NCBI GenBank assembly: GCA_900541245.1 | Contig: UQIS01000001.1 | Span: 25,495-89,494 of the forward strand | Direction: 5' to 3' | From: an uncultured Collinsella sp. | Lineage (GTDB): Bacteria; Actinomycetota; Coriobacteriia; Coriobacteriales; Coriobacteriaceae | Length of the DNA stretch: 64,000 nt | In this document: positions 1 to 64,000 of the stretch, piece after piece | Numbering within the stretch: the first letter of the stretch is position 1 | Layout: every line of letters begins with the position of its first letter | The notes under the pieces: model-generated | Databases searched by the model: none | Seen by the model: the letters and a program-made list of their open reading frames with translations, nothing else | What the model was told of the DNA's origin: nothing | Program-made: the position numbers and the translations under genes

Positions 1-1563
1 TCCTTCCAGGAGTACTTCGAGCGTCTGCGCACCGAGGCCGAGCGCTGGGGCAAGCCCACGGCAGCCGTCTTGGGCGCCCTCATGGCCCAAGTCGACCTGG
101 GTGCCGGCGCCATCGGTGGCAAGGATTCCATGAGCGGCTCGTTTGAGGACGAGACCGGCGAGCTCAACGTTCCGCCGACCCTGATCAGCTTCGCTGTCGC
201 CGTGGGCAAGGCCGCCCGCGCCGTCTCGCCCGAGTTCAAGGGCCTCACGCACCGCGTCGTCCGCATCGCCCCCGCCACCTATGGCGAGGACTACCGCCCC
301 GACGCTCAGCAGCTGCTCGCGGCGTTTGACGCCGTCGAGGCGCTCACTGCTACCGGCAACGCCCTGGCCATCTCCACGCCCGGCTACGGCTGCGGCGCCG
401 AGAGCCTCTTTAAGATGTGCGTCGGTAACCAGATCGGTATCGAGCTTGCCGAGGATGTAGACGTAGAGAGCCTCTTCACCCCGCTCTACGGCAGCTTTAT
501 CGTCGAGCTCGCCGAGGACGCCGAGCTGCCCGAGGTCGCCGACGGCGTTGTCGTCGAGCCCCTGGGTACCACCGTCGAGGGCTATGTCATCGACACCGGC
601 TCCGAGGTCATCGAGCTCGCCAAGCTCCAGGAGGCCTGGGAGAGCGGCATCGAGGGCGTCTTCGCCTACCGCAGCGCCGGCGAGACCCCCGAGGTCGAGA
701 CCATCGACTTCCGCGCCAAGGATATCCACGTGTACGGCGGCGCCAAGATCGCCCGCCCGCGCGTGATCATCCCCGTGTTCCCCGGTAACAACTGCGAGTA
801 CGACAGCGCCCGCGCCTTCCGTGCCGCCGGTGCCGAGGCCGACACCTTCGTGATCAACAACCTCACGCCCGAGGCCGTCGCCGAGAGCACCCACGAGCTC
901 GCCCGCCGTATTCGCCAGAGCCAGATCGTCATGATCCCCGGCGGCTTCTCGGGCGGCGACGAGCCCGATGGCTCCGCCAAGTTCATCACGGCGTTCTTCC
1001 GCGCTCCCGAGGTCACCGAGGCAGTCCGCGACCTGCTCAAGGCCCGCGACGGCCTGATGCTGGGCATCTGCAACGGCTTCCAGGCCCTGATCAAGCTCGG
1101 TCTGGTGCCCTACGGCGACATCGTCGACGCCACGCCTGATGCGCCCACGCTTACGTTCAACACCATCGGTCGCCATCAGAGCCGTCTGGTGCGCACCCGT
1201 ATCTCGTCCAACCTGTCCCCGTGGCTGTCGCAGTGCAGCCTGGACGACCCCTACACCGTCGCCATCAGCCACGGCGAGGGCCGCTTTGTCGCCAACGACG
1301 AAGTGCTCGCCCAGCTGATCGCCAACGGCCAGGTCGCCACGCAGTACGTGGGCGAGGACGGCAAGCCCAGCATGGACCTTTCCGTCAACCCCAACGGCTC
1401 CGCACTCGCCATCGAGGGCATCACGAGCCCCGACGGCCGCGTCCTGGGCAAGATGGGCCATGCCGAGCGTCGCGGCGACAGCCTGTACCGCAACGTGCCC
1501 GAGCATGTCCCCGGCGATAAGTTCATGCCGATCTTTGAGAGCGGCGTGGCCTACTTCGCTTAA
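1..1563 (+). CDS. purL: phosphoribosylformylglycinamidine (FGAM) synthase, C-terminal part including the glutamine amidotransferase domain; 5' end lies outside the window
   Basis: Frame is open from nt 1, so the listed M at 70 is internal. The GICNGFQALIKLGLVP motif is characteristic of the FGAM synthase glutaminase domain. Length and context fit a single-chain PurL. Confidence 0.8.
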   Translation, partial: SFQEYFERLRTEAERWGKPTAAVLGALMAQVDLGAGAIGGKDSMSGSFEDETGELNVPPTLISFAVAVGKAARAVSPEFKGLTHRVVRIAPATYGEDYRPDAQQLLAAFDAVEALTATGNALAISTPGYGCGAESLFKMCVGNQIGIELAEDVDVESLFTPLYGSFIVELAEDAELPEVADGVVVEPLGTTVEGYVIDTGSEVIELAKLQEAWESGIEGVFAYRSAGETPEVETIDFRAKDIHVYGGAKIARPRVIIPVFPGNNCEYDSARAFRAAGAEADTFVINNLTPEAVAESTHELARRIRQSQIVMIPGGFSGGDEPDGSAKFITAFFRAPEVTEAVRDLLKARDGLMLGICNGFQALIKLGLVPYGDIVDATPDAPTLTFNTIGRHQSRLVRTRISSNLSPWLSQCSLDDPYTVAISHGEGRFVANDEVLAQLIANGQVATQYVGEDGKPSMDLSVNPNGSALAIEGITSPDGRVLGKMGHAERRGDSLYRNVPEHVPGDKFMPIFESGVAYFA

Positions 1564-1601
1564 ACCTTTCCCATCGGGTACAATCCCCTCGGGTAACAAC
1601 A

Positions 1602-1638
1602 CCCGCCACCGGCACCCCCGGTGGCGGGTTCTTTTTTG
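1602..1638 (+). terminator. rho-independent terminator after purL
   Basis: Arms CCCGCCACCGG and CCGGTGGCGGG with a 5-nt loop, followed by TTCTTTTTTG. Confidence 0.55.
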
Positions 1639-1664
1639 CTTTGCGCGTATAGGAGAAGGACATC

Positions 1665-2600
1665 ATGGAAAGCCGCAAGCCGTATCTCGCCACCCTGCCC
1701 GGACTCATCCTGGGCTGTCTTGTTTGCTGTGCACTCTGGGGATCGGCCTTTCCCTGCATCAAGATCGGCTACGCGCTCTTTGGCATCCCAGCGCACGATA
1801 GCGCTTCGCAGCTGCTCTTTGCAGGTTTACGCTTTACGCTTGCCGGCGCCCTGGTTATCGTTGGGATGAGCGCGGCCCAACGCCGCCCCCTCATACCGCA
1901 AGCGCGCGACATCAAGCCCATCTTTGTCTTGTCGCTCTTCCAGACTATCGGGCAGTACTTCTTTTTCTATCTGGGCCTCTCGCGCGCCAGCGCCATGTCG
2001 AGCTCCATCATCGAGGCCAGCGCCAACTTCCTCGCAATCCTCTTTGCCGCCCTGGCATTTCACACCGAGAAGCTCAATACGGCCAAGGTGCTTGGCTGTG
2101 CGCTGGGCTTTGCCGGCGTCGCGCTCGTCAACCTTTCGGGCGCGGACGGCACCTTTGGCTTTACGCTCGACGGCGAGGGCTTTATCTTGGCTTCCACTGT
2201 TGCAGGCGCTCTTTCGACCTGCCTGATCGGCATCTTCTCGCGCAAGCACGACGGTGTTTTGCTTGCCGGCTGGCAGTTTTTAGTCGGCGGCCTGGTCCTC
2301 ACCGCCATCGGCTTTTTGATGGGCGGCACATTGTCCCCCACCGAAGTCGCCCCCGCCATCGCGCTCATCATCTACATGGCGCTTATCTCCGCCGTCGCGT
2401 ACTCGCTGTGGTCCCGCCTGCTCGCCGTCAACCCCGTCAGCCGCGTGTCGGTCTTTGGCTTTATGAACCCAGTCTTTGGCGTGCTGTTGAGCGCACTGCT
2501 GCTCGGCGAGGGCGCTGGCACGAGCCCCGTTACCGTCATCGTTGCCCTGTTGTTGGTCTGCGGCGGCATCATCATCGTCAACAAACCCAAAAAAGCCTAG
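1665..2600 (+). CDS. EamA/DMT-family transporter (10-TM drug/metabolite exporter)
   Basis: 311 aa, hydrophobic throughout, with two similar halves typical of EamA repeats. Confidence 0.7.
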   Translation: MESRKPYLATLPGLILGCLVCCALWGSAFPCIKIGYALFGIPAHDSASQLLFAGLRFTLAGALVIVGMSAAQRRPLIPQARDIKPIFVLSLFQTIGQYFFFYLGLSRASAMSSSIIEASANFLAILFAALAFHTEKLNTAKVLGCALGFAGVALVNLSGADGTFGFTLDGEGFILASTVAGALSTCLIGIFSRKHDGVLLAGWQFLVGGLVLTAIGFLMGGTLSPTEVAPAIALIIYMALISAVAYSLWSRLLAVNPVSRVSVFGFMNPVFGVLLSALLLGEGAGTSPVTVIVALLLVCGGIIIVNKPKKA

Positions 2601-2699
2601 CGAGCTCACCTTTTTAGGGAGGGCGTTTGCACACTTTAGCTTAATGGAATACATCGATGAGCTGAGGGCCGCCACGCACGCAAGCGTGCGACCCTTTTC

Positions 2700-3860
2700 C
2701 TAGCGTATCTGGATGCCGGCTTTCTTTTTCTCGGCCTTGACGCGATAGAGCTCCGCATCGGCAGCGCGAAGTAAGTCTTGCCAGGTATCAACACTATCGC
2801 CGACCCGCGCGCAACCGATGGACATCCGCAATGCATACGGCACCTCGGCATGCGCGAGCTCGTCGTTGATTGTCGCGCACAGATGCATGATATCCTGTTC
2901 CGCCGCTGCCTTTTGGAGCACCACGAACTCATCGCCACCATAACGCGCGATAAAGCCACCAGACGCCGAGCAGACATCCTTGAGCGCCGTCGCAACAACC
3001 TGAAGAGCATGGTCGCCCTCCACATGTCCATAGCGATCGTTAATCTGCTTAAAGCCGTCAGCGTCCATCATAAGCAGATATACATCTTCGGCCTGATCCA
3101 CATTTGAAAAGAGCGACAGCATATAGGTCTCAAAACGGTTGCGGTTGTTGAGTCCAGTCAACAGGTCAGTCGAGATCAGTTGCTCCTGGCAGATGATATA
3201 GAGCAGCAACATGCTAATCATTATGCCGACACAAAGGCCAGGCACCGAGTATACGATCTGAAAGGTACCGCCCACCAGGGCCGGAATGGCGAAAAATGCC
3301 AAGGTTCGATAGATAGCCTTCGTCTGCAGGCTCTCGACCCTACGAGATTGCACAAACGCATGCAGGGACGTATGTATAACGTAACAGTAGCTGACAATGG
3401 GCTGGATCATATAGGCAAAGCCGCGACGATACACGCCCTGCGAATCGATATAGAACAAGGCGTGCGTCCAGTAACTGGTAAAAGCCAGCACGACCACCAG
3501 AGCCGTAGGCAACGTTACAAGCACCACCCTATAGCGCGAGGTCACAAGGCGAGAGCCCTGCATCGTCTCGGAATAGATAAACCAAATGAGACACGCGATG
3601 GCAAAGAGCGAAAACGAAACCGCGTTGGAAATCCAGTTGGCAGCAATACCCAACGTGCCGTCCGCACCATCCGAAAGCGTCCAGATCATATCGAATAATA
3701 TGTACGCGGCAGAGGTGTAGCCAAGCATGCTAAACAATAGCTGCAGGGTGCTCGAGAACAAGGAGCGACGACTTCGCGCGGCAAGCCCGATAAGAACAAT
3801 CATGCATAGCAGGAATATCTCAATCTTGAGTGCCTTAACCACTAGACGCCATCCCTTCAA
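2700..3860 (-). CDS. membrane-anchored GGDEF diguanylate cyclase
   Basis: N-terminal multi-TM region. C-terminal GGDEF domain with an intact RYGGDEF motif and DxLTGLxNR upstream. Confidence 0.8.
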   Translation of the reverse strand: MKGWRLVVKALKIEIFLLCMIVLIGLAARSRRSLFSSTLQLLFSMLGYTSAAYILFDMIWTLSDGADGTLGIAANWISNAVSFSLFAIACLIWFIYSETMQGSRLVTSRYRVVLVTLPTALVVVLAFTSYWTHALFYIDSQGVYRRGFAYMIQPIVSYCYVIHTSLHAFVQSRRVESLQTKAIYRTLAFFAIPALVGGTFQIVYSVPGLCVGIMISMLLLYIICQEQLISTDLLTGLNNRNRFETYMLSLFSNVDQAEDVYLLMMDADGFKQINDRYGHVEGDHALQVVATALKDVCSASGGFIARYGGDEFVVLQKAAAEQDIMHLCATINDELAHAEVPYALRMSIGCARVGDSVDTWQDLLRAADAELYRVKAEKKKAGIQIR

Positions 3861-3940
3861 TATCCGAATGGTCAGAATCGCCCAATTCGAATCAGGGCAA
3901 TAAACACCCCTTTACTCCGCAGGAGTAAAGGGAATCATAG

Positions 3941-3981
3941 CAAAGCGCCCGAACATCACTGCAAAACAGTTTCTGTTCGGG
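3941..3981 (-). terminator. hairpin downstream of kdgT (minus-strand terminator candidate)
   Basis: 11-bp inverted repeat GCGCCCGAACA / TGTTCGGGCGC. On the minus strand it is followed by TTTGCTATG. A second hairpin sits at about 3908-3935 (CCCTTTACTCC / GGAGTAAAGGG). Confidence 0.35.
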
Positions 3982-4031
3982 CGCTCGGACGACGCGAACT
4001 GCACGCCGGAATCAATTATCGGTAACGGCCG

Positions 4032-5084
4032 TTACTCGCCATCGATGTCGGTCGCGACGGCCTCCTCGATGGCCTCGACACCGGCAGGCGACAGGTCCTC
4101 CTTGCCCTGGCAGAACTTCTTGTCGACCCAGCCGGTCAGAATCGGAGCCATGATTGCCGTGATGATAACGGCAGTAGCGATCTGGGCGTACGCGGTGGGC
4201 GCAAGCTCGGCGTAGCGCGGCGCGACCTCGGCGAGAGCAACCGGCGTGGTCATAGCCGTGCCGGCGATGGTGGAACAAGCCACGGCAGCCTTGCCGTTAC
4301 CACCGCACAGGCGCTCGAACGCAAAGGTGATGGGACCGACGACAAACAGCGTGACAAGGCCCAGCAAGATGCCGGAAATACCACCGGCGATGAAGCTCGA
4401 AAGGCTCATGGACGCACCGAGCTGAAAACCAATTACAGCGATCGCGGGATTGGCGCCGGGAACCAGCAGGTTCTTGATAAACGGGAACAAGTTGCCCAGA
4501 ACCATGCCGATAACGAGCGGCAAAATGGAGCCGATGATAGTACCGACAGGGATGTTGGCAAGACCCGAAACACCAAGGATGATCATCGTGACGGCGGGGC
4601 CGGCCGTAAAGAACAGGATACCGACGGCGCCCTGCTCGGACTCATCGCCGAACTCGCCCATGATGCCCGTATAGAGCGCCATGTTGCAAAACGTGATGCC
4701 GCCGATGATAGACACGGAGCTCAGACCCAGGAAGTTGTCGTTAAAGAAATATGCCACGCCTAGGCCGAGAACCGCTGCGACGACCAGCTTGGGGATCAGC
4801 ACGACGATGCCGGTCTTGATGGCGCCCGGCGTGGACTTAAAGCTGATGCCGGCGCCCACAAACAGCAGGATCGCGGCAACGATGGTGTTGGAGCCACCGC
4901 GGCAGGCAGCCGTAAAGAAGCCGCCGACCTCAAAGACCTGCGGGCAGAAGGTGTTGAGCAAAAGACCGACGATCATCGGATAGATCATGATGTCGCCCGG
5001 AATGCGCGGGACCTTGAATTTCTTTTGCTCGTTGGCGGTTGCTTCCTGTGCCATGAAACCCCCATTTCCGCTGACGGGGTACAA
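4032..5084 (-). CDS. kdgT: 2-keto-3-deoxygluconate permease (KdgT family)
   Basis: 350 aa membrane protein. The N-terminus KVPRIPGDIMIYPMIVGLLLNTFCP resembles the KdgT N-terminus. Confidence 0.65.
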   Translation of the reverse strand: MYPVSGNGGFMAQEATANEQKKFKVPRIPGDIMIYPMIVGLLLNTFCPQVFEVGGFFTAACRGGSNTIVAAILLFVGAGISFKSTPGAIKTGIVVLIPKLVVAAVLGLGVAYFFNDNFLGLSSVSIIGGITFCNMALYTGIMGEFGDESEQGAVGILFFTAGPAVTMIILGVSGLANIPVGTIIGSILPLVIGMVLGNLFPFIKNLLVPGANPAIAVIGFQLGASMSLSSFIAGGISGILLGLVTLFVVGPITFAFERLCGGNGKAAVACSTIAGTAMTTPVALAEVAPRYAELAPTAYAQIATAVIITAIMAPILTGWVDKKFCQGKEDLSPAGVEAIEEAVATDIDGE

Positions 5085-5204
5085 AAGCCCACGTCACGCT
5101 TTGCTACAGTAAAGTTTGACCATGGTACCAGAAGAAATAGACCAGCTCGGTGAAAAATTCGACAAGTTGGGATGGAACGAGATTCGGCACCCGCGACGCC
5201 ACCC

Positions 5205-5528
5205 CTATATAAGGCTCAAGACGATATAGAGTACGATGCCCGAGACACAGCACCACAGCATCGATTTTGTCTTGACCGCCACGACCACGACGCCGGCGGC
5301 CGCAATCCAGGGAACCAAGGCAGGCCAGAGTCCCGCGTCGAACGCGCCGGGGCTCACCAAGTCGTTGGCGACCAGCGCGGCAAAGGCAGCGGGCGGGATA
5401 TAGCCCAGGGCCTCGGTAATACGGGGCGACAGGGTCCGCCCGCGCAAGGCGAACGCCGGCGCGATGCGAAAGAACGCGATAGCAGCCCACGACGACAGCC
5501 ACAGAACCAAGAACTCGTTAACGGGCAT
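5205..5528 (-). CDS. azlD: branched-chain amino acid exporter small subunit AzlD
   Basis: About 108 aa hydrophobic protein starting at an internal ATG (MPVNEFLVLWL...), overlapping the azlC stop by 11 nt. The ORF-track N-terminal extension overlaps azlC and is implausible. Confidence 0.55.
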   Translation of the reverse strand: MPVNEFLVLWLSSWAAIAFFRIAPAFALRGRTLSPRITEALGYIPPAAFAALVANDLVSPGAFDAGLWPALVPWIAAAGVVVVAVKTKSMLWCCVSGIVLYIVLSLI

Positions 5529-6279
5529 CGCGGGCACCTCTTCCGTCAAATACAGCATCGCACGCCAGCGCAATGGCAATGCCGACCACGACGCTTGCCG
5601 GCACGGCAATATTCGCGAGGCCCAAGAACTTGCATGCGGCGACGGACACCGCGCCCGAAACCGCCGCGACAACGTTACCGCGCGACAGCCGCTGCGAAAA
5701 GAGCAGGCAGATAAAGAGCGAGGTGCAGACAAAGGCTGCAATGGCGGTGGGAACATCGACAACGGCGCCGACGATGGCGCCCATCGTACACGAAACGCCC
5801 CATGTTGCGATGAGGATCACGTTGAGCACAAAGGACTCGCGCGGGCCCCAATCCTCCCCTTCAACCAACTTGGCAAGCGAGATGCCATATGCCTCCTCGG
5901 TAAGTGTCGCGGCAACAGCCAGCGTCTGACGCTTCGAGGCACCCCTCAGATGCGGTGCGATCGATGCCGAGTAAAGCGCAAAACGCGAGGAGATGGCGGC
6001 AACGCTCGCGACGATCGATGCTGCAGGCACACCCGCCAGCCACAGGTTGCAGATCATAAACTGGCCGCTGCCCGTCACAAACGTACTGCTTAGAGCAAAG
6101 ACCATCCAGGGCTCCATTCCCGTCTGCCCCATGATCATTCCGCACGGCGCGCCTATTGCAACATAGGTAAGCATCACTGGCCAGACGGTTCTAACGATTT
6201 TGAGCACCATACGTTTCTCATCCTGACAAGGTCTCCGAGCCGCATGTAGCGACACGGCAGAATCATCATCCGGCAGCAA
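5518..6279 (-). CDS. azlC: branched-chain amino acid exporter AzlC
   Basis: 253 aa polytopic membrane protein with AzlC-like organisation, followed immediately by azlD. Confidence 0.65.
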   Translation of the reverse strand: MLPDDDSAVSLHAARRPCQDEKRMVLKIVRTVWPVMLTYVAIGAPCGMIMGQTGMEPWMVFALSSTFVTGSGQFMICNLWLAGVPAASIVASVAAISSRFALYSASIAPHLRGASKRQTLAVAATLTEEAYGISLAKLVEGEDWGPRESFVLNVILIATWGVSCTMGAIVGAVVDVPTAIAAFVCTSLFICLLFSQRLSRGNVVAAVSGAVSVAACKFLGLANIAVPASVVVGIAIALACDAVFDGRGARDAR

Positions 6280-6336
6280 CCGAGTTCACCTACAATTGCC
6301 ACCGGATCGAAAGACACAACTTTTTAGGAAGTCATT

Positions 6337-7149
6337 ATGACAACTATCGATCGAGACCGGGCGCGCGCGGCCTTCAAAAGCTACACCGATGCCTACGACG
6401 CCACCAACCCACGCATCGCGCTCAAAATCGAGCATACGTACCACGTGGCCGAGGCATGCGATGCCGTAGCGCGCGAGCAGGGCTGGTCGTCAGAAGATAT
6501 TGACCTGGCATGGCTTTGCGGCCTGCTACACGATATGGGCCGCTTTGAGCAGCTGCGACGCTGGGACACCTTTAAGGACGCCGAGAGCATGAGCCATGCG
6601 GCGCTGGGCATCGAGGTCCTCTTTGGCGAGAATCCCGCCGATGCACCCGCCACGACAAACATCCGTGACTTTATCGAAACCGGTGCGCATGACGAGCTCA
6701 TCCGAGCGAGCATCGCCTATCACAGCGACTTTCGCCTGCCGGCACAACTCGACGAGCGTACACGGTGCTTCTGCGATATCGTGCGCGATGGCGACAAGAT
6801 CGACATTATGCGCACCATCGCCGACAGCACCGTCGATACCATCCTCAAGGTGGATGAGGACGCGTTTCTAGCCAGTCGCTTCTCGGTACCGACGCTTGCC
6901 GCCTTTGACGAGCATCGGTGCGTCGCGCGCGACGAGCGCAACGAGCCGGCGGACTACCTGGTGGGACTCATCTGCTTTATGTTTGAGCTCGTCTATCCAG
7001 CGAGCCGCACGCTGGCGCGCGAGCAGGGCGATATCTACCGCCTGCTCGACGCGCCCTTTGGCATTACGCGGCCCTTTACCGACCCCGCCACGCAGGCGAC
7101 TTGGAGCCGCCTTAAGGACGAGATGCGCGACTGGCTGGCGCGCGCCTAG
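6337..7149 (+). CDS. HD-domain metal-dependent phosphohydrolase
   Basis: H...HD motif (LLHDMGRFEQ) and later conserved D residues. 270 aa. Confidence 0.6.
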   Translation: MTTIDRDRARAAFKSYTDAYDATNPRIALKIEHTYHVAEACDAVAREQGWSSEDIDLAWLCGLLHDMGRFEQLRRWDTFKDAESMSHAALGIEVLFGENPADAPATTNIRDFIETGAHDELIRASIAYHSDFRLPAQLDERTRCFCDIVRDGDKIDIMRTIADSTVDTILKVDEDAFLASRFSVPTLAAFDEHRCVARDERNEPADYLVGLICFMFELVYPASRTLAREQGDIYRLLDAPFGITRPFTDPATQATWSRLKDEMRDWLARA

Positions 7150-8351
7150 CGCTCAAGCTGGGCCAGCAGTTCCTCGACGACCTCGACGGCGTCCCCAACA
7201 ACCTTGTACTGGGCAGCACCGAAAATGGGGGCATCCGGGTCCTCGTTGATGGCGATGATGCACTCCGCCCCACCGATGCCGGCAAGATGTTGGATGGCGC
7301 CCGAAACACCGATACTCACGAGAAGCCTGGGCGAAACCGATACGCCCGTCTGGCCAATCTGGTGGCGATACTCCAGCCAACCCGCCTCCACGACGGGACG
7401 CGTGCAACCAAGCTCGGCACCCAGAGCCTCGGCGAGCCTTCGCATCAACGGCAGGTTTTTCTTGGAACCAATGCCGCGACCCACCACGACCAGGCGCTCG
7501 GCATTGGCGATCGAGGGCTGCTGTCCCCACTCCTCGGCGGGAATCGAGATCTCGACACGAGCCTTAGCATCATCCGCAAGCGATATCTGGGTGATCGTGC
7601 CAGAGCGGCCGTAGTCGAAGTCGGGAGCCTTAAAGATACCGGGGCGCACCGTTGCCATCTGCGGACGGTGGTTGGGGCAAATGATGGTGGCCATCAGGTT
7701 GCCGCCAAACGCCGGACGCGTCTGTTGCAGCAGTCCCGTCTCTGTATCCATCGAAAGTACGGTGCAGTCAGCCGTAAGGCCCGTCTGCAAACGCACGGCA
7801 ACGCCGGGTGCCAGTTCGCGACCAAAAGCGGTCGCACCGTATAGGATGGCCTCGGGTTTGCGTTCGGCTACCAAATCGCAGATCAAGCGGGCGTAGACCT
7901 CCGCATCGTTTTGGCGCAGGCGCTCGTCGCGACAGGCCAGGACTTCGTCGGCGCCCGCGCAAACCAGATGCTCCAGGTCCCCGAGCGAGCCCTCGGGGCT
8001 CATGCCGACCAGTGCCACCAGACGGCAGCCGCGAGCATCGGCAAGCTCGCGCCCCTTGCCCATAAGCTCATAGGCAACGGGAGTCACCGTATCGTGCTCG
8101 TCGGTCTGCACGAAGACCCAAATGTCTCGATATGCATCAAGGTCCACCGCACCAGCGGCCTCGTCACACTCGATCGAGATAGCGTTGACAGGGCAGGCGT
8201 CGACGCACCCACCGCATAGGATACAGCCGTCGGTTACGCGGGCGCATCGGTTGGGACGCTCGCCCTCCACCACAATGCCGCCCGAGGCGCAGGCGCGAAC
8301 GCAGCGACCGCAGCCGATACAGGCTTCGCTATCGATAATCAGTCCGCTCAT
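7146..8351 (-). CDS. etfA: electron transfer flavoprotein alpha subunit with N-terminal 2x[4Fe-4S] ferredoxin domain
   Basis: Two CxxCxxCxxxCP clusters (CIGCGRCVRAC, CILCGGCVDACP) followed by an EtfA FAD-binding domain. It directly follows etfB. Confidence 0.85.
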   Translation of the reverse strand: MSGLIIDSEACIGCGRCVRACASGGIVVEGERPNRCARVTDGCILCGGCVDACPVNAISIECDEAAGAVDLDAYRDIWVFVQTDEHDTVTPVAYELMGKGRELADARGCRLVALVGMSPEGSLGDLEHLVCAGADEVLACRDERLRQNDAEVYARLICDLVAERKPEAILYGATAFGRELAPGVAVRLQTGLTADCTVLSMDTETGLLQQTRPAFGGNLMATIICPNHRPQMATVRPGIFKAPDFDYGRSGTITQISLADDAKARVEISIPAEEWGQQPSIANAERLVVVGRGIGSKKNLPLMRRLAEALGAELGCTRPVVEAGWLEYRHQIGQTGVSVSPRLLVSIGVSGAIQHLAGIGGAECIIAINEDPDAPIFGAAQYKVVGDAVEVVEELLAQLER

Positions 8352-9173
8352 CTATGCCATCCCCTCGATGATCTTGGCAAGTTTTGCCGCCTGCTCGGAC
8401 GCCGTTCCGTCAACGGCCTCGCACGTTTGGTCACGGTCGGGCACAAACGAGCGCACGACCTGTGTCGGCGACCCGGCAAGACCGCAACGCGCGGGGTCGG
8501 CGTTCACGTCGGCGGCACTGACCACGCGCACGTCCGCCTCCTCCGCCGCGCGGATACCGGCAATACTCGGCATACGCAACTGGCCAATCTCCTTGGCAGT
8601 CGTCATCGCGCACGGCATCTCAAGGTACACCGTCTCCTCGCCGGCATCGCATCCGTGAACGAGCGCCAGCGAGCCACAGGTCGTAAAGCCCGCGCTCTGC
8701 ACGCAGCTCACATCGGTCACGCAGGGAATATCAAAGGCACCGGCAAGCTCGGGACCAATCTGGGCCGTATCGCCATCCACCGCCATCTTGCCGCAGATGA
8801 GCAGGTCGAAGTCCTCGTCGCGCGCCTCGATGCCGCACTTGAGGGCATAGGTGGTTGCCAGGGTATCGGCACCTGCAAAGGCGCGATCGGTCAGCAGTAG
8901 CGCGTCGTCGGCGCCTCGAGCGATGCAGTCGCGCAGCAGCGACTCGGTCGCGGGGATGCCCATCGACACCACCGTCACGCGCACATCCATGCCAAAGCCG
9001 ATAAAGTCGTCCTTCAGCGCCAGCGCGCATTCCAAAGCGCTCGCATCAAAGGGATTAATGACCGCCTGCTTGCCATCGCGCACGATGGTATTGGTCTTGG
9101 GGTCCATCTTGACCTCGGTGCTGCCCGGCACGGCCTTGACGCACACCACCATATGGAAATCGCTCATCTTCAC
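8352..9173 (-). CDS. etfB: electron transfer flavoprotein beta subunit
   Basis: N-terminus MKMSDFHMVVCVKAVPGSTEVK, typical of EtfB. ATGA overlap with the upstream oxidase gene. Confidence 0.85.
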   Translation of the reverse strand: MKMSDFHMVVCVKAVPGSTEVKMDPKTNTIVRDGKQAVINPFDASALECALALKDDFIGFGMDVRVTVVSMGIPATESLLRDCIARGADDALLLTDRAFAGADTLATTYALKCGIEARDEDFDLLICGKMAVDGDTAQIGPELAGAFDIPCVTDVSCVQSAGFTTCGSLALVHGCDAGEETVYLEMPCAMTTAKEIGQLRMPSIAGIRAAEEADVRVVSAADVNADPARCGLAGSPTQVVRSFVPDRDQTCEAVDGTASEQAAKLAKIIEGMA

Positions 9174-10771
9174 GCGCCCCCTTTCTGGACGAGCTCATCC
9201 AAGAGCTTCTCCGAAAACAGGTTACCGCGACCCAGCTGCCCGTCAGGATCGAGCTGCAGCTTGAGTAGAGCCGACTCGACCATGGCCTCGTGACCGTACA
9301 TCGTCTCCAAGAAGCCCGCTTTGATCTTGCCGACGCCGTGCTCGGCAGAGACGGCGCCGCCCATAGCAGTTACCTCGGCAGCCCACTGGGCAAACAACTC
9401 GCCACCGCGACGGTAATCCTGTGCATCGCGCGGCAGGATGTTCACATGCAGATGGTTGTTGCCGATATGTCCCCAGGCGGCAGACTCAAGCCCGCTTTCG
9501 GCCAGCGTACGGCGATAGAGGGCCACGACATCGGCCAGGCGCGCGTTGGGCACCGACATGTCCGATCCCAGCTTGGTAATGGTGGGGTCGGTGCGGCGAC
9601 GCTCGTCGATGAACATGTTGACACTCTCGGGGACGGCGTGGCGGAAGAACCGCTGACACTCGCGATCGACCTCGGTGCGCGCGACCCATGTCGCATCGTC
9701 ACTGCCGCCCGCAAGCTCCAGTACCCACCCCAAGTGATACAGCTCCTCAGTCGCCTGAACTTCGTCGTCGCAGTCGAGCTCCACGTAGACACAGACCTTG
9801 ACCTCTTTGTCGAGCGGCGGCAGCGAGGCGAACGCGGTCGACCGCTCACGCTGACGACGCAGGATATCCAGGGCGCCCGCATCGAAATATTCGATGGCAG
9901 CCGCGTGGGACAGGACGGGACGCACAGAATCGGTGAAGGACACGGCCTTGTCTTCGCTGTCAAAGAAACAGCTCACGCCCCAAACGACCGCAGGCGCCGC
10001 CTGCAGGGCAATCTCGAGCTCGGTGATGACACCGATTGTGCCACACGCACCGATAAACAGATCGATGGCATCCATATCGTCAGCAACGAAATAGCCCGAA
10101 GCATTTTTGGTCTTGGGCATGGTGTAGTCGGGAAGGTCGAGCTCGAGCGCGCGGCCCTCTGCCGTCACGAGCGACAGGTGGCGGCCCTGGGCAAAAGCCT
10201 CGCCGCGCTGAAGCTCAAGCAAATCGCCATCAGCCAGTGCGACGTGGAGTCCCGTGATATGTGGGCGCATGGGACCGTAGGCGTAGCTGCGGGCACCAGA
10301 GGCGTTACATGCCGCCATGCCGCCCAGACAGGCAGACGTCTCGGTGGGATCGGTGGGAAAGAACCGCTCGGGGGCCTCTTGGAACTCCTCGTAGGCCTCA
10401 AGCGATGTCTGGTCCCAACCAGCAGTCGGCAGCACCTTCTTGCTCAGCTGCTTGCGCAGCTCCGAGAGCACAACGCCCGGCTCCAAGCGCAGCAGAAATT
10501 GGCCTTGCTCATCGCGGCGAAGGCCCAAGTAGCGATTCATACGGGAAGTATTGAGGATATGCCCGCCGTGGGGCACGGCACCGGCGGCAAGGCCGGTTCG
10601 GGCGCCCTGAACCGTTACCGGGACACGCTCGGCATGGAGCTTTTCCAAAATGGCACGGACCTCGTCTTCCGTTGTCGGAAACGAGATGCTCGAGGCCTCG
10701 CCCGATGCGCGGGACTCATCGCGACCATACTCTTCGAACTCGTCGGTGAAGGGTTTGATGGTTGCAGACAC
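9170..10771 (-). CDS. FAD-binding oxidase (GlcD / D-lactate dehydrogenase-like), first gene of an Etf-linked operon
   Basis: 533 aa with an FAD-binding PCMH-type domain (VTVQGARTGLAAGAVP) and a C-terminal FAD-oxidase domain. Coupled to etfB-etfA as in electron-bifurcating lactate dehydrogenase (LctBCD-like) systems. Confidence 0.75.
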   Translation of the reverse strand: MSATIKPFTDEFEEYGRDESRASGEASSISFPTTEDEVRAILEKLHAERVPVTVQGARTGLAAGAVPHGGHILNTSRMNRYLGLRRDEQGQFLLRLEPGVVLSELRKQLSKKVLPTAGWDQTSLEAYEEFQEAPERFFPTDPTETSACLGGMAACNASGARSYAYGPMRPHITGLHVALADGDLLELQRGEAFAQGRHLSLVTAEGRALELDLPDYTMPKTKNASGYFVADDMDAIDLFIGACGTIGVITELEIALQAAPAVVWGVSCFFDSEDKAVSFTDSVRPVLSHAAAIEYFDAGALDILRRQRERSTAFASLPPLDKEVKVCVYVELDCDDEVQATEELYHLGWVLELAGGSDDATWVARTEVDRECQRFFRHAVPESVNMFIDERRRTDPTITKLGSDMSVPNARLADVVALYRRTLAESGLESAAWGHIGNNHLHVNILPRDAQDYRRGGELFAQWAAEVTAMGGAVSAEHGVGKIKAGFLETMYGHEAMVESALLKLQLDPDGQLGRGNLFSEKLLDELVQKGGA

Positions 10772-11116
10772 GCGAACTCCCCCTTTAGCTAACTACAGTG
10801 TTTGCAGGGAGATGTTACCGCATCGTTTCGTCGACGTGTTCGAGACCGTCTCCATAATTGGCGATTTTTACGTTCGTGCAATTCGGCGAGCGGCTTGATT
10901 TCCTCGACAGACGATGCTTTTGACACATATGGCCCCGCCGTCGCCGACCGCGCGATTGTCGCTTGAAAAAAGTTGGAGTATTTTTTGCCGCCTTTTACCT
11001 GCGGAGACACCAATCCGTCAAGCATTTGGTCAGAAATTGGTCAAGTATCGGCTGATACCGTCGGCGTCGACAGCCAAAACCGATAGAAGTTTTGGCCCAG
11101 AAGCAGGGAGGTTCCC

Positions 11117-11413
11117 ATGGCATATTACTGGCCCCAGTACGGCATCGCCATCGAAGTCGACGACGATCCCCATCTCCTGCCTTTCGACGAAGAGGCATTC
11201 CCCGATACGACGGTCTACCACGTTACCACCGATGTGATCTGCGACCCCGAGTCGTTCTCGGCGCTCGCCCACCACATCGCGCATATCCACGACATCGAGC
11301 TCCCTCCCGACTTCGAAGAGCTCGTCTACTCGCGCCGCCTGATGCTTCACATGCTCTTTGGAGCGGACCCGTCCACCTTTGCGCGCATCTATACCGCCAA
11401 GGATGCCGCATGA
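11117..11413 (+). CDS. hypothetical 98-aa protein; weak resemblance to a DUF559/Vsr-like endonuclease core
   Basis: GGGAGG RBS 6 nt upstream of the ATG. The motif YGIAIEVDDDPH resembles the core strand of DUF559 domains. The stop overlaps the next gene's start (ATGA). Confidence 0.35.
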   Translation: MAYYWPQYGIAIEVDDDPHLLPFDEEAFPDTTVYHVTTDVICDPESFSALAHHIAHIHDIELPPDFEELVYSRRLMLHMLFGADPSTFARIYTAKDAA

Positions 11414-11919
11414 GCGCGAAGAAGCCACCCCACTTTGCAGGCCTGGGTCGTCGCAAGAAGCTCATCGTTGCCTGCTTGGCCATCGTCTGTGCCCTTGTCG
11501 CCGTAGGACTATACGTTTGGCAGTCGCAGCCCGTACCCGAGGCGGGCGCTTCGGTTACGACGGCCGAGGGCAAAACGCGCCAGGAAATCCAAGATGAGCT
11601 CGACGCCATCGTCCGCGACAACATGATGACGATTTCGGTCGCGCCGGTCGCTCAGCTGCAGGAGGACGGCAAACTGCGCGTCAACGTGCAAAACGTCCAA
11701 GACAATAAATTTCCCCAGCGATTCCGCGTCATCCAAAACGACGAGACCATGTACGAATCCGGTGTGGTCGAGACCGGCAAGACAATCGAGACGTGCCCCG
11801 CCGGCGACATCAAAGAAGGCGAGGCGTACATCGAGATCCAGGCACTCGATGCAAAGACCCTCGACAGCCACGGCAATCCGACACGTGTCAAGGTACGGGT
11901 TGAGCAAACCGAGAACTAG
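11410..11919 (+). CDS. membrane-anchored hypothetical protein (N-terminal TM, extracytoplasmic domain)
   Basis: Internal ATG (MSAKKPPHFAGLGRRKKLIVACLAIVCALVAVGLYVW...) overlaps the previous stop. The Arg-rich N-terminal extension in the ORF track is implausible. Confidence 0.45.
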   Translation: MSAKKPPHFAGLGRRKKLIVACLAIVCALVAVGLYVWQSQPVPEAGASVTTAEGKTRQEIQDELDAIVRDNMMTISVAPVAQLQEDGKLRVNVQNVQDNKFPQRFRVIQNDETMYESGVVETGKTIETCPAGDIKEGEAYIEIQALDAKTLDSHGNPTRVKVRVEQTEN

Positions 11920-12008
11920 CCTTCCGGCCGACACGGCACCGCATGCAATTCACCAGCATTCGTCCAATCATCGCGGGGACGGCCCGCGGCGAATAGAAAG
12001 GAACGACC

Positions 12009-12608
12009 ATGGACATCACCAGGAACATGAACGGAGTCAGAGCGCTCGTCGTGGGCACAGGGCTCGCGCTCGCGCTCGCAATGGGCGCCGCCCCGACGCC
12101 AGCTATGGCAGCCGGGCGCGTTGGAACCACGAAGGTAATGGTCAGGACCGAGATCGACAACGTTGAGTTCAAAGTTCCGACGGTTATTCCCTTCGTCGCC
12201 AAGGCCGACGGCACGCTTCAGGGCCCCTCAGAAGACGCGACCACCATCGACAATCATTCGGCCTACGGCATCCATGTCACCAACATGAAGATCGACGCCA
12301 TGAACACCTGGACCATTGCCGCCGACGCCAAGGCCGGAACCGCGCAGAACTCCATCGACTTTAAGGTCGGCCCCGACGGCGCGCTCCAGAACGCCAGCGC
12401 CGCCGCGCAAGGGACGGGCCTCGATCTTTCCAAGAATGCAGCCTTCGACATGGGCTACCAGGGCATTGCCGGCGGCACGGACAAAATCAAGCTCAAGACA
12501 AGCGGAAACGTCGCCCGCGTCACGCGCGACATCTTCCGCGTAACCGGCGAAGGCGATCAGGTTGCGACGATCACCTGGACGGTCGAGCCCGGTGCGCACA
12601 CGGCATAA
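12009..12608 (+). CDS. secreted WxL-like domain protein (CscB/CscC-like)
   Basis: Sec signal peptide (LALALAMGAAPTPAMAAGRV). Two W-x-(I/V) motifs near the C-terminus (NTWTIAAD, ITWTVEPG), as in WxL domains. Confidence 0.45.
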   Translation: MDITRNMNGVRALVVGTGLALALAMGAAPTPAMAAGRVGTTKVMVRTEIDNVEFKVPTVIPFVAKADGTLQGPSEDATTIDNHSAYGIHVTNMKIDAMNTWTIAADAKAGTAQNSIDFKVGPDGALQNASAAAQGTGLDLSKNAAFDMGYQGIAGGTDKIKLKTSGNVARVTRDIFRVTGEGDQVATITWTVEPGAHTA

Positions 12609-12873
12609 GGCCGTCGCCCTGGCCGCCGCCGTCAGCATCCTAGCGTTTGGGCCAGCCATGGCCTTTGCCCAGCAAGAACAGGCGCAGGCCGCCACGCAAG
12701 TGACGGTCGACCTCTCGGAGCTCGACCGCGGCGACCGCGAGGAACCGTTGGCGCAGACAGGCGACAGACGATGGCTCTTGGCAGCAGGCGCCACAGCAGC
12801 AGGCGCGGGAACCGCCGGCCTCGGTCTGCACATCAAACGCAGCCAGAAACAAAACACGGACAGGCCGCACTAA
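12562..12873 (+). CDS. small cell-wall-anchored protein with LAQTG sorting signal (CscD-like)
   Basis: Signal-peptide-like N-terminus (RTRHKAVALAAAVSILAFGPAMAFA). C-terminal LAQTG, then a hydrophobic stretch (WLLAAGATAAGAGTAGLGL) and a basic tail (KRSQKQ). Overlaps the 3' end of the preceding ORF, so the exact start is uncertain. Confidence 0.45.
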   Translation: MRRSPGRSSPVRTRHKAVALAAAVSILAFGPAMAFAQQEQAQAATQVTVDLSELDRGDREEPLAQTGDRRWLLAAGATAAGAGTAGLGLHIKRSQKQNTDRPH

Positions 12874-12891
12874 ATTAGCTAAGGAGACCCC

Positions 12892-14322
12892 ATGGCATCG
12901 AAGAACCTTTTGCCCGTCGTCGCACTCTGCGGCGCGCTCGCAACCGGAACGCCTGTCGCCGCTTGGGCGACTCCCGTCATGGCAGACTCCTTACCAGTAG
13001 CCCTAAGTTCCGCACCAAATCCGTCGAGCGCCATTGCGTGCGAGCGTTTTTCGATCGCACAGGCCGTGATCTCAACCTCGGGATGCCTTCGTCGTAATAC
13101 GGACGGCTCGATAGTCGTGGATATCAAGCGTTCGAACAAGGCAAACGGCTCCCAGGCGGGGTGCGCCGTCTGCACGTGGCGCTCGGTTGTGCTCGATGCA
13201 GATGGCGATCCATGCAATTTAGAGCTGCGCATCGACATCGCTTCGGTCGATGACTCGGCGAACGGAGCGAAGGTCGCCTTCGACGGTGCGTTTTTCGAGA
13301 AAGGAGGCGGTATATGTCTGGGCTGCGCCGCCGCGAATGCAGACGATGCGCAGCCCACCCTCTCATTCACGGCATCGTTGCGGCTGACCAAAGCCGGTAC
13401 CGATGTTATCGCGGCGGGAGAAGCGTCCCTGCTGTTCTACGCCGTCAGCACCAAAGACACAGACGCTCATTTCGAGAAGCCAGCCGGATCACTCAGCCTT
13501 ACACGAGGGATAGAGGCAGGCCCTATTGAAATCGATGCCCACGCGCAAAGCAGGCAACGCATTCTTGCCGACCCGGCGCTTCTCGAAATGGAGTGGAACG
13601 GATCCGGAGCCATCGGAATTCTCCCCTCCGCGTTTGACGCCAAGACGCTTCCCCCAAACGACGAACCCATCAACGCAACCATACAAGAAGAGAGCGCGGA
13701 CAAAGAAGCAGGTGCGGGCGACACGCCGTCGCCGACAAACAGCGTCCCAGCTTCTCTCGAAGCGCCGAATGAGCCCGCTGCCGATCCAAACGATCCCGAG
13801 CTCGCGGACAGTCTGGGGCTTGCTGATCCTCAAGAGATCGATGAAGGTAACTGCTGCGTGCTTGCCGCGCTCGACCACACAGAGGTCATCGACGCTGCGA
13901 ACATCGAAGTTGCCGCCGCCAATCAGCCCGTCCGCAAGTCGGCTATCATCGCATTTCCTGAATCCATCGAAGTCGTCTTTTTGCCATCGGGCGAGGTCGT
14001 GGCCCCAACACTGCTCACCTTGTTGGGCGCCAAGAATACTCGAAACGAAATTAAAAAGGTCACAGTTGTCGACCCTGCAACCACCGCCAAGCTGCGTCTA
14101 TACGCCGTTGCTCCAGACGGAGGCAAGACCTTGGAATTCGATGGCGACACACTCCTGGCCTGGCGACGTCTGGACATTATGCAAGACGTCTCGTATCAGA
14201 TCGAACTCGAAGGGTTTGATCGTGCCCGCGATGCCAATATCATCGCCGCGGCTATTGAATCCCCACAGCGGCTTATGATACTGCGCTTTGAATACTATCC
14301 CTATGTCCCGACAACCACCTGA
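12892..14322 (+). CDS. secreted hypothetical protein, 476 aa
   Basis: AAGGAG RBS. N-terminal signal peptide (LLPVVALCGALATGTPVAAWA). Ala/Asp/Pro-rich acidic linker in the middle. No recognisable catalytic motif. Confidence 0.5.
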   Translation: MASKNLLPVVALCGALATGTPVAAWATPVMADSLPVALSSAPNPSSAIACERFSIAQAVISTSGCLRRNTDGSIVVDIKRSNKANGSQAGCAVCTWRSVVLDADGDPCNLELRIDIASVDDSANGAKVAFDGAFFEKGGGICLGCAAANADDAQPTLSFTASLRLTKAGTDVIAAGEASLLFYAVSTKDTDAHFEKPAGSLSLTRGIEAGPIEIDAHAQSRQRILADPALLEMEWNGSGAIGILPSAFDAKTLPPNDEPINATIQEESADKEAGAGDTPSPTNSVPASLEAPNEPAADPNDPELADSLGLADPQEIDEGNCCVLAALDHTEVIDAANIEVAAANQPVRKSAIIAFPESIEVVFLPSGEVVAPTLLTLLGAKNTRNEIKKVTVVDPATTAKLRLYAVAPDGGKTLEFDGDTLLAWRRLDIMQDVSYQIELEGFDRARDANIIAAAIESPQRLMILRFEYYPYVPTTT

Positions 14323-14440
14323 GGCTTAAATGCCGCGCATCATTCCTAATACCACTTATATAACGTATTAGATGAGTCGCGATGTACCTCGCATTTCGTT
14401 CTGCTACGATTGCCACGTTGGCATCAATACAGGAGGGCTC

Positions 14441-15157
14441 ATGCCGGGCTTGGGAACAATCATCAACGTTGTGCTTTTAGTTGCGGGCGGTCTTTTGGGA
14501 TTAGCGGGCGGCCGCTTCATTACACCGCGCATCCAAGACACGCTCATGAAAGCATCGGGGCTGTGCGTCCTGTTTATCGGCCTTGGCGGCACCATGCAAA
14601 AGATGCTCCTTATCGATGGGAAGGCGCTAGCGACCACCGGCACCACCATGCTCATCGTCTCGTTCGCCCTCGGCTCGCTCATCGGCGAGGCCATCAACTT
14701 GGAGGCCGCCATCGAGAACCTTGGCGAATGGCTCAAGCGCAAAACCGGCAGCGAGGGCGATAACGAGTTCACCATCGCGTTTGTCTCGTCTTCACTCTCC
14801 GTGTGTATCGGCGCCATGGCCATTGTGGGATCGATCCAGGACGGTCTGCTCGGTGACTGGTCAACGCTTGCCCTGAAAGGCGCATTGGACTGCATCATCG
14901 TCTGCACCATGACGGCGTCGCTTGGCCGCGGCTGCATTTTCTCCGCCCTGCCCGTCGCCGTGTTCCAGGGGACGATCACGCTGTTTGCCGGCGCACTCTC
15001 CCCCATCATGACTACGGCAGCCCTCGACAGCCTTTCGCTCGTAGGCTCCATGCTCATCTTCTGCGTCGGCGTCAACCTCATCCGTCCTCAGACCTTCCGC
15101 ACGGCCAATATGCTCCCCTCCGTCGTCATCGCCGTCATCTACGCCCTCCTGTTCTAA
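14441..15157 (+). CDS. DUF554-family membrane protein
   Basis: An internal ATG preceded by AGGAGG gives MPGLGTIINVVLLVAGGLLG..., typical of a DUF554 N-terminus. Glycine-rich polytopic membrane protein. Confidence 0.55.
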   Translation: MPGLGTIINVVLLVAGGLLGLAGGRFITPRIQDTLMKASGLCVLFIGLGGTMQKMLLIDGKALATTGTTMLIVSFALGSLIGEAINLEAAIENLGEWLKRKTGSEGDNEFTIAFVSSSLSVCIGAMAIVGSIQDGLLGDWSTLALKGALDCIIVCTMTASLGRGCIFSALPVAVFQGTITLFAGALSPIMTTAALDSLSLVGSMLIFCVGVNLIRPQTFRTANMLPSVVIAVIYALLF

Positions 15158-15245
15158 ATCTATCTACGCAGCAGTATCTCGAACACCTGTTTGATGCTGT
15201 GCTATGATATGAGGTCACCGAAGCTGCGTTAGGAGAGGAGGAGCG

Positions 15246-17006
15246 GTGGCCGACCAGGACATCAAGATGCTCATCGAGCGCATTATGGCCGAGGCCCGGA
15301 CCCATCAGTCCGCCCGCTTCTCAAACGAAATCTACGCAGACGAGCCGATTCTCAAAACCGGCCGACAGATGCAGAATTTCCTCCCCGACCAATACCGCAA
15401 GATGCGCGAGATATCGCGCTGGCAGGATGACCCCAAGGGCGGCGCGGGCCGCTGGCTATCGGAGGCCGAGCTTTTCTACCGCCAAGGCTTGCTGATGGCC
15501 GACTTTGAGGACGACTGTCCCTACAACGGCACCTTTAAGTCGTACTTTCCCACCTACAATGCCATGAGCGACCGGCAGTTGCGCGGCTACTTTACCTGGC
15601 GTGCCCAAGTGCGCCGCGGAACCGTCGAGGAAACGTCTACATCCTTTGCCTTTCTGTATCTCTATGAGCTGATTTGCGGCATTGGCATAGATGATCCGCT
15701 CGAAGGTTTTAACAAGATCAAGGCCTTTTGGGATGTCTATCGCGCCTTCGAGCCCGGCATCGACCGGTTTGCGCGCGTGTGGCTGCAGGATTACGCCGTT
15801 TTCCACGGACTCGACCCCAAGCTACTTCGCGACTCTAAAACCGTCATGTTCGATAACGCCCTTATCGAGCTACGCCGCGCAGCGCGAGACCTTGTACCAG
15901 CACCGGCACCGTCCGGCCAGACCCCTAAGCGTCGCAAAACCTCCGAGCCCACGCTCCCCCTTCCGCCCGATGAGGTGCGCGAGGAGCGACTCATGGCCGC
16001 CATCAACGCCCTCTCCACGTACAACCTAAGTAACTCGCGGCTCGACCGCAGCCACCACCGCGATCTGCGCCACGTGGCGTGCGCCGTGTATGTCCGTATG
16101 GCGCGCTACTATGACACGCACCGAAAGACCGACATCGTGGCGAGCTTATTTGGGGAGGAGACGGCCATGCCCTACACCATGTTTGCCTCGGCCGTATTCT
16201 TTTCGCCCGAGCGCCACGAGGACTGCGAATATCGCCTGGACCCCATTCACATCTACCGCTGCCAAAACGGCTTTTGGGAATGCATGCGAATTCACGGCAG
16301 CAGGCAAAAAAGCAGCAAGCTTGGTGAGATGATGCGCGCCTGCGACCAACGCCTACGCCTGGCCCTAGACCCCACCCACCCCCTGAAGGAGGAGAAGGTC
16401 CCCAAATATCTGGCCAAGATCATCGATGACGAGATCATGGCATGGCTTTCGTGGGACGCCGCACACCAGCCCATCAAGATCGATATCGATTTGAGCCAGC
16501 TGGGGCACATTCGGAGCGCCGCCGCGCAAACGCGCGAAGCGCTTTTGATCGATGAGGAACGCGAGGACGACGCATCCGCAGAAGCCGAGGCAGCGGACTC
16601 AGGGCAACCGGAAGCCGAGCCCGTAACCGACGCGATTGTCGAACCGGTCGTGGCACCCATTCGGCAGGACTTGACCGACGAGCCGACCATATCCACCGAA
16701 CAGTTTGGTGTCGTGGCACCGCTTCTCGCGCCGACGCCCGCGTTCGCAGCTGCTGCACCCGCTGACGCCACAAACGAACTCGCGCCCGCCGCAGATGCCT
16801 TCCTTCGCGCACTGCTCGAGCAAAACGCAGCGCAAGCGACATCGGCAGTGGCGCACTCGGGACAGAGCGAGGACATGCTCGTCGATACCATCAACGAGGC
16901 GCTCTTTGACCTGGTGGGCGACACCGTAATTGAATTTAGCGCGGCAGGGCCGCAGATTATCGAGGACTACGAAGCAGACGTGAGAGGATACCTAGACCAT
17001 GAGTGA
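15246..17006 (+). CDS. TerB-like (TerB-N/TerB-C) domain protein; Shango SngA-like
   Basis: GTG start preceded by AGGAGAGGAGGAG. 586 aa with an acidic low-complexity C-terminal third. Function inferred from the conserved three-gene context (ATPase plus Lhr-like helicase directly downstream, ATGA coupled). The TerB-domain assignment is by architecture, not a verified motif. Confidence 0.5.
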   Translation: MADQDIKMLIERIMAEARTHQSARFSNEIYADEPILKTGRQMQNFLPDQYRKMREISRWQDDPKGGAGRWLSEAELFYRQGLLMADFEDDCPYNGTFKSYFPTYNAMSDRQLRGYFTWRAQVRRGTVEETSTSFAFLYLYELICGIGIDDPLEGFNKIKAFWDVYRAFEPGIDRFARVWLQDYAVFHGLDPKLLRDSKTVMFDNALIELRRAARDLVPAPAPSGQTPKRRKTSEPTLPLPPDEVREERLMAAINALSTYNLSNSRLDRSHHRDLRHVACAVYVRMARYYDTHRKTDIVASLFGEETAMPYTMFASAVFFSPERHEDCEYRLDPIHIYRCQNGFWECMRIHGSRQKSSKLGEMMRACDQRLRLALDPTHPLKEEKVPKYLAKIIDDEIMAWLSWDAAHQPIKIDIDLSQLGHIRSAAAQTREALLIDEEREDDASAEAEAADSGQPEAEPVTDAIVEPVVAPIRQDLTDEPTISTEQFGVVAPLLAPTPAFAAAAPADATNELAPAADAFLRALLEQNAAQATSAVAHSGQSEDMLVDTINEALFDLVGDTVIEFSAAGPQIIEDYEADVRGYLDHE

Positions 17007-18303
17007 TACCGCATCCGCAGCACCCCGCGTGCCCAAGCGCGTCGCTGCCGTCATTCTCAACTCGCTCAAGGGCGGCGTGGTCCCGCGCATCGGCCTTCCC
17101 TACATTACCGTAGGGCGCGAGGTCGAGATCCGCGCCCTGCTCACCGATCTGAGTCTCATCGCCGACGGTGGTGCGAGCTTCCGCTTTCTGGTCGGTCGTT
17201 ACGGCGCCGGCAAGAGCTTTTTGCTCCAGACCATCCGCACGCACGCCATGGGTGAGGGATTCGTCGTCGCCGATGCAGACTTATCCCCCGAGCGCCGTCT
17301 GCAGGGCGGGCAGGGGCAGGGCCTTGCCACCTACCGCGAGCTCATACGCAATATATCGACCAAGACGCGCCCCGAGGGCGGTGCGCTCAACCTTATTCTT
17401 GATCGCTGGGTCGCCTCGTACGCCGACGTCGACGAGTCGGTCGTCAATGCCCAACTGGCCCCGCTCGAGGAAATGGTCCACGGCTTCGACTTCACCCGCA
17501 TGCTCCGCCGCTATCGCACGGCCGTATCCGAGGGCGACGAAGAAGCCATGAGCCGCGTGACCAAATGGATCCGCGGCGAATACCGTACCAAGAGCGAGGC
17601 TCGCGCCGAGCTGGGCTCCTCGACCATCATCAGCGATGACGACTGGTACGACTACGTTAAGCTCATCGCGCGTTTTTTGGTCTGCAGCGGCTACAAGGGT
17701 ATGTTGGTGCTCATCGACGAGCTCGTGAATCTGTATAAGATTCCCAACGCGATCACGCGCCAGTACAACTACGAGAAGATCCTGACCATGTACAACGACA
17801 CACTCCAGGGCAAGGCGCAGTACCTGGGCATGATCATGGGCGGCACGCCAACCTCCATCGAAGACCGCCGCCGCGGCGTGTTCTCCTACGAGGCCCTGCG
17901 CAGCCGACTCGCTCAAGGCCGCTTTGCACGCGAGGACCTTAAGGACATGCTCGCGCCCATCATCCGTCTGCAGCCACTCACCTACGAGGAGCTGCTGGTG
18001 CTGATTGAAAAACTCATGCAAATTCACGCCGGCTACTTTGGCTGGACGCCCACGCTTACCGAGAACGACTTGGTGGACTTCCTCAAGATCGAGTTCGGTC
18101 GTGTGGGAGCCGACACACATCTGACGCCGCGTGAAGTCATTCGCGACTTTATCGAGCTGCTCGACATCCTATGCCAGAACCCCGACGCCAACGTAGCCGA
18201 GCTGCTGCAAAGCGTCGGCGGCGACGCGCTGGTGCCGGCAGCAGCAACAGGCGACACCGGCACCGCAGGCGGCGACCGTAACTTCGCCGAATTCACCATC
18301 TAA
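16999..18303 (+). CDS. P-loop NTPase (DUF2791/BrxD-like ATPase); Shango SngB-like
   Basis: Walker A (GRYGAGKSFLL), Walker B (MLVLIDELVN). 434 aa. ATGA start/stop overlap with the upstream gene. Confidence 0.7.
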   Translation: MSDTASAAPRVPKRVAAVILNSLKGGVVPRIGLPYITVGREVEIRALLTDLSLIADGGASFRFLVGRYGAGKSFLLQTIRTHAMGEGFVVADADLSPERRLQGGQGQGLATYRELIRNISTKTRPEGGALNLILDRWVASYADVDESVVNAQLAPLEEMVHGFDFTRMLRRYRTAVSEGDEEAMSRVTKWIRGEYRTKSEARAELGSSTIISDDDWYDYVKLIARFLVCSGYKGMLVLIDELVNLYKIPNAITRQYNYEKILTMYNDTLQGKAQYLGMIMGGTPTSIEDRRRGVFSYEALRSRLAQGRFAREDLKDMLAPIIRLQPLTYEELLVLIEKLMQIHAGYFGWTPTLTENDLVDFLKIEFGRVGADTHLTPREVIRDFIELLDILCQNPDANVAELLQSVGGDALVPAAATGDTGTAGGDRNFAEFTI

Positions 18304-18304
18304 C

Positions 18305-18345
18305 CTGCCAAAAAGGGACAGGTTTATTTTGGCAGGTTTTATCTG
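18305..18345 (+). terminator. hairpin between sngB-like and helicase genes (attenuator or terminator candidate)
   Basis: CCTGCCAAAA / TTTTGGCAGG inverted repeat followed by TTTTATCT. Confidence 0.3.
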
Positions 18346-18377
18346 GGCGAACGTTGAGACTGTAATGCAGCAAGCCG

Positions 18378-20864
18378 TTGCCAGCCGCGTTGAGAGATTC
18401 GTTTTTGAGAGGAGGCCCCGTGAACGCCTTTGACCGCTACGCCCCGTTTATCCAAGACTTCATCTACTCCCACGATTGGGAGAGCCTGCGCTCTATCCAG
18501 GTTGCGGCGGCAGACGCCATCTTTAACACACAAGACAATGTGCTCCTAACGGCATCCACAGCTTCCGGCAAAACCGAAGCGGCCTTCTTTCCCATCCTGA
18601 CCGAGTTTTGGGAGAACCCGCCCGCAAGCGTTGGTGCCCTCTACATTGGCCCCCTCAAGGCACTCATCAATGATCAGTTCGTCCGTCTCAATGACCTGTG
18701 CGAAGAGGCCGATATCCCTGTCTGGCACTGGCATGGCGATGTCTCGCAGTCGCACAAGGCTAAGCTCATCAAAAAACCGAACGGCATCTTGCAGATTACG
18801 CCCGAGTCACTCGAGGCGCTCTTAATCCATAAGCACATGGCGATCCCGCACATGTTTTGCGACCTGCGCTATGTGGTCATCGATGAGGTCCACTCGCTCA
18901 TGCGCGGCGACCGTGGCGGGCAGACGCTCTGCCTTATCGAGCGACTCTCGCGCATGGCCGGCGTGCAACCTCGACGCATTGGCCTTTCGGCCACCATCGG
19001 CGACCCCGAGCGCACGGGTGCCTTTCTCTCACAGGGAACGGGGCGCGACTGCGTTATCCCACGCTTTGAAGAGCCGCGCCGCGTGTGGCGCATCTCCATG
19101 GAGCACTTCTACAACTCGGGCCCCCAGGCACAGCAACGGGGATTCATGGGCACAGGTCCTCAAGAGGCCGAAGTGCTTGCGTGCGAGCGCATCGAGGCGG
19201 CGGCATCCGCGGCACTGCCCGCCGGCGCCCAAGACATGCGTCACAGCGGACAGCTCACACAAGAGGAGCGCCGTCAACGTCGTGAGCGGGCACGGGGCAA
19301 GGCCACTCCCAAGGACCGCCAAACTTCCTCGGCCCCCGAGGGCGAAGTCGACATCCCGCGAGCGACCGAGCAGGCGCTTCTCAGCCCCACCGACACAGCA
19401 CCAGACAACGCCGACCCCGGCATGGGCTATATCTTCGAACACACCCGCGGCCGCAAGTGCCTGGTCTTTGCCAACTCGCGCGAAGAGGCAGAGGCCGTAT
19501 GCTCCATGCTGCGTTGCTACTGTGAGAGCCGGCACGAGCCCGACCGCTTTCTCATCCACCACGGCAATCTTTCGGCATCGCTGCGCGAGACGGCAGAAGA
19601 GCTCATGCGCGACGAGGAACAGGCACAAACGACCGTCACCACCTCTACGCTGGAGCTCGGTATCGATATCGGCCGTCTGGAGCGTGCGTTTCAGATCGAC
19701 GCGCCGTTTACCGTCAGCTCTTTTTTGCAGCGAATGGGCCGCACGGGGCGCCGCGATCTTCCGCCCGAGATGTGGTTCGTCATGCGCGAGGAAGAGCCCG
19801 AGCCGCGCACGATGATGCCCGAGACCATCCCGTGGAAGCTCCTGCAAGGCATCGCGCTCGTACAACTCTATCGCGAGGAAAAGTGGGTCGAGCCGCCTGA
19901 GCTCGATCGACTCCCCTACAGTCTGCTCTATCACCAGACCATGTCGACGCTTGCCAGCACCGGAGAGCTCACGCCGGCCGAACTTGCCCAGCGCGTGCTC
20001 ACGCTCAGCTATTTCCACCGTGTCTCGGCAGACGATTACCGTGTGCTGCTACGCCACCTCATTAAGATCGACCATATCCAGGTCACCGAAGGTGGCGGGC
20101 TCATCGTGGGTCTCGCGGGCGAGCGCATCATTAACAACTTTAAGTTCTACGCCGTATTCCAGGAAAACGAGGAGTTCACCGTTCGCAGCGAGTCGGCCGA
20201 GTTGGGCACGATCGTCAATCCGCCACCGCCCGGCGAGCGCATCGCCATCGCCGGACACTGCTGGATTGTCGAGGAAGTGGACTGGAAGCGACACACCGTC
20301 TTTGCCACGCAAGTCAAAGGTCGTGTGCCGGCATACTTTGGCGACTGCCCCGGTGACATCAATACACACGTACTCGAACGCATGTGCCAAGCGCTCAACG
20401 AGCACGCAGCATATCCGTACCTCATGGGTAACGCACGGGCCCGCTTGGCGCAGGCTCGCCATACGGCCGAGATTTCGGGCGCGGGGACCAAGCCACTCAT
20501 TAACCTGGGCGGCGACACCTGGGTGCTCTTCCCCTGGTTGGGCAGCTACGCCTTTTTGGCACTCGAGCGCATGCTCAAGATTAAATGTGCCGCGGAGCTG
20601 GGCCTTCGCGGACTCGACCCGTCACGCCCGTACTTTATGCAGTTTAAAATGAAGGCCGACGAGGAGACGTTCTTTGAGGTGCTCGCCGCCGAGGCCGAGA
20701 AAGACTTCGATCCCATCGAGCTCGTCTATCCCGGCGAGGTGCCTTATTTTGACCGCTACGACGAGTTTGTTCCCGAAGAGCTCGTGCGCAAAGGCTTCGC
20801 CGAAGGCGTGCTCGACATCGAGGGCATGAAGCAGCGCGTCCTCAGCTGGCGCGACCACGCCTAA
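18378..20864 (+). CDS. Lhr-like DEAD/DEAH (DExH) helicase; Shango SngC-like
   Basis: Motif I (TASTASGKTEAAF), motif II (VVIDEVHSL), motif III (GLSATIGD), helicase-C region and a long C-terminal extension as in Lhr. An alternative GTG start at 18420 has a better RBS (GGAGG). Confidence 0.8.
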   Translation: MPAALRDSFLRGGPVNAFDRYAPFIQDFIYSHDWESLRSIQVAAADAIFNTQDNVLLTASTASGKTEAAFFPILTEFWENPPASVGALYIGPLKALINDQFVRLNDLCEEADIPVWHWHGDVSQSHKAKLIKKPNGILQITPESLEALLIHKHMAIPHMFCDLRYVVIDEVHSLMRGDRGGQTLCLIERLSRMAGVQPRRIGLSATIGDPERTGAFLSQGTGRDCVIPRFEEPRRVWRISMEHFYNSGPQAQQRGFMGTGPQEAEVLACERIEAAASAALPAGAQDMRHSGQLTQEERRQRRERARGKATPKDRQTSSAPEGEVDIPRATEQALLSPTDTAPDNADPGMGYIFEHTRGRKCLVFANSREEAEAVCSMLRCYCESRHEPDRFLIHHGNLSASLRETAEELMRDEEQAQTTVTTSTLELGIDIGRLERAFQIDAPFTVSSFLQRMGRTGRRDLPPEMWFVMREEEPEPRTMMPETIPWKLLQGIALVQLYREEKWVEPPELDRLPYSLLYHQTMSTLASTGELTPAELAQRVLTLSYFHRVSADDYRVLLRHLIKIDHIQVTEGGGLIVGLAGERIINNFKFYAVFQENEEFTVRSESAELGTIVNPPPPGERIAIAGHCWIVEEVDWKRHTVFATQVKGRVPAYFGDCPGDINTHVLERMCQALNEHAAYPYLMGNARARLAQARHTAEISGAGTKPLINLGGDTWVLFPWLGSYAFLALERMLKIKCAAELGLRGLDPSRPYFMQFKMKADEETFFEVLAAEAEKDFDPIELVYPGEVPYFDRYDEFVPEELVRKGFAEGVLDIEGMKQRVLSWRDHA

Positions 20865-20891
20865 GACCAGTCCTTTTTGGGACGGGGAGAC

Positions 20892-21770
20892 TTACTTGTC
20901 GTGAAGGACGGTGCCGAGGAAGTCGGTGTCGAAGGGCACAGCTTCGGCAAAGGCGTAGTCGCCGTCGCTGGCGATGAGCAGATAATTCTCCTCGCCGCCG
21001 AACTCTGCATCGCCACATGGGACCACCCAGGCGTGGGCGAACACCTCGAGCGCCGTGGCGGCGCAATCGCGCAGGAACGTTACGTCGCTCCCCTCGTTTG
21101 CGCTCACGACATTGGCAACGTAGATACCCCCGGGGTTCAGGCTGCCTCGCACCAAACGCAACGCCTCAACCGTCGCCAGCTCGCGTACGGGCTCGACACC
21201 GCCAAAGCAATCGCTCACGACCACGTCGTAGCGACGATGGCCCACGCTCGTCACACCCAAATACGAGCGAGCCTCAGCGGTAATCACCCGCAAGCGGTCG
21301 CCCACCGCACGCTCCAGCTCGTCCAGGTAGAACCAGCGGCGCGCTAGGCGCGTAATCTCTCCGTCATACTCGATAACGTCCATGCACAAGTCCTCGTGCG
21401 ACATCAGCGCGAACTTGGGATAGGCAAACCCGCCGCCGCCCAGCATAAGCATGCGGTCGATACCGTGACCGTAAGCGTCGCGCATCGCATCCTCGGCCTC
21501 AAACACGTCGTCAAACGAACGATAGTACGTAAAGACGGGCTCCGCCCAACGCTCGCCAACGTAGCTTGCACTTTGGTAGACGCCGCCTTGTACCAATACG
21601 CGGACTTCGTCGCCGCCCTCGTCGTGCACGCGCTTCACACGCGCCAACCCATTGCGGGTTCGCGCAACCTGCAGACAGGCAGCACGAACAGCGACGGCGG
21701 CCGCACCAAGCGCCGCGGCTCCCAGAGCAACGCCGGCAACGACGCCGGCAGAAACACTCGGCTTGTTCAT
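20892..21770 (-). CDS. spermidine synthase-like (class I SAM-MTase fold) protein with N-terminal TM anchor
   Basis: N-terminal hydrophobic segment. MLMLGGGGFAYP glycine-rich motif and VVEYDGEI, typical of polyamine aminopropyltransferase-like proteins. Immediately follows elp3. Confidence 0.55.
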   Translation of the reverse strand: MNKPSVSAGVVAGVALGAAALGAAAVAVRAACLQVARTRNGLARVKRVHDEGGDEVRVLVQGGVYQSASYVGERWAEPVFTYYRSFDDVFEAEDAMRDAYGHGIDRMLMLGGGGFAYPKFALMSHEDLCMDVIEYDGEITRLARRWFYLDELERAVGDRLRVITAEARSYLGVTSVGHRRYDVVVSDCFGGVEPVRELATVEALRLVRGSLNPGGIYVANVVSANEGSDVTFLRDCAATALEVFAHAWVVPCGDAEFGGEENYLLIASDGDYAFAEAVPFDTDFLGTVLHDK

Positions 21771-23678
21771 CTAGAGCTCCTTTTGCAGATAAAGGCCATA
21801 GTCATAAAATCCAAGATGGCGATAGTACTCGCGCGTACCAATCGCGCTGATCACGTTGATGCGCGCATAGCCCGCGTCCCGAGCAATATGGCACGCACGC
21901 TCCACCAGCGACCGTCCCAATCCATGGTGCTGGGCTGCCTGGCCTTGATCCCCCACGCGCGCCGCCATGCCATACACGTGTACCTCGCGAATCATCGCCT
22001 CGTCCGGCATCGTCGGCAACTCGTCCGCATGTGCGGCAACAAAAGCGCGAACGGGCAGCGACAGACGCAAAAAGCCGGCGATCTTGCCTTCGGGCGTCAC
22101 CCACTGCAAAAAGCGTTCACGCGTCACCGGCGTCTCGTACGCCACCTCCTCATCAAGAGAAAGCTCATCCAAGTCGGCACCCGCCGTACTGATCTCGCGA
22201 TAGCGAATCTCGCGCACCGTCGCACCGTCACCCCGAGCAGCCAGGCGGTTCTCAACGAGCTGACGCAGGTTGGGTTTCTTGTTGCCCACCATAATGTCGT
22301 CGGAGCTAAAGTCGCGGATCATGCGGCTGATGCGGCAGAACGCCGGCGTCACCACGATGTCGTCGGCCAGCACATCGAGCAGTTCTTCCTCGGTATAGGG
22401 GCGCCACTCGCCGCGCTCATAGCGGCCCACCAGACGCGAGCCCTCGATGAGCGCGCACGGGTAGACCTTGACCTCGTCGGGCATAAAGGCCCCCTCGGTC
22501 ATAAAGCGCTCGTAGTCGCGCTTGTCCCCCTCGGGCGTGGCGCCCAGCAAGTTGAGCATAAAATGCGCGTGGATCTTAAAGCCAAACAGACGCGCAAGCG
22601 AAAACGCCCGCTCGATCTGAGCCACCGAAATGCGACGCTCGTTGATATCGAGCAGGTGCTGGTTGAGGCTCTGGATGCCCATCTGAATCTTGGTGCAACC
22701 CAGGCGGCGGATAAGCGTGAGCGCCTGGGGCGTCACGGCATCGGGGCGCGTCTCGATAACGAGCCCCACCACGCGATGCTTCGCCGTCTCGTTGATGCGC
22801 TGCTGACGCTCAAGCTCCTCCATCGTTGCCGTCTGCCACTCAGTGACCTCGCCCCACGGCGTACCGGGACCGTACAGACGACGCACCGCACGGTTATAGC
22901 CGCCCACGGCAGCATCCACACGCCCCTGCTCGTCGGCAACGCCGGCAGCAAGCTCGACCTCGTCTGTCGCAATGCCGGCGGCCCGATAGCGCTCACGGCG
23001 CTCCGCTACCACAGGCGGCAGGGCATCGGCGGGAGCGTCATCGAGCAGACGCCCCGCCTCGGCACGGCTGATGCCCGGACGTGCCAACATGGGGTTGGCC
23101 GCCACGCCGGCGACGGCATCGTCATTGAGTGCACGGAAAAGCTCCGACATAAACCATGTCTGATAGCCTTCCGGATAGTCGCTCCAGGTACCGCCAAGCA
23201 CAATGAGCTCGATCTTATCGGTCGCATGCCCCATCTGCGAAAGCGCGGTCAGGCGAGCGCTCACCTGCAGATACGGGTCAAAGCAATTTTGCTCCGCACG
23301 GGCGCATGCCGGCTCGGCGTGCAGATAGCTCTTGGGCATGCGCAGATCGTTGGGGCAAAACAGGCAATCGCCCGAGCATGGCCAGGGCTTGGTAATGACG
23401 GTAATGGTCGCCACGCCCGAGGCCGTTCGGCGCGGCTTCATACGCAGGACCTGCAACAGTTGACGCTCCAGATCGGAATCGACATTCCACGCAGCCCACC
23501 GAACCGGCTCCTCACGTTTAACCCGCTGGTAGAACGGCAGCAGACGGCGCTTGGCCAAATCGCGTTTGTCGGCACCCTCACGGCGCGCCTCGGCATGTAT
23601 CAGTTTGACGAGCGCTTTGTCGTCCACGGTCTCGCCGCGACGCAGGGCCTCGAGTATGTTCAAGATAATCTGTTCCAT
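21771..23678 (-). CDS. elp3: Elp3-family radical SAM/GNAT acetyltransferase
   Basis: CSGDCLFC radical-SAM cysteine motif near the N-terminus and a C-terminal GNAT domain (RHLGFYDYGLYLQKEL). 635 aa. Confidence 0.8.
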   Translation of the reverse strand: MEQIILNILEALRRGETVDDKALVKLIHAEARREGADKRDLAKRRLLPFYQRVKREEPVRWAAWNVDSDLERQLLQVLRMKPRRTASGVATITVITKPWPCSGDCLFCPNDLRMPKSYLHAEPACARAEQNCFDPYLQVSARLTALSQMGHATDKIELIVLGGTWSDYPEGYQTWFMSELFRALNDDAVAGVAANPMLARPGISRAEAGRLLDDAPADALPPVVAERRERYRAAGIATDEVELAAGVADEQGRVDAAVGGYNRAVRRLYGPGTPWGEVTEWQTATMEELERQQRINETAKHRVVGLVIETRPDAVTPQALTLIRRLGCTKIQMGIQSLNQHLLDINERRISVAQIERAFSLARLFGFKIHAHFMLNLLGATPEGDKRDYERFMTEGAFMPDEVKVYPCALIEGSRLVGRYERGEWRPYTEEELLDVLADDIVVTPAFCRISRMIRDFSSDDIMVGNKKPNLRQLVENRLAARGDGATVREIRYREISTAGADLDELSLDEEVAYETPVTRERFLQWVTPEGKIAGFLRLSLPVRAFVAAHADELPTMPDEAMIREVHVYGMAARVGDQGQAAQHHGLGRSLVERACHIARDAGYARINVISAIGTREYYRHLGFYDYGLYLQKEL

Positions 23679-23697
23679 GTCCCCATTGTAAAGGCAA

Positions 23698-23731
23698 AGG
23701 CGCCGGAGCCGATCTCGGCTTCGGCGCCTTC
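23698..23731 (-). terminator. terminator hairpin downstream of the DUF4097 gene
   Basis: GGCGCCG...CGGCGCC with a nested AGCCGATCTCGGCT palindrome. T-rich on the minus strand. Confidence 0.45.
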
Positions 23732-23775
23732 ATCAAAGAGCATGCCTATATGTACCGATCTCCGAAAACCGCATG

Positions 23776-24678
23776 TCACTCCGGATCAAACGACATGTCG
23801 CCCGAACCGACCTCGAAACGATACGTAGCAGACTTATCGCCGTTGTCGAATTCAAGATTCAATATGGTCTCGCCATCGTAGCCAAGCGGAAGGAAATCGC
23901 TCTCGAAGTCACCGCTGCCCACGGTGAGGCTCGCCTTAAAGCCCGTAGAGTTCGGAACCGTCATCTCCACATCGCCCGAGTCCACGCTTACGTCCATCGA
24001 CTTCGCGGGGGCCTGGTAGAGCTCGAACGTCACATCGCCCGAACCGACCTCAGCACTGAGCGCATCAGTCACGCTGCCCGCAAACTCTACATCTCCCGCA
24101 CCCAGGAAAAGGTCGAAACCATCACAGGTGACACCGGCAATCTGCAGATCACCCGAGCCCACGTGCGCGTTGACTCCCTTCAGATGTTCGGCAACACGGC
24201 GCGGCAGCTCGACCGTAACTGAGCGATCGATTGCCTTACCGTCATCACTTCCAAACTGGGAAACCTTGAGCGTCGAGTCCTCGACGGATGCGATGTTCTG
24301 CGTCGCGGCCTTGGAGGCATCCATACCATTGGCAACGCGTCCCCGCTCGATAACGCGAGCCTTGTTACCATCAATAACCTTGACGTCCACCGTAGCCGCA
24401 TCGATATCGAAATCGAGGTAGCGAAACTCATCGGCATCAAAGGTCGTACACGAAAGCTGCTGAGGCCGAGCGGAATAGTTACCGCCATCGTTCATAAAAT
24501 CGTCGTCATCAACCACATCGTCCATACCGGACAAGCCGGGTATAACATCGTCGAGATCCCACGGGCCATCAAAATGAATCAAAGTCCGCGAAACGCCAAA
24601 AACAAGCCCGATAATCAGTACAAACGCTCCGATGCCGACGCCCAGGCGCAGCTTGGATTCATGCGAAAGCTTCATCAT
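23776..24678 (-). CDS. DUF4097-family beta-repeat protein (YvlB-like putative adhesin) with N-terminal TM
   Basis: Repeated VGSGD/GAGD motifs (VGSGDLQ, GAGDVEF, VGSGDVTF, DSGDVEM, VGSGDFES, VGSGDMSF), characteristic of DUF4097. Confidence 0.7.
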   Translation of the reverse strand: MMKLSHESKLRLGVGIGAFVLIIGLVFGVSRTLIHFDGPWDLDDVIPGLSGMDDVVDDDDFMNDGGNYSARPQQLSCTTFDADEFRYLDFDIDAATVDVKVIDGNKARVIERGRVANGMDASKAATQNIASVEDSTLKVSQFGSDDGKAIDRSVTVELPRRVAEHLKGVNAHVGSGDLQIAGVTCDGFDLFLGAGDVEFAGSVTDALSAEVGSGDVTFELYQAPAKSMDVSVDSGDVEMTVPNSTGFKASLTVGSGDFESDFLPLGYDGETILNLEFDNGDKSATYRFEVGSGDMSFDPE

Positions 24679-25397
24679 TCGTCACCTTCTTTGGCACATG
24701 GCTCAGCGGTGGCCGCGGTAGCCACGTCAGCATCAGGTTCCGCAGAAGTATCCTTCCCCTGGGCCCTGACCGCCACCGGTGCCGGACCAACCTGAATATC
24801 CCCGCGCGCCCAATCGCCATCGAGTGCACGCGCCACCCAGTGATAGATGGGAATCGTGAAGAAGATCAGCGCAGCAAAGGGGCCGGCACCAAACAGGAAC
24901 ATCAGTAAAAAGAACAGCAGCCAGCACACGGCCCAATACGGGAATGACTGGAACGGACCCTTCACCGGAGTCGGACCAGCCGCACCGGTACCCGTCACCT
25001 GAGCCGTCGCCGCATTGGCAGCCTGCGCACTCCAGCTTGCCGCCTGCGCCGCCTTGGCTGCCGCGTCACTTGCCTGCGTTGCCGCCTCGGTGGCGCGCGC
25101 CGCCGCCTCATGGGTGCGGGCGCGCTCTGCCGCCTCGGCCTCGCGCTGACGAGCGCGGTCCTCGTTCTCAAACTCGATATCGTCCTCAATCTCATCGCTC
25201 GGATTGAGCAGCTCGTCCAGACTCACACCATAGAGCTTGGCGAGCGAGATCAGGTTCTCGGTATCGGGCGAGCTCTCCGCACGCTCCCATTTACTAACCG
25301 CCTGGCGCGACAGCCCCAGCTTTCGCGCCAGCCCTTCTTGGCTAAAGCCCTTGCTGCGGCGAAGGTCGGCGAGCCGCTGCGCAGTTTCTACATTCAT
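24675..25397 (-). CDS. XRE-family HTH transcriptional regulator with C-terminal membrane domain
   Basis: Internal ATG with AGGAGG RBS gives MNVETAQRLADLRRSKGFSQEGLARKLGLSRQAVSKWERAESSP (HTH_XRE). C-terminal TM helices. 4-nt overlap with the downstream DUF4097 gene, a common PadR/XRE-DUF4097 pairing. Confidence 0.65.
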   Translation of the reverse strand: MNVETAQRLADLRRSKGFSQEGLARKLGLSRQAVSKWERAESSPDTENLISLAKLYGVSLDELLNPSDEIEDDIEFENEDRARQREAEAAERARTHEAAARATEAATQASDAAAKAAQAASWSAQAANAATAQVTGTGAAGPTPVKGPFQSFPYWAVCWLLFFLLMFLFGAGPFAALIFFTIPIYHWVARALDGDWARGDIQVGPAPVAVRAQGKDTSAEPDADVATAATAEPCAKEGDE

Positions 25398-25664
25398 GGT
25401 TCCTCCTATGTGATGCCAGCCGTGCCGCCGGACCGTTTTTGTTCTTAAGGCGCCTTGCACAGTTAAAAATCTATCCGCCACCGCCAAAAGCATGCCACCT
25501 ATTCTAGTGAGATTTTTGACAACTGGCGGTTGCGGGCACATATGAGCTGCGGAAATGTGTCCAAACAAAGCAATGAGCCGCAGCTCGGTTGTCCCCGTTG
25601 CGGCGTTAACGGTAGTATGGTCATACTGTTTATTCCGCACCGCCAACGGAGGGAGTTCCGCGCC

Positions 25665-26537
25665 GTGAACCGCGATTTCGCCTCATCGCTCATCCAGCTC
25701 AACAACACGTTCTATCGCGAGCACTCCGCCTCCTTTTCCGATACGCGCCAGGCCCCGTGGCCCGGCTGGGTGCGCACCATGGACATCGCGCTCGAACAGC
25801 TCGACGTCGCCACGATCGAGCATCCCGTCCGCGTCTTCGATCTCGCCTGCGGCAATATGCGATTCGAAAACTTTGCCGCCGGCGGCGCACTTGCCGCCAA
25901 GGGCGTCGACGGCGCAAACCCCTCGGCAGATGCCAGCTGCCCGTTTGAGTTCTATGGCGTCGACTCGTGTCAAGACCTGGCCATCGATGCACATGGCCAC
26001 GCGCTGCGCATTCCCAACCTGCACTTCCAGGAACTCGACGTGCTCGACGCCCTCATGAAGCTCAACCCCGCCGAAACACCCGACGTGCTTTTCGACGCCC
26101 CGCTCGCCGATATCTCGGTCTGCTTTGGCTTTATGCACCACGTGCCGTCGTGCGAGTACCGCGTACGCGTGCTCGACGCCCTGGTGCGGCAAACGCGCCC
26201 GGGCGGCATCATCGCCATCAGCTTTTGGGAGTTTATGAACGACGAGCGCATGGCGCGCAAGGCCGTTCGAGCCGAAGCCCGCGCCGAGCTCACCCCGCCG
26301 TTTGAGGGTTACGATTCCGCGCAGTTTGAAGCCGGCGACCACCTCATTGGCTGGCAAAACGACCGCCACGCCTACCGCTATTGCCATCACTTTGACGATC
26401 AGCAGATCACCGACCTGGTGCGCGGCGTCCGTACGTTCTACAAAAGCGGCGAGGTCCCCGTGCGCGAGCTTGAGCGTTTCCATGCCGACGGTCGCAGCGG
26501 CGAGCTCAACCGTTATGTGATCCTCAAGCGCCTGTAG
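25665..26537 (+). CDS. class I SAM-dependent methyltransferase
   Basis: GTG start with GGAGGGAG RBS. Motif I (VFDLACGNMRF) and motif post-I (FEFYGVDS). Confidence 0.55.
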   Translation: MNRDFASSLIQLNNTFYREHSASFSDTRQAPWPGWVRTMDIALEQLDVATIEHPVRVFDLACGNMRFENFAAGGALAAKGVDGANPSADASCPFEFYGVDSCQDLAIDAHGHALRIPNLHFQELDVLDALMKLNPAETPDVLFDAPLADISVCFGFMHHVPSCEYRVRVLDALVRQTRPGGIIAISFWEFMNDERMARKAVRAEARAELTPPFEGYDSAQFEAGDHLIGWQNDRHAYRYCHHFDDQQITDLVRGVRTFYKSGEVPVRELERFHADGRSGELNRYVILKRL

Positions 26538-26654
26538 GCATCGACGACTCGCCGCCGAGCCGTGCCGCGTCTTTCGAGCAAACTATGCCCACCCTTTTCA
26601 ACCCATTGACGGAACGCGCAGCTATGCGTTCCATATTTATGACCAAGGAGCCTC

Positions 26655-27494
26655 ATGGGAGCCGTCCACGTTCGCACGCCTAAGAACTTTGTGCTCGAGG
26701 AGCGCCTGGAGCGCTACGCCGATGCGATTGAGACGAACCCCGAGGCCTATGCCGGAGATTGGCGTGAAGTCTGTGCGCCAGTTGGCAGCAAGCCATTCGA
26801 ACACCTTCACCTGGATCTTGGCTGCGGCAAGGGAACGTACCTTGTAGAGCGCGCGGCCCACGAGCCAAACACGCTCTTTATCGGCATGGACCAAGAGCCC
26901 ATCTGCATCGCCTATGCCGCACAGAAAATCTGCGAGCATGAGCTGACCAACGCACTCGTTCTGCCTCGAGGCGCCGCATCGCTGCCGCAGCTATTTGCCA
27001 CAGGCGAGCTCGATGCCATCACCATCAACTTTCCCACGCCGCAGCCCAAGGCCAAGTACGCCAAAAAGCGCCTCGTCCATGTCGACCATCTGATGCTCTA
27101 TCGCCCGCTCTTTGCAGCCGGCGCCACCGTAACGCTGCGAACCGACAGCAAACCGTTGCGCGATTACGCCCTGGGACAGTTTGCCGCAGCCGGCTACGAT
27201 ACGCTTTGGGTAAGTGACGACGTCCGCCGCGACCATCCCGAGCATCCCGAGACCGAATATGAATGCCGCACGCGCGAGATGGGCGCCGCCGTCTATGGCA
27301 TTTGCGCTACGCCCGGCGCGGAACCCATCGAAGAGCAGCTCGCGGCGGGCCGCGCGCAGGAGCAAAGCCTTGCCTGCTACCTGCCCGAAAACCTCGATGA
27401 GCTCACCTACGTGCCTCTCGGCATGGAAGAGGCCGTCGAGAACTTCAGAAACCGTGCCCGCAAGGGCAAGAAGCGCCTGCCGCAAGAGTCCTAG
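26655..27494 (+). CDS. trmB: tRNA (guanine46-N7)-methyltransferase
   Basis: AAGGAG RBS. LDLGCGKGTYL SAM motif and TrmB-typical layout. 279 aa. Confidence 0.8.
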   Translation: MGAVHVRTPKNFVLEERLERYADAIETNPEAYAGDWREVCAPVGSKPFEHLHLDLGCGKGTYLVERAAHEPNTLFIGMDQEPICIAYAAQKICEHELTNALVLPRGAASLPQLFATGELDAITINFPTPQPKAKYAKKRLVHVDHLMLYRPLFAAGATVTLRTDSKPLRDYALGQFAAAGYDTLWVSDDVRRDHPEHPETEYECRTREMGAAVYGICATPGAEPIEEQLAAGRAQEQSLACYLPENLDELTYVPLGMEEAVENFRNRARKGKKRLPQES

Positions 27495-27559
27495 GGGCTT
27501 CTGATGGTCGCGGCGTCAGCAAATAAGCGCGAATAGGCGCCAGCAAACAACCCTCAAAC

Positions 27560-27682
27560 CTAAGTGAGTAGACTTTTTTGCAATAGCCAAGCACAACCCG
27601 CATAACGAAAACTAAAACCGCAGATAGAACCCTTGTGCAAAATCCATGTGCTCGCGACATCGCAAAAAGTCTACTCACTTAG
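27560..27682. mobile_element. MITE-like element copy 1 (about 123 bp, 21-22 bp terminal inverted repeats)
   Basis: CTAAGTGAGTAGACTTTTTTGC at 27560-27581 and its reverse complement GCAAAAAGTCTACTCACTTAG at 27662-27682. The same TIRs recur at about 37279-37401 and 38698-38821. Confidence 0.6.
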
Positions 27683-27803
27683 CTGGCAACTGCACCAAAC
27701 GGCCGGGCAGAACGCCCATTTCCTGCATTTTCTTGCCTGCAAACGCATCGATGCGCCGCTACGCCATAATAGTTGGCGGACAATCGCGAGAGAAAGCAAC
27801 CAC

Positions 27804-30485
27804 ATGGCACAGACCACGACAGATACCGCCGCCAGCACCGTCTCCGGCGCCGGCGCCGCCAGCTCATTCTCGGGCGGCACGGGAACCGAAGCCGAGTTTG
27901 GCTCGCTCGGCGCGCTCTCCCCCACCTGGTGGAAGCCCGAGGACGGCAGCGAGCCCGAACCGTGGCTCACGCCCGATCAAGCCTTCGAACGCTTCTTTGA
28001 ATGGACGAGCGATCGCGGCATTGAACTGTGGGATCACCAAGAAGAGGCCCTCATGGACCTGGCTGCCGGCGATCACGTCATTTTAGGCACACCGACCGGA
28101 TCGGGTAAATCGCTCGTCGCGCTGGGCATGCTCTTTATGGGCATGGCGCAGGGCAAGCGCTGCTACTACACGGCTCCCATCAAGGCTCTGGTCAGCGAGA
28201 AGTTTTTCGACCTTGTGCAGGTGCTCGGCCGCGATAACGTAGGCATGATTACCGGCGACACGCATATCAACACCAAGGCACCCGTCATCTGCTGCACGGC
28301 AGAGATCCTTGCCAACGACGCACTGCGCGAGAGCGAAGATGCCGACGTGGGCTGCGTGGCCATGGACGAGTTCCACTACTTTGCCGACCCCGACCGCGGT
28401 TGGGCTTGGCAGGTGCCGCTGCTCACCCTGCCCCACACGCAATTCATGCTCATGAGCGCCACGCTCGGCGATGTCACTGCCATCGCCGCCTCACTCGAGG
28501 AACACACCGGTGCTACCTGCGACTTGGTCGTCGATGCCCCGCGCCCCGTGCCGCTGAGCTACGACTACGTGACGACCTCCCTCGAGGGCACGGTCGAGCT
28601 CGCCATGCGCCGCGGCGAGGCCCCGCTCTATATCGTGCACTTTAGCCAGGATGCCGCCCTTGCAACGGCACAGTCGCTCGCCAATTTTGGCATCGCCAGC
28701 AAGGAGCAGCGCGAGGCCATCAAAGAAGCGGCAAAGGGGACGAGCTTCTCCACGGCCTTTGGTAAGATTCTCAAACGCCTGGTTGGATGCGGCGTCGGCG
28801 TGCACCATGCCGGCATGTTGCCGCGCTATCGCCTGCTGGTGGAGCGCCTGGCGCAGCAGGGCCTGCTGCCCGTCATCTGCGGCACCGATACGCTCGGCGT
28901 CGGCATCAACGTACCCATCCACACCGTGGTACTCACCGCGCTCACCAAGTTCGACGGCTACAAGATGCGTCGCCTGCGCGCCCGCGAGTTCCATCAGATT
29001 GCCGGTCGCGCCGGCCGCTCGGACTTCGATACCGAGGGCATGGTCATCGCCGAGGCCCCGGAGCACGAGATCGAGAACGCCAAACTCATGGCCAAGGCGG
29101 GCGACGACCCCAAGAAGCTCCGCAAGATTAAAAAGAAGAAGGCCCCCGAGGGCTTTGTCACCTGGAACAAGCAGACCTTTGAGCGCCTGATCGAGACGCA
29201 GCCCGAGACGCTCAAGCCGCGCCTTCGCATCACGCACTCCATGGTGATTAGCGTGGTCGAGCAGGGCGGCGATGCCCGAGCCCGCGTACACGACCTCATC
29301 GAGACGAGCTTGCAGACCCCCGAGGAAAAGGCCAAGCTCGAGGTTCGCGCCGACGAAATCTTCGCCACGCTCATCGATTCCGGCGTCGTCGTTCGCACCG
29401 AGGTGCCGCCCGCGCCCGACGCCCCGACTGACGCCGCGCTAGACATCGACTATGCACTGACGGTCGATCTGCCCGAGGACTTTGCGCTCGACCAGCCGCT
29501 CTCGCCGTTTTTGCTTGCCGCGCTGGAGCTGCTCGACCCCGAGAGTGAGACCTATACCATGGATCTGATCTCGATGGTCGAGGCAACGCTCGAGGACCCC
29601 AAGCAGGTATTGCGCGCGCAGGAGCGCGCCGCGCGCGACCGCGCGATGGCCGAAATGAAGGCTGACGGCGTCGAATATGAGGAGCGCCTGGAGCGCATCC
29701 AGGATGTCACCTACGAAAAGCCGCTCGAGGACTTGCTCGATGCCGCCTTCGACAAGTACTGCCAAGAAGTACCTTGGGCCAACGACTACCAGCTCTCGCC
29801 CAAGAGCGTCCTGCGCGACATGCTGGAGAGCGCGAGCGACTTTAAGGGCTATATCCAAAAGCTCGGCATCGCCCGCTCCGAGGGCATTTTGTTGCGTTAC
29901 CTGGCAGAGGCCTACCGTTCACTCGACCGCACCGTGCCCATCGAGAAGCGCGACGAGCGCCTGCGCGACATTATCTCGTGGCTGGGCTTTGTGGTGCGCT
30001 CGGTGGACTCGAGCCTGGTGGATGAGTGGGAGAACGCCGGCAACCCGGCAGCCCTCGATGCTGCGCCGCCGCAGGGCATCGACGAGGTCGTGGCGGACCG
30101 TCGCGGCTGCACGCTATTGGTGCGCAACGCGCTCTTCCGCCGCGTGACCCTTGCCGCCCGCGAGCACGTTCGCGACCTGGGCGAGCTCGACGACGACTGG
30201 GGCATGAGCGAGATCCGCTGGCAAAAAGCACTCGACGCTTACCAAGAGCAGCACGAGGAAATCCTCACCGACGGAGATGCCCGCAGCGCCGCGATGTTTT
30301 CCATTGACGAGTCCGACGAGAAGACCGCGCACGTATGGCACGTGCACCAGATCTTTGCCGACGAGGATGGCGACCACGATTTTGGCATCATGGGCGATGT
30401 CGATCTGGACGCCACGCAAGACGGCGGCGAGGTCATCTTCAAAAACTACCGCGTCGGCTTTATCGAGGACCTGCTCGAGGACTAG
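27804..30485 (+). CDS. superfamily-2 DEAD/DEAH-box helicase with long C-terminal domain (DUF3516-type architecture)
   Basis: Internal ATG at 27804 (MAQTTTD...). The upstream in-frame part overlaps the MITE. Motif I (GTPTGSGKS), motif II (VAMDEFHYF), motif III (LMSATLGD) and a helicase-C region. Confidence 0.75.
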   Translation: MAQTTTDTAASTVSGAGAASSFSGGTGTEAEFGSLGALSPTWWKPEDGSEPEPWLTPDQAFERFFEWTSDRGIELWDHQEEALMDLAAGDHVILGTPTGSGKSLVALGMLFMGMAQGKRCYYTAPIKALVSEKFFDLVQVLGRDNVGMITGDTHINTKAPVICCTAEILANDALRESEDADVGCVAMDEFHYFADPDRGWAWQVPLLTLPHTQFMLMSATLGDVTAIAASLEEHTGATCDLVVDAPRPVPLSYDYVTTSLEGTVELAMRRGEAPLYIVHFSQDAALATAQSLANFGIASKEQREAIKEAAKGTSFSTAFGKILKRLVGCGVGVHHAGMLPRYRLLVERLAQQGLLPVICGTDTLGVGINVPIHTVVLTALTKFDGYKMRRLRAREFHQIAGRAGRSDFDTEGMVIAEAPEHEIENAKLMAKAGDDPKKLRKIKKKKAPEGFVTWNKQTFERLIETQPETLKPRLRITHSMVISVVEQGGDARARVHDLIETSLQTPEEKAKLEVRADEIFATLIDSGVVVRTEVPPAPDAPTDAALDIDYALTVDLPEDFALDQPLSPFLLAALELLDPESETYTMDLISMVEATLEDPKQVLRAQERAARDRAMAEMKADGVEYEERLERIQDVTYEKPLEDLLDAAFDKYCQEVPWANDYQLSPKSVLRDMLESASDFKGYIQKLGIARSEGILLRYLAEAYRSLDRTVPIEKRDERLRDIISWLGFVVRSVDSSLVDEWENAGNPAALDAAPPQGIDEVVADRRGCTLLVRNALFRRVTLAAREHVRDLGELDDDWGMSEIRWQKALDAYQEQHEEILTDGDARSAAMFSIDESDEKTAHVWHVHQIFADEDGDHDFGIMGDVDLDATQDGGEVIFKNYRVGFIEDLLED

Positions 30486-30509
30486 CCGAACATACTGGAA
30501 CGAAACGAA

Positions 30510-30547
30510 GCGGGGCCGCTGGCAATATAGCCAGCGGCCCCGCTTTT
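30510..30547. terminator. bidirectional terminator between convergent helicase and DUF2130 genes
   Basis: 13-bp perfect stem GCGGGGCCGCTGG / CCAGCGGCCCCGC followed by TTTT. Confidence 0.55.
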
Positions 30548-30564
30548 GCGCGATACGCTATCCC

Positions 30565-32322
30565 CTACTCGGTATCCTCGACCTCATACGAATCCGCCTC
30601 GGCTGGCTCATCGTTTGTCTCTGTCGCAGCCCCGCGCGCCTCGTCAAACGCGGCCTTCATGGTCTTGTTGCCCCACGTGAGCTTGCGAATGGTAAGATCG
30701 TCGGCCTTCTTGTTGGCTAGGCGCAGATTGTTCTCGGAGGACAGCAACGCCTCCTTGGTTTTCTGCAGATGGCTAATCGTCTTGTCGATCTCATCAATCG
30801 CCGTTTGGAACTTGCGGCTCGCGATCTCGTAGTTGCGACCGAAATCATTCTTGAACTTTTCCATCTTGGCTTCGAAGTTCGTGACGTCGATATTCTGCTG
30901 TTTGTACTCCGCCAGTTCCTGCTTATAGCGCAGCGAACCCATGGCGGCGTTGCGAAGAAGCGTGATCATGGGAATAAAGAACTGTGGGCGAATCACGTAC
31001 ATCTTCTCGTAGCGATAGCTCACGTCCACGATGCCGGCGTTGTAAAGCTCGCTCTCGGGCTCGAGCAGCGTGCAGAGCACCGCGTACTCACAGCCTTTCT
31101 GGCGACGATCGTGATCGAGTTTCTTAAAGAAGTCCTCGTTTTTATGCTTGGTCGCGGTCTCGTCGTTCTCGTTTTTCATCTCGAACATAATCGAAATGAC
31201 CTCGTTGCCGCTTGCGTCGCACTCGCGGAAGATAAAGTCGCCCTTGGTACCCTCGGACGCATCGTTATCTTTCTCGAAGTACGCGTTAGGAAACGCCGTC
31301 ATGCGCAGGCGATTGAACTCGGTCTCGCAGTGCTGCTCGAGTGACTCGCCCACCATCTTGGTGGACAGGCGGACCTTCATGTCCTTAAGGCGCTCAATCT
31401 CTTCATCCTTGTAGCGAATCAGGTCATCGCTCGCGCGCTTGGCCTGCGCGAGCTCGAGCTCATGCGCCGCCTTGGCCTGTTCCTCGCGAGAATCGCGCAC
31501 CGCCAGCTCACTCGTCAGCTTGGCACGTGCCTCATCGCGCTCTCGCTCCGCCGCGGCGACCGCCTCTGACAGGTTCATTTTTGCCATCAGTTCCTGCTCG
31601 CGCAGCTGGGCACGCAGACCCTCGGCCTCTTGCTCAGATTGTGCCTTTGCGACGGAAAACTTCTCCTGTACCGTCGCGCGGTAGTCAGCAAGCACGCGCT
31701 CGGCCTCGCTGCGAGCGGCATCGAGCTCACGCTGCGACTCTGCCGCGGCAGCGGCAAGCGCCATCTCCTGGGCCTTGTCAGCCGCGGCAAGCCTGGCCTG
31801 CAGCTCGGCAATCTGAGCATCACGTGCAGCTAAATCGTTTTGAGCAGCGTTGCGCGCCGCCGACTCGGCAAGCTTGGCTTCGTCATCTTTGCATCCCAGC
31901 TGCGCACGCAAATTGTCGATCTCGCGCTGAAGCTCAGCATTCTCCTTCTGAGCATCGGCACGGGCCTCAACCGCCGCACGCTGACTTGCGCTCTCGCGCT
32001 CTGCGGCAGCGCCCTCGAGCTTGGCGCGCAACTCGGCAAGCTCGGCATCGCGCTTGGCGACCTCTTGTGCCAGCTGCTGAGCTGCAGCGTTCTTCTGCTC
32101 GACAAGCTGAGCGTTGCGCTGAGACTCTGCCTTTTGCAAGGCAGCCGTCGAACGCGAGCGCTCAAGCTCCAGCGCCTGCTCGCCCTCGCGCTGGACCGCC
32201 TTCACACGCTCGTCCAGGTCGCGCGAAAACTCGGCATCGCGTACTTGCTTGACGATATCCGCATAGCCGGACGCATCGACCTTAAAAACTTCGCCGCAAT
32301 GCGGGCACTTAATCTCGTTCAT
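30565..32322 (-). CDS. DUF2130-family protein: N-terminal Zn-ribbon, long coiled coil, C-terminal putative PD-(D/E)xK nuclease-like domain
   Basis: [16 protein letters not shown] zinc ribbon. About 300 aa of Ala/Glu/Arg/Gln-rich heptad-like sequence. C-terminal GESLEQ...KGDFIFRE...[10 protein letters not shown], which fits an E-D-ExK pattern. Confidence 0.6.
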
Positions 32323-32380
32323 AGCAGCTCCTCGATGGACGCAAATTTCGACCGCCTACACTCTACCGCGCCGCACGGAC

Positions 32381-32462
32381 AAAAAAGGCGCCGCTGCCAT
32401 AATGGCAACGGCGCCAGAGCCACCACAAAGGTGCCTGTCCCCTTTGTGGTGGCTCTGGCGCC
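32381..32462 (-). terminator. tandem hairpins (22-bp perfect stem plus a short stem with T-tract) between phosphoesterase and DUF2130 genes
   Basis: GGCGCCAGAGCCACCACAAAGG / CCTTTGTGGTGGCTCTGGCGCC. Then GGCGCCG...CGGCGCC followed on the minus strand by TTTTTTG. Confidence 0.5.
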
Positions 32463-33008
32463 CTATAACCCAAAGAAGCTAAGAATCTGATCACGGCTTA
32501 CGGGCTTGTACTCGTTGGCATCGAGACCGACATCGTAGCGAAAGATAGGGCGCTCGCGATCGCGGTTGCGCACGTTGGTGCGGTCTCCCCTGCTGTGGAT
32601 ATGCCCGTGCAGCATGACGGCGCCACGCGCCTTGCCGTTCCAGCTGAGCATGGGGTAATGGCTCAACACCAGGCGATGGCCCTTGGCATAGCCGGGAGCA
32701 ATCTCCAGGTAATCGCGCACGTCTTCCCAAATCTGCGGTACGTCGGGATCTTCCCAGTCGCCGTCATGGTTACCACGGATGAGCGTCACGTTCTGACATT
32801 CGATACGCTCGCGCAGACGCACCGCCTCCGCCAGGGGCAAACGATAGGTAAAGTCTCCCAAGATATAGAGACGGTCGTCCGCCGCCACGCACTCATTGAC
32901 GGCATCGATGACCTTGCGGTTCATCTCCTCGACCGAATCAAACGGCCGATCCATATCGTGCAAGATATTCGTATCGCCCAGGTGCAGGTCGGCGGTAAAC
33001 CACATCAT
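32463..33008 (-). CDS. calcineurin-like metallophosphoesterase (YfcE/MJ0936-type)
   Basis: Motifs DLHLGD, ILGDF, RGNHD, HGHIH. 181 aa. Confidence 0.75.
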   Translation of the reverse strand: MMWFTADLHLGDTNILHDMDRPFDSVEEMNRKVIDAVNECVAADDRLYILGDFTYRLPLAEAVRLRERIECQNVTLIRGNHDGDWEDPDVPQIWEDVRDYLEIAPGYAKGHRLVLSHYPMLSWNGKARGAVMLHGHIHSRGDRTNVRNRDRERPIFRYDVGLDANEYKPVSRDQILSFFGL

Positions 33009-33074
33009 CGTCTATGTCCTCATTTCGCAACGCGTCAAACTCGTGCTAAGTATACAGACACAGCGATACGGCGG

Positions 33075-33254
33075 TTAGCCAAAGAGCCCGCCGAACGGGC
33101 CGCGACTGCGTTTGCCTTGCTTTTTCGAAGCGTTACCCTGAGTTTTCTTGTCCCGCCGTTTCTTACGGTCCTGTTCCAGATCATCGTCGTCGAGCAGCAG
33201 ATCCCACTCAAACGGATCATCCGTTAAATCGAACAGGTCATCGTCGTCAAACAT
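33075..33254 (-). CDS. small (59 aa) acidic-then-basic hypothetical protein
   Basis: AAGGGAAG RBS 5 nt upstream of the ATG. Sequence MFDDDDLFDLTDDPFEWDLLLDDDDLEQDRKKRRDKKTQGNASKKQGKRSRGPFGGLFG. Lies between the HIRAN and phosphoesterase genes. Below the ORF-track length cut-off. Confidence 0.3.
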   Translation of the reverse strand: MFDDDDLFDLTDDPFEWDLLLDDDDLEQDRKKRRDKKTQGNASKKQGKRSRGPFGGLFG

Positions 33255-33272
33255 GGCAGCTTCCCTTACCGA

Positions 33273-33599
33273 CTAGCGAGCATCCACCACATAGAGCCCA
33301 ACGCGCACCTGATGCCACGGGCTGCGCTCGGGGGCAACCTGTTGCACACGGGCCTCAAATACGTCCTCGTGGCCGTAATACATCATCAAGGACAGTGGGC
33401 CGACCTCGTTTCCCGGAACGTAGCCAAGTTTGGTCTTGCCATAGTAGATAGCAACTGCCTCGGGGTCATGGGGATTATCGCGCTCGGCACACAGCGTCAG
33501 TTTATCGCCCGCTTTAAGATCGCCTAGGACCAAAGCGCCATCGGCATACTGAAATCCTGCAATGTGAAATGACAGAAGAACACGTGAAGGCTCGTACAT
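33273..33599 (-). CDS. standalone HIRAN-domain protein
   Basis: HIAGFQYADG...GDKLTLCAERDNPHDPEAVAIYYGKTKLGYVP...PLSLMM matches the HIRAN core pattern (GxxY...L.RE.xNxxDxNA..V......lGYv). 108 aa. Confidence 0.65.
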   Translation of the reverse strand: MYEPSRVLLSFHIAGFQYADGALVLGDLKAGDKLTLCAERDNPHDPEAVAIYYGKTKLGYVPGNEVGPLSLMMYYGHEDVFEARVQQVAPERSPWHQVRVGLYVVDAR

Positions 33600-33721
33600 A
33601 GCAACTCCCCTAACGGCCGGATAAACCGGCGCTTAACCTTATTGAGAAGTCTACGAACTCGTGCGGACACAAATTCATCCCGCCTGTGCCTTTCGACCGT
33701 TTGTCGCTACGCCATCTGATT

Positions 33722-35101
33722 CTAATGCACAAACATGCGCACGAATTTGTGCTTCCAGCTTGCGTAGGGCGCATACCGAAACGGCACGTCCAGCCAGGTT
33801 GCCTTGTTCACGATGCTCTTCTTGTGGCTAAACGTATCGAAGCTCTCGCGGCCATGGTACTGCCCCATACCGCTCGCGCCCATGCCGCCAAAGCCCATAT
33901 GGCTCGTAGCCAAGTGCATGATGGTGTCGTTGACGCAGCCGCCGCCAAAGGGCACGTAGCGCACAAAGCGTTGCTGAACCGAACGGTCCTGGCTAAAGAT
34001 ATACAGGGCCAGCGGCGTCGGACGATCCGTAATAAACGCTTCGGCCTCGTCAAGGCTCTCAAACGTCAGCACTGGCAAAATGGGGCCGAAGATCTCCTCC
34101 TGCATCACGGCGTCATCGGGGGACACGCCGTCCAAAATCGTCGGCTCGATCTTGAGCGAGGCCTCGCGCGCGGTACCTCCAAGCACGACCTTATCGGGAT
34201 CGATCAGCCCGCGCACGCGCGCAAAATGCTTGGCGTTGACAATATGACCGTAGTCCTCGTTATCGAGCGGATACTCGCCAAACATACGGCGGACCTCCTC
34301 CTTGATGAGGCCCAGCAGCTCGTCGTGCACGCGCGTATCGACCAGCAGGTAGTCGGGCGCCACGCAGGTCTGCCCCACGTTGAGCCATTTACCAAAGGCG
34401 ATACGCCGTGCCGCAACCTTCAAGTTTGCCGTCGCATCCACGATGCAGGGACTCTTTCCGCCCAGCTCAAGCGTCACAGGCGTAAGGTTTTTACTTGCGC
34501 GCTCCATAACGAGTTTGCCGACCGGAACGCTACCGGTAAAGAAGATCTTGTCCCAGTGCTCATCGAGCAGCGCTTCGTTCTCGGCGCGCCCGCCCTCGAC
34601 AACCGTCACCAGGCGCGGATCAAATGCCTCTTCACAGATTTGCCTGAGCACCGCGCTCGATGCCGGAGCATAGGCGCTCGGCTTGATGACCACGGTATTG
34701 CCCGCGGCAAGGGCGCCAGCGAGCGGCTCGAGCGTCAGCAAAAACGGATAGTTCCAGGGCGCCATGATGAGCGTGACGCCATAGGGCACGGTTTGCGTTT
34801 TGCACACGCTCACGGCGTTAGCGAGGTCGCACGGACGCAGGCGCGGACGACTCCATCGAACCACGTGAGCGATCTGATGTCGAATCTCGGAAAGCGATGT
34901 GCCAATCTCGCACATATAGGCCTCGTCATGCGACTTTCCCAAATCGGTCTTGAGCGCATGAGCGATATCGGCCTCGTGGGCCCGCACCGCATCGCGTAAA
35001 CTCACGAGCGCGCGACGTCGAGCATCGACATCAAACGTGGCGTGCGTCTTAAAGTAGGCGCGCTGATCGCCGACGATGCGCGCAATTTCCTCGGTGTTCA
35101 T
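33722..35101 (-). CDS. NAD(P)-dependent aldehyde dehydrogenase (class 3-like)
   Basis: ELGGKSP motif and catalytic Cys context GQTCVAPDY. 459 aa. Confidence 0.85.
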   Translation of the reverse strand: MNTEEIARIVGDQRAYFKTHATFDVDARRRALVSLRDAVRAHEADIAHALKTDLGKSHDEAYMCEIGTSLSEIRHQIAHVVRWSRPRLRPCDLANAVSVCKTQTVPYGVTLIMAPWNYPFLLTLEPLAGALAAGNTVVIKPSAYAPASSAVLRQICEEAFDPRLVTVVEGGRAENEALLDEHWDKIFFTGSVPVGKLVMERASKNLTPVTLELGGKSPCIVDATANLKVAARRIAFGKWLNVGQTCVAPDYLLVDTRVHDELLGLIKEEVRRMFGEYPLDNEDYGHIVNAKHFARVRGLIDPDKVVLGGTAREASLKIEPTILDGVSPDDAVMQEEIFGPILPVLTFESLDEAEAFITDRPTPLALYIFSQDRSVQQRFVRYVPFGGGCVNDTIMHLATSHMGFGGMGASGMGQYHGRESFDTFSHKKSIVNKATWLDVPFRYAPYASWKHKFVRMFVH

Positions 35102-35110
35102 GGCACCCTC

Positions 35111-36331
35111 CTAGTTCTCGTCCTCAAACATACCACCCGCGACGACCTCGTACATATGCTCGAGCTCCGAGCGGTCCATCAAAAGTGGAACGGGGTACAG
35201 GGGATTGGCCTCGGCATCGGCATGGGCCGCCATTTGCGGAATATCGGAGCGGCGAATACCCGAGACATATTTGGGGATTCCCAGGGCCTCGTTCATGCGG
35301 TCGACCCAATCGATAAAGGCCTCGGCCGCAAGACTGTCCTGCGCGGTAGCCGGCGCAATGCCCGCCATGCGAGCAAGATCGGCAAGCTTGGGGGCGGCGG
35401 CGTCACCATAAGCGCGAAGCATGTGCGGCAGGATGATCGCGTTGGCCAAACCGTGCGGAATTCCGTATCGGCCGCCTAGACTGTGCGCGATGGCATGAAC
35501 GTATCCAACATAGGAGCGCGTAAAGGCAACTCCCGCCTTATACGCCGCCGAAAGCATATTGCGACGCGCACGCATGTCGTCGCCATGCTCATAGGCCTCG
35601 AGCAAATTGTCGTGGATGAGCTGCACCGCCTGTCGCGCCATCTTGCGCGTATAGGGCGTGGTGCTTCGCCCGATAAACGCCTCGACGGCATGCGTCAGGG
35701 CGTCCATGCCCGTCTGCCCCGTAATGGAGGCGGGCAGACCGCGCGTAAACTCGGGGTCGTGCGCCGCAAAGCGCGGGATAAGCACAAAGTCGTTAATGGG
35801 ATACTTGTAGTGCGTCTCGTCATCGGTAATTACCGCCGCGAGCGTGACCTCGCTTCCCGTGCCCGCCGTGGTGGGAACGGCGATGAGCAGCGGCAGGCGA
35901 CGATGAATCCGCAGCAGCCCGCGCATCTTGTTGATGGGCTTGCTTGGCTGCGCAATGCGTGCGCCCACGCCCTTGGCGCAGTCCATGGCTGATCCTCCGC
36001 CAAAACCGATAATGGCCTGGCAGGCGCGCTCTCGATACAGGGACGCCGCCTCCTCCACATTCGAGACCGTGGGGTTCGCACGCGTTTCGGCATAGACCGT
36101 AACGCCAATCCCCTGAGCCGTAAGCGCACGCTCGAGTGATGCCGTGAGTCCCAAACGTGCAATACCAGGGTCTGTCACGATAAGGACCTTCTGGATCGAG
36201 CGCTTTTGAAGCACCGCGGGCACATCCTCGGCATGCTCCAGAATGCGCGGCTCGGTATAGGGCAGGATCGGCAATGCAATGCGAAAAACCGTCTGATATG
36301 TTCGGCACCAGGCACGACGGGCTAGATGCAT
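35111..36331 (-). CDS. iron-containing (group III) alcohol dehydrogenase
   Basis: An internal ATG with AAGGAG RBS at 36331 gives a 406-aa protein. GGGSAMD NAD-binding motif and His-rich metal site (HAIAHSLGG...PHG). Confidence 0.8.
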   Translation of the reverse strand: MHLARRAWCRTYQTVFRIALPILPYTEPRILEHAEDVPAVLQKRSIQKVLIVTDPGIARLGLTASLERALTAQGIGVTVYAETRANPTVSNVEEAASLYRERACQAIIGFGGGSAMDCAKGVGARIAQPSKPINKMRGLLRIHRRLPLLIAVPTTAGTGSEVTLAAVITDDETHYKYPINDFVLIPRFAAHDPEFTRGLPASITGQTGMDALTHAVEAFIGRSTTPYTRKMARQAVQLIHDNLLEAYEHGDDMRARRNMLSAAYKAGVAFTRSYVGYVHAIAHSLGGRYGIPHGLANAIILPHMLRAYGDAAAPKLADLARMAGIAPATAQDSLAAEAFIDWVDRMNEALGIPKYVSGIRRSDIPQMAAHADAEANPLYPVPLLMDRSELEHMYEVVAGGMFEDEN

Positions 36332-36587
36332 AAAGGAAACTCCTTCATTTGTTGATAGGTCAACATTTGCTCGCCCGATTGTACTCAGCAAAAATCGCAG
36401 ACGGCCTCCCAATCGTTAATCAATCAACATCTTCATATCTCGAAATTGTTTTATTAAAAATCATTCCTAATAGGCTTCACATTTGGTTGCATTTATGGAT
36501 AATAGAACTCGTCAAGACGCACGTCCGGAGAGGGCCCTTACGGGACCGGACGAGCGCACAATCGCCATCGATCGAAAGGATCGAATC

Positions 36588-37148
36588 ATGAAGTTTGTTT
36601 GCCCCGTTTGCGGTTATGTGGAAGAGTTCGACGGCGACCAGCTGCCCGAGGACTTCAAGTGCCCCCAGTGCGGCGTTCCCGGTTCTCGTTTCCTGAAGCA
36701 GGAGGAGGGCCAGCTCGAGTGGGCTGCCGAGCACGTCGTGGGCATCGCCAAGATGGAGGGCGTCTCCGAGGACATCGTTGCCGACCTGCGCGCCAACTTT
36801 GAGGGCGAGTGCTCCGAGGTCGGTATGTACCTGGCCATGGCTCGCGTCGCCCATCGCGAGGGTTATCCCGAGATCGGCCTGTACTGGGAGAAGGCTGCCC
36901 ACGAGGAGGCCGAGCACGCCGCCAAGTTCGCTGAGCTCCTGGGCGAGGTCGTGACCGACTCCACCAAGAAGAACCTCGAGATGCGCGTTGAGGCCGAGAA
37001 CGGCGCCACCGCCGGCAAGACCGATCTTGCTAAGCGCGCCAAGGCCGCTGGCCTCGATGCCATCCACGACACCGTGCACGAGATGGCTCGCGACGAGGCT
37101 CGCCACGGCAAGGCTTTCGCCGGCCTGCTCAAGCGCTACTTCGGCTAA
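36588..37148 (+). CDS. reverse rubrerythrin (N-terminal rubredoxin-like CxxC pairs plus ferritin-like diiron domain)
   Basis: [11 protein letters not shown]...CPQCG, then E..EH diiron motifs ([14 protein letters not shown]). Start moved to an internal ATG with AAAGGA RBS. Confidence 0.8.
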
Positions 37149-37183
37149 GCCAGCAACCTGAGACATAACCTCTAGCTCGATGA

Positions 37184-37213
37184 GGCCCGGACCGCATGGT
37201 TCGGGCCTTTTTC
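37184..37213 (+). terminator. rho-independent terminator after rubrerythrin
   Basis: GGCCCGGACC / GGTTCGGGCC stem (one G-U pair) followed by TTTTTCG. Confidence 0.5.
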
Positions 37214-37278
37214 GTGCCTCACAAACTTGTTAACTACCTGAAATAGGGCCGCCTTCGGCATCGGCTTCTCGTCAAAAA

Positions 37279-37401
37279 CTAAGTGAGTAGACTTTTTGGA
37301 ACTTGCCGAGCAGACCATCCATATCACTTTATAAAGCCGCAGGTAAATGCCTTGTTGCAAAACGACCTAGTCGCCAAAGTGCCAAAAGTCTACTCACTTA
37401 G
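37279..37401. mobile_element. MITE-like element copy 2
   Basis: TIRs CTAAGTGAGTAGACTTTTT (37279-37297) and AAAAGTCTACTCACTTAG (37384-37401). The interior is about 85% similar to copy 3. Confidence 0.6.
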
Positions 37402-38523
37402 ATTCGCAGCCGTCCACGATCGAGCCATTTTGTGTCTAACGGGCATCTTTCCGTCGATTACTCCCAATTTTGTCCAGTCAACGAATAGTTCAGACCTGAG
37501 TAATGTCTCAGCCCTTTGCTCATCTGAGCTTTTATCACGATATTCAGCATCGAGCATCCTGCATACGGCCTTAACGATCGCGCGGAATCTATCCTCATCC
37601 GATATCTGTCTGTGTGTCAGGAGAAGCACATCGTAGCCCATGGCCTGAAGGGCCGTCATGCGGTCAGCGTCACGCAAGCCATCCCCTGCGCGTCCGTGCG
37701 AGGCCTTTCCCTGACATTCAATGGCCACCTGTCGCCTGCCGTCCGGCGAAGACAGAAGTATGTCGATATATACACGGGACTTTCCCACAATCGCTCGAGC
37801 ACTTGTGCTTAGCATCACTTCAACATTAAGCTCTATGTCGCAAAAACCTTCGCCTCCCAGGGATCGCGGCAGTGCAAGTAGCAAATACGCCTCGACCTCA
37901 AAAGGCGACGCGGCACCCAATGGAACGAGTTGCGACACCGTCCTAAATCTATTGCCGTAACGTATCCCGCAAACATCTGAACAAAAACGGTCAAGGTCTC
38001 CGCCCAAAACCAAAGCGTCTCGACGCCATAAATTTGAGGCGGTGCCGTCCTCGGACGGGCAGCGCACCCAACCGAACGTTGTCGAGATCGCGCCCGAATC
38101 AATTGCACGCGAAAGCTCCGCCTCAAGTGCCGCAGGCAGAGCGCACACCGCAAACAAGCCACACATCTCCGCCAATACCAAAAGAAGCTGAAGATCCGTC
38201 AGATGCCGCGACATGATGAATACCGTCAGTAGAGGAGACGTAATCAAAAACCCATGCTCCGTTTCCAGTACGGATTCCCCGGGAAGCTCACCAAGAAACA
38301 GCCGCTGCCTAATGCTGGCAGGACAAGTCCGTTTGTTTCTCGTCTGAACCAATGTATACAACGGAAAACCGAGCGCGACCGCAGCCGTCGGGTTGCGGGC
38401 GAGATCATATCGCTGCCGGTCTTCTTCCGGTCGTGGAAGCGGCGGACACAGAGCGCGGACCTGAGGGGGCAAACGCCAGTACCTAAAAGCCGATATGTCA
38501 CAAAGTAGATCTTTCATAGGCAC
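37390..38523 (-). CDS. hypothetical protein with C-terminal DUF559 (Vsr/restriction-endonuclease-like) domain
   Basis: C-terminal VYIDILLSSPDGRRQVAIECQGKASHGRAGDGLRDADRMTALQAMGYDVLLLTHRQI. Visibly lower GC than its neighbours. The last three codons and stop lie inside the MITE TIR. Confidence 0.5.
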   Translation of the reverse strand: MPMKDLLCDISAFRYWRLPPQVRALCPPLPRPEEDRQRYDLARNPTAAVALGFPLYTLVQTRNKRTCPASIRQRLFLGELPGESVLETEHGFLITSPLLTVFIMSRHLTDLQLLLVLAEMCGLFAVCALPAALEAELSRAIDSGAISTTFGWVRCPSEDGTASNLWRRDALVLGGDLDRFCSDVCGIRYGNRFRTVSQLVPLGAASPFEVEAYLLLALPRSLGGEGFCDIELNVEVMLSTSARAIVGKSRVYIDILLSSPDGRRQVAIECQGKASHGRAGDGLRDADRMTALQAMGYDVLLLTHRQISDEDRFRAIVKAVCRMLDAEYRDKSSDEQRAETLLRSELFVDWTKLGVIDGKMPVRHKMARSWTAANLSE

Positions 38524-38697
38524 AGGAAAACACGAATTTCAACCCAGTCAGTCACGCATTGGCGCGAACGCGCCAAAAATGGTGCCGAACGGACTGCCAA
38601 GTTTTCAACAGCCCTCCCCAACTGGCCAAAAGCTTGCCGAGAGCTGGACGAAGTTCTGTTGAAAACCCCATTTTTTTCTCATGCAGAAGCTTTGCGC

Positions 38698-38821
38698 GAC
38701 AAGTGAGTAGACTTTTTTGAACATCCCGAGCAGCCCGGTCATCCTGCTTTTCAAAACCGCAGGTAGATAGCTTGTTACAAAACTGCCTGGTCGCCAAAGT
38801 GCTAAAAGTCTACTCACTTAG
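38698..38821. mobile_element. MITE-like element copy 3
   Basis: TIRs ACAAGTGAGTAGACTTTTTTG (one mismatch) and AAAAGTCTACTCACTTAG (38804-38821). The TIR supplies the last two codons and TGA stop of the pdxR-like gene. Confidence 0.6.
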
Positions 38822-40250
38822 ATTGCAGAGTGCCCCCCATTAGCTGCAATTCCAAGGTAGTTAGTACTTTTGGACTCAGATCGTCATACTGGACAAGAAT
38901 ATGACTTGAGTTTTCAGGGACAAATGCGCCATCGGCACACCAATAACAGTCACTGATATCGACAAAAGGGATACTCGAGCGCGTGAGGGCCCGCAGAAAA
39001 GAGCTTCCGCCCGCTCCGCGCTCCGCAACCACGGTGCAGTAAAGGCCCGCGTCTGCATGTTCGATCGAGACCTCCCCTGCCGGAAACGCTTTCCGCACAA
39101 GCGACGTCAGGCCATCACGCGCCTCGCGAGCACGAACGCGCACGCGGTTCACATGTCGCTCGTAATCACCCGATTCCAGCAAACGCGCCAAAGCGACCTG
39201 GTCAACAGAGCTCACCGACGAGGCGTAGAAACCAAGGTTGCGCCTAAACCGCTCCATTAGCTCATCGGGCAACACCATATACGCCAAACGCAACGCCGAT
39301 GAAAGGCTCTTCGAAAACGTGTTGGTGTAGATAACCGACTGGGCGGCATCGATCGACGCGAGCGCGGGAATCGGCTTGCCGGCAAGGCGAAACTCACAAT
39401 CAAAGTCATCTTCGATGAGATACCGACCTGGTCGCTCGGCGGCCCAGCTCAGTAGCGCATAGCGACGCGCAATACTCGTCACAAGGCCGGTCGGATACTG
39501 ATGAGACGGCATCAAGTGAAGAACATCGGTCCCGGTTTTCTGCAGAGCGCTCAGGTCCACGCCGTCGTCATCCAACGGGATATGTCGAACTTCGCAGCCC
39601 ATAGCCTGATAGATGCGCGTCAGGCGTAAATAGCCCGGATCCTCAACGGCATACACCTTGTCGGCTCCAAGCAGCTGAACCAACATGGTATCGAGCAGCT
39701 GGGCGCCCGCGCCGATAACAATGTTGTTGGGGTCGACATTCATACCCCTTGTCCCGCGCAAATGGCGAGCAATTGCGCGTCGTAGCCGAGCGGTGCCCTG
39801 TGCCGGTGCGGGCGAAAAGATCTCGCGCTCGTCTTCGGATGCCAGCGTCGCCCGTAGCGCGCTTTGCCAAAGCCGCGCCGCCTCCAAAGCAGAAGGAGAA
39901 AGCGCATCGAATCGCTCGACCTGTCCGTTGACATCATGCACGCTGGGGCCCACAGAGACGGCATCTCGGTCGATGCCCTCCGCAGCCGAAGCCAAAACCG
40001 GTGCATCCGGAAGCTCGCAAGCGTAGTAGCCACGACGTGGTATTGAGCAAATATAGCCCTCAGCGAGTAACTGGCTATATGCATTCTCGATGGTAATAAC
40101 ACTGATTCCCAGATGACTGGCAAAGGCGCGCTTAGACGGCAAATGCTCCCCCGCCACAATGCGTCCAGCTACGATATCATCTCGAATTTGCTGGTAAACA
40201 TACTCATAGAGCGATGCTTCGCCGCGTTTTTCCAAATTGTAGTCAAGCAT
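38814..40250 (-). CDS. pdxR: MocR/GntR-family PLP-dependent transcriptional regulator; likely PdxR, divergent from pdxST
   Basis: N-terminal GntR HTH (SLYEYVYQQIRDDIVAGRIVAGEHLPSKRAFASHLGISVITIENAYSQL) plus an aminotransferase class I fold. The ORF-track start is a TTG, so the first ATG at 40250 is preferred. Confidence 0.7.
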   Translation of the reverse strand: MLDYNLEKRGEASLYEYVYQQIRDDIVAGRIVAGEHLPSKRAFASHLGISVITIENAYSQLLAEGYICSIPRRGYYACELPDAPVLASAAEGIDRDAVSVGPSVHDVNGQVERFDALSPSALEAARLWQSALRATLASEDEREIFSPAPAQGTARLRRAIARHLRGTRGMNVDPNNIVIGAGAQLLDTMLVQLLGADKVYAVEDPGYLRLTRIYQAMGCEVRHIPLDDDGVDLSALQKTGTDVLHLMPSHQYPTGLVTSIARRYALLSWAAERPGRYLIEDDFDCEFRLAGKPIPALASIDAAQSVIYTNTFSKSLSSALRLAYMVLPDELMERFRRNLGFYASSVSSVDQVALARLLESGDYERHVNRVRVRAREARDGLTSLVRKAFPAGEVSIEHADAGLYCTVVAERGAGGSSFLRALTRSSIPFVDISDCYWCADGAFVPENSSHILVQYDDLSPKVLTTLELQLMGGTLQSK

Positions 40251-40395
40251 GAGCCTATCGCCTGACCTTATTAAGTCATTCAATCTGGTATTAGTCTGAC
40301 CTTGTAATTATCTCGAAAACTGAGTATTTTGTCATACCCAGCTCCCCGATAGGATGTTCCGTCAAGCAATGCACATGCCAACCAAGGGAGCAACC

Positions 40396-41286
40396 ATGGC
40401 AGAACAGAACAGCAAGGCCGACCGCGTCAAACTCAATCGCGAGCTCGCGCAGATGCTCAAGGGCGGCGTCATCATGGACGTTACCACGCCCGAGCAGGCA
40501 CGCATCGCCGAGGAGGCAGGCGCCTGCGCCGTCATGGCCCTCGAGCGCATCCCGGCCGACATCCGTGCCGCAGGCGGCGTCTCGCGCATGAGCGACCCCA
40601 AGATGATCAAGGGCATCCAGGAGGCCGTCTCCATCCCCGTCATGGCCAAGTGCCGCATCGGTCACATCGTCGAGGCGCAGGTCCTGCAGGCCATCGAGAT
40701 CGACTACATCGATGAGTCCGAGGTTCTCTCCCCTGCCGATGACGTCTATCACATCGACAAGACCCAGTTTGACGTGCCGTTTGTCTGCGGCGCCCGTGAT
40801 CTGGGCGAGGCGCTGCGCCGTGTTGCCGAAGGCGCCACGATGATTCGCACCAAGGGTGAGCCGGGTACGGGCGACGTCGTTCAGGCCGTGCGTCACATGC
40901 GCAAGATCCAAAAGCAGATCCGTGACGTTGTTGCCCTGCGCAACGACGAGCTCTTTGAGGCAGCCAAGCAACTGCAGGTTCCGGTCGAGCTGGTGCGCGA
41001 GGTCCATGCCACGGGTAAGCTTCCCGTCGTGAACTTTGCCGCCGGCGGCGTAGCGACCCCCGCCGACGCCGCGCTGATGATGCAGCTGGGCGCCGAAGGC
41101 GTGTTTGTCGGCTCGGGCATCTTTAAGAGCGGCGACCCCGCCAAGCGCGCAGCCGCCATCGTCAAGGCCGTGGCAAACTTCACCGATGCCAAGCTCATTG
41201 CCGAGCTTTCAGAGGACCTGGGCGAGGCCATGGTGGGCATCAACGCCGACGAGATCGAGATTATCATGGAAGAGCGCGGGCGCTAG
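40396..41286 (+). CDS. pdxS: pyridoxal 5'-phosphate synthase lyase subunit
   Basis: AAGGGAG RBS. Near-canonical PdxS sequence ([47 protein letters not shown]...). Confidence 0.95.
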
Positions 41287-41306
41287 TCCAGCAGAAAGGA
41301 TCGCAC

Positions 41307-41894
41307 ATGAGCGATTATGCAGACCAAACGGTCGCCGTGCTGGCGGTCCAAGGCGCTTTTGCCGAGCACGAGGCAAGACTATCCGGGCTTGGCGCACACT
41401 GTATTGAGCTGAGGCAGGCGGCTGATTTGAAGCAGGACTTTGACCGTCTGGTACTTCCCGGCGGCGAGTCTACCGTTCAAGGGAAGCTGCTAGATGAGTT
41501 GGGCATGCTCGAGGAGCTTCGCACCCGCATTGTTGAAGGCATGCCCGTCCTGGGCACCTGCGCCGGCCTGATTCTGCTGGCTCACGACCTTGCCGCCCAT
41601 GACGATAAGGGCACGCCGCGCCTGGCAACCATGGATGTGCTCGTTGAGCGCAATGCCTACGGCAGGCAGCTCGGCAGTTTTCGAACCAAGGGGCAGGTAG
41701 CCGGCATCGACGGTGAAGTGCCGCTGACGTTTATCCGCGCGCCCCGCATCGTTGAGGTGCACGGCGATGCCGAGGCCCTGGCCGAAGTCGATGGCCGCAT
41801 CGTCGCCGCCCGCCAAGACAACCAGCTCGGCGTAACCTTCCACCCCGAACTCGACGAAGACACCCGCCTCCACGAACTGTTCCTACAAATGTAG
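41307..41894 (+). CDS. pdxT: pyridoxal 5'-phosphate synthase glutaminase subunit
   Basis: Class I glutamine amidotransferase with catalytic Cys in GTCAGLILLA. Adjacent to pdxS. Confidence 0.9.
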   Translation: MSDYADQTVAVLAVQGAFAEHEARLSGLGAHCIELRQAADLKQDFDRLVLPGGESTVQGKLLDELGMLEELRTRIVEGMPVLGTCAGLILLAHDLAAHDDKGTPRLATMDVLVERNAYGRQLGSFRTKGQVAGIDGEVPLTFIRAPRIVEVHGDAEALAEVDGRIVAARQDNQLGVTFHPELDEDTRLHELFLQM

Positions 41895-41917
41895 GCATCG
41901 AAATCAACAAACGAAAC

Positions 41918-42239
41918 GAGAGTGGATAATCTCCCACCTTGAGCATGAATATGGGCTCATACCGGGAGATTATCCACTCTCATGCTACGTAGTCGTTGGG
42001 GACGTTCTTAAATGACCAGTCAAACAAGAACGTCCCCAACGACTATCTTTTAGCAGGTCTGGATCATGGCAATGTCGATGTTTTGGCACCGACAGCGAGC
42101 GCCCACCAGAGCGAACAAATTGGCATGAAAAGAGGACGGCATAGACCTTCTGGTCATGCCGTCCTCTTTGAATGACAAGTTGTCGCTCTGGTGGGCGCGC
42201 AGCGTCAACTAGTTACGCGGTTTGGTAAAACCGCGTAAC
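41918..42239. repeat. cluster of five strong hairpins (one nested pair) in the convergent pdxT/RGG-gene intergenic region
   Basis: Hairpin 1 (41918-41981) has an 18-bp stem. Hairpin 2 (41992-42043) has an 18-bp perfect stem. Hairpin 3 is an outer 16-bp stem (42099-42114 / 42183-42198) enclosing hairpin 4, a 14-bp stem (42128-42169). Hairpin 5 (42212-42239) has a 12-bp stem. Confidence 0.5.
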
Positions 42240-42243
42240 CCAA

Positions 42244-43095
42244 CTAGAAGCGGTTGCCGCGGAAGCCGCCACCGTTGCGGCCGCCACGGTCGCCACCGCG
42301 ACCGCCGCGGTCGTTACCACGGTTGCCGCCGAAGCCGCCACGGTTGCCGCCGCGGTCGCCATAGCCACCACGGTTGCCACCAAAGCCGCCGCGACCGCCA
42401 CGGTCACCAAAGCCGCCACGGCCGCCACGGTCGCCACCGCGACCGCCGCGGTCGCCACCACGGCCACCACGATCGCCAAAGCCGCCGCGAGGACCGCGAT
42501 CCTCGTCCAGGCCCATGGCAACGAGCGGAGCGATAACCTTATCGAGAGCGGCCATCAGCTCGGTGGCCTCCTCGTAAGAAAGCTCGGGCAGGAGCTTCTC
42601 CTTCTTGTTGGCAAGCTCGACCAGGCCCTCAGCGGCATCCTCGGCGGCGAAGACAACGATCTTGCGCATATCGCCCTCGGCGTCGTCGATGCGGCCGACC
42701 AGATCGGCAGCCTCGGCCTCGGCCATCAGGCCATCGAGCTCACGAAGGCGCATGCCCAGCAGGTCGGACATTTCCTTCTGCTCCATCTTGGGCTTGAGGT
42801 CAAGAAGCTTGATGGCGCGCTCGATGTTCGCCATGCGCTCGGCCTTGGCCTCCTCCTCCTTGGAAATAGCAAAGCGACGGCTACGCAGCAGGCGGGCGGC
42901 CTTCTGCATCTTGTCCATCAGCTCTTCGTCATCGTAATCAACGGCGGCCTTGACAACCTCGGCCTCCTCCTCGGCGGAAACCTCGTCAGCAGCCTCAACC
43001 TCGGCAGCTTCGGTCTCCACGGTCTCGACTGCCTCGACCTCGGCAGCCATGGTCTCGTTCTCGGTCTCGTTCATGATCTCTTCGTTCTCAGACAT
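42244..43095 (-). CDS. hypothetical protein with acidic N-terminus and C-terminal RGG/RG-repeat tail (putative nucleic-acid-binding)
   Basis: 283 aa. The N-terminal 50 aa are Glu/Ala/Val-rich. The C-terminal 85 aa are GDRGGRGG repeats ending in RGNRF. The corresponding DNA carries short direct repeats. Confidence 0.5.
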   Translation of the reverse strand: MSENEEIMNETENETMAAEVEAVETVETEAAEVEAADEVSAEEEAEVVKAAVDYDDEELMDKMQKAARLLRSRRFAISKEEEAKAERMANIERAIKLLDLKPKMEQKEMSDLLGMRLRELDGLMAEAEAADLVGRIDDAEGDMRKIVVFAAEDAAEGLVELANKKEKLLPELSYEEATELMAALDKVIAPLVAMGLDEDRGPRGGFGDRGGRGGDRGGRGGDRGGRGGFGDRGGRGGFGGNRGGYGDRGGNRGGFGGNRGNDRGGRGGDRGGRNGGGFRGNRF

Positions 43096-43247
43096 GAGAC
43101 TCCTTCTTGGCCCTCTCGGGCATCATCGCCCCATTCGCGGGGCCCGTCGCGCACTCTTTGCGCTTTAAACATTCATGCCTCTCGGCAAAACGTCCATTAG
43201 TTTATGGTGTCGCCATCCAATCTAGCTGCAGAATCTATGTGCACACA

Positions 43248-44663
43248 TTAATGCGACATGTGCGACTCGCGATGAGCGTACACCAGCGACGCCACGAACC
43301 CGACCACGGCAATTACAGCCGCCACACGCACGGCAGCTGCAAATCCAATCGCCTGGGCAACGTCGATCGCAGCGCCAGCGACGCTGGCAGCCGCCGCAGA
43401 ACTCGAGAGCAGACCGATAAACAGCGACGGGCCAAACGATGCGGCAATCATGTTCCACGTGTTAAGCAATGCCGTTCCGTGAGGATGTTCAGCGGCAGGC
43501 AGCGTCTCCAAACCAGCCGTTTGCGAGGGGCTCAGCACCAAACCGACTCCGGCATACACCACAACGGTCAGCGCAACGACGACGCCGATGTTCATGCTTG
43601 CCGCCGTCATCGAGATGGCAGTCTGTCCCACGGCAATCAGGGCAAAGCCGACCGGCAGCAGCGGCCATGCGCCACGGGCGTCCATCACACGTCCGCCCAC
43701 AATCGAGGTCACGGCGTTGCAGGCAATCGCCGGCAAAATGAGCAGGCCCGCAATAAGTGCGGTCATGCCGTATGCGCCCTCAAAATAGAGCGGCAACAAA
43801 ACGCTCATCGAGAACGTCGTCATCATCGACACCACCACAAGCAAGCACGCAGGCCAAAAACGAACGCTCGCCATGGGACGCACGTTAAGCACCGGATGCT
43901 CGAGCTTGAGCTGGCGGGCCGCAAACAGGCCGAGCAGCACAACGGCAGCGAAAAGCGCCACGACACCGGCAATCAGATTGGTCGAGAACTCACCCACGGA
44001 ATACACAAACGCCGTAATGCCGGCAGCGAGCAAAACAACCGACAGAATGTCAAGCGTGGTGTTCGAGCGCTCTCCGACATTCTGAACAAGCTTTACGCCC
44101 GCCGCAGCGACCACAACGCCGCCCACCAGCGGCACTACGAATACCGCCCTCCAGCCAAACAACGTGCACATAAGACCGCTGATCACGGGTCCAAACGCCG
44201 GCCCTAGCGTAATGCAGGCACCGCCCAGGCTAAGATACAGACCAAGCTTCTCGCGCGGGGCGCAAGACAGCACCACGTTCATCATGAGCGGAAACAAGAT
44301 GCCCGATCCCGCAGCCTGCAAAATACGGCTTGGCAGCAAAACGCTAAACGACGGAGCGATCAGACACAGGACTTCGCCGGCGACCATACATCCGCATGCG
44401 AAAAACAACAGCTTGCGCGTCGAGAAACGGCCGGACAGGAAGGCCATGATGGCCGTAAAGATCGACGTCACAATCATGTAGCCCGAGACGAGCCACTGCG
44501 CCGTGGTGGCACTCACCGAAAAGGCCGCCATAATGTCGTGCAACGCCACGTTAATGATGTTCTCGTTAAACGCGGCAACAAAGGCCGCAATATACATAAC
44601 GACGAGAATCGCCGCAGTGGCCGATGGCGTTGCTTGAACTTGTTGCTGAGATTTGCTCCCCAT
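43248..44663 (-). CDS. MFS transporter (14-TMS DHA2-like drug:H+ antiporter)
   Basis: Internal ATG with GAGGAAGGAAA RBS gives MGSKSQQQ... followed by MFS motifs. The upstream in-frame extension in the ORF track is not supported. Confidence 0.75.
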   Translation of the reverse strand: MGSKSQQQVQATPSATAAILVVMYIAAFVAAFNENIINVALHDIMAAFSVSATTAQWLVSGYMIVTSIFTAIMAFLSGRFSTRKLLFFACGCMVAGEVLCLIAPSFSVLLPSRILQAAGSGILFPLMMNVVLSCAPREKLGLYLSLGGACITLGPAFGPVISGLMCTLFGWRAVFVVPLVGGVVVAAAGVKLVQNVGERSNTTLDILSVVLLAAGITAFVYSVGEFSTNLIAGVVALFAAVVLLGLFAARQLKLEHPVLNVRPMASVRFWPACLLVVVSMMTTFSMSVLLPLYFEGAYGMTALIAGLLILPAIACNAVTSIVGGRVMDARGAWPLLPVGFALIAVGQTAISMTAASMNIGVVVALTVVVYAGVGLVLSPSQTAGLETLPAAEHPHGTALLNTWNMIAASFGPSLFIGLLSSSAAAASVAGAAIDVAQAIGFAAAVRVAAVIAVVGFVASLVYAHRESHMSH

Positions 44664-44868
44664 GCATTTCCTTCCTCTTGGAACGACAGTCGCATCGCCC
44701 CAGAGGAACAGTCCAGGGCGAAAAATGAGCCCTAGACTTACGCCAGACGCCGTACACGACGAATCTGGCAACATGGTCCAACGTTGAAAGATTGTAACGC
44801 GGACGCGCAGCTTTCCTTCCGCGCTATTATTAAAAGTCCACGAAAGCATAAGACATGAGGAGCCCGCC

Positions 44869-45279
44869 ATGATTAAGCCCATCATGAAATCCGAGTTCTT
44901 TTTGCGCCTGCCTTCCGAAGACGCGGGACCCGACGATGCCGTGACCGGGCAGGATCTCCTGGATACACTCCACGAGCATGAGCACGAGTGCGTGGGGCTC
45001 GCCGCCAACATGATCGGTGTGCGCAAGCGCATCATCTGCGTAAAGGACGGCAACAGGACACTCCTGATGTACAACCCTCAAATTCTTGAGCAGGTCAATG
45101 CCTATCAGACGAGCGAAGGATGCCTCTCGCTGATCGGCGAGCGCCCCTGTACCCGCTATCGCCGCATTAAGGTTGAGTATTTGGACGAGAACTTCGTCCA
45201 CCGCATCAAAAACTTCTCGGGCTACACCGCCGAGATCATCCAACACGAAATCGACCACTGCAATGGCGTCGTGGTTTAG
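44869..45279 (+). CDS. def: peptide deformylase-like (short, 136 aa; motif 1 glutamine replaced by Met)
   Basis: Motif 1 GLAANMIG (canonical GxGxAAxQ), motif 2 EGCLS, motif 3 QHEIDHCNG. Confidence 0.65.
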   Translation: MIKPIMKSEFFLRLPSEDAGPDDAVTGQDLLDTLHEHEHECVGLAANMIGVRKRIICVKDGNRTLLMYNPQILEQVNAYQTSEGCLSLIGERPCTRYRRIKVEYLDENFVHRIKNFSGYTAEIIQHEIDHCNGVVV

Positions 45280-45315
45280 GCCACCTGCCAAAATGAGGGT
45301 ACCGGAGGCCTCCCT

Positions 45316-46239
45316 ATGGATATCAGCCGCTTTGGCGAATTCGCCATCTTAGCGCAGTCACGCACGTTTCTTGATGCGGCGGAACTGCTTTTCATGTCGC
45401 AATCAACCCTCTCCAAGCACATCATGGCAATGGAGCACGAACTCGGCTGCAAGCTCATCGATCGAAGCCAGCGCCACGTAACACTCACCGCGCAAGGTGA
45501 AGCGCTCCTCCCCTATGCGCAAAAAATTGCGACGCTTCAGCACCGCTATCTTGCCGCCATTCAAATAGGCGCAGGTGAGCCGCTCGAGCACCTCACCGTA
45601 GGTTCTATCCCCATTATGGCCCCTTATGGGATCACGGACGCCGTCATCGATTTTCAGCAGGCGAACCCCTCATATTCTGTCGAGCTCATCGAAGGCGAGG
45701 GCGACACACTCAAGCGCATGCTCCTGCACGAGGACATTGACCTGGCCTTCATCCGTGACAGTGGCGCCATCGAGCCGGAGTTCAAAAAGATTCCCTTTAC
45801 GACCGACCGGCTCGTGGCCGTCCTTCCGCTCGACCATCCGCTCGCCGAACGTGACACCGTCGAGATAGACGACCTTATCGACGAGAATTTCCTCATGCTT
45901 CCCCAAGGCTCGTTCGTAAGCGAGCTCGTCCTTTCCCTTTGTCGCGAAGCTGGATTTGGCCCACGCGTTACGTTCACCGGCAAACGAGCCGAGAACATCA
46001 TCTCTCTTGTCGCACGCGGCGCCGGCGTCTCATTCCTCATGCGCAAGCCGGCGGAATCGCTTGCCAGCGGAAAGGTAGCCCTGGTGCCGCTTGAGCCCGC
46101 GACGACCTCCGAGGTCAGGCTCTACCTCAAGCGGAACGCCGCGCACTCGCAGGCGGTCGTCTCGTTCATCGGCTTCCTCCCCTACCGTCAGCTCCTGCAG
46201 GGCGACCGTGCGTCTTCCACCGCGGCACGACCGTCATAA
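45316..46239 (+). CDS. LysR-family transcriptional regulator
   Basis: N-terminal HTH (FLDAAELLFMSQSTLSKHIMAMEHELGCKLIDR) plus LysR substrate-binding domain. 307 aa. Confidence 0.8.
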   Translation: MDISRFGEFAILAQSRTFLDAAELLFMSQSTLSKHIMAMEHELGCKLIDRSQRHVTLTAQGEALLPYAQKIATLQHRYLAAIQIGAGEPLEHLTVGSIPIMAPYGITDAVIDFQQANPSYSVELIEGEGDTLKRMLLHEDIDLAFIRDSGAIEPEFKKIPFTTDRLVAVLPLDHPLAERDTVEIDDLIDENFLMLPQGSFVSELVLSLCREAGFGPRVTFTGKRAENIISLVARGAGVSFLMRKPAESLASGKVALVPLEPATTSEVRLYLKRNAAHSQAVVSFIGFLPYRQLLQGDRASSTAARPS

Positions 46240-46302
46240 TCCCCGCTGCTCCGCAACCGCAGACTTGTGTCCACAAACACGCTGACAACGGCACTAAACA
46301 CA

Positions 46303-46342
46303 AATATGCCTCGGGCGGCACGTCGCCGTCCGAGGCATATTT
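46303..46342. terminator. bidirectional terminator between convergent LysR and PTS genes
   Basis: 13-bp stem AAATATGCCTCGG / CCGAGGCATATTT with T-rich flanks on both strands. Confidence 0.5.
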
Positions 46343-46362
46343 AGTTAAAGTGCGCAGACAGA

Positions 46363-47805
46363 CTAGTCCACCGAGATGTTGAGCGCCTTACCGCCCTCGT
46401 CCTTCCTGGTACCGATCACCATAGCGGCGACAAGAGCCAGAACGAAAGCGACCACACCGGAGATGACAAGGCCGATAAAGCCCGTGTCGATGCCAGCAGG
46501 GTTAATAAAGCTCGGGAAACCGAGCGGGCCGGAGGCACCGAAGGCATAGAGTTTGGCACCCATGAGACCGGCGATGGCGCCGCCTACACCAGCGGAAATA
46601 AAGGTTGCCCACATAAGGCGCTTACGCGGCAGCAAGATGGCGTAAAGCGCAGGCTCGTTGACACCGAAAATCGAAGAGACAAGGGCGGGAATGTTGACGG
46701 CAGCATTTTCCTCGGAATCCTTGGTTCGGATGACCATGCCAAGCACAGCACCGGCGATGGCACAACCGCCTGCATACACGAGCGGATTAATGAGGTCATA
46801 GCCGTAGGTTGCGACATCGAGAAACCACAGCGGGATGATACCCCAGTGCAGGCCGAACATGACGAGCAGGCTCCAGAACGTGCCGATGACAAAGCCGGCG
46901 AGGGCGGGCTGGACGTTGATGAGCATCAGAATGATCTGGGCAACGATGTTGGAGAGGACCGTCATGACCGGACCGACCACAAGCAGGCCAAGGATGCCGC
47001 AAATGAGGAGCGTCAGGATGTTGGAGAAGAACGAGCTCACAAGCGCGGGCAGCGCGTTAGAAAGGGCCTTGTGCACCTTGGAGGCAATCCAGACGATAAA
47101 GATCGCAGGCAGAATCGTCGATGAGTAATTCTGCATGATCAGCGGGATGCCAAAAATATCACCATAGACATTGGACTCGAAGACCGTGCCGGCGCCGAGC
47201 GTGTAGAGCGGATCTCCGCCCATAAGGGCAACGAGCGTCGGGTAGACGAGGATACCACCGAGCGCCATTCCCATAACGGGCTTAAGTCCGAACTTCTTGG
47301 CCGACGTCCAGCCAATGATTAGCGGAAAGTAATAGAAGACCGAATCTCCGATTGCCGAGAGCGTCACATACGTATTGCTGTCCTTGGCTAGCCAACCGGC
47401 AACCGTGCAGAGCGCGAGCATCGACTTGATAAAGCCACCGGCCATAAGCACGCCAAGAACCGGTTGCAGGATCTCGGAGATGATGGCAAGCAGACGCGAG
47501 AATGGATCGCCCTTTTTGACGTCGTCGCCCTCATCGATATCGAGTGCGGGTTCGGAGTCGAACCCGCCAATCTGAACAAGGTCGTTGTAGACGGCCTCGA
47601 CAGTGGCACCAATCACGACCTGATACTGTCCGCCGGCCTGGATGACGTCAACGACGCCCTTCGTCGCCTTAAGCTCATTGGTCTGGGCGAGCGATTCATC
47701 CTTGAGGTGGAAGCGGAGACGCGTAATGCAGTGGCTCACGTCTAACACATTGTCTCGACCACCGACCTTTGTGATGATTTCATCGCAAAGCTTCTGGTAT
47801 TTCAT
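46363..47805 (-). CDS. PTS sugar transporter EIIBC component (glucose-glucoside family)
   Basis: An internal ATG with AAAGGAG RBS gives MKYQKLCDEIITKVGGRDNVLDVSHCITRLRF (EIIB Cys site), followed by a polytopic EIIC domain. Confidence 0.8.
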   Translation of the reverse strand: MKYQKLCDEIITKVGGRDNVLDVSHCITRLRFHLKDESLAQTNELKATKGVVDVIQAGGQYQVVIGATVEAVYNDLVQIGGFDSEPALDIDEGDDVKKGDPFSRLLAIISEILQPVLGVLMAGGFIKSMLALCTVAGWLAKDSNTYVTLSAIGDSVFYYFPLIIGWTSAKKFGLKPVMGMALGGILVYPTLVALMGGDPLYTLGAGTVFESNVYGDIFGIPLIMQNYSSTILPAIFIVWIASKVHKALSNALPALVSSFFSNILTLLICGILGLLVVGPVMTVLSNIVAQIILMLINVQPALAGFVIGTFWSLLVMFGLHWGIIPLWFLDVATYGYDLINPLVYAGGCAIAGAVLGMVIRTKDSEENAAVNIPALVSSIFGVNEPALYAILLPRKRLMWATFISAGVGGAIAGLMGAKLYAFGASGPLGFPSFINPAGIDTGFIGLVISGVVAFVLALVAAMVIGTRKDEGGKALNISVD

Positions 47806-47998
47806 GGAATTCTCCTTTTTCTGAGCGGGGCATAGCGTAGATTTCATGCCTCCGTAGTCGACGTGGGAGGACAAGGAACCCGCTTCCCCCTTTGAAATCC
47901 GCGGACGCACGTACGCCCGGGATGGGAAACGGCAGAGAAGATGGAAGATGCCGATCACATGGCAGTGAGCCTCATTGGCCCATGCCACGCAATCAGGT

Positions 47999-49117
47999 CT
48001 ACAGACGCGAAGCTGCTGCGCCGAGAAGTCTCGTCGTCTGGCAGAACTTGTCACACAGACGTTCCGGTTCACCCTGGGGAATCTGAGTACGCTCGGTCTC
48101 AAAGGAGAGGCCGTACTCGCGCGCCGGAAGGAAATACTCAAAATAGCCGTTGGTGTAACCGCAGACTATTCCCTCGACCGGGCATTCGCGCTTCATGCGA
48201 ATGCCCAGGTCGCTGCCAAGCTCACTCGGGAACACAAAGAGATGCAGGCCGCCCAGACTGATGACGGCACACTTAAGCGTGAGCGAAAAGTCGTCATGGG
48301 CAACGGTGTGATAGAACGTCTGAGGCTCGATGCGGTCAAGAACGACCTCGCGATCGAGCTTGATCCGGGAAATCGCCTCGGCAAGACCGGTCGAAACACG
48401 CTCAACCTCGGGAATGCCGCGTCCCTGGCGAAAATTGCGGTCGCTACAGTCGCCAGCAGCACCGACGACCATGGCCGGATAGTAACCAAGACTCTGAGCG
48501 AGCTTTTTGCCGGTAAGACCGGCGAGTTCGCTCGTGAGCTCCGTGCAGTCGGGTCCGACACAGGCAGAATGCACCGCCCAGTTCACAAAGCCCGCAAATG
48601 GCTTGCCTTCGGTATCGAAGAACGATACGACAATGACCTCATTGTCGGCGAGTTCACCTGGGATGATGCGGTTGTCGTAGAAACCGGTGATGACTTTTTT
48701 GCCCATGCGGCAGGTCGCAGGTCGCGCGTTGGCGCGGCACTCTTCGAAGCATTGACAGATGGTATCGAGGAACCAGCGATAGTAGTCCTCGTTGAATTTT
48801 CCCGTCCACCAGCCGCGATGGTAGGCGACGATCGAAGTGTGGTCGTGCGTCGCGGAGAGCAGAACGCAGTCACGGTCGATTCCGTAGCGCTCGGCGAGCA
48901 TCGTCTTAACCTCCTCGGCCATGCCCTCCTCAAACTCGAGAACATCGGCGTTGAAGAGAAAAACTTCGCGGTCGTCCTGTTGGAAAAGAATCGCGTTGGC
49001 GAAGACGTCGTCATGGACGCCTGTCGCAGGCTCCAGACGGTTGGGGAGGTTACGGTATCCGATTAGATAGATGTCGCCTTGCGGGGTAATCTTGCGGCGT
49101 GCATGTCCGATATTCAT
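47999..49117 (-). CDS. neutral/alkaline ceramidase N-terminal-domain-like hydrolase (paralog 1)
   Basis: Start at ATG 49117 with AAAGGAG RBS. N-terminus MNIGHARRKITPQGDIYLIGY resembles the ceramidase_alk N-domain signature. Function uncertain. Confidence 0.45.
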   Translation of the reverse strand: MNIGHARRKITPQGDIYLIGYRNLPNRLEPATGVHDDVFANAILFQQDDREVFLFNADVLEFEEGMAEEVKTMLAERYGIDRDCVLLSATHDHTSIVAYHRGWWTGKFNEDYYRWFLDTICQCFEECRANARPATCRMGKKVITGFYDNRIIPGELADNEVIVVSFFDTEGKPFAGFVNWAVHSACVGPDCTELTSELAGLTGKKLAQSLGYYPAMVVGAAGDCSDRNFRQGRGIPEVERVSTGLAEAISRIKLDREVVLDRIEPQTFYHTVAHDDFSLTLKCAVISLGGLHLFVFPSELGSDLGIRMKRECPVEGIVCGYTNGYFEYFLPAREYGLSFETERTQIPQGEPERLCDKFCQTTRLLGAAASRL

Positions 49118-49134
49118 GCAAGTTCTCCTTTTTG

Positions 49135-50382
49135 TCATGCCGCGTTTAAAGCGGCAAGGATGGTTTGAAGGAGGCGCTCATGGGAACCGGCGGCGAAGCC
49201 GGAGTTCATGGCCTCATAGGTGATTTTCTCGTACGCATCGGGGGCCGGCAGATACTTTTGCCCTCCGTTGACAAGCGTGGCAAAGAGCACGGGGCAGAAT
49301 CGGGCGGCGCGCACGGCGGCGCCAAACGAGCTCGAAACCTCGGGCTGGATACCAACGAACTCGACATTTCCCAGCCGAAGTAAATAGACCCTCGTACGCT
49401 GTTCGCCTGCCGCATGAAACTCATAAGTTCGATGCGGGGCCAATGAGCAGAAGTCGGCGCGCGTCTGGGCGGGCAAAAGGACGTCGACCGTGCGAGCATC
49501 GACGCCGATGGCATCGTCCTCACGCGCCGCACGGACGGCCTCAATCAACGCATCGCTCATAGCGCGACCCTGTCGATGCAGCATGCGATATCCACTCTCG
49601 TGAGCATCTAACGTTTGCTTCGCCCCGGTCGAATCGAACGCAACGGTTACGGCGCGCTCCGCCGGACTCTGATCCCCCGCGGCACCGGGTAGCAGCAACA
49701 CGACTCCGCCCAATTCGCGCTCGAGAGCCATGGCGGCAAAGCCAAAGAGGTCCCCGCTCACCAAGCGCTTCCCCTGAGAATCGTGCGATCCGTCGAGCAC
49801 GGAAGACTGGACATCAGCCGTCGCAAGCATGGCAACGAGCCCGTCCTCGGCATCCCTCGCGACAAGTACGGGCATCGCGTGGTCGGCAAACCCCTTGGGG
49901 TCTACTCCCAGCCACCAGCCGGCCGGTGTCTCAATGTCGCGGTTAACGTTCACAGGACAGTAGCCCTCCGCCGAGGCGAGCGTGACAGAGCGAATGCCCG
50001 CAACCGCCTGCTCAACGGCCGCGCGTGTCGCGGCGATGAGCGCGGCACGATAGCGCTCATTTCGATCGCGGGCATCGGTGTCGGCCAGATGCCCAGGGGT
50101 GCGCACGTGAGGCGCAGAAAACGTGTGGGTCGGGACCACCCAAGAAAAGGCGCCGTCGCAATTGGAGACATCCTTGACAACCTCACGCAGATCGACGAGT
50201 AGGGCCGGAGCGATCGAGGTAACCTCAAGTGAAAGGATGCAAGCGCGCCGCCCCATCCCTTCGACCACGAAGGCACGGGCAAAGATTTCATGACGGAGTG
50301 CGTCGAAACCGTCGAACGGCAATACGTCCTCTAAGTTAATGGCCACCCGGGCGGCTCCGGCCTTCATCTCTCCCTTATCCAT
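49135..50382 (-). CDS. neutral/alkaline ceramidase N-terminal-domain-like hydrolase (paralog 2)
   Basis: 415 aa. N-terminus KAGAARVAINLEDVLPFDGF is similar in organisation to paralog 1. Confidence 0.4.
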   Translation of the reverse strand: MDKGEMKAGAARVAINLEDVLPFDGFDALRHEIFARAFVVEGMGRRACILSLEVTSIAPALLVDLREVVKDVSNCDGAFSWVVPTHTFSAPHVRTPGHLADTDARDRNERYRAALIAATRAAVEQAVAGIRSVTLASAEGYCPVNVNRDIETPAGWWLGVDPKGFADHAMPVLVARDAEDGLVAMLATADVQSSVLDGSHDSQGKRLVSGDLFGFAAMALERELGGVVLLLPGAAGDQSPAERAVTVAFDSTGAKQTLDAHESGYRMLHRQGRAMSDALIEAVRAAREDDAIGVDARTVDVLLPAQTRADFCSLAPHRTYEFHAAGEQRTRVYLLRLGNVEFVGIQPEVSSSFGAAVRAARFCPVLFATLVNGGQKYLPAPDAYEKITYEAMNSGFAAGSHERLLQTILAALNAA

Positions 50383-50408
50383 GGCGAACGCCCTCCTTTA
50401 TCTGTCGC

Positions 50409-51443
50409 TCACTCGATGCCGTACAAGCGCTGTGCCGTGCCGCCAAGCATAAGGTCCTTGTCCGTATCACTTAAATCTGTGGCGCGGACGCAGGCGACAC
50501 CCCCTGTTAGCCACTCGCGTTTAACGGGATAACTCGTACCAAAGACAATATGGTCTGCACCAAGGACTTCAACCGCACAGGCAAGAAGCGTTTCGCCCCA
50601 GGGCTGAGCATGGGACATGTCGAAATAGACGTTGTTCTCAAGACGCTTGGAGACCGTCTCGATATCGGCCTGGAAGCGACCCGAAGCATCAGGGCGCTTG
50701 GGACCATGAGGCAGCAGCATCTCCTTGAACGCAAAGTATGCGCCGCCGAGCATGGAGTGGACCATCTTGATATTGGGGTAGCGCTCAAAGAAATCGCCAA
50801 AGATCTCTCGGCCGATCGCCGTAGTTTGGTCGACGCAGCGGCCATAAGAGCGGCGAAGGTTGTCGTACGCGAGAAGCGATTCGTTCTCGACCGGCACGGG
50901 AACATGGTGCACGTAAACGGTGACATGGCGTTCGTTCAGGTGCTCGAAAAAGCTCGAGAAGACCTGGTCGTCGAGATAGCGCTTGCCGTAGTGAGCGCAG
51001 AGCTGCACACCCGCAAAACCATCGTCGAGCCTGCGATCGAGCTCCTCCAAATTCGCTTTGGTGCCAAAGGGCGGCACAGCGACAAGCGGAATCAGACGGC
51101 CACTTGACGCCTTCGCGTCAGCAGCCATACCGTCGTTGAAACGCCGGCACATCTCGAGCGACATCCACTCGTGACAACCGGGGAGCTTGAGGATCGCCTT
51201 GTCGACCCCCGCCTCATCCATATCGGCCAAGCGCTTCTCGAGGGTGTAGTCGCCCTCAATGTAGTTAAGACCCGGAGAACCGGCGGGCATCTCGATCACG
51301 ATCTGTCGTTTGCCGGCGGAATTCATGGTTAGATAGCCTTCGGTGTCATAGGCGCGGGGTACCTCGGCCAAAAACTGTTCGCAGAGCGTCTCGTCATGAA
51401 AGATGTGCTCGTCGAACCAGTAGGAATTTGCATCGATAATCAT
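50409..51443 (-). CDS. amidohydrolase-2 (TIM-barrel metal-dependent hydrolase/decarboxylase) family protein
   Basis: 344 aa with metal-ligand-like motifs: His-rich HxH-like N-terminus, VYVHHVP, and a C-terminal D. Confidence 0.6.
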   Translation of the reverse strand: MIIDANSYWFDEHIFHDETLCEQFLAEVPRAYDTEGYLTMNSAGKRQIVIEMPAGSPGLNYIEGDYTLEKRLADMDEAGVDKAILKLPGCHEWMSLEMCRRFNDGMAADAKASSGRLIPLVAVPPFGTKANLEELDRRLDDGFAGVQLCAHYGKRYLDDQVFSSFFEHLNERHVTVYVHHVPVPVENESLLAYDNLRRSYGRCVDQTTAIGREIFGDFFERYPNIKMVHSMLGGAYFAFKEMLLPHGPKRPDASGRFQADIETVSKRLENNVYFDMSHAQPWGETLLACAVEVLGADHIVFGTSYPVKREWLTGGVACVRATDLSDTDKDLMLGGTAQRLYGIE

Positions 51444-51669
51444 TGGTTGGAACCGCCTTTCATCTTGTTGAAAACATTCTAGAAAAGCAGGTACCCGGAC
51501 ATCAATTCCAGCTTAAGCCCACTGTATTCCATTTTGGAATAGAACTTACCGCTCACACGCGAACCTCGCCCGCTCAACGAGACAAGCGCTAACAGCACGG
51601 GCTTAGACAGAAAACGGTCGGCCCGCATCCGTTGCGGGCCGACCGTTTCATTACAGTCTACCTTTGCCG

Positions 51670-53190
51670 TTACGCCTGGCGGTAGTGATCGAAGAAATCG
51701 GCGAGGTCTTCGAGGGACTCTTTGAGCACTTCCATGCGCGGCAGGTACACGATGCGGAAGTGATCGGGCTCGGCCCAGTTAAAGCCGCCGCCGCGCGTGA
51801 TCAGAATCTTCTTCTCATGCAGCAGGTCGAGGGCAAACTGCTCGTCATCGGTGATGTTGAACTTCTTCACATCCATCTTGGGGAAGATGTAGAACGCTGC
51901 ACGCGGCTTAACCACCGAGATGCCGTCAATCTTGTTGAGCGCCTCATACACAAAGTTGCGCTGCTCGTAGACACGGCCGCCGGGACGGATGTAGTCGTTA
52001 ACGGACTGATGGCCACCGAGTGCCGTCTGAACGATCGACTGAGCCGGCACGTTGGAACACAGACGCATGTTAGAGAGCATGTTGATGCCCATGATGAAGT
52101 CGCTCATGCAGCGCTGGTTGCCCGAAAGCACCATCCAGCCAATGCGATAGCCCGCGATCATGTGCGACTTGGAAAGGCCGCTAAAGGTGACACAGGGCAG
52201 ATCGGGGGCGAGCGAGGCAATCGAGACGTGCTCGTAGCCGTCCATGCACAGGCGGTCGTAGATCTCATCGGCAAAGATCATCAGCTGATGCCTGCGTGCA
52301 ATCTCGACGATGCCCTCGAGCACCTCGCGCGGATAGACAGAACCCGTGGGGTTGTTGGGGTTGATGATGACGAGGGCTTTGGTCGCGCTCGTAATCTTGG
52401 ACTCCATATCCTCAAGGTCGGGATACCAATCCGCCTGCTCATCGCACAGATAATGTACGGGATGACCGCCGGCAAGGGTTGCACACGCCGTCCAGAGCGG
52501 ATAGTCGGGGCTGGGGATCAGAATCTCATCGCCGTTGTCGAGCAGCGCGTTCATCGAAAGCTGAATGAGCTCGGACACGCCGTTGCCCGTGTAGATATGC
52601 TCCATCTGAACGTTGGGCAGGCCCTTGATCTGCGAATACTGCATGATTGCCTTGCGCGCGGAGAACAGGCCACGCGAGTTGGAATAGCCTTCGCAGTCGG
52701 GCAGCTGCTGGCGCATGTCCTTGATGACCTCATCGGGTGTGCGGAAACCGAAGGGCGCCGGGTTGCCGATATTGAGCTTGAGGATGCGCTCGCCCTCGTC
52801 CTCCATACGGGCGGCCTCGTCGACGACGGGACCGCGCACGTCATACAGGACGTTGTCGAGTTTGGTGGATTTAGAAAAAGTACGCATGGTGGTGCTCCTT
52901 GCAATTTGAGCTGAGGGATGGGGTTCGGGCTTGGAATCGTTGAGAGGCGATGATGTCTCGCCTTGATCGGCGTCACCGGCAAGCAGCCAGGTAACATCGA
53001 CCTCCAAAATGCGGGCGAGCAGCTCTGCCACATCGCGCCGCGGGATCGTCTTGCCGCTCACATATTGGCTCATCTGACTCTTGCCGAGTTTTTTGCCGAG
53101 CATCTCCGATGCACGAATCACGTCCGACTGTCGAACATCGCGATCGGACATAGCCTGTCGCAGGCGATCGCTGAACGTCTCTTGGGCCAC
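51670..53190 (-). CDS. alaA: XRE-HTH domain fused in frame to AlaA-like class I aminotransferase
   Basis: The aminotransferase part (from an internal ATG at 52887 with AAGGAG RBS) closely resembles E. coli AlaA (KLDNVLYDVRGPV...LKLNIGNPAPFGF). Upstream in the same frame with no stop is an HTH_XRE domain (FSDRLRQAM...VRQSDV...SQMSQYVSGKTIPRRDV...LARILEVDVTWLLAGD) starting at GTG 53190 with AAGGAGG RBS. Confidence 0.7.
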   Translation of the reverse strand: MAQETFSDRLRQAMSDRDVRQSDVIRASEMLGKKLGKSQMSQYVSGKTIPRRDVAELLARILEVDVTWLLAGDADQGETSSPLNDSKPEPHPSAQIARSTTMRTFSKSTKLDNVLYDVRGPVVDEAARMEDEGERILKLNIGNPAPFGFRTPDEVIKDMRQQLPDCEGYSNSRGLFSARKAIMQYSQIKGLPNVQMEHIYTGNGVSELIQLSMNALLDNGDEILIPSPDYPLWTACATLAGGHPVHYLCDEQADWYPDLEDMESKITSATKALVIINPNNPTGSVYPREVLEGIVEIARRHQLMIFADEIYDRLCMDGYEHVSIASLAPDLPCVTFSGLSKSHMIAGYRIGWMVLSGNQRCMSDFIMGINMLSNMRLCSNVPAQSIVQTALGGHQSVNDYIRPGGRVYEQRNFVYEALNKIDGISVVKPRAAFYIFPKMDVKKFNITDDEQFALDLLHEKKILITRGGGFNWAEPDHFRIVYLPRMEVLKESLEDLADFFDHYRQA

Positions 53191-53209
53191 TAGAACCTCC
53201 TTGCTGGCA

Positions 53210-53294
53210 AAGTTCAATTTATAGAACACGAATTGAACCAAAGTTCAATTTAGGCAGCAGTATAGCGCGGCACATTATCCGAAAGTTCAATTCC
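53210..53294. promoter_or_regulatory. operator-like repeats upstream of the HTH-aminotransferase gene
   Basis: Three direct copies of AAAGTTCAATT(T/C) at about 53210, 53241 and 53283, plus a palindrome GTTCAATT...AATTGAAC at 53213-53239. Confidence 0.4.
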
Positions 53295-53352
53295 ACAAGA
53301 AAATGTACCGAGCCTCGAGAATTGTCCCAAAGTAGACAACAGGTACGCGCTT

Positions 53353-54210
53353 TTAGAGATATTCAAGGAAACGAGCCGCCGCAAGCGAAACGTCAGCGGT
53401 GCGGTATATGGCGTTGATCTGCCGATGAGGATGTCCCTCGAGCGGGCGCACGGCAACATCGAACTGGCAGCGGCGCAAGATGAGCGCCGGAAGAATGCTC
53501 ACGCCCAGACCGTCCTCGACCATGGCCATAATCGCATAATCATCCCAGGTCGACAGCTTAGAGCGTACCGCCAGGCCCGCGCGGCGAAACAGCGGCGTAA
53601 TCTCGTCGTCGCTATCGCGTTCCAGCAGAATAAACTGCTCGTTGGCCAAATCGGCAAGGGAAACGACCTCCGCGGTAGCAAGCGAGGAGTCCGCTGGCAC
53701 CACGGCCATCAACTCATCTTGCACCAACGGCCGCGACGCCATGCCGGCGCCGCGTGGTTCGCGCGGAATAAAGCCCAGGTCGCAGCGACCTTCCGCCACC
53801 CATTGCTCAATCTCGGAGTAATCACCCATCAGCAGCTCGTAATCGACGTCCGGGTGATCGGCGCGAAAGTGCGCAATCACCGGCGGCAGCACGTGGGTCG
53901 CAACGCTCGAAAACGTACCGATGCAGATTTTGCCGCGCATGAGCCCACGCATCTCATCCACCCGTCGCTGCAAGCGAGTGAATTCCTCACAGAGCGCCTC
54001 GACAGCCGGCATGACCTGCCGCCCGTCGGCAGAAAGCACTACGCCCTCGCGACTGCGGTCGAGCACCTTAAAGCCCCAATCGGCCTCAAGATCGGCCACC
54101 ATACGGCTCACGCCCGACTGCGAATAGCTCAGCCGCTCGGCAGCACGCGTAAAGCTTCCGGCGCGCACCGTCTCCAGCAGCACCTGCATCTTTTGAATAT
54201 TCGTTTCCAC
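53353..54210 (-). CDS. LysR-family transcriptional regulator
   Basis: GTG start with GGAGG RBS. HTH (MQVLLETVRAGSFTRAAERLSYSQSGVSRMVADLE) and LysR substrate-binding domain. Confidence 0.75.
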   Translation of the reverse strand: METNIQKMQVLLETVRAGSFTRAAERLSYSQSGVSRMVADLEADWGFKVLDRSREGVVLSADGRQVMPAVEALCEEFTRLQRRVDEMRGLMRGKICIGTFSSVATHVLPPVIAHFRADHPDVDYELLMGDYSEIEQWVAEGRCDLGFIPREPRGAGMASRPLVQDELMAVVPADSSLATAEVVSLADLANEQFILLERDSDDEITPLFRRAGLAVRSKLSTWDDYAIMAMVEDGLGVSILPALILRRCQFDVAVRPLEGHPHRQINAIYRTADVSLAAARFLEYL

Positions 54211-54328
54211 GAGGCGCCTCCACCTATGCATGAGTTTTTGTCATGTTAACTATGCATTATATTCGCTTTTCTTCTATAGCCAGTTCACCCATAGTGAACA
54301 TGCTCGGATATAGAGGGGATTTCAGCGC

Positions 54329-55240
54329 ATGAACAACGGACTGTTTGCGTACTTAGCAGCATTGCTATTGTTTGGCTCCAACGGCATCATCGCCGCTGCC
54401 ATTGCGCTGCCGAGCTCCGATATCGTGCTACTGCGCACGTTTTTGGGCGCACTCTCGCTTGTCACCATTCTCGCCGTCACCCAACGCCATAAGCTGCAGG
54501 CGCCATCTCGCCTCCGCGAAGCCGCAGCCCTCCTCCTCTCGGGAGCCGCGCTGGGCGCCAGCTGGATTTTTCTGTTCCGCGCCTACCAGACGATTGGCGT
54601 CGGCGTATCCTCGCTGCTGTACTACTGCGGCCCCATCATCGTCATGGCGCTCTCCCCGCTCATCTTTGGCGAAAAGCTGACCGGCAGCAAAATCGCCGGC
54701 TTTATCGCCGTCGCCTGCGGTGCTTTTCTCATTGCGGCACAAGGTCTAGGCGGCAATATGCCCATTGCGGGTATCGCTTGCGGCATCGCCTCGGCCTTCT
54801 GCTATGCATTGATGGTCATCGCCAGCAAGGGTGCGCCGCACATCGAGGGCCTCGAGAACTCCGCGCTCCAGGTGAGCGCCGCCTTTTTGACCGCGCTGGT
54901 CCTTACGCTCCTCACGCAGGGCGCCCCCTCATTCCTGTCCGCCGGCGTCGCCGCCAGCATTGATTGGCGTGCCGTCGCCATGCTCGGCATTGTCAACACC
55001 GGTATCGGTTGCCTACTCTACTTTAGTGCTGTCGCCAAGCTGCCCGTCCAGACCGTCGCGGTCGTCGGCTACCTTGAGCCGCTTTCGGCCGTCGTGTTCT
55101 CCGTCGCCCTTTTGGGCGAGACCGTGACGCCCATCCGCCTCATGGGCGCCGCGCTGATCATCGGCGGCGCGATCTTTTGCGAAGTCGCCGGCAAACGCGC
55201 AAACACCAAGGCTGGCATCGCCCAGACAGCACGTGCTTAA
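54329..55240 (+). CDS. EamA/DMT-family transporter
   Basis: 303 aa, 10 predicted TM segments in two repeats. Divergent from the LysR gene. Confidence 0.7.
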   Translation: MNNGLFAYLAALLLFGSNGIIAAAIALPSSDIVLLRTFLGALSLVTILAVTQRHKLQAPSRLREAAALLLSGAALGASWIFLFRAYQTIGVGVSSLLYYCGPIIVMALSPLIFGEKLTGSKIAGFIAVACGAFLIAAQGLGGNMPIAGIACGIASAFCYALMVIASKGAPHIEGLENSALQVSAAFLTALVLTLLTQGAPSFLSAGVAASIDWRAVAMLGIVNTGIGCLLYFSAVAKLPVQTVAVVGYLEPLSAVVFSVALLGETVTPIRLMGAALIIGGAIFCEVAGKRANTKAGIAQTARA

Positions 55241-55379
55241 TAGCCCCTGCTCTGAAATACTACCTGCGTATATGAATAATCCCCAGATGAGGATTATTGT
55301 CTAAAACACCCCGATGTGCCAAACTGCTCTTATATGTATAAAGATGGCATAAAGGTCTACTGCTCTTTGCAGAGGCCAG

Positions 55380-57629
55380 ATGTCCAAGGGAGTCCACGTG
55401 GCACAGAACAAGCTGGAGGCAAGCCTCCAAGACCAGCGTAGTCAGAGCGGACATGGCGCCATCCCCCTCTCCGCTGGCATGCTGCTCGTAACGCTCGGCG
55501 TCGTCTACGGCGACATCGGCACGAGCCCCATGTACACCATGAAATCAATCGTCGCCAACAACGGCGGCATCGGTACCGTCAGCGAGGACATGATCTTAGG
55601 AGCGCTTTCGCTCGTCATCTGGACCATGACGCTCGTGACCACGGTCAAGTACGTGGTTATCGCCATGAAGGCCGATAACCACAACGAGGGCGGCATCTTC
55701 GCCCTGTTTAGCTTGGTGCGCAAAGTGGCGCCGTGGCTGATCCTTCCCGCCATGATCGGCGGCGCGGCGCTGCTCGCCGACGGCATCCTCACCCCCGCCG
55801 TCACGGTTACCACGGCCATCGAGGGCTTGCGCACTATCGAGTGGGGCCATGCGCTTTTGGGTGACGGCCAGACCAACGTCATCATCATCACCATCATCAT
55901 TATCTGCGGCCTGTTTGCCATGCAGCGCGCCGGCACCTCGTCGATCGGCAAGCTGTTCGGCCCGCTCATGACGCTGTGGTTCCTGTTCTTGGCTGGCGCC
56001 GGCCTGTTCAACATGCTCGGCAACCTGTCCATCCTACGCGCGCTCAACCCCATCCGCGGCATCATGTTCCTGTTCTCGCCCATCAACCACTCGGGCATCA
56101 TGGTGCTCGGCTTCGTCTTTCTGTCGACGACCGGCGCCGAGGCGCTCTATTCGGACATGGGTCACGTGGGCAAGGCTAACATTTACGCATCCTGGCCGTT
56201 CGTAAAGGCAGCCCTCATCCTTAACTATCTGGGTCAGGGCGCTTGGCTGCTCGCCAACAATTCCAATCCCCAGATGCTCGCGATGGATATCGTCAACCCG
56301 TTCTATATGATGCTCCCCGAGCCCCTGCGCCCCTTTGCCATCGTGCTTTCGGCCGTGGCGGCCATCATCGCCTCGCAGGCGCTCATCACCGGCTCGTTCT
56401 CGTTGGTTTCGGAGGCAACGCGCCTCAACCTTATGCCGCATCTGCGCATCCACTACCCCAGCGACACCAAGGGCCAACTCTATATTCCGCTCGTCAACAA
56501 CATCATGTGGGTCGGCTGTATCTTCATCGTGCTGCTGTTCCAAAACTCCGAGCGCATGGAGAGCGCCTACGGCCTCGCCATTACCGTGACCATGCTCATG
56601 ACCACGACGCTTTTGACGAGCTACATCGCCGGCATCCTCAAACACAAGCTGGGCGCCTGCGTCTTCGCCCTGCTCTTTGGCGCCATTGAGCTGTGCTTCT
56701 TCGCTTCGTGCCTCACCATGTTCTTTGACGGCGGCTACGTCATGATCTTCCTGGCCGCGCTGCTGTTTGGCCTTATGTACGTGTGGCGCCGCGGCACCGC
56801 CATCGAGCGCACGCAGACGATCCTGCTGCCCGTCTCCAAGTACATTGACCAGCTCGGCCGCCTGCGCAACGACGAGACCTACCCCGTGCTCGCCGACAAT
56901 CTGGTGTTCCTTACCAACAGTCCCGACCCGCTCACGCTCGACCGCGACGTGCTCTACTCCATCTTGGATAAGCATCCCAAGCGCGCCAAGGCATACTGGT
57001 TCATCAACGTGCATGTCACCGATGAGCCCTATACGCACGAGTATTCCGTCGAGACCTTTGGCACAGACTTCCTATTCCGCGTGCGCTTGGATCTGGGCTT
57101 TAAGGTCAATCAACGCATCAACGCCTACCTGCGCCAGATCGTTGGCGACCTGATGGCATCGGGTGAGTTGCCGCCGCAGCATCACACCTACTCCATCTAC
57201 GAGACACGCGGCAACGTGGGCGACTTCCGTTTTTGTATGCTGCGCAAGATGCTTGCCCCCGAAACGGACATCAACCGCAACGACCATCGCGTCATGGCCA
57301 TCAAGTACGCCGTCCGCCGCGCCTGCGGAAGCCCGGCACGTTGGTATGGTCTCGAGAACTCGGCCATCATCATTGAGTACGTACCGCTCTTTGCTCGCAT
57401 GCGCCCGGCCGTCAAACTTGTGCGCACCCAGGTGCCGCTCGAGATCCAGATTGAAGAGGCCGAGGAAATGGAAGTCGATATCTTCTCGGACGACTTGGTC
57501 AATGGCAACGAGGCCGGTAGGGACATGAACGTCGATCCCACCGAGCTGCTCGAGAGCGTCGCCGATACGCCCGAACAGCAACAGCTCGACGGCCTCGAGA
57601 GCGAACAGCTCAACGACGCCAACTTCTAG
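55380..57629 (+). CDS. kup: KUP/HAK/KT potassium uptake transporter
   Basis: VVYGDIGTSPMY signature. 12 TM segments plus a cytoplasmic C-terminal domain. An alternative GTG start at 55396 has a good RBS. Confidence 0.9.
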   Translation: MSKGVHVAQNKLEASLQDQRSQSGHGAIPLSAGMLLVTLGVVYGDIGTSPMYTMKSIVANNGGIGTVSEDMILGALSLVIWTMTLVTTVKYVVIAMKADNHNEGGIFALFSLVRKVAPWLILPAMIGGAALLADGILTPAVTVTTAIEGLRTIEWGHALLGDGQTNVIIITIIIICGLFAMQRAGTSSIGKLFGPLMTLWFLFLAGAGLFNMLGNLSILRALNPIRGIMFLFSPINHSGIMVLGFVFLSTTGAEALYSDMGHVGKANIYASWPFVKAALILNYLGQGAWLLANNSNPQMLAMDIVNPFYMMLPEPLRPFAIVLSAVAAIIASQALITGSFSLVSEATRLNLMPHLRIHYPSDTKGQLYIPLVNNIMWVGCIFIVLLFQNSERMESAYGLAITVTMLMTTTLLTSYIAGILKHKLGACVFALLFGAIELCFFASCLTMFFDGGYVMIFLAALLFGLMYVWRRGTAIERTQTILLPVSKYIDQLGRLRNDETYPVLADNLVFLTNSPDPLTLDRDVLYSILDKHPKRAKAYWFINVHVTDEPYTHEYSVETFGTDFLFRVRLDLGFKVNQRINAYLRQIVGDLMASGELPPQHHTYSIYETRGNVGDFRFCMLRKMLAPETDINRNDHRVMAIKYAVRRACGSPARWYGLENSAIIIEYVPLFARMRPAVKLVRTQVPLEIQIEEAEEMEVDIFSDDLVNGNEAGRDMNVDPTELLESVADTPEQQQLDGLESEQLNDANF

Positions 57630-57708
57630 CGCCGTCACCCATCGACGATAGCGGCCCTGCACCTCGCGAGAGATGCAGGGCCGTCTTGTATTGCAGTAAA
57701 GCTAGCGG

Positions 57709-58674
57709 CTACGAACGACGCGGCTCGGGAACCACGAGTCTATCGGGGCTCGCGCCCTCGGCATCCGTCAGGCTCACGTAGCGAATCGACGGATCCCCAT
57801 ACATCGCGTAGTAATAATTGCCCGTGCGCGCGCTAAAGCATCCGGTATAGATAGTCTTCTCGAACTTGCCATCGCCCATCCTGGACGCCCCCTCAATCAT
57901 CACCACGCCCTCGAGTGAACGGAACATGCGGACGACGTTTTCGGTCTCGCTCTCCTTTTGCGGGTAATTGGCATTGAGGTACGCCGCCTTTACAAAACGG
58001 CTCGGCGAATAGCAGTCACCCGGAATACCGCGCATGCCGGCACCCGCACCATAGGGCTTGAGCTCGGCGCCACGCCATGTCGCCGTCTGCGGAAAATCGC
58101 TTGTGGCCGTGATATAGGTGCGCAGGTTTTCCATGTGCCACGGGAAGGTGGGCTGATTGGCAAGGGTGTCGACCGGATCGTCGTATACATGCAGGCCGTC
58201 AGCCATCATCTCGACCACGATGCTACGCTGGCTGTCGCCGATAATCCAATGGAGCAGCGACACGCCCAGCCCCTCTCCGGCAGATTTGGCGACAATCACC
58301 GTGTCGTGCAGCGCAGCCTCGACCTCATCGACCGTCGAGAACGTCGCTGCCACCCACAGGGGAAACTCATAGGCCGCGATATTGGTCTTGCCATCAACCG
58401 GGCCCTCGGCATACTCGGCATAGCCGGGAAAGTTGAGCCCTGCCACAGCCAGACCCGCATCGTTGCCGCAGTCGAAGAACATAGGGTAGTTCTTGTAATC
58501 GATGCACATACCGATCACCGCGTGTGCCGCTGTTGCGTCGTCGATAAACGAATACGGAATGTGAAACCCGCGCGGCATCACGCGAACCTGTTGGCCGTAG
58601 TCAAAGCTCCAGTCGAGGTTGCGGCCTAGATACATGTGGCCGGAATTATCGGTAAATCGAATGCTCGTACACAT
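57709..58674 (-). CDS. choloylglycine hydrolase family (bile salt hydrolase / penicillin V acylase-like) Ntn-hydrolase
   Basis: An internal ATG with GGGAGG RBS gives MCTSIRF... (Cys2 nucleophile). Typical linear amide C-N hydrolase length. Confidence 0.8.
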   Translation of the reverse strand: MCTSIRFTDNSGHMYLGRNLDWSFDYGQQVRVMPRGFHIPYSFIDDATAAHAVIGMCIDYKNYPMFFDCGNDAGLAVAGLNFPGYAEYAEGPVDGKTNIAAYEFPLWVAATFSTVDEVEAALHDTVIVAKSAGEGLGVSLLHWIIGDSQRSIVVEMMADGLHVYDDPVDTLANQPTFPWHMENLRTYITATSDFPQTATWRGAELKPYGAGAGMRGIPGDCYSPSRFVKAAYLNANYPQKESETENVVRMFRSLEGVVMIEGASRMGDGKFEKTIYTGCFSARTGNYYYAMYGDPSIRYVSLTDAEGASPDRLVVPEPRRS

Positions 58675-58918
58675 AGCGCCTCCCAGCTTTACGTTCTTGC
58701 TAAGGTTATTGTCACCAAACAAAGAGGCGCTAAACACAAAAGCCCGGACATGACAACAATGTCACGCCCGGACTATTCAAGCAGGATAAACTCAGTCAAG
58801 TTAACCCCGCAGGTCGTCTAAGGGGTCAAAGTGCCGCAGATTGCCACGAAAGAGGAGCGAAGCGTACTTAAGGTACGCGAGCGACGATTGAGCGGCAAGG
58901 TGCGGTGCTTTGGTCCCC

Positions 58919-59350
58919 TTAGACCAACTTTCCTAGACAGTGGTCAATCATGTGTTGAATCATCTGCGCCTCGAAGCCCACAAAGTCCTGCTTGCGCTCG
59001 CGCATCTTGCCGTCGACGATCTGGTCAAAGGCAACCTTGCACTTGATGTAGCGCGTGGACTTGGTGACCTCCTCGTGCGTCAGGCAGCTCTCCTCCATCT
59101 TGCTGGCGCCCAGACCAAACACCAGACGGGGGTTGTAGAGCACATGGGGCTCGCCGGCATCGTCCAGGTAGACGCAGACCTTCTTGGTGACGCCAATCTG
59201 GTTGGCGGCAAGGCAGCCGGCATCGTCGAGCGACTTAATGGTATCGATCAGGTCCTGAGCAACCGACTCGTCCTCGACGGTCGCAACCTCGCAACGCTGG
59301 GACAGGATAGCCTCGTCGTGGCAAAGCTCTTTAATCATACGTTCCTCCAT
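58919..59350 (-). CDS. def: peptide deformylase (short form, 143 aa)
   Basis: Motifs GCLAANQIG, EESCLT, QHMIDHCLG. Confidence 0.65.
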   Translation of the reverse strand: MEERMIKELCHDEAILSQRCEVATVEDESVAQDLIDTIKSLDDAGCLAANQIGVTKKVCVYLDDAGEPHVLYNPRLVFGLGASKMEESCLTHEEVTKSTRYIKCKVAFDQIVDGKMRERKQDFVGFEAQMIQHMIDHCLGKLV

Positions 59351-59531
59351 AGGGGTCGTTGTAACCGCTTAAGTATACGGTACCCACACATTTTCATGCG
59401 AAAAATACCGTCCGTCTGCTACAAAGCGCCGAACATCAACATGCGAGGAACAACAGCGTCGTAAAGGGGCTATAGTGAGAACGTTCGTGTCAATCGGCCT
59501 AAACTCGGGGCCGAACAAGGAAAGGGTATGC

Positions 59532-60845
59532 ATGGACGAACTTTTTCACGTCAGTGAGCGCAAGTCCACAATCGGGACCGAACTTCGCGCTGGACTGACA
59601 ACGTTCCTGGCAATGGCCTACATCATTGCCGTCAACCCCGCGGTGCTCTCGGGCGCCGGCATCGATGCGGGAGCGCTCGCCTGCGCCACCTGCCTGGGCG
59701 CCGGCATCATGACCATCTGCATGGGTATCTTCGCCAACCGCCCGCTCGCCTGCGCGTCGGGCCTGGGCATCAACGCCATGATCGCGGGCATCGCCACCAC
59801 CATGTGCGGCGGCGACTGGCACGTTGCCATGAGCGTTATCTTCCTCGAGGGTATCGTCATCTTGCTGCTCGTCCTGTGCGGCCTGCGCGAGGCCATTATG
59901 GACGCCATCCCCGTGGTCCTGCGCCACGCCATCTCGGTTGGCTTGGGCCTGTTCATCGCCATGATCGGCCTGTGCGACGCCGGCATCATCACCGCTGGCG
60001 CCGGTACGCTCGTCGGCCTGGGCGACATCGCCTCCCCCACCTTTATCGTCGGCATCATCTCCATCATCGTGACGGTTGCCCTGGCTTCCCGCAACGTGCC
60101 GGGCTCGCTGCTCATCGGCATCATCGTCGCCGTTATCGCCGGTATCCCGCTGGGCGTCACCCATGCGCCCGAGGGTCTCATCGCACCGCTCGACTTCTCG
60201 ACCTTTGGCGCCCCGTTTGCCAGCACCGCTGATGGCAACATGGCCATCGTGAAGGTTCTGACCGACCCGATGCTGCTCGTCGTTGCCTTCTCGCTGCTCA
60301 TGAGCGACTTCTTCGACACCATGGGCACCGCGATGGCCGTCGCCAAGCAGGGCGAGTTCTTGACCGAGGACGGCAATGTCGAGGACATCCGCCCCATCCT
60401 GGTCGTCGACTCCGTGGCCGCTGCTGCCGGTGGCTTTATGGGCGTCTCCTCCATCACCACCTTCATCGAGTCCACCTCTGGCGCTGCCGACGGTGGCCGC
60501 ACGGGCCTCACCTCCGTCACCACCGGCGTGCTGTTCATTCTCGCCGCGTTCTTCTCCCCCATCGTCACCATCGTTTCCAGTGCCGCCACCTGCGGTGCTC
60601 TGGTCTACGTCGGCTACCTCATGATGAGCGAGGCCTCCGAGATCGACTGGTCCGACGTGTCGCAGGGTTTCCCGGCGTTCATGATTGTCGCCGGCGTGCC
60701 CTTCACCTACTCCATCTCTGCCGGAATCGGCCTGGGCTTTATCGCCTACGTGATCGTCGCGCTCTTTAAGGGCGAGGCCTCCAAGATCAAGCCGCTCATG
60801 TGGATCGCAGCCCTTGCCTTCCTCGTCTACTTCTTTGTAGCGTAG
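59532..60845 (+). CDS. NCS2-family nucleobase permease (AzgA/PbuG-like purine permease)
   Basis: ATG with AAGGAAAGGG RBS. N-terminus MDELFHVSERKSTIGTELRAGLTTFLAMAYIIAVNP is typical of AzgA-like permeases. Confidence 0.8.
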   Translation: MDELFHVSERKSTIGTELRAGLTTFLAMAYIIAVNPAVLSGAGIDAGALACATCLGAGIMTICMGIFANRPLACASGLGINAMIAGIATTMCGGDWHVAMSVIFLEGIVILLLVLCGLREAIMDAIPVVLRHAISVGLGLFIAMIGLCDAGIITAGAGTLVGLGDIASPTFIVGIISIIVTVALASRNVPGSLLIGIIVAVIAGIPLGVTHAPEGLIAPLDFSTFGAPFASTADGNMAIVKVLTDPMLLVVAFSLLMSDFFDTMGTAMAVAKQGEFLTEDGNVEDIRPILVVDSVAAAAGGFMGVSSITTFIESTSGAADGGRTGLTSVTTGVLFILAAFFSPIVTIVSSAATCGALVYVGYLMMSEASEIDWSDVSQGFPAFMIVAGVPFTYSISAGIGLGFIAYVIVALFKGEASKIKPLMWIAALAFLVYFFVA

Positions 60846-60873
60846 CGGCAAAGCTGCCAAAGCAGAACACCAA

Positions 60874-60911
60874 AGCGCGGAGTCGCATCGAGCGGCTCCG
60901 CGCTTTTCTTT
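60874..60911 (+). terminator. rho-independent terminator after the permease gene; duplicated at 62916-62951
   Basis: GCGCGGAG...CTCCGCGC followed by TTTTCTTTT. Confidence 0.55.
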
Positions 60912-61052
60912 TAAAGCCAGGCAACGCACGGACGCGCGATGTATTGCTTCCCAAGTTTTGGACATTTTGCCCTCCAAACGGCACTACCGCCGGCTTCATC
61001 CTGCAGATATGCTGGGCGTAATCGCATAGGCCCTATGAGAACGGGAGCAACC

Positions 61053-62819
61053 ATGGCAGCCTTGTTCACGACCCCCAAGCGCAATGACAAAACCTCTGGA
61101 GCCCATTTTGTCGAGCCCGACGTGCGCCGTCGCACGCTGCTCGCACACGGCAGCTGGCGCCGCGTGACGCGCCGCATCGTCTGCGGCCTGGCCTGCGCGC
61201 GCACGGTGAGCTCGCTGCTCATGCCGAGCGTCTCGTTCGCGGCCGAGTGGGTCAACGTCGGCGGCACTCAGTACAACACTGCAGCAGGCGACGAGGCCGG
61301 CACCTGGGCCTGGGACGGCGCCGACAATATGAAGCTCAACGGCTATAACGGCGGCGCGATCGAGGCAGCGGGCAAGCTCAACGTGAGCTACGAGGGCGAC
61401 AACATCGTCACTAACGGCGACGGCCGCGGCATCAAGGTTAAGGATGGCGCGAACGAGAACGCCGAGCTTAATATTCAGGGCGACGCGTCCAGCACGCTCA
61501 ACGTGACATCTTCTCGTGACGCCATCACTTCCGTCGGCAGCATCAACATCGACGGCGCTGGCACTGTCAACGCCACGAGCACCGAGCACGATGCCATCGA
61601 TGCCGGGGGCGATGTCACCATCAAGGGCTCGGGAAACGTTAACCCCACGGGCGATTCGGATGGAATCAGGGCAGACGGCAACATAACGATCGACAACAGC
61701 GGAACCGTCACCGCCAAGGCCACCGAGGATCAGGGTATCGATGCTAACGAGAACCTCATCATAAAGGGCGGCGGCAAGGTAGAGGCAAGCTCTATCAAAG
61801 ACAATGCGATTTGGGCCGACGGCAACATCGAGATCTCGGGTGGCAGCCAGGTCAAGGCAAGCTCCGAGGAAGACGCCGCCATCGACGGTAAAAACAGCCT
61901 CACGGTCACGAACGCTTCCCTCAACGCAAGTGGCGTTGGGTATGGCATCTATGTCTACAAGGGCATCACGTTCGATGGCGCAACCGTAACGGTCCGTGCA
62001 AGTGCAGGGAACGATGAAGCCAGCGCCCTCTTCACCGACGAGGACGACATCGTCATCAAGAACGGCTCGATCGTGGACGCGTTCGCAGAAGGCCAGTTCT
62101 CGACCGCAATCTCCACCAGAAACTACTACCCCAACGAAGCGGGTGGTCACATCTACATTAGTGACTCCGTTGTCAAGGCTATAGCCCGCTATGTCGAGTC
62201 CGGTAGCGACGGCCCCGATCACTACAGCAACAACCAAAGCGGCGCGGTCATTCCCGAGCATAGGGGCGTGAACATCGGCATCTTTGCCCGGACCAAGGAG
62301 GGCATCACGCCCGCGACCATCTCGATTGTCCGCAGTAAGGTCACAGCTGAGGGAGACACGGCGGCAATCTTCGCCCTTGCCGTGAGCGCGGACGGCGAGA
62401 CAATCGGCACCATCGAGATCGAAGGCGCTCCCATCCAGACGCCCACAGGCGGCAAGATCATTGGCTATCGCAACAAGGAAGAACTCGATGACGGCATCTT
62501 CTACGTGGTGGGTCAAACCATCGGCACGGGCGACGCTGTGATCGACTCCCCCTATAACGAAGCTGTCGCCAAGAGCACGGTCATCGCGCCTCCCGAGGAG
62601 ATCAAACCCGAGGAGAAGTCAGGCGAGACCAAACCCGAGGGTTCCAAGTCCGAGGGCACGAAGACGACCAAGACCGTTGCAGTTGCAGCCACGGGAGCCA
62701 AGATCGCCGGCAAACTCGCAGCAACCGGCGACGCCTCGAGCGCAGCCATCGTGGCAGCCGCCCTTGCGGGAACAGTTGCCATCGCCGCGGGCGCCGTGGT
62801 GAGCCGCAAGCGCTCGTAA
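61053..62819 (+). CDS. cell-wall-anchored surface protein with beta-helix-like repeats and LAATG sorting signal
   Basis: GGGAG RBS. Long signal peptide. Repeated about 20-aa units (GDxxIxGSGNV, DGNITIDNSGTV and so on). The C-terminus has a Lys/Glu/Pro-rich linker, then LAATGD, a hydrophobic segment and SRKRS. Confidence 0.65.
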   Translation: MAALFTTPKRNDKTSGAHFVEPDVRRRTLLAHGSWRRVTRRIVCGLACARTVSSLLMPSVSFAAEWVNVGGTQYNTAAGDEAGTWAWDGADNMKLNGYNGGAIEAAGKLNVSYEGDNIVTNGDGRGIKVKDGANENAELNIQGDASSTLNVTSSRDAITSVGSINIDGAGTVNATSTEHDAIDAGGDVTIKGSGNVNPTGDSDGIRADGNITIDNSGTVTAKATEDQGIDANENLIIKGGGKVEASSIKDNAIWADGNIEISGGSQVKASSEEDAAIDGKNSLTVTNASLNASGVGYGIYVYKGITFDGATVTVRASAGNDEASALFTDEDDIVIKNGSIVDAFAEGQFSTAISTRNYYPNEAGGHIYISDSVVKAIARYVESGSDGPDHYSNNQSGAVIPEHRGVNIGIFARTKEGITPATISIVRSKVTAEGDTAAIFALAVSADGETIGTIEIEGAPIQTPTGGKIIGYRNKEELDDGIFYVVGQTIGTGDAVIDSPYNEAVAKSTVIAPPEEIKPEEKSGETKPEGSKSEGTKTTKTVAVAATGAKIAGKLAATGDASSAAIVAAALAGTVAIAAGAVVSRKRS

Positions 62820-63090
62820 ACACTTTTTCGCACGGGACGGGTGGATCGCGGCCCTTGCCTTCCTCGTCTACTTCTTCGTAGCGTAAGGGCAAGGCTGCAA
62901 AAGCTGAACAATAAAGCGCGGAGTCGCCATGCGGCCCCGCGCTTTTCTTTTAGCGCTGGTCCCTGCGCCGGCGTGCGGCCTATTTCTCCCCAATTTTGGC
63001 CATTTTGCCCTCCAAACGGCACTACCGCCGGCAACATCCAGCAGATACGCTGAATCTAGTCGTATAGGCCCTATGAGAACGGGAGCAACC

Positions 63091-64000
63091 ATGGCAGCCT
63101 TGTTCACGACCCCCAAACGCAATGACACTACCGCCGGAACCCATGTTGCCGAACCCGACGTTCGCCATCGCATAGGACTCGCGCACGGCAGCTGGCGCCG
63201 CGTGACGCGCCGCATCGTCGCGGGCGCCGTGTGCGCGCTCACGGTGAGCTCGCTGCTCATGCCGAGCGTCTCGCTCGCAGCGGAATGGGTCAAGGTCGGC
63301 GGCAACAAGTACAACACCGCGGCGAGCGACGAGGCCGGTACCTGGTCGTGGGACGGCGCCGACGACTTGAAGCTCAACAACTATAACGGCGGCGAGATCC
63401 AGGCCGCAGGCAAGCTCAACGTGAATTACTCGGGAACCAACATCGTCACTGCCGAATGGATCGAAAGCATCAACGTTTCTCATGGCACTAACGAGAATGC
63501 CGAGCTCAATATCCAAGGCGACGAGGGCGGCACGCTCAGCGTGACATCTACTGAGGATGCTATCCTCTCCACGGGTAATATCAACATCGACGGAGCCGGA
63601 TCCGTCAACGCCACGAGCACTGGGTTTGATGCCATCAATGCCGGAGGTGATCTCGCTATCAAAGGTTCGGGCAACGTCAACGCCACGGGTGCATCGGATG
63701 GCATCAGGGCAAACGGCAATATCACGATTGACGACAGCGGAGCCGTCACCGCCAGGGCTACCAAGGACAAGGGTATTGGAGCCGACAAGAACCTCACCAT
63801 CAAGGGTGGCGGGACGGTCGAGGCAAGCTCAGCCGATGGTGAGGCCCTTTGGAGCGGCGGCAATATCAACATCTCGGACGGCAGCCAGGTCAAGGCAAGC
63901 TCCGAGAAAGACGCTGCCGTCGAGGCCAAGGGCAGCCTCGCAGCCACAAACGCCTCCCTCAACGTAAACGGTGTTGAATATGGCGTCTATGCCCACAAGG
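63091..64000 (+). CDS. paralogous surface protein (copy 2), 3' end outside the window
   Basis: Same leader and RBS as the gene at 61053. The N-terminal 300 aa are closely similar (MAALFTTPKRND...AEWVKVGGNKYNTAASDEAGTWSWDGAD...). Not in the ORF track because there is no stop within the window. Confidence 0.6.
   Translation, partial: MAALFTTPKRNDTTAGTHVAEPDVRHRIGLAHGSWRRVTRRIVAGAVCALTVSSLLMPSVSLAAEWVKVGGNKYNTAASDEAGTWSWDGADDLKLNNYNGGEIQAAGKLNVNYSGTNIVTAEWIESINVSHGTNENAELNIQGDEGGTLSVTSTEDAILSTGNINIDGAGSVNATSTGFDAINAGGDLAIKGSGNVNATGASDGIRANGNITIDDSGAVTARATKDKGIGADKNLTIKGGGTVEASSADGEALWSGGNINISDGSQVKASSEKDAAVEAKGSLAATNASLNVNGVEYGVYAHK

Follow-up and report, generated by a model that had tools for sequence, protein, structure and literature searches.

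A Shango-type gene trio at one fixed chromosomal site in Collinsella and its relatives

Introduction

Does a set of genes that protects bacteria against phages elsewhere serve the same purpose when it sits at one chromosomal site throughout a group of related bacteria? The question is raised by three genes at positions 15246-20864 (+ strand) of a 64,000-nt stretch of DNA, here called the window, from an uncultured Collinsella sp. (GCA_900541245.1 UQIS01000001.1:25495-89494). Homologues of these genes, known as Shango, protect E. coli and P. aeruginosa against phages once transferred to them, with 10-100-fold effects on EOP (Millman et al. 10.1101/2022.05.11.491447; Johnson et al. 10.1101/2022.11.11.516204). 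There they are accessory island genes, found in about 12% of strains at a variable hotspot such as cDHS1. A preliminary description of the window had called the mechanism uncharacterised, and the literature searched indeed offered none for any Shango, nor any experiment on an Actinomycetota Shango.

Judged by sequence, the trio represents the known anti-phage system Shango (SngA, SngB and SngC), complete and intact. Gene content is ordinary for Shango; what is unusual is the location, which is the same chromosomal site in related bacteria and not a variable defence island.

Identity of the three genes

Three co-directional ORFs lie exactly where the preliminary description placed them, at 15246-17006 (586 aa, from GTG), 16999-18303 (434 aa, from ATG) and 18378-20864 (828 aa as the maximal ORF, from TTG). 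The PADLOC SngA, SngB and SngC models were each the top match, in agreement with the Shango identity and gene order proposed there, and a profile search of the kind it suggested matched TerB_N, TerB_C, PF10923 BrxC_BrxD, and DEAD with Helicase_C. HMM E-values of 1e-78 to 1e-275, together with dN/dS of 0.03-0.13 in 55 Collinsella sequences, place the genes far beyond chance. All three are under strong purifying selection (dN/dS 0.029-0.13, dS about 0.3, same sequences), and the composition of the locus is not unusual. Upstream, we infer a promoter of the sngAB(C) operon from a putative extended -10 element, TGcTATGAT (15200..15208, + strand), 38 nt before the SngA start. It was read from the sequence and was not called by a two-hexamer consensus promoter scan; the segment around it (15185-15215) is nearly invariant in the 55 Collinsella sequences, with pi of 0.018, where the intergenic region as a whole has 0.069 and third codon positions have about 0.15-0.18.

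SngA (15246..17006, + strand) is a predicted soluble protein whose AF2 model (pLDDT 77.9) contains three confident modules: a TerB_N domain (aa 65-195, nt 15438-15830; Pfam 2.4e-31), an alpha/beta middle module with no family assigned (aa about 243-410) and, last, TerB_C (Pfam 6.1e-16; aa 411-580, nt 16476-16985). A disordered linker, acidic and rich in Ala/Pro/Glu, breaks up TerB_C at aa about 452-510. The PADLOC SngA model matches at 5.6e-78, with aa 29-581 aligned to profile positions 53-525 of 528. Calling this protein TerB-like, as was done earlier, follows usage in the literature and is right for TerB_N and TerB_C, but not for the TerB core domain PF05099, for which the Pfam scan gave no match at E<=0.01. 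That the trio is instead a tellurite-resistance (Ter) type chemical stress response is a reading to which we attach next to no probability: nothing speaks for it but what TerB_N and TerB_C are called, Shango-specific models match where PF05099 does not, and TerD/TerC/TerZ/TerA-like matches are absent among the flanking ORFs scanned. It fails on the absence of both PF05099 and terZABCDE-type neighbours.

SngB and SngC diverge more slowly than the neighbouring housekeeping genes, SngA about twice as fast. Because SngA is only 25-55% identical in loci where SngB and SngC reach 44-85%, our best guess is that it may be the variable specificity part of the system. As a counterpoint, its folded domains are without diversifying selection in Collinsella, their dN/dS being 0.04 in the 55 sequences, compared with 0.13 for the whole protein and 0.44 for the linker. 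Conserved features include an invariant motif, QLRGYFTWR (aa 111-119), and an acidic cluster around NEALFD (aa 547-559).

SngB (16999..18303, + strand) is a 434-aa BrxD-like P-loop ATPase, apparently of the ORC/Cdc6-type AAA+ class. A match of the ATPase to a housekeeping family would have spoken against the initial assignment; instead, Pfam placed it in PF10923 BrxC_BrxD, which we take to be the former DUF2791, at 2.7e-149. PADLOC matched SngB nearly over its full length (2.3e-169), with BrxD as the second model (3e-39). The Walker A (GRYGAGKS, aa 66-73, nt 17194-17217) and Walker B (MLVLIDE, aa 235-241, nt 17701-17721) motifs on which the ATPase claim relied are intact. SngB has a dN/dS of 0.029 across the 55 sequences, and no other protein in the neighbourhood is as well conserved. 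Its ATG (16999-17001) precedes the TGA of SngA (17004-17006) within an 8-nt overlap, ATGAGTGA, kept in 55/55 aligned Collinsella sequences; overlaps of 4-8 nt occur in nearly every locus examined, including those outside Collinsella. Judging from these overlaps, sngA and sngB are translationally coupled in nearly all loci examined, as had been proposed, although the overlap is not the 4-nt ATGA originally given.

SngC (18420..20864, + strand) is an SF2 DExH helicase, most likely of 814 aa, starting at GTG 18420, 4 nt after GAGAGGAGG. Read from this codon, the protein begins at the same residue as its aligned Clostridium orthologue, and the gap between sngB and sngC becomes 116 nt. The protein comprises RecA1 (aa 1-215), an insert of about 70-90 aa that is charged, of low complexity and particular to the lineage (aa about 240-333, nt 19137-19418, + strand), RecA2 (aa about 336-460) and a BrxHI-like C-terminal region (aa about 461-814). 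Pfam recognizes DEAD (7.5e-26) and Helicase_C (4e-18), the PADLOC SngC model matches at 7.8e-275 (aa 2-805 spanning positions 2-715 of the 720 in the profile), and the BrxHI model comes second, over the full length, at 1e-121. Helicase motifs SGKT, DEVH, SAT and QRMGRTGR are intact, and dN/dS is 0.038 for the protein and 0.13 within the insert (55 Collinsella sequences).

The description of SngC as Lhr-like stands for the helicase core and not beyond it. Its closest solved structures, Lhr 5v9x (6.7e-25)/7lhl and MrfA/YprA 6znp, are repair helicases that share the core fold and DExH motifs and match the N-terminal core only; likeness to Lhr is confined to roughly aa 11-213 plus RecA2. The C-terminal 354 aa had no PDB sequence match, WH_Lhr was not significant (E 0.26), and the best partial NCBIfam match, the ligase-associated DEXH helicase model TIGR04121, reached 192 bits vs a cutoff of 850. 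Scans of the flanking ORFs found no MPE nuclease or ligase gene near the trio. An identity as Lhr or a ligase-associated repair helicase was rejected, as both a full-length match that includes the Lhr winged helix and domain 4 and an MPE/ligase neighbour are absent.

The second-best matches point to type 2 BREX (Pgl), in which BrxD, a standalone ORC/Cdc6 AAA+ ATPase, is tightly linked to BrxHI and has been proposed as its loader (PMC12839542); BrxHI has been parsed as an SF2 core, a wHTH, a beta-barrel and an Lhr-CTD-like domain (PMC12839542), and a low-confidence model of SngC agrees with this order. SngB and SngC are homologous over their full length to BrxD and BrxHI, the ORC/Cdc6-type AAA+ fold and the helicase layout are likely common to both systems, and a shared loader-helicase relation is possible. 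The pair might, then, be an orphan type 2 BREX remnant lying by chance next to a TerB_N protein, but we give this reading very little credence. The Sng models score far higher than their BREX counterparts (562 vs 133 bits for SngB, 912 vs 405 bits for SngC), NCBIfam BREX_BrxD gives SngB 134 bits vs a cutoff of 350, and SngA is coupled to SngB in nearly all loci. Type 2 BREX also has a methyltransferase, PglZ, BrxC and PglW, whereas the Collinsella trio has a TerB_N/TerB_C partner, and Pfam and PADLOC scans of ORFs 6337 to 32322, reaching about 10 kb to each side, detected neither PglX, PglZ, BrxC nor PglW. A BREX remnant fails at both the BrxD/BrxHI equivalog level and the level of core BREX genes.

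The SngB-SngC junction

The hairpin noted earlier between the ATPase and helicase genes is real. Located at 18302..18344 (+ strand), it consists of a perfect 12-bp stem (18302-18313 / 18327-18338) that overlaps the SngB stop codon, a 13-nt loop and a U-rich tract, with TTATCT following the stem, and the 50-nt stretch folds at about -16 kcal/mol in window-like variants. The consensus terminator scan did not call it because its loop exceeds 8 nt, and an Rfam search of the hairpin matched no family. Among 55 sequences, stem pairs are mostly Watson-Crick; at pair 18307/18333 there are 37 G-C, 8 G-U, 1 A-U and 9 A.C mismatches. Stem, loop and T-tract have pi of 0.03-0.06 vs 0.14 in the downstream spacer. 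This conserved element may act as a partial terminator/attenuator or affect RNA stability. The SngB-SngC junction varies among loci and is the place where the operon has been loosely joined in evolution, which, together with the conservation of the hairpin, lends indirect support to the suggestion that the helicase may be expressed separately or in attenuated form.

Genomic setting

The trio shares proteins, order and domain content with Shango of E. coli and P. aeruginosa PA14. Differences lie in the host, a Gram-positive gut actinobacterium, in the low-complexity insert between the RecA domains of SngC, in the 116-nt sngB-sngC spacer with its conserved hairpin, and in the surroundings. In E. 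coli and P. aeruginosa Shango occupies variable hotspots, whereas in Collinsella it lies in one syntenic housekeeping block, in 80/80 species genomes among the best 80 matches that each scan retained, and in 46/46 gut metagenome contigs found via the flanking DUF554 gene. Relatives of 62-70% GC carry it in the same ETF/FAD-oxidase ... ELP3-like rSAM/TrmB/DUF3516 block, with SngB and SngC 72-83% identical vs 50-78% for the flanking housekeeping proteins. Pfam and PADLOC scans of ORFs 6337 to 32322 revealed no defence island, MGE genes or defence neighbours around the trio, and no relative turned up in the phage collections searched. The fixed chromosomal setting outside defence islands, in Collinsella and relatives, is the new observation here.

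Directly upstream of sngA lies a gene for a strongly hydrophobic DUF554 integral membrane protein (14372..15157, + strand; Pfam DUF554 1.2e-64), which we regard as context only. A recurrent neighbour in Coriobacteriia, it adjoins sngA in all Collinsella loci and in the distant relatives L170, L171 and L173. In L172, L174 and L175 it has been displaced or is missing, and Bacillota Shango loci lack it. Other neighbours encode secreted, rSAM and spermine-synthase-like proteins.

Further afield, the conservation of the trio that the preliminary description had expected was confirmed in distant genomes: the A-B-C order recurs in two Bacillota plasmids (Clostridium, Paenibacillus), the [Eubacterium] yurii chromosome, two MAGs (Anaerolineaceae and another) and Coriobacteriia relatives L172-L174. 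In relatives L175 and L168, SngAB is kept and sngC is displaced or missing. The Bacillota branch is found on a plasmid, beside a relaxase and IS110, and its SngC is 83-87% identical across unrelated taxa. In a Clostridium locus, a UvrA-like ATPase gene follows sngC.

The locus in Collinsella is without the usual marks of defence genes (island, MGE, unusual composition), a counterpoint to a defence role. In Coriobacteriia, SngABC could serve mainly in housekeeping genome maintenance and, in the manner of the Lhr and MrfA helicases, deal with stalled forks, DNA damage or R-loops and other RNA:DNA hybrids, with any anti-phage effect secondary; we hold this to be doubtful, if deserving of serious weight. 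The fixed block in Collinsella and the 62-70% GC relatives, the conservation of SngB and SngC beyond that of the flanking proteins with dN/dS of 0.03-0.04, the repair helicases nearest to SngC and the UvrA-like neighbour in Clostridium all favour it. Anantharaman, Iyer and Aravind (2012) were reportedly the first to interpret the association of these genes, and took it to concern DNA processing, which we count on the same side. Conversely, the homologues give phage protection in E. coli and P. aeruginosa and are accessory there, the Bacillota branch is clearly mobile, and the loss or displacement of sngC in some Coriobacteriia relatives argues against an essential function. The evidence for a core gene set is, moreover, tilted towards close relatives because only the best 80 matches of each scan were kept.

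A possible mechanism

We consider it fairly probable that the trio is a complete, functional Shango, fixed in the Collinsella chromosome and working by a sensor, loader and helicase-effector mechanism. Known cases of protection against phage are confined to Shango homologues of E. coli and P. aeruginosa. SngA, made in a fixed ratio with SngB and binding to it, would be the sensor or adaptor; its TerB_N, middle and TerB_C modules, which diverge fast, include a conserved aromatic/basic motif as well as an acidic cluster that may bind metal. SngB would be an ORC/Cdc6-type AAA+ switch that, triggered by a phage-derived cue, spends ATP on loading SngC onto nucleic acid or activating it there. SngC, as a Lhr/Ski2-like DExH translocase with extra DNA-binding modules, would act as the effector by unwinding or stripping intermediates of phage replication or transcription, while the hairpin could let the cell set the level of SngC apart from that of SngAB. 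The outcome would be interference with the phage rather than its destruction, which fits the modest protection by Shango.

The assignment of loader and helicase roles follows from the second-best matches to the BrxD and BrxHI models and is our best guess by analogy, borrowed from the bioinformatic proposal for BrxD/BrxHI. An action on nucleic acid rather than on the membrane is suggested by the helicase partner and the lack of transmembrane segments in SngA, SngB and SngC. Bunzi BnzA and Dionysus DinB are likewise TerB-annotated defence proteins with unclear mechanism, but in those systems the partners of the TerB domain are membrane or pore-forming proteins and the presumed task is surveillance of the membrane, whereas in Shango the partner is a helicase. 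The relatives that have SngAB without an adjacent SngC would be unexpected if SngC were the sole effector.

Alternatively, SngAB might, on sensing a phage, set SngC free to act on the chromosome or RNA of the host, not on phage nucleic acid, and so halt the growth of the infected cell. The trio has no component with obvious self/non-self discrimination, since neither a methyltransferase nor a guide is present, and the strong liquid-culture protection, modest EOP change and smaller plaques reported for Shango (Johnson et al. 10.1101/2022.11.11.516204) are a pattern also seen with growth-arrest systems. Nevertheless, abortive infection of this kind appears improbable, as no nuclease, toxin or membrane-disrupting domain was recognized in the three proteins.

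Concluding remarks

The sensor, loader and helicase-effector scheme remains our preferred account of a trio whose position is its most distinctive feature. In its strongest form, the housekeeping reading would make Coriobacteriia Shango an ancient, vertically inherited core chromosomal complex whose main job is nucleic-acid maintenance (R-loop, fork, damage), not accessory immunity. We regard this as unlikely; if true, either the mobile Shango of Proteobacteria and Bacillota would be a co-opted machine, or the Coriobacteriia version would be a domesticated defence system.

Identity of the sngABC locus

The Shango locus of this Collinsella aerofaciens group contig is a textbook trio, one that automated calling with PADLOC-type tools would pick up, and it is therefore a further member of an already known system. 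The three co-directional open reading frames delineated in the preliminary description are present on the forward strand, namely sngA (15246-17006, GTG start, 586 aa), sngB (16999-18303, ATG start, 434 aa) and sngC, whose maximal frame (18378-20864) encodes 828 aa counted from the first TTG. The Shango reading proposed there is correct. SngA matches both Pfam families expected of the first protein, TerB_N (2.4e-31) and TerB_C (6.1e-16); SngB, described as a Walker A/B ATPase, matches BrxC_BrxD (PF10923, formerly DUF2791; 2.7e-149); and SngC matches DEAD and Helicase_C. The SngA, SngB and SngC models of PADLOC are each the top match of the corresponding protein over nearly its full length (5.6e-78, 2.3e-169 and 7.8e-275, respectively). 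SngB retains intact Walker A and B motifs, SngC retains intact helicase motifs I, II (DEVH), III and VI, and none of the three proteins contains a transmembrane segment.

The second-best PADLOC models, BrxD for SngB (3e-39) and BrxHI for SngC (1e-121), belong to the ATPase-helicase pair of type 2 BREX, with whose models SngB and SngC align end to end, indicating a shared engine. That SngB and SngC represent an orphan BREX remnant is nevertheless a less likely reading, and membership tests for that system failed. No NCBIfam model reached its cutoff: the score was 134 bits for BrxD (cutoff 350) and 192 bits for the ligase-associated DExH helicase (cutoff 850). Tests of membership likewise failed for a Ter stress system, another less likely reading that the TerB_N and TerB_C domains bring to mind. 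The TerB core domain was not found in SngA, so that "TerB-like" is literature shorthand.

The nearest solved structures to SngC in PDB sequence searches are the repair helicases Lhr and MrfA/YprA. The likeness to Lhr claimed earlier thus holds for the helicase core only, and the C-terminal domain of SngC found no match by sequence. The same searches returned no solved relative of SngA or of SngB; 7rdr, considered as a relative of SngB, was rejected because its match is an artefact of low complexity in which no stretch passes. The predicted model of SngC is poor (pLDDT 52.7), and the underlying alignment is shallow, with homologues 83-87% identical to one another. The order of elements in this low-confidence model is that of BrxHI, which has been parsed as a helicase core followed by wHTH, beta-barrel and Lhr-CTD-like DNA-binding modules (PMC12839542). 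In the model of SngA (pLDDT 77.9), disordered linkers connect three confidently predicted modules; no relative of this model was found among PDB folds. Invariant residues of SngA form an aromatic/basic motif in TerB_N (QLRGYFTWR...R) and an acidic cluster in TerB_C (D547, N550, E551, D555, D559, E573 and D574).

Gene junctions and the sngB-sngC hairpin

The composition of the region is ordinary for the window (GC 0.58-0.62). A putative extended -10 promoter for the operon, the conserved TGcTATGAT, can be read at 15200-15208. The overlap of sngA and sngB is not the ATGA first proposed; it spans 8 nt, ATGAGTGA, and is retained in 55/55 aligned Collinsella sequences. An overlap of 4-8 nt occurs in almost every locus examined.

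The start of sngC is most likely GTG 18420, 4 bases 3' of GAGAGGAGG, which leaves a spacer of 116 nt after sngB. Counted from this codon, residue 1 of SngC pairs in alignment with residue 1 of its Clostridium orthologue. The 828-aa helicase of the preliminary description hence exists as a frame from TTG 18378, and the probable product is 814 aa long. The hairpin with a T-tract reported between the two genes is also present, with its extent redrawn: a perfect 12-bp stem (18302-18313 / 18327-18338) overlaps the stop codon of sngB, encloses a 13-nt loop and is followed by TTATCT. Nucleotide diversity (pi) of stem, loop and T-tract is 0.03-0.06, versus 0.14 in the spacer beyond and 0.15-0.18 at third codon positions. 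One stem pair varies as G-C, G-U and A-U across Collinsella, and A.C mismatches occur there too. Conservation of the loop equals or exceeds that of the stem, and the sequence may therefore be important in addition to the structure. A scan of 14300-21900 against Rfam returned no matching family, and inspection of the spacer for a sigma-70-type promoter revealed no convincing -10. It is plausible that the hairpin acts as a partial terminator or attenuator.

A fixed chromosomal position

The Shango locus in the window is not in a defence island. On its left lie genes for ETF subunits, an FAD-linked oxidase, three secreted proteins and a DUF554 membrane protein; on its right, convergent with sngC, are spermine-synthase-like, ELP3-like radical-SAM/GNAT, HTH/DUF4097, TrmB and DUF3516 helicase genes. 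PADLOC found no defence gene among these neighbours, only generic HTH and helicase-domain matches and one weak mad2 match (6.8e-06). The latter is the sole PADLOC match of a 292-aa protein (20892-21770, reverse strand) whose homologues are annotated as spermine-synthase-like; its gene abuts the ELP3-like gene (21771-23678, reverse strand) with zero intergenic gap, and the conserved right flank in Coriobacteriia consists of this operon. The 950-aa SF2 helicase encoded 7 kb downstream (27633-30485, forward strand; DEAD and DUF3516, 1.9e-183) has generic helicase-domain matches to the HamB and SngC models and belongs to the conserved housekeeping flank.

Some neighbours vary. The three co-directional secreted or surface protein genes (11092-14322, forward strand) encode signal-peptide-like N-termini and lack Pfam or PADLOC matches; the largest (12892-14322, 476 aa) has divergent alleles in some Collinsella genomes, at 56-59% identity versus a median of 96%. 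The DUF4097 "toastrack" protein, whose gene overlaps that of an XRE-type HTH protein (23776-25646, reverse strand), is the most variable conserved neighbour among Collinsella (median identity 76%, range 69-99%). Four Collinsella genomes (L029, L036, L040 and L041) carry an insertion of ~2 kb between sngC and the spermine-synthase-like gene, at ~13900-15900 of their loci and equivalent to window ~20865-20891, where several others have ~75 bp extra; the one inspected, in L029, encodes an MFS-type transporter of 399 aa.

Gene order is as in the window in 80/80 Collinsella species genomes, these being the best 80 loci of the genome scan. In a metagenome scan seeded with the flanking DUF554 gene rather than with Shango, all three genes were found on 46/46 contigs with enough downstream sequence, and the sole two apparent exceptions were error-ridden contigs. 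One contig considered as a pseudogenised Shango locus, L090, was rejected as an error-prone assembly because its flanking genes are frame-broken too. Distant relatives with SngA 43-60% identical and 62-70% GC, inferred from synteny only to be other Coriobacteriia, carry the trio in the same block running from ETF/FAD-oxidase to spermine-synthase-like/rSAM/TrmB/DUF3516.

The three genes are under strong purifying selection. Over 55 Collinsella sequences (90-96% DNA identity to the window, dS ~0.3), dN/dS is 0.029 for SngB, 0.038 for SngC and 0.13 for SngA, of which the folded parts reach 0.04. Constraint is relaxed in two low-complexity linkers, at aa 441-530 of SngA (0.44) and in the insert at aa 216-335 of SngC (0.13). 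Of all proteins in the neighbourhood, SngB is the best conserved within Collinsella, also in a set not selected by SngB similarity, and in the distant relatives SngB (72-83%) and SngC (73-83%) compare with 50-78% for flanking housekeeping proteins. This conservation above that of housekeeping neighbours, the fixed syntenic position and the kinship of SngC with repair helicases favour the main rival explanation, a housekeeping genome-maintenance machine in Coriobacteriia. We consider it rather improbable, given that homologues have a proven role in defence, that the Bacillota branch is evidently mobile and that some relatives have lost or displaced sngC.

Shango in other bacteria

Shango was validated as an anti-phage system in E. 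coli and P. aeruginosa, where its effects on EOP are modest, at 10-100-fold (10.1101/2022.05.11.491447; 10.1101/2022.11.11.516204). The A-B-C order recurs in unrelated genomes, in keeping with the association put forward in the preliminary description: on a Clostridium estertheticum plasmid and a Paenibacillus megaplasmid, on the [Eubacterium] yurii chromosome, and in an Anaerolineaceae MAG and a MAG labelled Proteobacteria. The Bacillota branch is evidently mobile, with plasmid, relaxase and IS110 neighbours. A first homologue search retrieved near-identical Collinsella sequences only, and distant homologues were gathered with the Clostridium plasmid copy as query. At the 50% identity level, the representative search yielded 2516 SngA clusters at E<=1e-3 and 803 at E<=1e-30. 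No close SngB relative was found in the viral contig scan, and none in phage genomes by tblastn at E<=1e-5.

Many Bacillota SngA proteins (e.g., P0153, aa 1 to ~220) bear an extra conserved N-terminal region of ~150-200 aa, which Collinsella SngA lacks. This region has no Pfam match, and its assignment as a YjbR-like domain was rejected for want of Pfam support. In two Bacillota loci, an ABC-type ATPase gene begins 5-17 nt past sngC (L081, 12948-15494; L083, 13906-15384). A UvrA DNA-binding domain (8e-14) is present in the Clostridium protein encoded at this position (848 aa). The ATPase gene may be a fourth gene of a Bacillota Shango subtype; the window has no equivalent.

Modular layout and proposed mechanism

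The junction between sngB and sngC is the variable joint of the operon. Its spacer measures 12 nt in L172, 52 nt in L174 and 516 nt in L173, compared with 116 nt and a hairpin in Collinsella. A UPRTase (uracil phosphoribosyltransferase) gene (12398-13045) separates sngB from sngC in L170 and L171, from a relative with 66% GC; sngC is frame-broken at differing positions in these two assemblies, which may reflect assembly error or decay. In L175 (9001-19664), ~5 kb with Fe-hydrogenase-like, unknown and ABC transporter genes lie between sngAB and sngC. In L168 and L169 (9001-12199), sngA-sngB is followed by purL, with no sngC in the ~5 kb of contig after.

Across six distant loci, identity is 25-55% for SngA, 52-85% for SngB and 44-84% for SngC, and Bacillota-type SngC proteins 83-87% identical to one another have SngA partners only 45-64% identical. 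Because the identities of SngA fall below those of its partners, SngA is the fast-evolving part and SngB/SngC make up an engine that changes very slowly, pointing to a modular layout in which the two are coupled.

As the preliminary description held, no mechanism of Shango is offered in the literature searchable here. A 2026 comparative study assigns BrxD to the ORC/Cdc6-type AAA+ ATPases, as a standalone protein that is tightly linked to BrxHI and possibly serves as its loader (PMC12839542). The locus itself displays homology, coupling, constraint and no nuclease or toxin domain. We propose that SngA would be a sensor or adaptor bound to SngB, that SngB would be an ATP-driven switch or loader, and that the helicase SngC would be the effector, acting on phage nucleic acid. 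A variant of this action proceeding through abortive infection appears less likely.

Concluding remarks

The locus adds a complete copy of a validated anti-phage system from a major human-gut actinobacterium. None of SngA, SngB and SngC has a sequence-detectable solved relative spanning its full length, and the deep set of natural variants separates what is constrained (SngB in its entirety, the SngC core and the folded SngA modules) from what is free (the two low-complexity linkers). Worth recording are the core, island-free and apparently vertically inherited status of Shango in a gut actinobacterial lineage, and its pattern of slow engine and fast adaptor. For a defence system it is unusual to keep a fixed, syntenic position outside islands across genera, and this raises the question of whether Shango has a cellular role or whether a defence system can become a stable core gene.

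Follow-up and report, generated by a model that had tools for sequence, protein, structure and literature searches.

The window analysed here, i.e., the whole stretch of 64,000 nt of DNA from an uncultured Collinsella sp., harbours three copies of a repeat unit of 123 nt within 11 kb, all of them located in the intervals next to genes coding for a TrmB-like methyltransferase, a DUF3516 helicase, a rubrerythrin-like protein, a hypothetical protein of 375 amino acids and the MocR-type regulator PdxR (Table 1). PdxR is full length when compared to its NCBIfam model, and its gene adjoins pdxS/pdxT. Copy 1 lies 65 nt 3' of the stop codon of the methyltransferase gene and 121 nt 5' of the start codon of the helicase gene, and its orientation relative to the flanking genes is opposite to that of copies 2 and 3.

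Table 1. Positions of the three copies, of their arms and central cores, and of the neighbouring genes, numbered from the first nucleotide of the window
Feature	Position	Strand	Context or remark
TrmB-like methyltransferase gene	26655-27494	+	Left neighbour of copy 1
Copy 1 (site 0), 123 bp	27560..27682	+	Interval between TrmB-like methyltransferase gene and DUF3516 helicase gene
Copy 1, left arm CTAAGTGAGTAGACTTTTT	27560..27578	+	TAA, TGA and TAG inward, in three different frames
Copy 1, central core AAAACCGCAGAT	27614..27625	+	Unit positions 55-66
Copy 1, right arm	27664..27682	-	19-mer identical to left arm, on the minus strand
DUF3516 helicase gene	ATG at 27804, to 30485	+	Right neighbour of copy 1
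Rubrerythrin-like gene	36483-37148	+	Left neighbour of copy 2; has its own hairpin and T-run 3' of the gene (by eye)
Copy 2 (site 2), 123 bp	37279..37401	+	Interval between rubrerythrin-like gene and 3' end of the 375-aa gene
Copy 2, left arm, 18 nt perfect	37279..37296	+	
Copy 2, central core AAAGCCGCAGGT	37333..37344	+	
Copy 2, right arm	37384..37401	-	Holds the TAG stop of the 375-aa gene (37390-37392, minus strand)
375-aa gene	37390..38517 (ATG at 38517)	-	Between copies 2 and 3, which are in direct orientation
Copy 3 (site 3), 123 bp	38699..38821	+	Interval between start of the 375-aa gene and 3' end of pdxR
Copy 3, left arm, 16 nt perfect	38701..38716	+	Outermost two bases AC instead of CT; TAA lost
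Copy 3, central core AAAACCGCAGGT	38753..38764	+	
Copy 3, right arm	38804..38819	-	Holds the TGA stop of pdxR (38814-38816, minus strand)
pdxR, MocR-type regulator gene	38814-40283	-	Right neighbour of copy 3

The copies are bounded by inverted arms of the form (CT)AAGTGAGTAGACTTTT. In the 64-kb window there are exactly six occurrences of the 16-mer AAGTGAGTAGACTTTT, which form three inverted pairs with a spacing of 87 nt, as compared to 0.15 occurrences expected by chance, and a number of six was reached in none of 100 shuffled sequences. The three units of about 123 bp with terminal inverted repeats are thus present where the preliminary description had placed them, except that copy 3, with its 3' end at 38821 as given there, starts at position 38699 and not at 38698. 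An arm length of 18-22 bp, as described at first, holds for copies 1 and 2 with perfect arms of 19 and 18 nt, respectively, but not for copy 3 with only 16 nt. A repeat finder joined the three units into a single family of 124 nt, with copy 3 being 82% and copy 1 69% identical to copy 2; the internal identity of about 85% originally assigned to copies 2 and 3 was accordingly too high, as it amounts to 82% over the whole unit and to about 75% without the arms. The core AAA(A/G)CCGCAG(G/A)T is found at unit positions 55-66 in all three copies; copy 1, which had been credited with the arms and patches of the core, has perfect arms and its core in register with copies 2 and 3. With 43-46% the G + C content of the elements is lower than that of the window (59.7%), and they contain no ORF but have stop codons in all frames at both ends.

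With respect to gene expression, no sigma-70-like promoter was predicted in or next to any of the copies, and the proposed location of copy 1 in the promoter of the helicase gene, 121 nt upstream of the ATG, therefore finds no backing in these predictions. Likewise, none of the copies was predicted to contain an intrinsic terminator or to end in one, the T-run being located inside the stem and not 3' of it. As terminator hairpins of the flanking genes themselves precede the element on the left side at site 2 and at site 7 (see below for the numbering of sites), transcription through the element is not assured. In turn, two genes, pdxR (TGA) and the 375-aa gene (TAG), have their stop codons inside the arms.

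Searching one genome per prokaryotic species with the pattern arm-N70-100-arm yielded at least 120 matching stretches which, among the matches listed, come from Collinsella, Coriobacteriaceae or gut bins, placing the window in a Collinsella aerofaciens-like genome. A profile search of 120 tiles (866 kb) together with the window, in sum about 930 kb of Collinsella loci, retrieved 149 full copies that cluster by their flanks into nine sites with 31, 30, 28, 26, 20, 5, 4, 3 and 2 members, so that there are at least nine sites in Collinsella genomes. The window copies represent sites 0, 2 and 3, respectively, which are occupied in essentially every sampled relative; for copy 1 (site 0), 31 of the loci fetched from Collinsella carry an orthologue. 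Copies at site 4 outnumber those at site 5 about fourfold in this sample. In addition, 80 metagenome contigs were collected via the PdxR protein, i.e., by a criterion independent of the arms, resulting in a second sample of 75 copies at site 3 and 63 copies at site 2; every contig reaching site 3 or site 2 carries the element there. The positions of the elements are orthologous across the Collinsella aerofaciens species complex. Taken together, the nine sites defined by their flanks and the at least 120 stretches demonstrate that the family is real and dispersed, yet small and located at orthologous positions. A restriction of the motif to the three places in the window, which the preliminary description had named as the finding that would speak for a local repeat, is at odds with the six further unrelated loci. 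The elements are a non-coding, hairpin-forming, low-copy repeat family of Collinsella with at least nine sites.

The genes next to the other sites code for YitT, GntR/UTRA, FtsX permease, LuxR, AAA ATPase and family-1 glycosidase proteins. Tandem, convergent and divergent intergenic settings are all occupied and the neighbouring genes are unrelated in function. A riboswitch-like cis-regulator was ruled out by the absence of a common function or orientation among these neighbours.

Comparison of the sites reveals a strictly organised unit. All nine sites have identical arms, and their interiors are 55-87% identical between sites in an almost gap-free alignment. The blocks conserved in it are the central core of the AAAACCGCAGGT type and an inner pair of complementary sequences, GCCGAGCAC / GTGCTCGGC, with imperfections at several sites. 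The length is 123 nt in 128 of the 138 copies of the PdxR-based sample and 123±1 nt in the family, with indels occurring nowhere but in the T-run and at three further columns of the alignment. The outer T:A is a paired position of the arms, which changes symmetrically to C:G at sites 7 and 8. Outside the arms, identity over 30 nt is at random level for all pairs of sites except for sites 1 and 6, which represent a segmental duplication including 50-100 nt of flanking DNA. Apart from this duplication, the arms mark the exact limits of homology between sites. In particular, copies at site 4 and site 5 are 87-92% identical but have unrelated flanks, the site 5 copies fall within the diversity of those at site 4, and in the alignment of a 92% identical pair homology begins at CTAAGTGAG and ends at CACTTAG. 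Thus, the unit is a discrete one that has been copied, or exchanged, from locus to locus. However, the site 3 copy of locus L059 has a mosaic interior resembling that of site 2, which indicates ectopic gene conversion between copies, and such conversion of copies already in place, rather than transposition, could explain the similarity of the site 4/5 pair as well.

As to the class of the element, we used the definition of bacterial MITEs given in PMC3184786 and PMC11602168. The family comprises dispersed copies whose homology ends at inverted repeats, and the inverted repeats (at least 10-15 bp), the small size (50-800 bp) and the lack of coding capacity likewise agree with this definition. 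However, inspection and comparison of the flanks did not reveal a target-site duplication of 2-10 bp at any of the nine sites. The outer CT...AG is an inverted pair and not a direct repeat, both sides changing together to C...G at sites 7 and 8, and a TA target duplication was ruled out by just this symmetric change from T:A to C:G. Some strains carry an insertion of an IS256-family element (Transposase_mut) inside the site 3 copy with an 8-bp duplication (CCGGCCTG), and since this duplication was readily seen, true duplications are detectable in these data. Among the checks that the preliminary description had proposed, the search for target-site duplications thus gave a negative result at all nine sites, and so did, in about 930 kb of Collinsella loci, the search for an IS with matching ends. 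The assignment as a MITE-like element mobilised in trans accordingly stands with respect to the inverted repeats, the size, the lack of coding capacity and the discrete dispersed copies, but not with respect to target duplication, and the family can thus not be firmly placed among the MITEs.

No clean empty site was found among the fetched loci. Some relatives lack the element at sites 5, 6 and 7, but there 190-550 nt of intergenic DNA are replaced, and as the entire intergenic segment differs no junction or target sequence can be read. Searches of the about 930 kb for solo arms, arm pairs at the distance of an IS and degenerate copies, by regular expression and by nhmmer --max, yielded neither additional full copies nor solo arms or such arm pairs, but only one truncated copy and weak matches resembling the interior. 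The only IS encountered in the Collinsella loci examined is the above IS256-family element, the ends of which are unrelated to the arms. It is located at the break of the site 3 copy in locus L127, and loci L029 and L145 share the junction sequence of L127 together with the 8-bp duplication, which rules out that these three truncated copies are products of excision or recombination of the element itself. The site 3 copy of locus L189 is also truncated but has a different breakpoint, with homology ending at window position 38759. In line with the initial statement that no transposase is present, 47 of the 50 large ORFs of the window (non-overlapping, at least 130 aa; E <= 1e-8 for 40 and E <= 1e-3 for seven ORFs) gave no match to a transposase family, i.e., all but those at 58940-59464, 62868-63380 and 63480-63962. 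A partner IS was not found in plasmid, phage and viral collections either.

The arms are conspicuous in two respects. The sequence CTAAGTGAGTAG contains TAA, TGA and TAG, one per frame, from the outside inward, and because the arms are inverted, stops in all frames are present at both ends of the element. Across both strands of the window, 12-mers with stops in all three frames exist at eight places, five of which are arms. Moreover, in the PdxR-based sample nucleotide diversity is 0.004-0.025 in the arms (calculated on 16 nt), whereas the interior reaches 0.08 and the flanks 0.054-0.086. Counted on the 12-nt core AAGTGAGTAGAC, four of 48 arm columns are polymorphic, in contrast to 68 of 190 in the interior (p = 9e-5) and 113 of 396 in the flanks (p = 1.6e-3), and the interior is as polymorphic as the flanks. 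The deficit is found at G/C columns, where none of 20 is polymorphic in the arms versus 102 of 285 (p = 3e-4), and is not significant at A/T columns, where the test is without power. The four polymorphic arm columns are all accounted for by the same base pair, A13:T, for which a change to A·C arose independently at sites 2 and 3. This change would give a G·U wobble in RNA of the minus strand, which is the strand transcribed with the adjacent genes at both sites. Judging from these patterns, the arms appear to be under purifying selection, which would be unexpected for a dead transposon and suggests co-option.

In folding predictions, whole units form long hairpins with -38 to -52 kcal/mol (z -3.7 to -7.8), and the minus strand is always more stable (-43 to -52 kcal/mol) because of G·U pairs. 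The 85-nt interiors on their own are at most sites no more stable than shuffled sequences (z -2.9 to +1.6), and the predicted stability of the entire unit is therefore due to the arms. Accordingly, RNAalifold retains only the arms and four inner pairs. When P1 and P2 were specified by hand, P1 was invariant and thus uninformative, P2 was paired to 75.6%, and the counts of pairs and pair types did not exceed those of shuffled controls, so that covariation was not above the control level. A generic strong stem is hence supported by the predictions; a specific structured RNA beyond the arms is not supported.

The 375-aa gene and its flanking copies 2 and 3 form an arrangement that is kept in all sampled relatives. 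Its product is a hypothetical protein found only in Collinsella, with a weak match to REase_MTES_1575 / DUF559 (E = 6e-6) that is below the Pfam cut-off (26.7 versus 38.2 bits). It has no NCBIfam family, no PADLOC family, no sequence match to solved structures, and neither a Y1-transposase nor any other transposase domain. A 39% identical paralogue in loci L020/L108 lacks flanking elements, which counts against an association of the gene with the repeats.

The family had been called novel, and in line with this nothing similar was found in the Rfam, plasmid, phage, viral and Escherichia coli collections searched. Rfam covariance models gave no match at gathering score over the window, and no curated Collinsella RNA motif matched; at E <= 10 over positions 27000-39500 only a plant miRNA model matched an element, with a score of 13.6 bits that carries no meaning. 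Using blastn, the element had no match in plasmid and phage collections. The same holds for E. coli, a carrier of ERIC, of which 5,426 complete genomes were searched with a word size of 11 and E <= 0.01. The arm 16-mer had six single matches in IMG/VR viral contigs, all without an inverted partner and consistent with chance. Full-text literature searches did not find a paper on repeats in Collinsella, and nothing relevant was found on all-frame stops at the ends of MITEs.

Amongst known repeats, ERIC is a 127-bp MITE with RNA-level effects on mRNA stability, ERIC-type repeats have TA flanks or target duplications, and MITE-type repeats in general can form RNA stem-loops, be co-transcribed at the 3' ends of genes and alter mRNA stability (PMC3184786). 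The Collinsella element resembles ERIC/IRU in its near-equal size (ERIC: about 127 bp), the imperfect palindrome with conserved ends and a variable interior, the intergenic location and the long predicted RNA stem-loop. However, it has no sequence similarity to ERIC, its host belongs to the Actinomycetota, class Coriobacteriia, and its outer T:A is a paired arm position without duplication. Like the Collinsella family, ERIC has a low copy number in some hosts, and its positions are largely conserved. We know of no transposase for ERIC either, and all-frame stops in the arms are to our knowledge not a described feature of it.

For Correia repeats there is evidence of mobility, and their hairpins are processed at the RNA level (PMC3184786). 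With the Correia/NEMIS elements of Neisseria, which are about 104-157 bp long and have inverted repeats of about 26 bp, the Collinsella family shares the size, the terminal inverted repeats, the lack of coding capacity, the intergenic location and the predicted folding into long hairpins, Correia elements often being co-transcribed. In contrast to Correia, with hundreds of copies, a TA duplication and strain-specific locations, the Collinsella family is known from about nine sites, lacks a duplication and shows no insertion polymorphism of a clean kind in the sampled loci. Long hairpins of Correia/NEMIS and their RNA-level processing were reportedly described by De Gregorio et al. REP/REPIN sequences are also hairpin-forming extragenic palindromes with vertical inheritance and fixed positions, they are kept by selection, as the Collinsella arms appear to be, and there, too, a single-copy gene lies between repeats. 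REPs are, however, GC-rich units of 20-40 nt with tens to hundreds of copies, and RAYT is a Y1 (IS200/IS605-like) transposase, whereas the Collinsella unit has 123 bp, is AT-richer than the genome and low-copy, and the 375-aa protein has no Y1 domain. The terminal inverted repeats, the small size and the lack of coding capacity are finally shared with MITEs derived from IS630, IS5 or IS256, but unlike for these no parent IS was found in the about 930 kb of Collinsella loci.

With all this in mind, we lean slightly towards the view that the elements are Collinsella-specific imperfect palindromes of 123 bp comparable to ERIC and Correia repeats, which spread as non-autonomous units, are now largely immobile and have arms that are kept because they are useful. 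As to the single parts of this view, a palindromic repeat of mobile origin is probable, and the family is now fixed in place and possibly co-opted. The units might have spread in the past by being moved in trans by an enzyme recognising the arms, without duplication of the target, or else by another precise copy mechanism, and would have reached their few intergenic sites before the C. aerofaciens complex radiated and, in at least one case, while it did so. At present they would be largely immobile, with an exchange of sequence between copies continuing. If ERIC and Correia repeats are taken as a guide, the perfect stem of 19 bp and its stops in all frames might be kept as useful wherever they are transcribed: the stops could release incoming ribosomes, and the strong hairpin in 3' UTRs or intergenic RNA could modulate read-through, processing or stability. 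A further-reaching version, which we consider possible but unlikely, regards the unit as a domesticated module, in which the invariant arms would be read by a dedicated partner, be it a protein acting on DNA or on an RNA or single-stranded DNA hairpin, possibly the 375-aa nuclease-like protein, and in which the stops together with the 123-bp geometry would form a bidirectional insulator between neighbouring genes, which would put an end to translation and give shape to transcripts or to DNA transactions.

Alternatively, the unit might be a cis-acting DNA site of the host, i.e., a 123-bp platform of fixed geometry for a sequence-specific protein or complex that would serve DNA architecture, recombination or regulation, and new copies of the site would arise by ordinary recombination. 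This is tenable at a similarly low level of probability: the arms are identical at nine sites and under-polymorphic in situ while the interior drifts, the length is 123±1 with the core at 55-66 in every copy, the same positions are kept in different species, sites 1 and 6 have been duplicated as a segment together with their flanks, arm-less sequences resembling the core are present 5' of the LuxR gene at site 7 and in the surroundings of the GntR gene at site 5, and several neighbours are regulators (PdxR, GntR and LuxR). However, the neighbours are without a common function and occur in tandem, convergent and divergent settings, the sharp boundary of homology from arm to arm would rather be expected of an element that is copied in one piece, and the low G + C content suggests foreign or selfish DNA. 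Moreover, solo cores are no commoner than by chance in the window (six matches versus 4.3 expected); for the same reason the core motif was rejected as a widespread operator. A structured RNA that depends on a conserved fold of the 123 nt, be it the product of a small RNA gene or a regulator in cis, is considerably less probable and in our opinion doubtful, even though the predicted hairpins of the minus strand are very stable (-43 to -52 kcal/mol) and the sole common arm polymorphism, independent at sites 2 and 3, would retain a G·U wobble in this strand. This is because helix 1 is invariant and without a covariation signal, helix 2 is paired to only 75.6% with counts at control level, the interior folds no better than shuffled sequences at most sites and is as polymorphic as the flanks, no Rfam family was matched even at E <= 10, promoter- or terminator-like signals are lacking in or next to the copies, and the orientation to the genes is inconsistent, copy 1 being opposite to copies 2 and 3.

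It is also conceivable, albeit highly improbable, that the single-copy 375-aa nuclease-like gene and the repeats form a system like REPIN/RAYT, with the protein as the cognate enzyme recognising arms or hairpins and maintaining the family. The gene lies between the two most similar window copies, which are in direct orientation, it has the same narrow host range in Collinsella as the repeats, the arrangement is conserved in all sampled relatives, and the weak match to REase_MTES_1575 (E = 6e-6) is of the PD-(D/E)xK nuclease type. However, with 26.7 as compared to 38.2 bits this domain match fails the Pfam cut-off, the protein has no transposase domain, structure match or PADLOC family, its 39% identical paralogue (L020/L108) lacks a flanking element, no such gene is found near the other seven sites, and about nine known sites contrast with hundreds of REPIN copies. 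Finally, there is next to no likelihood of a chance similarity or a purely local triplication, for which the occurrence of only three copies in the window, all within 11 kb, might be taken to speak: against it are the six exact 16-mers versus 0.15 expected, the six further loci and the at least 120 stretches.

Collinsella is among the most prevalent and most species-rich actinobacterial genera of the human gut, and apparently no interspersed repeat family has been described for it before. The family therefore offers a handle on the make-up of intergenic DNA in Collinsella as a mosaic of small hairpin repeats, as well as on sites of recombination and rearrangement, as illustrated by the gene conversion between copies and by the IS256-family insertion inside a copy. 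Two features deserve attention, namely the apparent selection on arms with all-frame stops and the strictly fixed length. Should the ERIC- and Correia-like interpretation favoured above be reduced to a decayed MITE, the family would be an ordinary addition to a well-known class. It may, however, be an ERIC-like case in which the ends are kept by selection at fixed loci, which bears on the long-standing debate as to whether repeats of this kind are junk or have been co-opted. The arms with their stops in three frames, moreover, offer a simple idea for a natural insulator of translation and transcription, and if the reading as a domesticated module were true, the elements would constitute a cassette of a stop in every frame plus a hairpin that is undescribed for other bacterial repeats.

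A copy of the 123-bp element occupying site 3, the flank-defined position of copy 3 in the window, has in one fetched Collinsella locus (L059) an interior that is mostly site-2-like, with 8% divergence from a site-2 copy, and still has a site-3 patch. As judged from the sequences, this mosaic structure indicates gene conversion between the site-2 and site-3 copies, which lie 1.4 kb apart.

In some strains copy 3 is interrupted by an IS256-family element (Transposase_mut, E = 2e-98) flanked by an 8-bp target duplication, CCGGCCTG, and it is because of this insertion that copy 3 is truncated in three fetched loci (L029, L127 and L145); in L127 a different locus adjoins the far side of the insertion. 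The ends of the IS256-family element are imperfect (GG..GCGC..GTGGTGTAAGAG) and unrelated to the arms of the 123-bp element. The 375-aa nuclease-like protein encoded between copies 2 and 3 has a 39% identical paralogue about 6 kb from site 1, a position outside the window, and no elements flank this paralogue in either locus in which it was located (L020 and L108).

About 150 nt upstream of the LuxR-type regulator gene adjoining site 7, conserved stretches (TATAAACCCGCAGGTCA.., about 25 nt) resemble the element centre and lack the arms; even element-less relatives (79% protein identity) keep them. The GntR/UTRA regulator gene adjoining site 5 lies between two further solo cores of this kind. 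The arm-less stretches, which show no overall enrichment, may represent a binding site.

Coordinates of repeats, genes and insertions in the window and in fetched Collinsella loci (L-numbers)
Feature	Position	Strand	Remark
Mosaic site-3 copy	L059 6849-6971
IS256-family insertion in copy 3	L127 2991-about 4500; L029 about 400-517; L145 from 5255
Paralogue of 375-aa protein	L020 6515-7561; L108 33-878	-; +
Arm-less core-like stretches	L019 7410-7487; L207-L218 about 2809-2879; L036 2766-2789, 3606-3616	-; +; +
Defence-island-flavoured cluster	window 15246-23828	+	TerB_N/TerB_C protein; BrxC/BrxD-like ATPase (E = 3e-149); DEAD/DEAH helicase; 156-aa and 810-aa ORFs
Hairpin CCTGCCAAAAAGGGACAGGTTTATTTTGGCAGGTTTTATCTGG	window 18304-18346	+	exact copy, directly 3' of BrxC/D-like gene
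Hairpin family, further copies	L001 3757-3805; L019 6290-6330; L036 2270-2450; many other loci
Palindromes I23 and I24	window 41990-42045; 42115-42183		directly 3' of pdxT
Direct-repeat array (CCGCCACGGTCGCCACCGCGACCGCC...)	window 42263-42484		within ORF 42244-43095 (-)
Tandem duplication	window 60800-61800; 62840-63770		78-90% identity

Among the other features of the window, the 156-aa and 810-aa ORFs of the defence-island-flavoured cluster are without Pfam matches, as are the large ORFs in the tandemly duplicated segment of about 2 kb (repeat families D1, D2, D9 and D13, spacing 2038-2041). The two near-perfect palindromes, which have arms of 27-28 nt with 86-89% complementarity and loops that measure 2 and 13 nt, are likely bidirectional terminators. 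In the dense, GC-rich array, overlapping direct repeats of 45-47 nt recur with a 9-21-nt period. The protein segment that the array encodes is probably of low complexity and Gly/Arg-rich; the ORF containing the array has no Pfam match.

A second small repeat family consists of a terminator-like hairpin of about 45 nt, with 52 copies spread over 40 fetched Collinsella loci, and a hairpin copy frequently lies a few hundred nt or less from the 123-bp element. The intergenic DNA of Collinsella looks like a mosaic of modules such as these two.

Follow-up and report, generated by a model that had tools for sequence, protein, structure and literature searches.

A promoter element of the PafBC type shared by HIRAN and DUF2130 genes in Collinsella suggests a previously undescribed set of stress-induced genes for repair or defence

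In an uncultured Collinsella sp., the genes for a standalone HIRAN protein and for a coiled-coil DUF2130 protein are each preceded by the same specialised promoter element, TGTCCG-N10-TAnnnT, and sequence comparison gives good support for their co-regulation through it. Both genes lie in a 64,000-nucleotide stretch of DNA (GCA_900541245.1 UQIS01000001.1:25495-89494) that was analysed as a whole and is called the window below. We lean towards reading the locus as two adjacent, separately transcribed members of one stress-inducible regulon devoted to DNA-end handling or defence. The first unit would be HIRAN, joined in the Collinsella aerofaciens clade by a micro-protein confined to that clade and a recruited phosphoesterase of phage type, and the second would be DUF2130 alone. 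The features of the locus are:

33648..33669, minus strand: HIRAN promoter element, TGTCCG-CACGAGTTCG-TAGACT (pattern search)
33273..33599, minus strand: HIRAN gene (108 aa; PF08797 match)
33075..33254, minus strand: micro-protein gene, a small ORF (59 aa; without family match)
32463..33008, minus strand: calcineurin-like metallophosphoesterase (MPE) gene (181 aa; PF00149)
32387..32464, minus strand: double-hairpin intrinsic terminator 3' of the MPE gene (terminator scan and fold)
32360..32381, minus strand: DUF2130 promoter element, TGTCCG-TGCGGCGCGG-TAGAGT (pattern search)
30565..32322, minus strand: DUF2130 gene (585 aa; PF09903)
30508..30545, minus strand: terminator 3' of the DUF2130 gene (terminator scan; 16-bp stem)

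The sequence-only reading of this DNA had described these four minus-strand genes, and all of them are real, with the positions and spacing it gave, including the 18 nt between the HIRAN stop codon and the ATG of the small ORF, which has the ribosome-binding site ascribed to it (GGGAAG, 5 nt before the ATG). The strong double hairpin it placed between the MPE and DUF2130 genes was recovered as well: the structure folds at -64.1 kcal/mol (z -8.98), is followed by a T-run, and closes the HIRAN/micro-protein/MPE transcription unit at 32387..32464. The MPE and DUF2130 genes are thus separated by both this terminator and the promoter that belongs to DUF2130. The terminator 3' of DUF2130 (30545..30508) also faces a convergent DUF3516 helicase gene, and an Rfam search of the locus returned nothing relevant.

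The shared element consists of a -26-type TGTCCG, 10 nt and a TAnnnT -10 hexamer, with no -35 box. Its HIRAN copy ends 48 nt 5' of the ATG, and its DUF2130 copy, which directly follows the terminator T-run, ends 37 nt 5' of the ATG; these are the only two intergenic sites among the approximately 50 genes of the window. Across lineages, the HIRAN element is kept in 10 of 11 despite diverged flanks, and the DUF2130 element is kept in six (L085, L092, L094, L104, L105, where it reads TGTCTG, and L106) and degenerate in L088. In L008 and L031 a PTS cassette has been inserted between the MPE and DUF2130 genes, and the element remains with DUF2130. The footprint upstream of the two genes comprises 17 sites from nine lineages, to which another lineage (L238) adds one; 16 of the 17 retain the GTC triplet within otherwise unalignable flanks, and the -10 hexamers end 35-96 nt before the start codons. 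The pattern search counted three matches in the window, compared with 0.25 expected, a count reached by none of 100 shuffles. The third match, at 16091, is intragenic and was treated as a possible chance match.

These sites reproduce the PafBC-type geometry (tGTCgg-N10-tAnnnT with a conserved GTC, just upstream of a gene). The mycobacterial PafBC motif is tGTCgg(N10)tA(N3)T with a strictly conserved GTC triplet (PMC8635444), and the RecA-NDp promoter has been reported across Actinobacteria (PMC8223512); the element described here has the same 22-nt bipartite geometry as these promoters of Mycobacterium and other Actinobacteria, with TGTCxx at -26, the conserved GTC and no -35 box. Position 5 is C here, and a weakly conserved g in the mycobacterial consensus. 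In mycobacteria, an HTH-WYL-WCX activator with bound ssDNA bridges the -26 element to the housekeeping sigma factor, a mechanism termed sigma adaptation. We found no description of PafBC in Coriobacteriia in the literature, and the likeness suggests that sigma-adaptation damage control extends to them. The shared promoter would also give a first testable regulatory context for the DUF2130 family and for bacterial standalone HIRAN proteins, which are equally little studied.

A candidate regulator was encountered in a related lineage (L236/L237), where an HTH-WYL-WCX regulator is encoded two genes away from a HIRAN orthologue (65% identity). The sole PDB sequence match of this regulator is PafBC (6SJ9), and the HIRAN promoter there carries the palindrome GTGTCCC-N6-GGGACAC. 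Whereas PafB and PafC are a pair of genes next to a Pup-proteasome locus, the L236 regulator is encoded by one gene and its site is palindromic. A profile search of the 64-kb window found no WYL regulator.

The same core also precedes other genes in Collinsella-like contigs. Since a metagenome motif scan gave approximately 31 non-target matches, about as many as a rough estimate predicts by chance, only matches at promoter positions in such contigs were counted. One contig carries the core 58 nt upstream of a DNA-damage-inducible protein D (DinD) equivalog (NF008573, 2.1e-96, 322.7 bits versus a cutoff of 242); elsewhere it precedes a RadD-like ResIII helicase, Cas9, and the first gene of a three-gene pPIWI-RE island. 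One NCBI assembly, QZMC01, contains a HIRAN-DUF2130 contig, a Cas9 contig and a helicase contig, and a second motif scan, of viral contigs, gave nothing relevant. Like the PafBC regulon, the motif-bearing set includes a damage-inducible gene, here dinD, as well as helicases and nucleases; unlike it, the host belongs to the Coriobacteriia and the members include Cas9 and the pPIWI-RE island. If Cas9 and this island do share the promoter, DNA-damage sensing would be tied to the induction of immunity in an abundant human gut genus. The earlier suggestion of a DNA-end processing or defence module is supported to this extent: the remaining genes with the motif are in keeping with a common theme of DNA-end handling, damage response or defence. 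The MPE and the micro-protein would be optional members of such a module.

The standalone 108-aa HIRAN domain proposed at the outset was confirmed by profile search (PF08797, E 1.9e-12, 47.3 bits versus a cutoff of 24.7). It is the domain found in HLTF/Rad5 and in the bacterial standalone protein lp_0118 (PDB 3K2Y, matched by the profile at 6e-6), but, unlike in HLTF/Rad5, it is here 108 aa alone, with neither a helicase nor a ubiquitin-ligase module fused to it. The alignment of the family profile to the HIRAN domain of HLTF covers GxxY and NPYD (NNPYD in HLTF, NPHD here), and the N-P-[YH]-D and GxxY segments line the 3'-end pocket in HLTF structures. Both segments are present in the family, with N42, P43 and G15 invariant and D45 nearly invariant among 25 members. 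A genome-collection scan with the HIRAN alignment yielded 80 loci, all near-identical Collinsella, which served the pN/pS analysis of the micro-protein and added no diversity, and the protein is 99-100% identical across these 80 species representatives. The HIRAN locus borders variable islands carrying GmrSD, MutH-Dcm, HNH, ParE/Phd, Fic, DUF6788/NTP_transf_8 and PLD-helicase genes. In the phage collection HIRAN matches were weak, and one phage examined had no annotated MPE neighbour.

The DUF2130 protein was likewise assigned to its family as foreseen (PF09903, E 1.3e-91, 306.9 bits versus 26.7, residues 294-549), and its architecture comprises a CPxC knuckle, the predicted antiparallel coiled coil of approximately 300 aa, a PD-(D/E)xK core and, at the C-terminus, a region of helices. 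The core has the alpha-beta-beta-beta-alpha-beta order of restriction-endonuclease-like folds, and the E...D...EMK residues singled out in the sequence-only reading (E329/E333, D362, E381-M-K383) are invariant in 11 sequences from three phyla (Actinomycetota, Pseudomonadota and Bacillota). RmuC, a DNA recombination protein, is laid out in the same way, its restriction-endonuclease-like PD-(D/E)xK core coming after an extended N-terminal coiled coil; the likeness is an architectural analogy only, and DUF2130 differs in having the CPxC knuckle and, C-terminal to the core, another helical region. A sequence relationship to RmuC was rejected, as DUF2130 did not match the RmuC Pfam model even at E-values up to 10. 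The N-terminal Zn-ribbon that had been claimed shrinks to a single conserved CPxC (C6 and C9, residues 6-9) with no second Cys/His pair nearby. Among curated equivalogs the sole match was the TrlF coiled coil, at 14.8 bits versus a cutoff of 350. The PD-(D/E)xK assignment itself is not new, having been made in table row 109 of Steczkiewicz et al. 2012 (PMC3424549), and no function is given where the family is mentioned in the literature searched.

The family is very widespread, with more than 8000 proteins from one word-indexed search, and its core is approximately 60% identical from Actinomycetota to Pseudomonadota. In the word-indexed searches for HIRAN, MPE and DUF2130 homologues the best 120 matches were all Collinsella, and distant gene contexts were taken from individual look-ups and a plasmid collection. 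Plasmids of other phyla carry DUF2130 as a solitary gene with no MPE neighbour, and there it adjoins type I and FokI-like restriction-modification (RM) genes, an ABC-three-component system, an OLD-like endonuclease and a DUF4297/DUF87 pair; it is absent from the phage collection. Upstream of the plasmid copies, an SOS box (alphaproteobacterial-type GTTC-N7-GTTC) was seen only in Bradyrhizobium and in none of the Arthrobacter, Lactococcus, Ralstonia, Enterobacter, Paraburkholderia and Mitsuaria copies, so damage control of DUF2130 cannot be called general.

In the regulon model that we favour, DNA damage or invading DNA would generate ssDNA, and a PafBC-like WYL regulator would then activate HIRAN, DUF2130 and other nucleic-acid enzymes. 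HIRAN would bind free 3'-OH DNA ends, and DUF2130, as a coiled-coil PD-(D/E)xK nuclease whose D...ExK site is intact, would cut a DNA structure or foreign DNA; the MPE and micro-protein, as optional clade-specific accessories, might clear blocked ends or have a modulating role. The genes with their domains, the conserved HIRAN-DUF2130 pairing within Collinsella and the shared, conserved motif, which also precedes other genes, are seen in the sequences; we infer the damage induction, which regulator acts, any cooperation among the proteins, whether physical or functional, and the biochemical roles of HIRAN, DUF2130, the MPE and the micro-protein. A bolder version, which we consider doubtful, is that gut Coriobacteriia possess a PafBC-like ssDNA-triggered activator whose regulon unites dinD and a RadD-like helicase with CRISPR-Cas9 and a pPIWI-RE Argonaute-type island, and that HIRAN and DUF2130 form an unrecognised two-component system in which HIRAN marks 3' ends and DUF2130 acts there.

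Because several motif loci (Cas9 and pPIWI-RE) and the neighbours of plasmid DUF2130 genes belong to restriction or defence, the regulon could serve defence rather than repair. The corresponding alternative, which we regard as possible though clearly less probable than the broader regulon model, keeps the same regulation and changes its biological purpose: the shared promoter would mark a defence regulon, and the locus would be an inducible anti-phage or anti-plasmid module, with HIRAN as the sensor of free 3' ends on invading or replicating foreign DNA and DUF2130 as its nuclease effector. It gains from the islands that adjoin HIRAN, from the RM and other defence genes beside plasmid DUF2130, and from a match of HIRAN to the C-terminal HIRAN part of the PADLOC candidate PDC-M03B models. 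HIRAN-HipA clusters have also been predicted to act in defence, with the HipA-associated HIRAN proteins (HipI) as predicted antitoxins (PMC11706625); the HIRAN protein described here is distinct from HipI. However, none of the four proteins fits a full PADLOC-DB 2.0 system, and DUF2130, the MPE and the micro-protein have no match there at all; HIRAN, near-identical and fixed in place across the 80 Collinsella representatives, fits a core gene rather than a mobile defence gene. A DNA-damage gene, dinD, likewise has the motif upstream of it, and the absence of DUF2130 from phages together with its conservation across phyla would be unusual for an arms-race effector.

In the gene neighbourhoods compared, HIRAN and DUF2130 lie on the same strand within approximately 4 kb of each other in five Collinsella lineage types that differ in arrangement, a linkage that outlasts changes in the genes between and around them. 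Four lineage types have HIRAN without DUF2130, and DUF2130 occurs without HIRAN in L094 and on every plasmid examined. Of the proposed HIRAN/MPE/DUF2130 grouping, it is the HIRAN-DUF2130 pair that stands, the MPE being optional; this pair appears to be the conserved unit, and its two members look functionally linked. All of the linkage evidence comes from one bacterial family, the Coriobacteriaceae, and shared ancestry therefore explains part of it. Carried to its end, this argument would have HIRAN, MPE and DUF2130 kept together by descent in one genus without any functional link, and the motif as a promoter variant typical of the lineage or as the site for a regulator that has nothing to do with DNA metabolism, as the separate occurrences of HIRAN and DUF2130 in some lineages, and the solitary DUF2130 outside the family, would allow. 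We consider this improbable: the motif is rare, with its two intergenic sites in 64 kb, and has been retained at both genes through rearrangements and insertions, all other motif-bearing genes found encode nucleic-acid enzymes or DinD, and in one lineage a PafBC-like regulator lies near HIRAN.

The third gene of the first unit is a calcineurin-like metallophosphoesterase, as had been proposed (PF00149, E 9.5e-9, 36.4 bits versus 21.5), with the metal motifs DLHLGD, GDF, GNHD and HGH all present in its translation. It is a member of phrog_547 (6e-40), a family of phage phosphoesterases with 1258 matching phage records. The closest solved relative of the MPE is aq_1665 (PDB 1XM7, 9.4e-11), the PdeM/MPE nuclease of the Lhr-ligase damage-response operon (6NVO) being more distant (0.022). 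It is small, single-domain and binuclear like these proteins, and we know of no substrate for the aq_1665/phrog_547 family. Scores of 25.4 bits for the SbcD-related TIGR00024 (cutoff 115.2) and 24.3 bits for the PdeM TIGR04123 (cutoff 150) place it outside both equivalogs. The MPE gene sits upstream of HIRAN in L092 and L105, is absent in L088, L104 and L106, and occurs alone in L090; by these comparisons it is dispensable for the HIRAN-DUF2130 pair.

The SbcCD/Mre11-Rad50-like logic first read into the locus, a split machine with the MPE as Mre11, DUF2130 as its Rad50-like partner and HIRAN as the end binder, is suggested by four adjacent, co-oriented genes, by the weak similarity of the MPE to the SbcD-related and PdeM models and 6NVO, and by the long coiled coil and CxxC motif of DUF2130, but is very improbable and largely refuted by comparative genomics, as the parts list is only superficially shared: the MPE is far below the cutoffs, is of phage family, is optional and varies in position; no Mre11-type nuclease is present; the MPE is split from DUF2130 by a terminator and separate promoter and, in two strains, the PTS cassette; DUF2130, which elsewhere lacks an MPE neighbour, has no ABC-ATPase head (no SMC_N, AAA_23 or ABC match in a profile search); and its CPxC is N-terminal, not an apical zinc hook at the break in the modelled coiled coil (residues 145-165).

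The 59-aa ORF has the acidic N-terminal and Lys/Arg-rich C-terminal halves ascribed to it, with 14 D/E in the first 29 residues and 11 K/R in the last 30. Of 81 Collinsella loci, 80 preserve its reading frame, with a pN/pS of 0.19 (N-half 0.11, C-half 0.30) versus 1.5-1.9 in the two other frames, and by this measure it is a real gene under purifying selection. The expectation that the small ORF would be conserved holds within these loci and fails beyond the C. aerofaciens clade, as it is absent from the other lineages compared; it is therefore not a core part of the system, and was ruled out as a conserved component. Pfam, PADLOC, curated equivalog and phage-family profiles gave no family match, and among 1.84 billion proteins only 20 representatives were found, all at least 61% identical. 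Two segments of the micro-protein, DDDLF and DDPF, may resemble the C-terminal tips of SSB.

ORF calls and family matches confirmed the four minus-strand genes exactly as the sequence-only reading had given them, in a chromosomal segment with a G+C content of ~0.60 over the window. Public records contain proteins assigned to Collinsella that are identical to the window's HIRAN protein.

Genes under study (positions in the window)
33599..33273, minus strand: HIRAN protein, 108 aa (PF08797, E 1.9e-12)
33254..33075, minus strand: micro-protein, 59 aa (no family match)
33008..32463, minus strand: metallophosphoesterase (MPE), 181 aa (PF00149, E 9.5e-9)
32322..30565, minus strand: DUF2130 protein, 585 aa (PF09903, E 1.3e-91)

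The micro-protein ATG indeed lies 18 nt past the HIRAN stop and has its own Shine-Dalgarno-like GGGAAG, and the double hairpin with T-run 3′ of MPE, also claimed earlier, proved very stable (−64 kcal/mol, z −9); a second terminator lies 3′ of DUF2130. Unremarkable genes flank the locus, encoding aldehyde and alcohol dehydrogenases, rubrerythrin, a DUF3516 helicase and a TrmB-like methyltransferase, and the remaining window genes serve metabolism and transport, plus one TerB/BrxD-like/helicase triad. A 377-aa protein at 37390-38523 (minus strand) weakly matches the MTES_1575 restriction-endonuclease-like domain, scoring below cutoff (6e-6); L085, one of the loci retrieved for comparison (L numbers), carries such a protein at the equivalent position.

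HIRAN and DUF2130 are each preceded by the bipartite element TGTCCG-N10-TAnnnT: TGTCCG-CACGAGTTCG-TAGACT, ending 48 nt from the HIRAN ATG, and TGTCCG-TGCGGCGCGG-TAGAGT, ending 37 nt from the DUF2130 ATG. The pattern was observed three times in the window against an expectation of 0.25, a count that was never attained in 100 shuffles. Of 11 lineages, 10 retain it ahead of HIRAN, and all 8 lineage types examined retain it ahead of DUF2130 (degenerate in one), within intergenic sequence that is unalignable between lineages. A −35/−10 promoter would need wider spacing than this 10-nt gap, which equals that of the motif tGTCgg(N10)tA(N3)T of PafBC, the mycobacterial WYL-type activator of DNA-damage promoters, in which PafB reads the −26 element and PafC contacts sigma region 4 (PMC8635444). 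The PafBC pathway is activated by ssDNA, and has been reported across Actinobacteria (PMC8223512). These findings speak for two neighbouring transcription units within a single specialised regulon, and the co-regulation of HIRAN and DUF2130 suggested by their promoter sequences is our strongest conclusion. The driver would most likely be a PafBC-like WYL activator; by the same analogy, ssDNA from damage or invading DNA would turn the regulon on. At L236 (273-2101) and L237 (151-1978), a HIRAN orthologue (65% identity) and an orphan 158-aa gene are joined in an overlapping operon; next comes, in convergent orientation, an HTH-WYL-WCX regulator with PafBC as its sole PDB sequence match; there, the HIRAN promoter has a perfect palindrome, GTGTCCC-ATGCGA-GGGACAC, in place of the bipartite element.

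The third window copy is intragenic (16091-16112), in the first gene of the TerB triad. This three-gene unit (15246-20864, plus strand) encodes a TerB_N/TerB_C protein, a BrxC/D-like ATPase (PF10923, 2.7e-149) and a DEAD helicase, and resembles a defence system; a near-identical copy of the motif is kept in L129 at 10494. L104 of C. intestinalis has a second, nearly identical DUF2130 promoter element (5490-5511) beside a ParE/Phd and GNAT insertion, which may have divided the promoter region or duplicated it. In L001 of Enorma phocaeensis, the variant site TGTCCTCACGCCATGGTACAGT (331-352) immediately precedes a 70-aa ORF that sits between the genes for rubrerythrin and peptide deformylase and may be a further small member of the regulon. 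Among Collinsella strains (L005-L084), the gap from the Aldedh stop to the HIRAN start (window 33600-33721) comes in two sizes, either ~126 nt, the window's class, or ~428 nt, corresponding to an indel of ~300 nt immediately 5′ of the HIRAN promoter.

A fixed gene order is shared by 80 Collinsella species representatives: Rbr, Fe-ADH, Aldedh, HIRAN, micro-protein, MPE, DUF2130, helicase, TrmB. Two of the 80 (L008, 8030-11700; L031, 9131-12814) have a 3.7-kb PTS cassette between MPE and DUF2130 (BglG-like antiterminator, PTS EIIBC, YdjC-like protein), despite which DUF2130 retains its own motif promoter. We judged distant lineages more informative.

Gene orders in distant lineages
L092, L105: MPE, HIRAN, DUF2130
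L106: HIRAN, GNAT, DUF2130
L104 (C. intestinalis): HIRAN, peptidase C69, ParE/Phd, GNAT, DUF2130
L088: HIRAN, peptidase C69, Fic, DUF2130
L094: MPE, MFS, DUF2130, without HIRAN
L001 (Enorma), L086, L238: HIRAN without MPE or DUF2130
L090: MPE alone amid housekeeping genes

The recurrent pair is therefore HIRAN then DUF2130, a linkage documented within one bacterial family, and MPE is optional and mobile. The pair adjoins a variable island containing MutH-Dcm, GmrSD, HNH, toxin-antitoxin pairs and PLD-helicase. Upstream of MPE-HIRAN-DUF2130 in L092 (1-5889) and L093 lies a four-gene unit resembling another defence system (a 422-aa protein without known family, a DEAD helicase, a 57-aa ORF and an SMC_N/AAA_23 ATPase), then an acidic-tailed ORF.

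Outside Coriobacteriaceae, DUF2130 shows ~60% identity over its N-terminal cysteine knuckle and C-terminal core. Plasmid copies (Bradyrhizobium, Ralstonia, Lactococcus, Arthrobacter, Enterobacter, Paraburkholderia) are solitary, often with restriction, defence or IS genes as neighbours and, in the plasmids examined, never with HIRAN or MPE; the phage collection contained no DUF2130. Bradyrhizobium plasmid L098 has GTTC-N7-GTTC (~5910-5925) 74 nt upstream of DUF2130, the LexA-box pattern of Alphaproteobacteria; seven other plasmid copies lack a comparable box.

DUF2130 was previously listed as PD-(D/E)xK (Steczkiewicz et al. 2012, PMC3424549). An independent check upheld the PD-(D/E)xK-like C-terminus of the sequence-only reading: the AF2 model of residues 318-480 (pLDDT 68, moderate confidence) has the order alpha-beta-beta-beta-alpha-beta, and D362 and E381-x-K383 are invariant in DUF2130 sequences from three phyla. 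The proposed N-terminal Zn-ribbon gave way to a single CPxC knuckle. In the full-length model (moderate confidence), two long helices (17-144, 166-320) that are separated by a break at 145-165 would form an antiparallel coiled coil that returns the N-terminus to the nuclease core. Only four cysteines are conserved without exception across phyla, those of CPxC (residues 6 and 9) and C332 and C411 of the core; they may form an inter-domain metal site, since all four would come close to each other through this predicted coiled coil.

Both the solved bacterial HIRAN lp_0118 (6e-6) and the HLTF HIRAN domain align with the HIRAN family profile, with the NPYD segment being NPHD in the window protein. 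The micro-protein is a genuine gene (pN/pS 0.19 vs 1.5-1.9 in other frames; frame intact in 80/81 loci) and is clade-specific; 1.84 billion representative proteins include only 20 that are closely related to it. MPE has all metal-binding motifs, and its nearest solved relative is aq_1665, itself uncharacterised; it is a member of the phage phosphoesterase family phrog_547 (6e-40), a family with 1258 matching phage records. Scores of 25 and 24 bits vs cutoffs of 115 and 150 rejected it as an Mre11/SbcD or PdeM orthologue. From domain knowledge, we infer that HIRAN is a 3′-end binder, that DUF2130 acts biochemically as a coiled-coil PD-(D/E)xK nuclease, and that MPE and the micro-protein are clade-specific accessories. 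The split SbcCD/Mre11-Rad50-like machine proposed earlier fails because of the MPE family assignment, the missing ATPase and the dispensability of MPE.

A metagenome scan with the strict form TTTGTCCGCACGG-N4-GTAnnnT returned 95 loci, with ~60 sites before HIRAN or DUF2130; ~31 other independent loci are, by our own rough estimate, about the number expected by chance. Three of these are gut contigs of Collinsella-like composition with the motif at promoter position: before a three-gene pPIWI-RE island (47 nt from its first gene), a 612-aa ResIII helicase with RadD as its best NCBIfam match (48 nt), and Cas9 (L161 1313-1500; start codon 163 nt past the motif's −10). The Cas9 leader contains hairpins and a T-run, and so could encode a small RNA (e.g. 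tracrRNA) rather than a plain 5′ UTR. The HIRAN-DUF2130, Cas9 and helicase contigs are all part of a single NCBI assembly, QZMC01. Scanning viral contigs revealed one Collinsella-like contig with the element 58 nt before an equivalog of DinD, DNA damage-inducible protein D (322.7 bits vs cutoff 242). The regulon may serve either repair or defence: the motif before dinD and the RadD-like helicase favours damage, and Cas9, pPIWI-RE and the plasmid settings of DUF2130 favour defence. The site TTTGTCCGCACGGTCTGGTAGATT recurs unchanged in seven soil metagenome contigs (L116, L135, L141, L153, L158, L174, L201), with no ORF evident downstream, in a conserved stretch that may be a mobile or repeated element.
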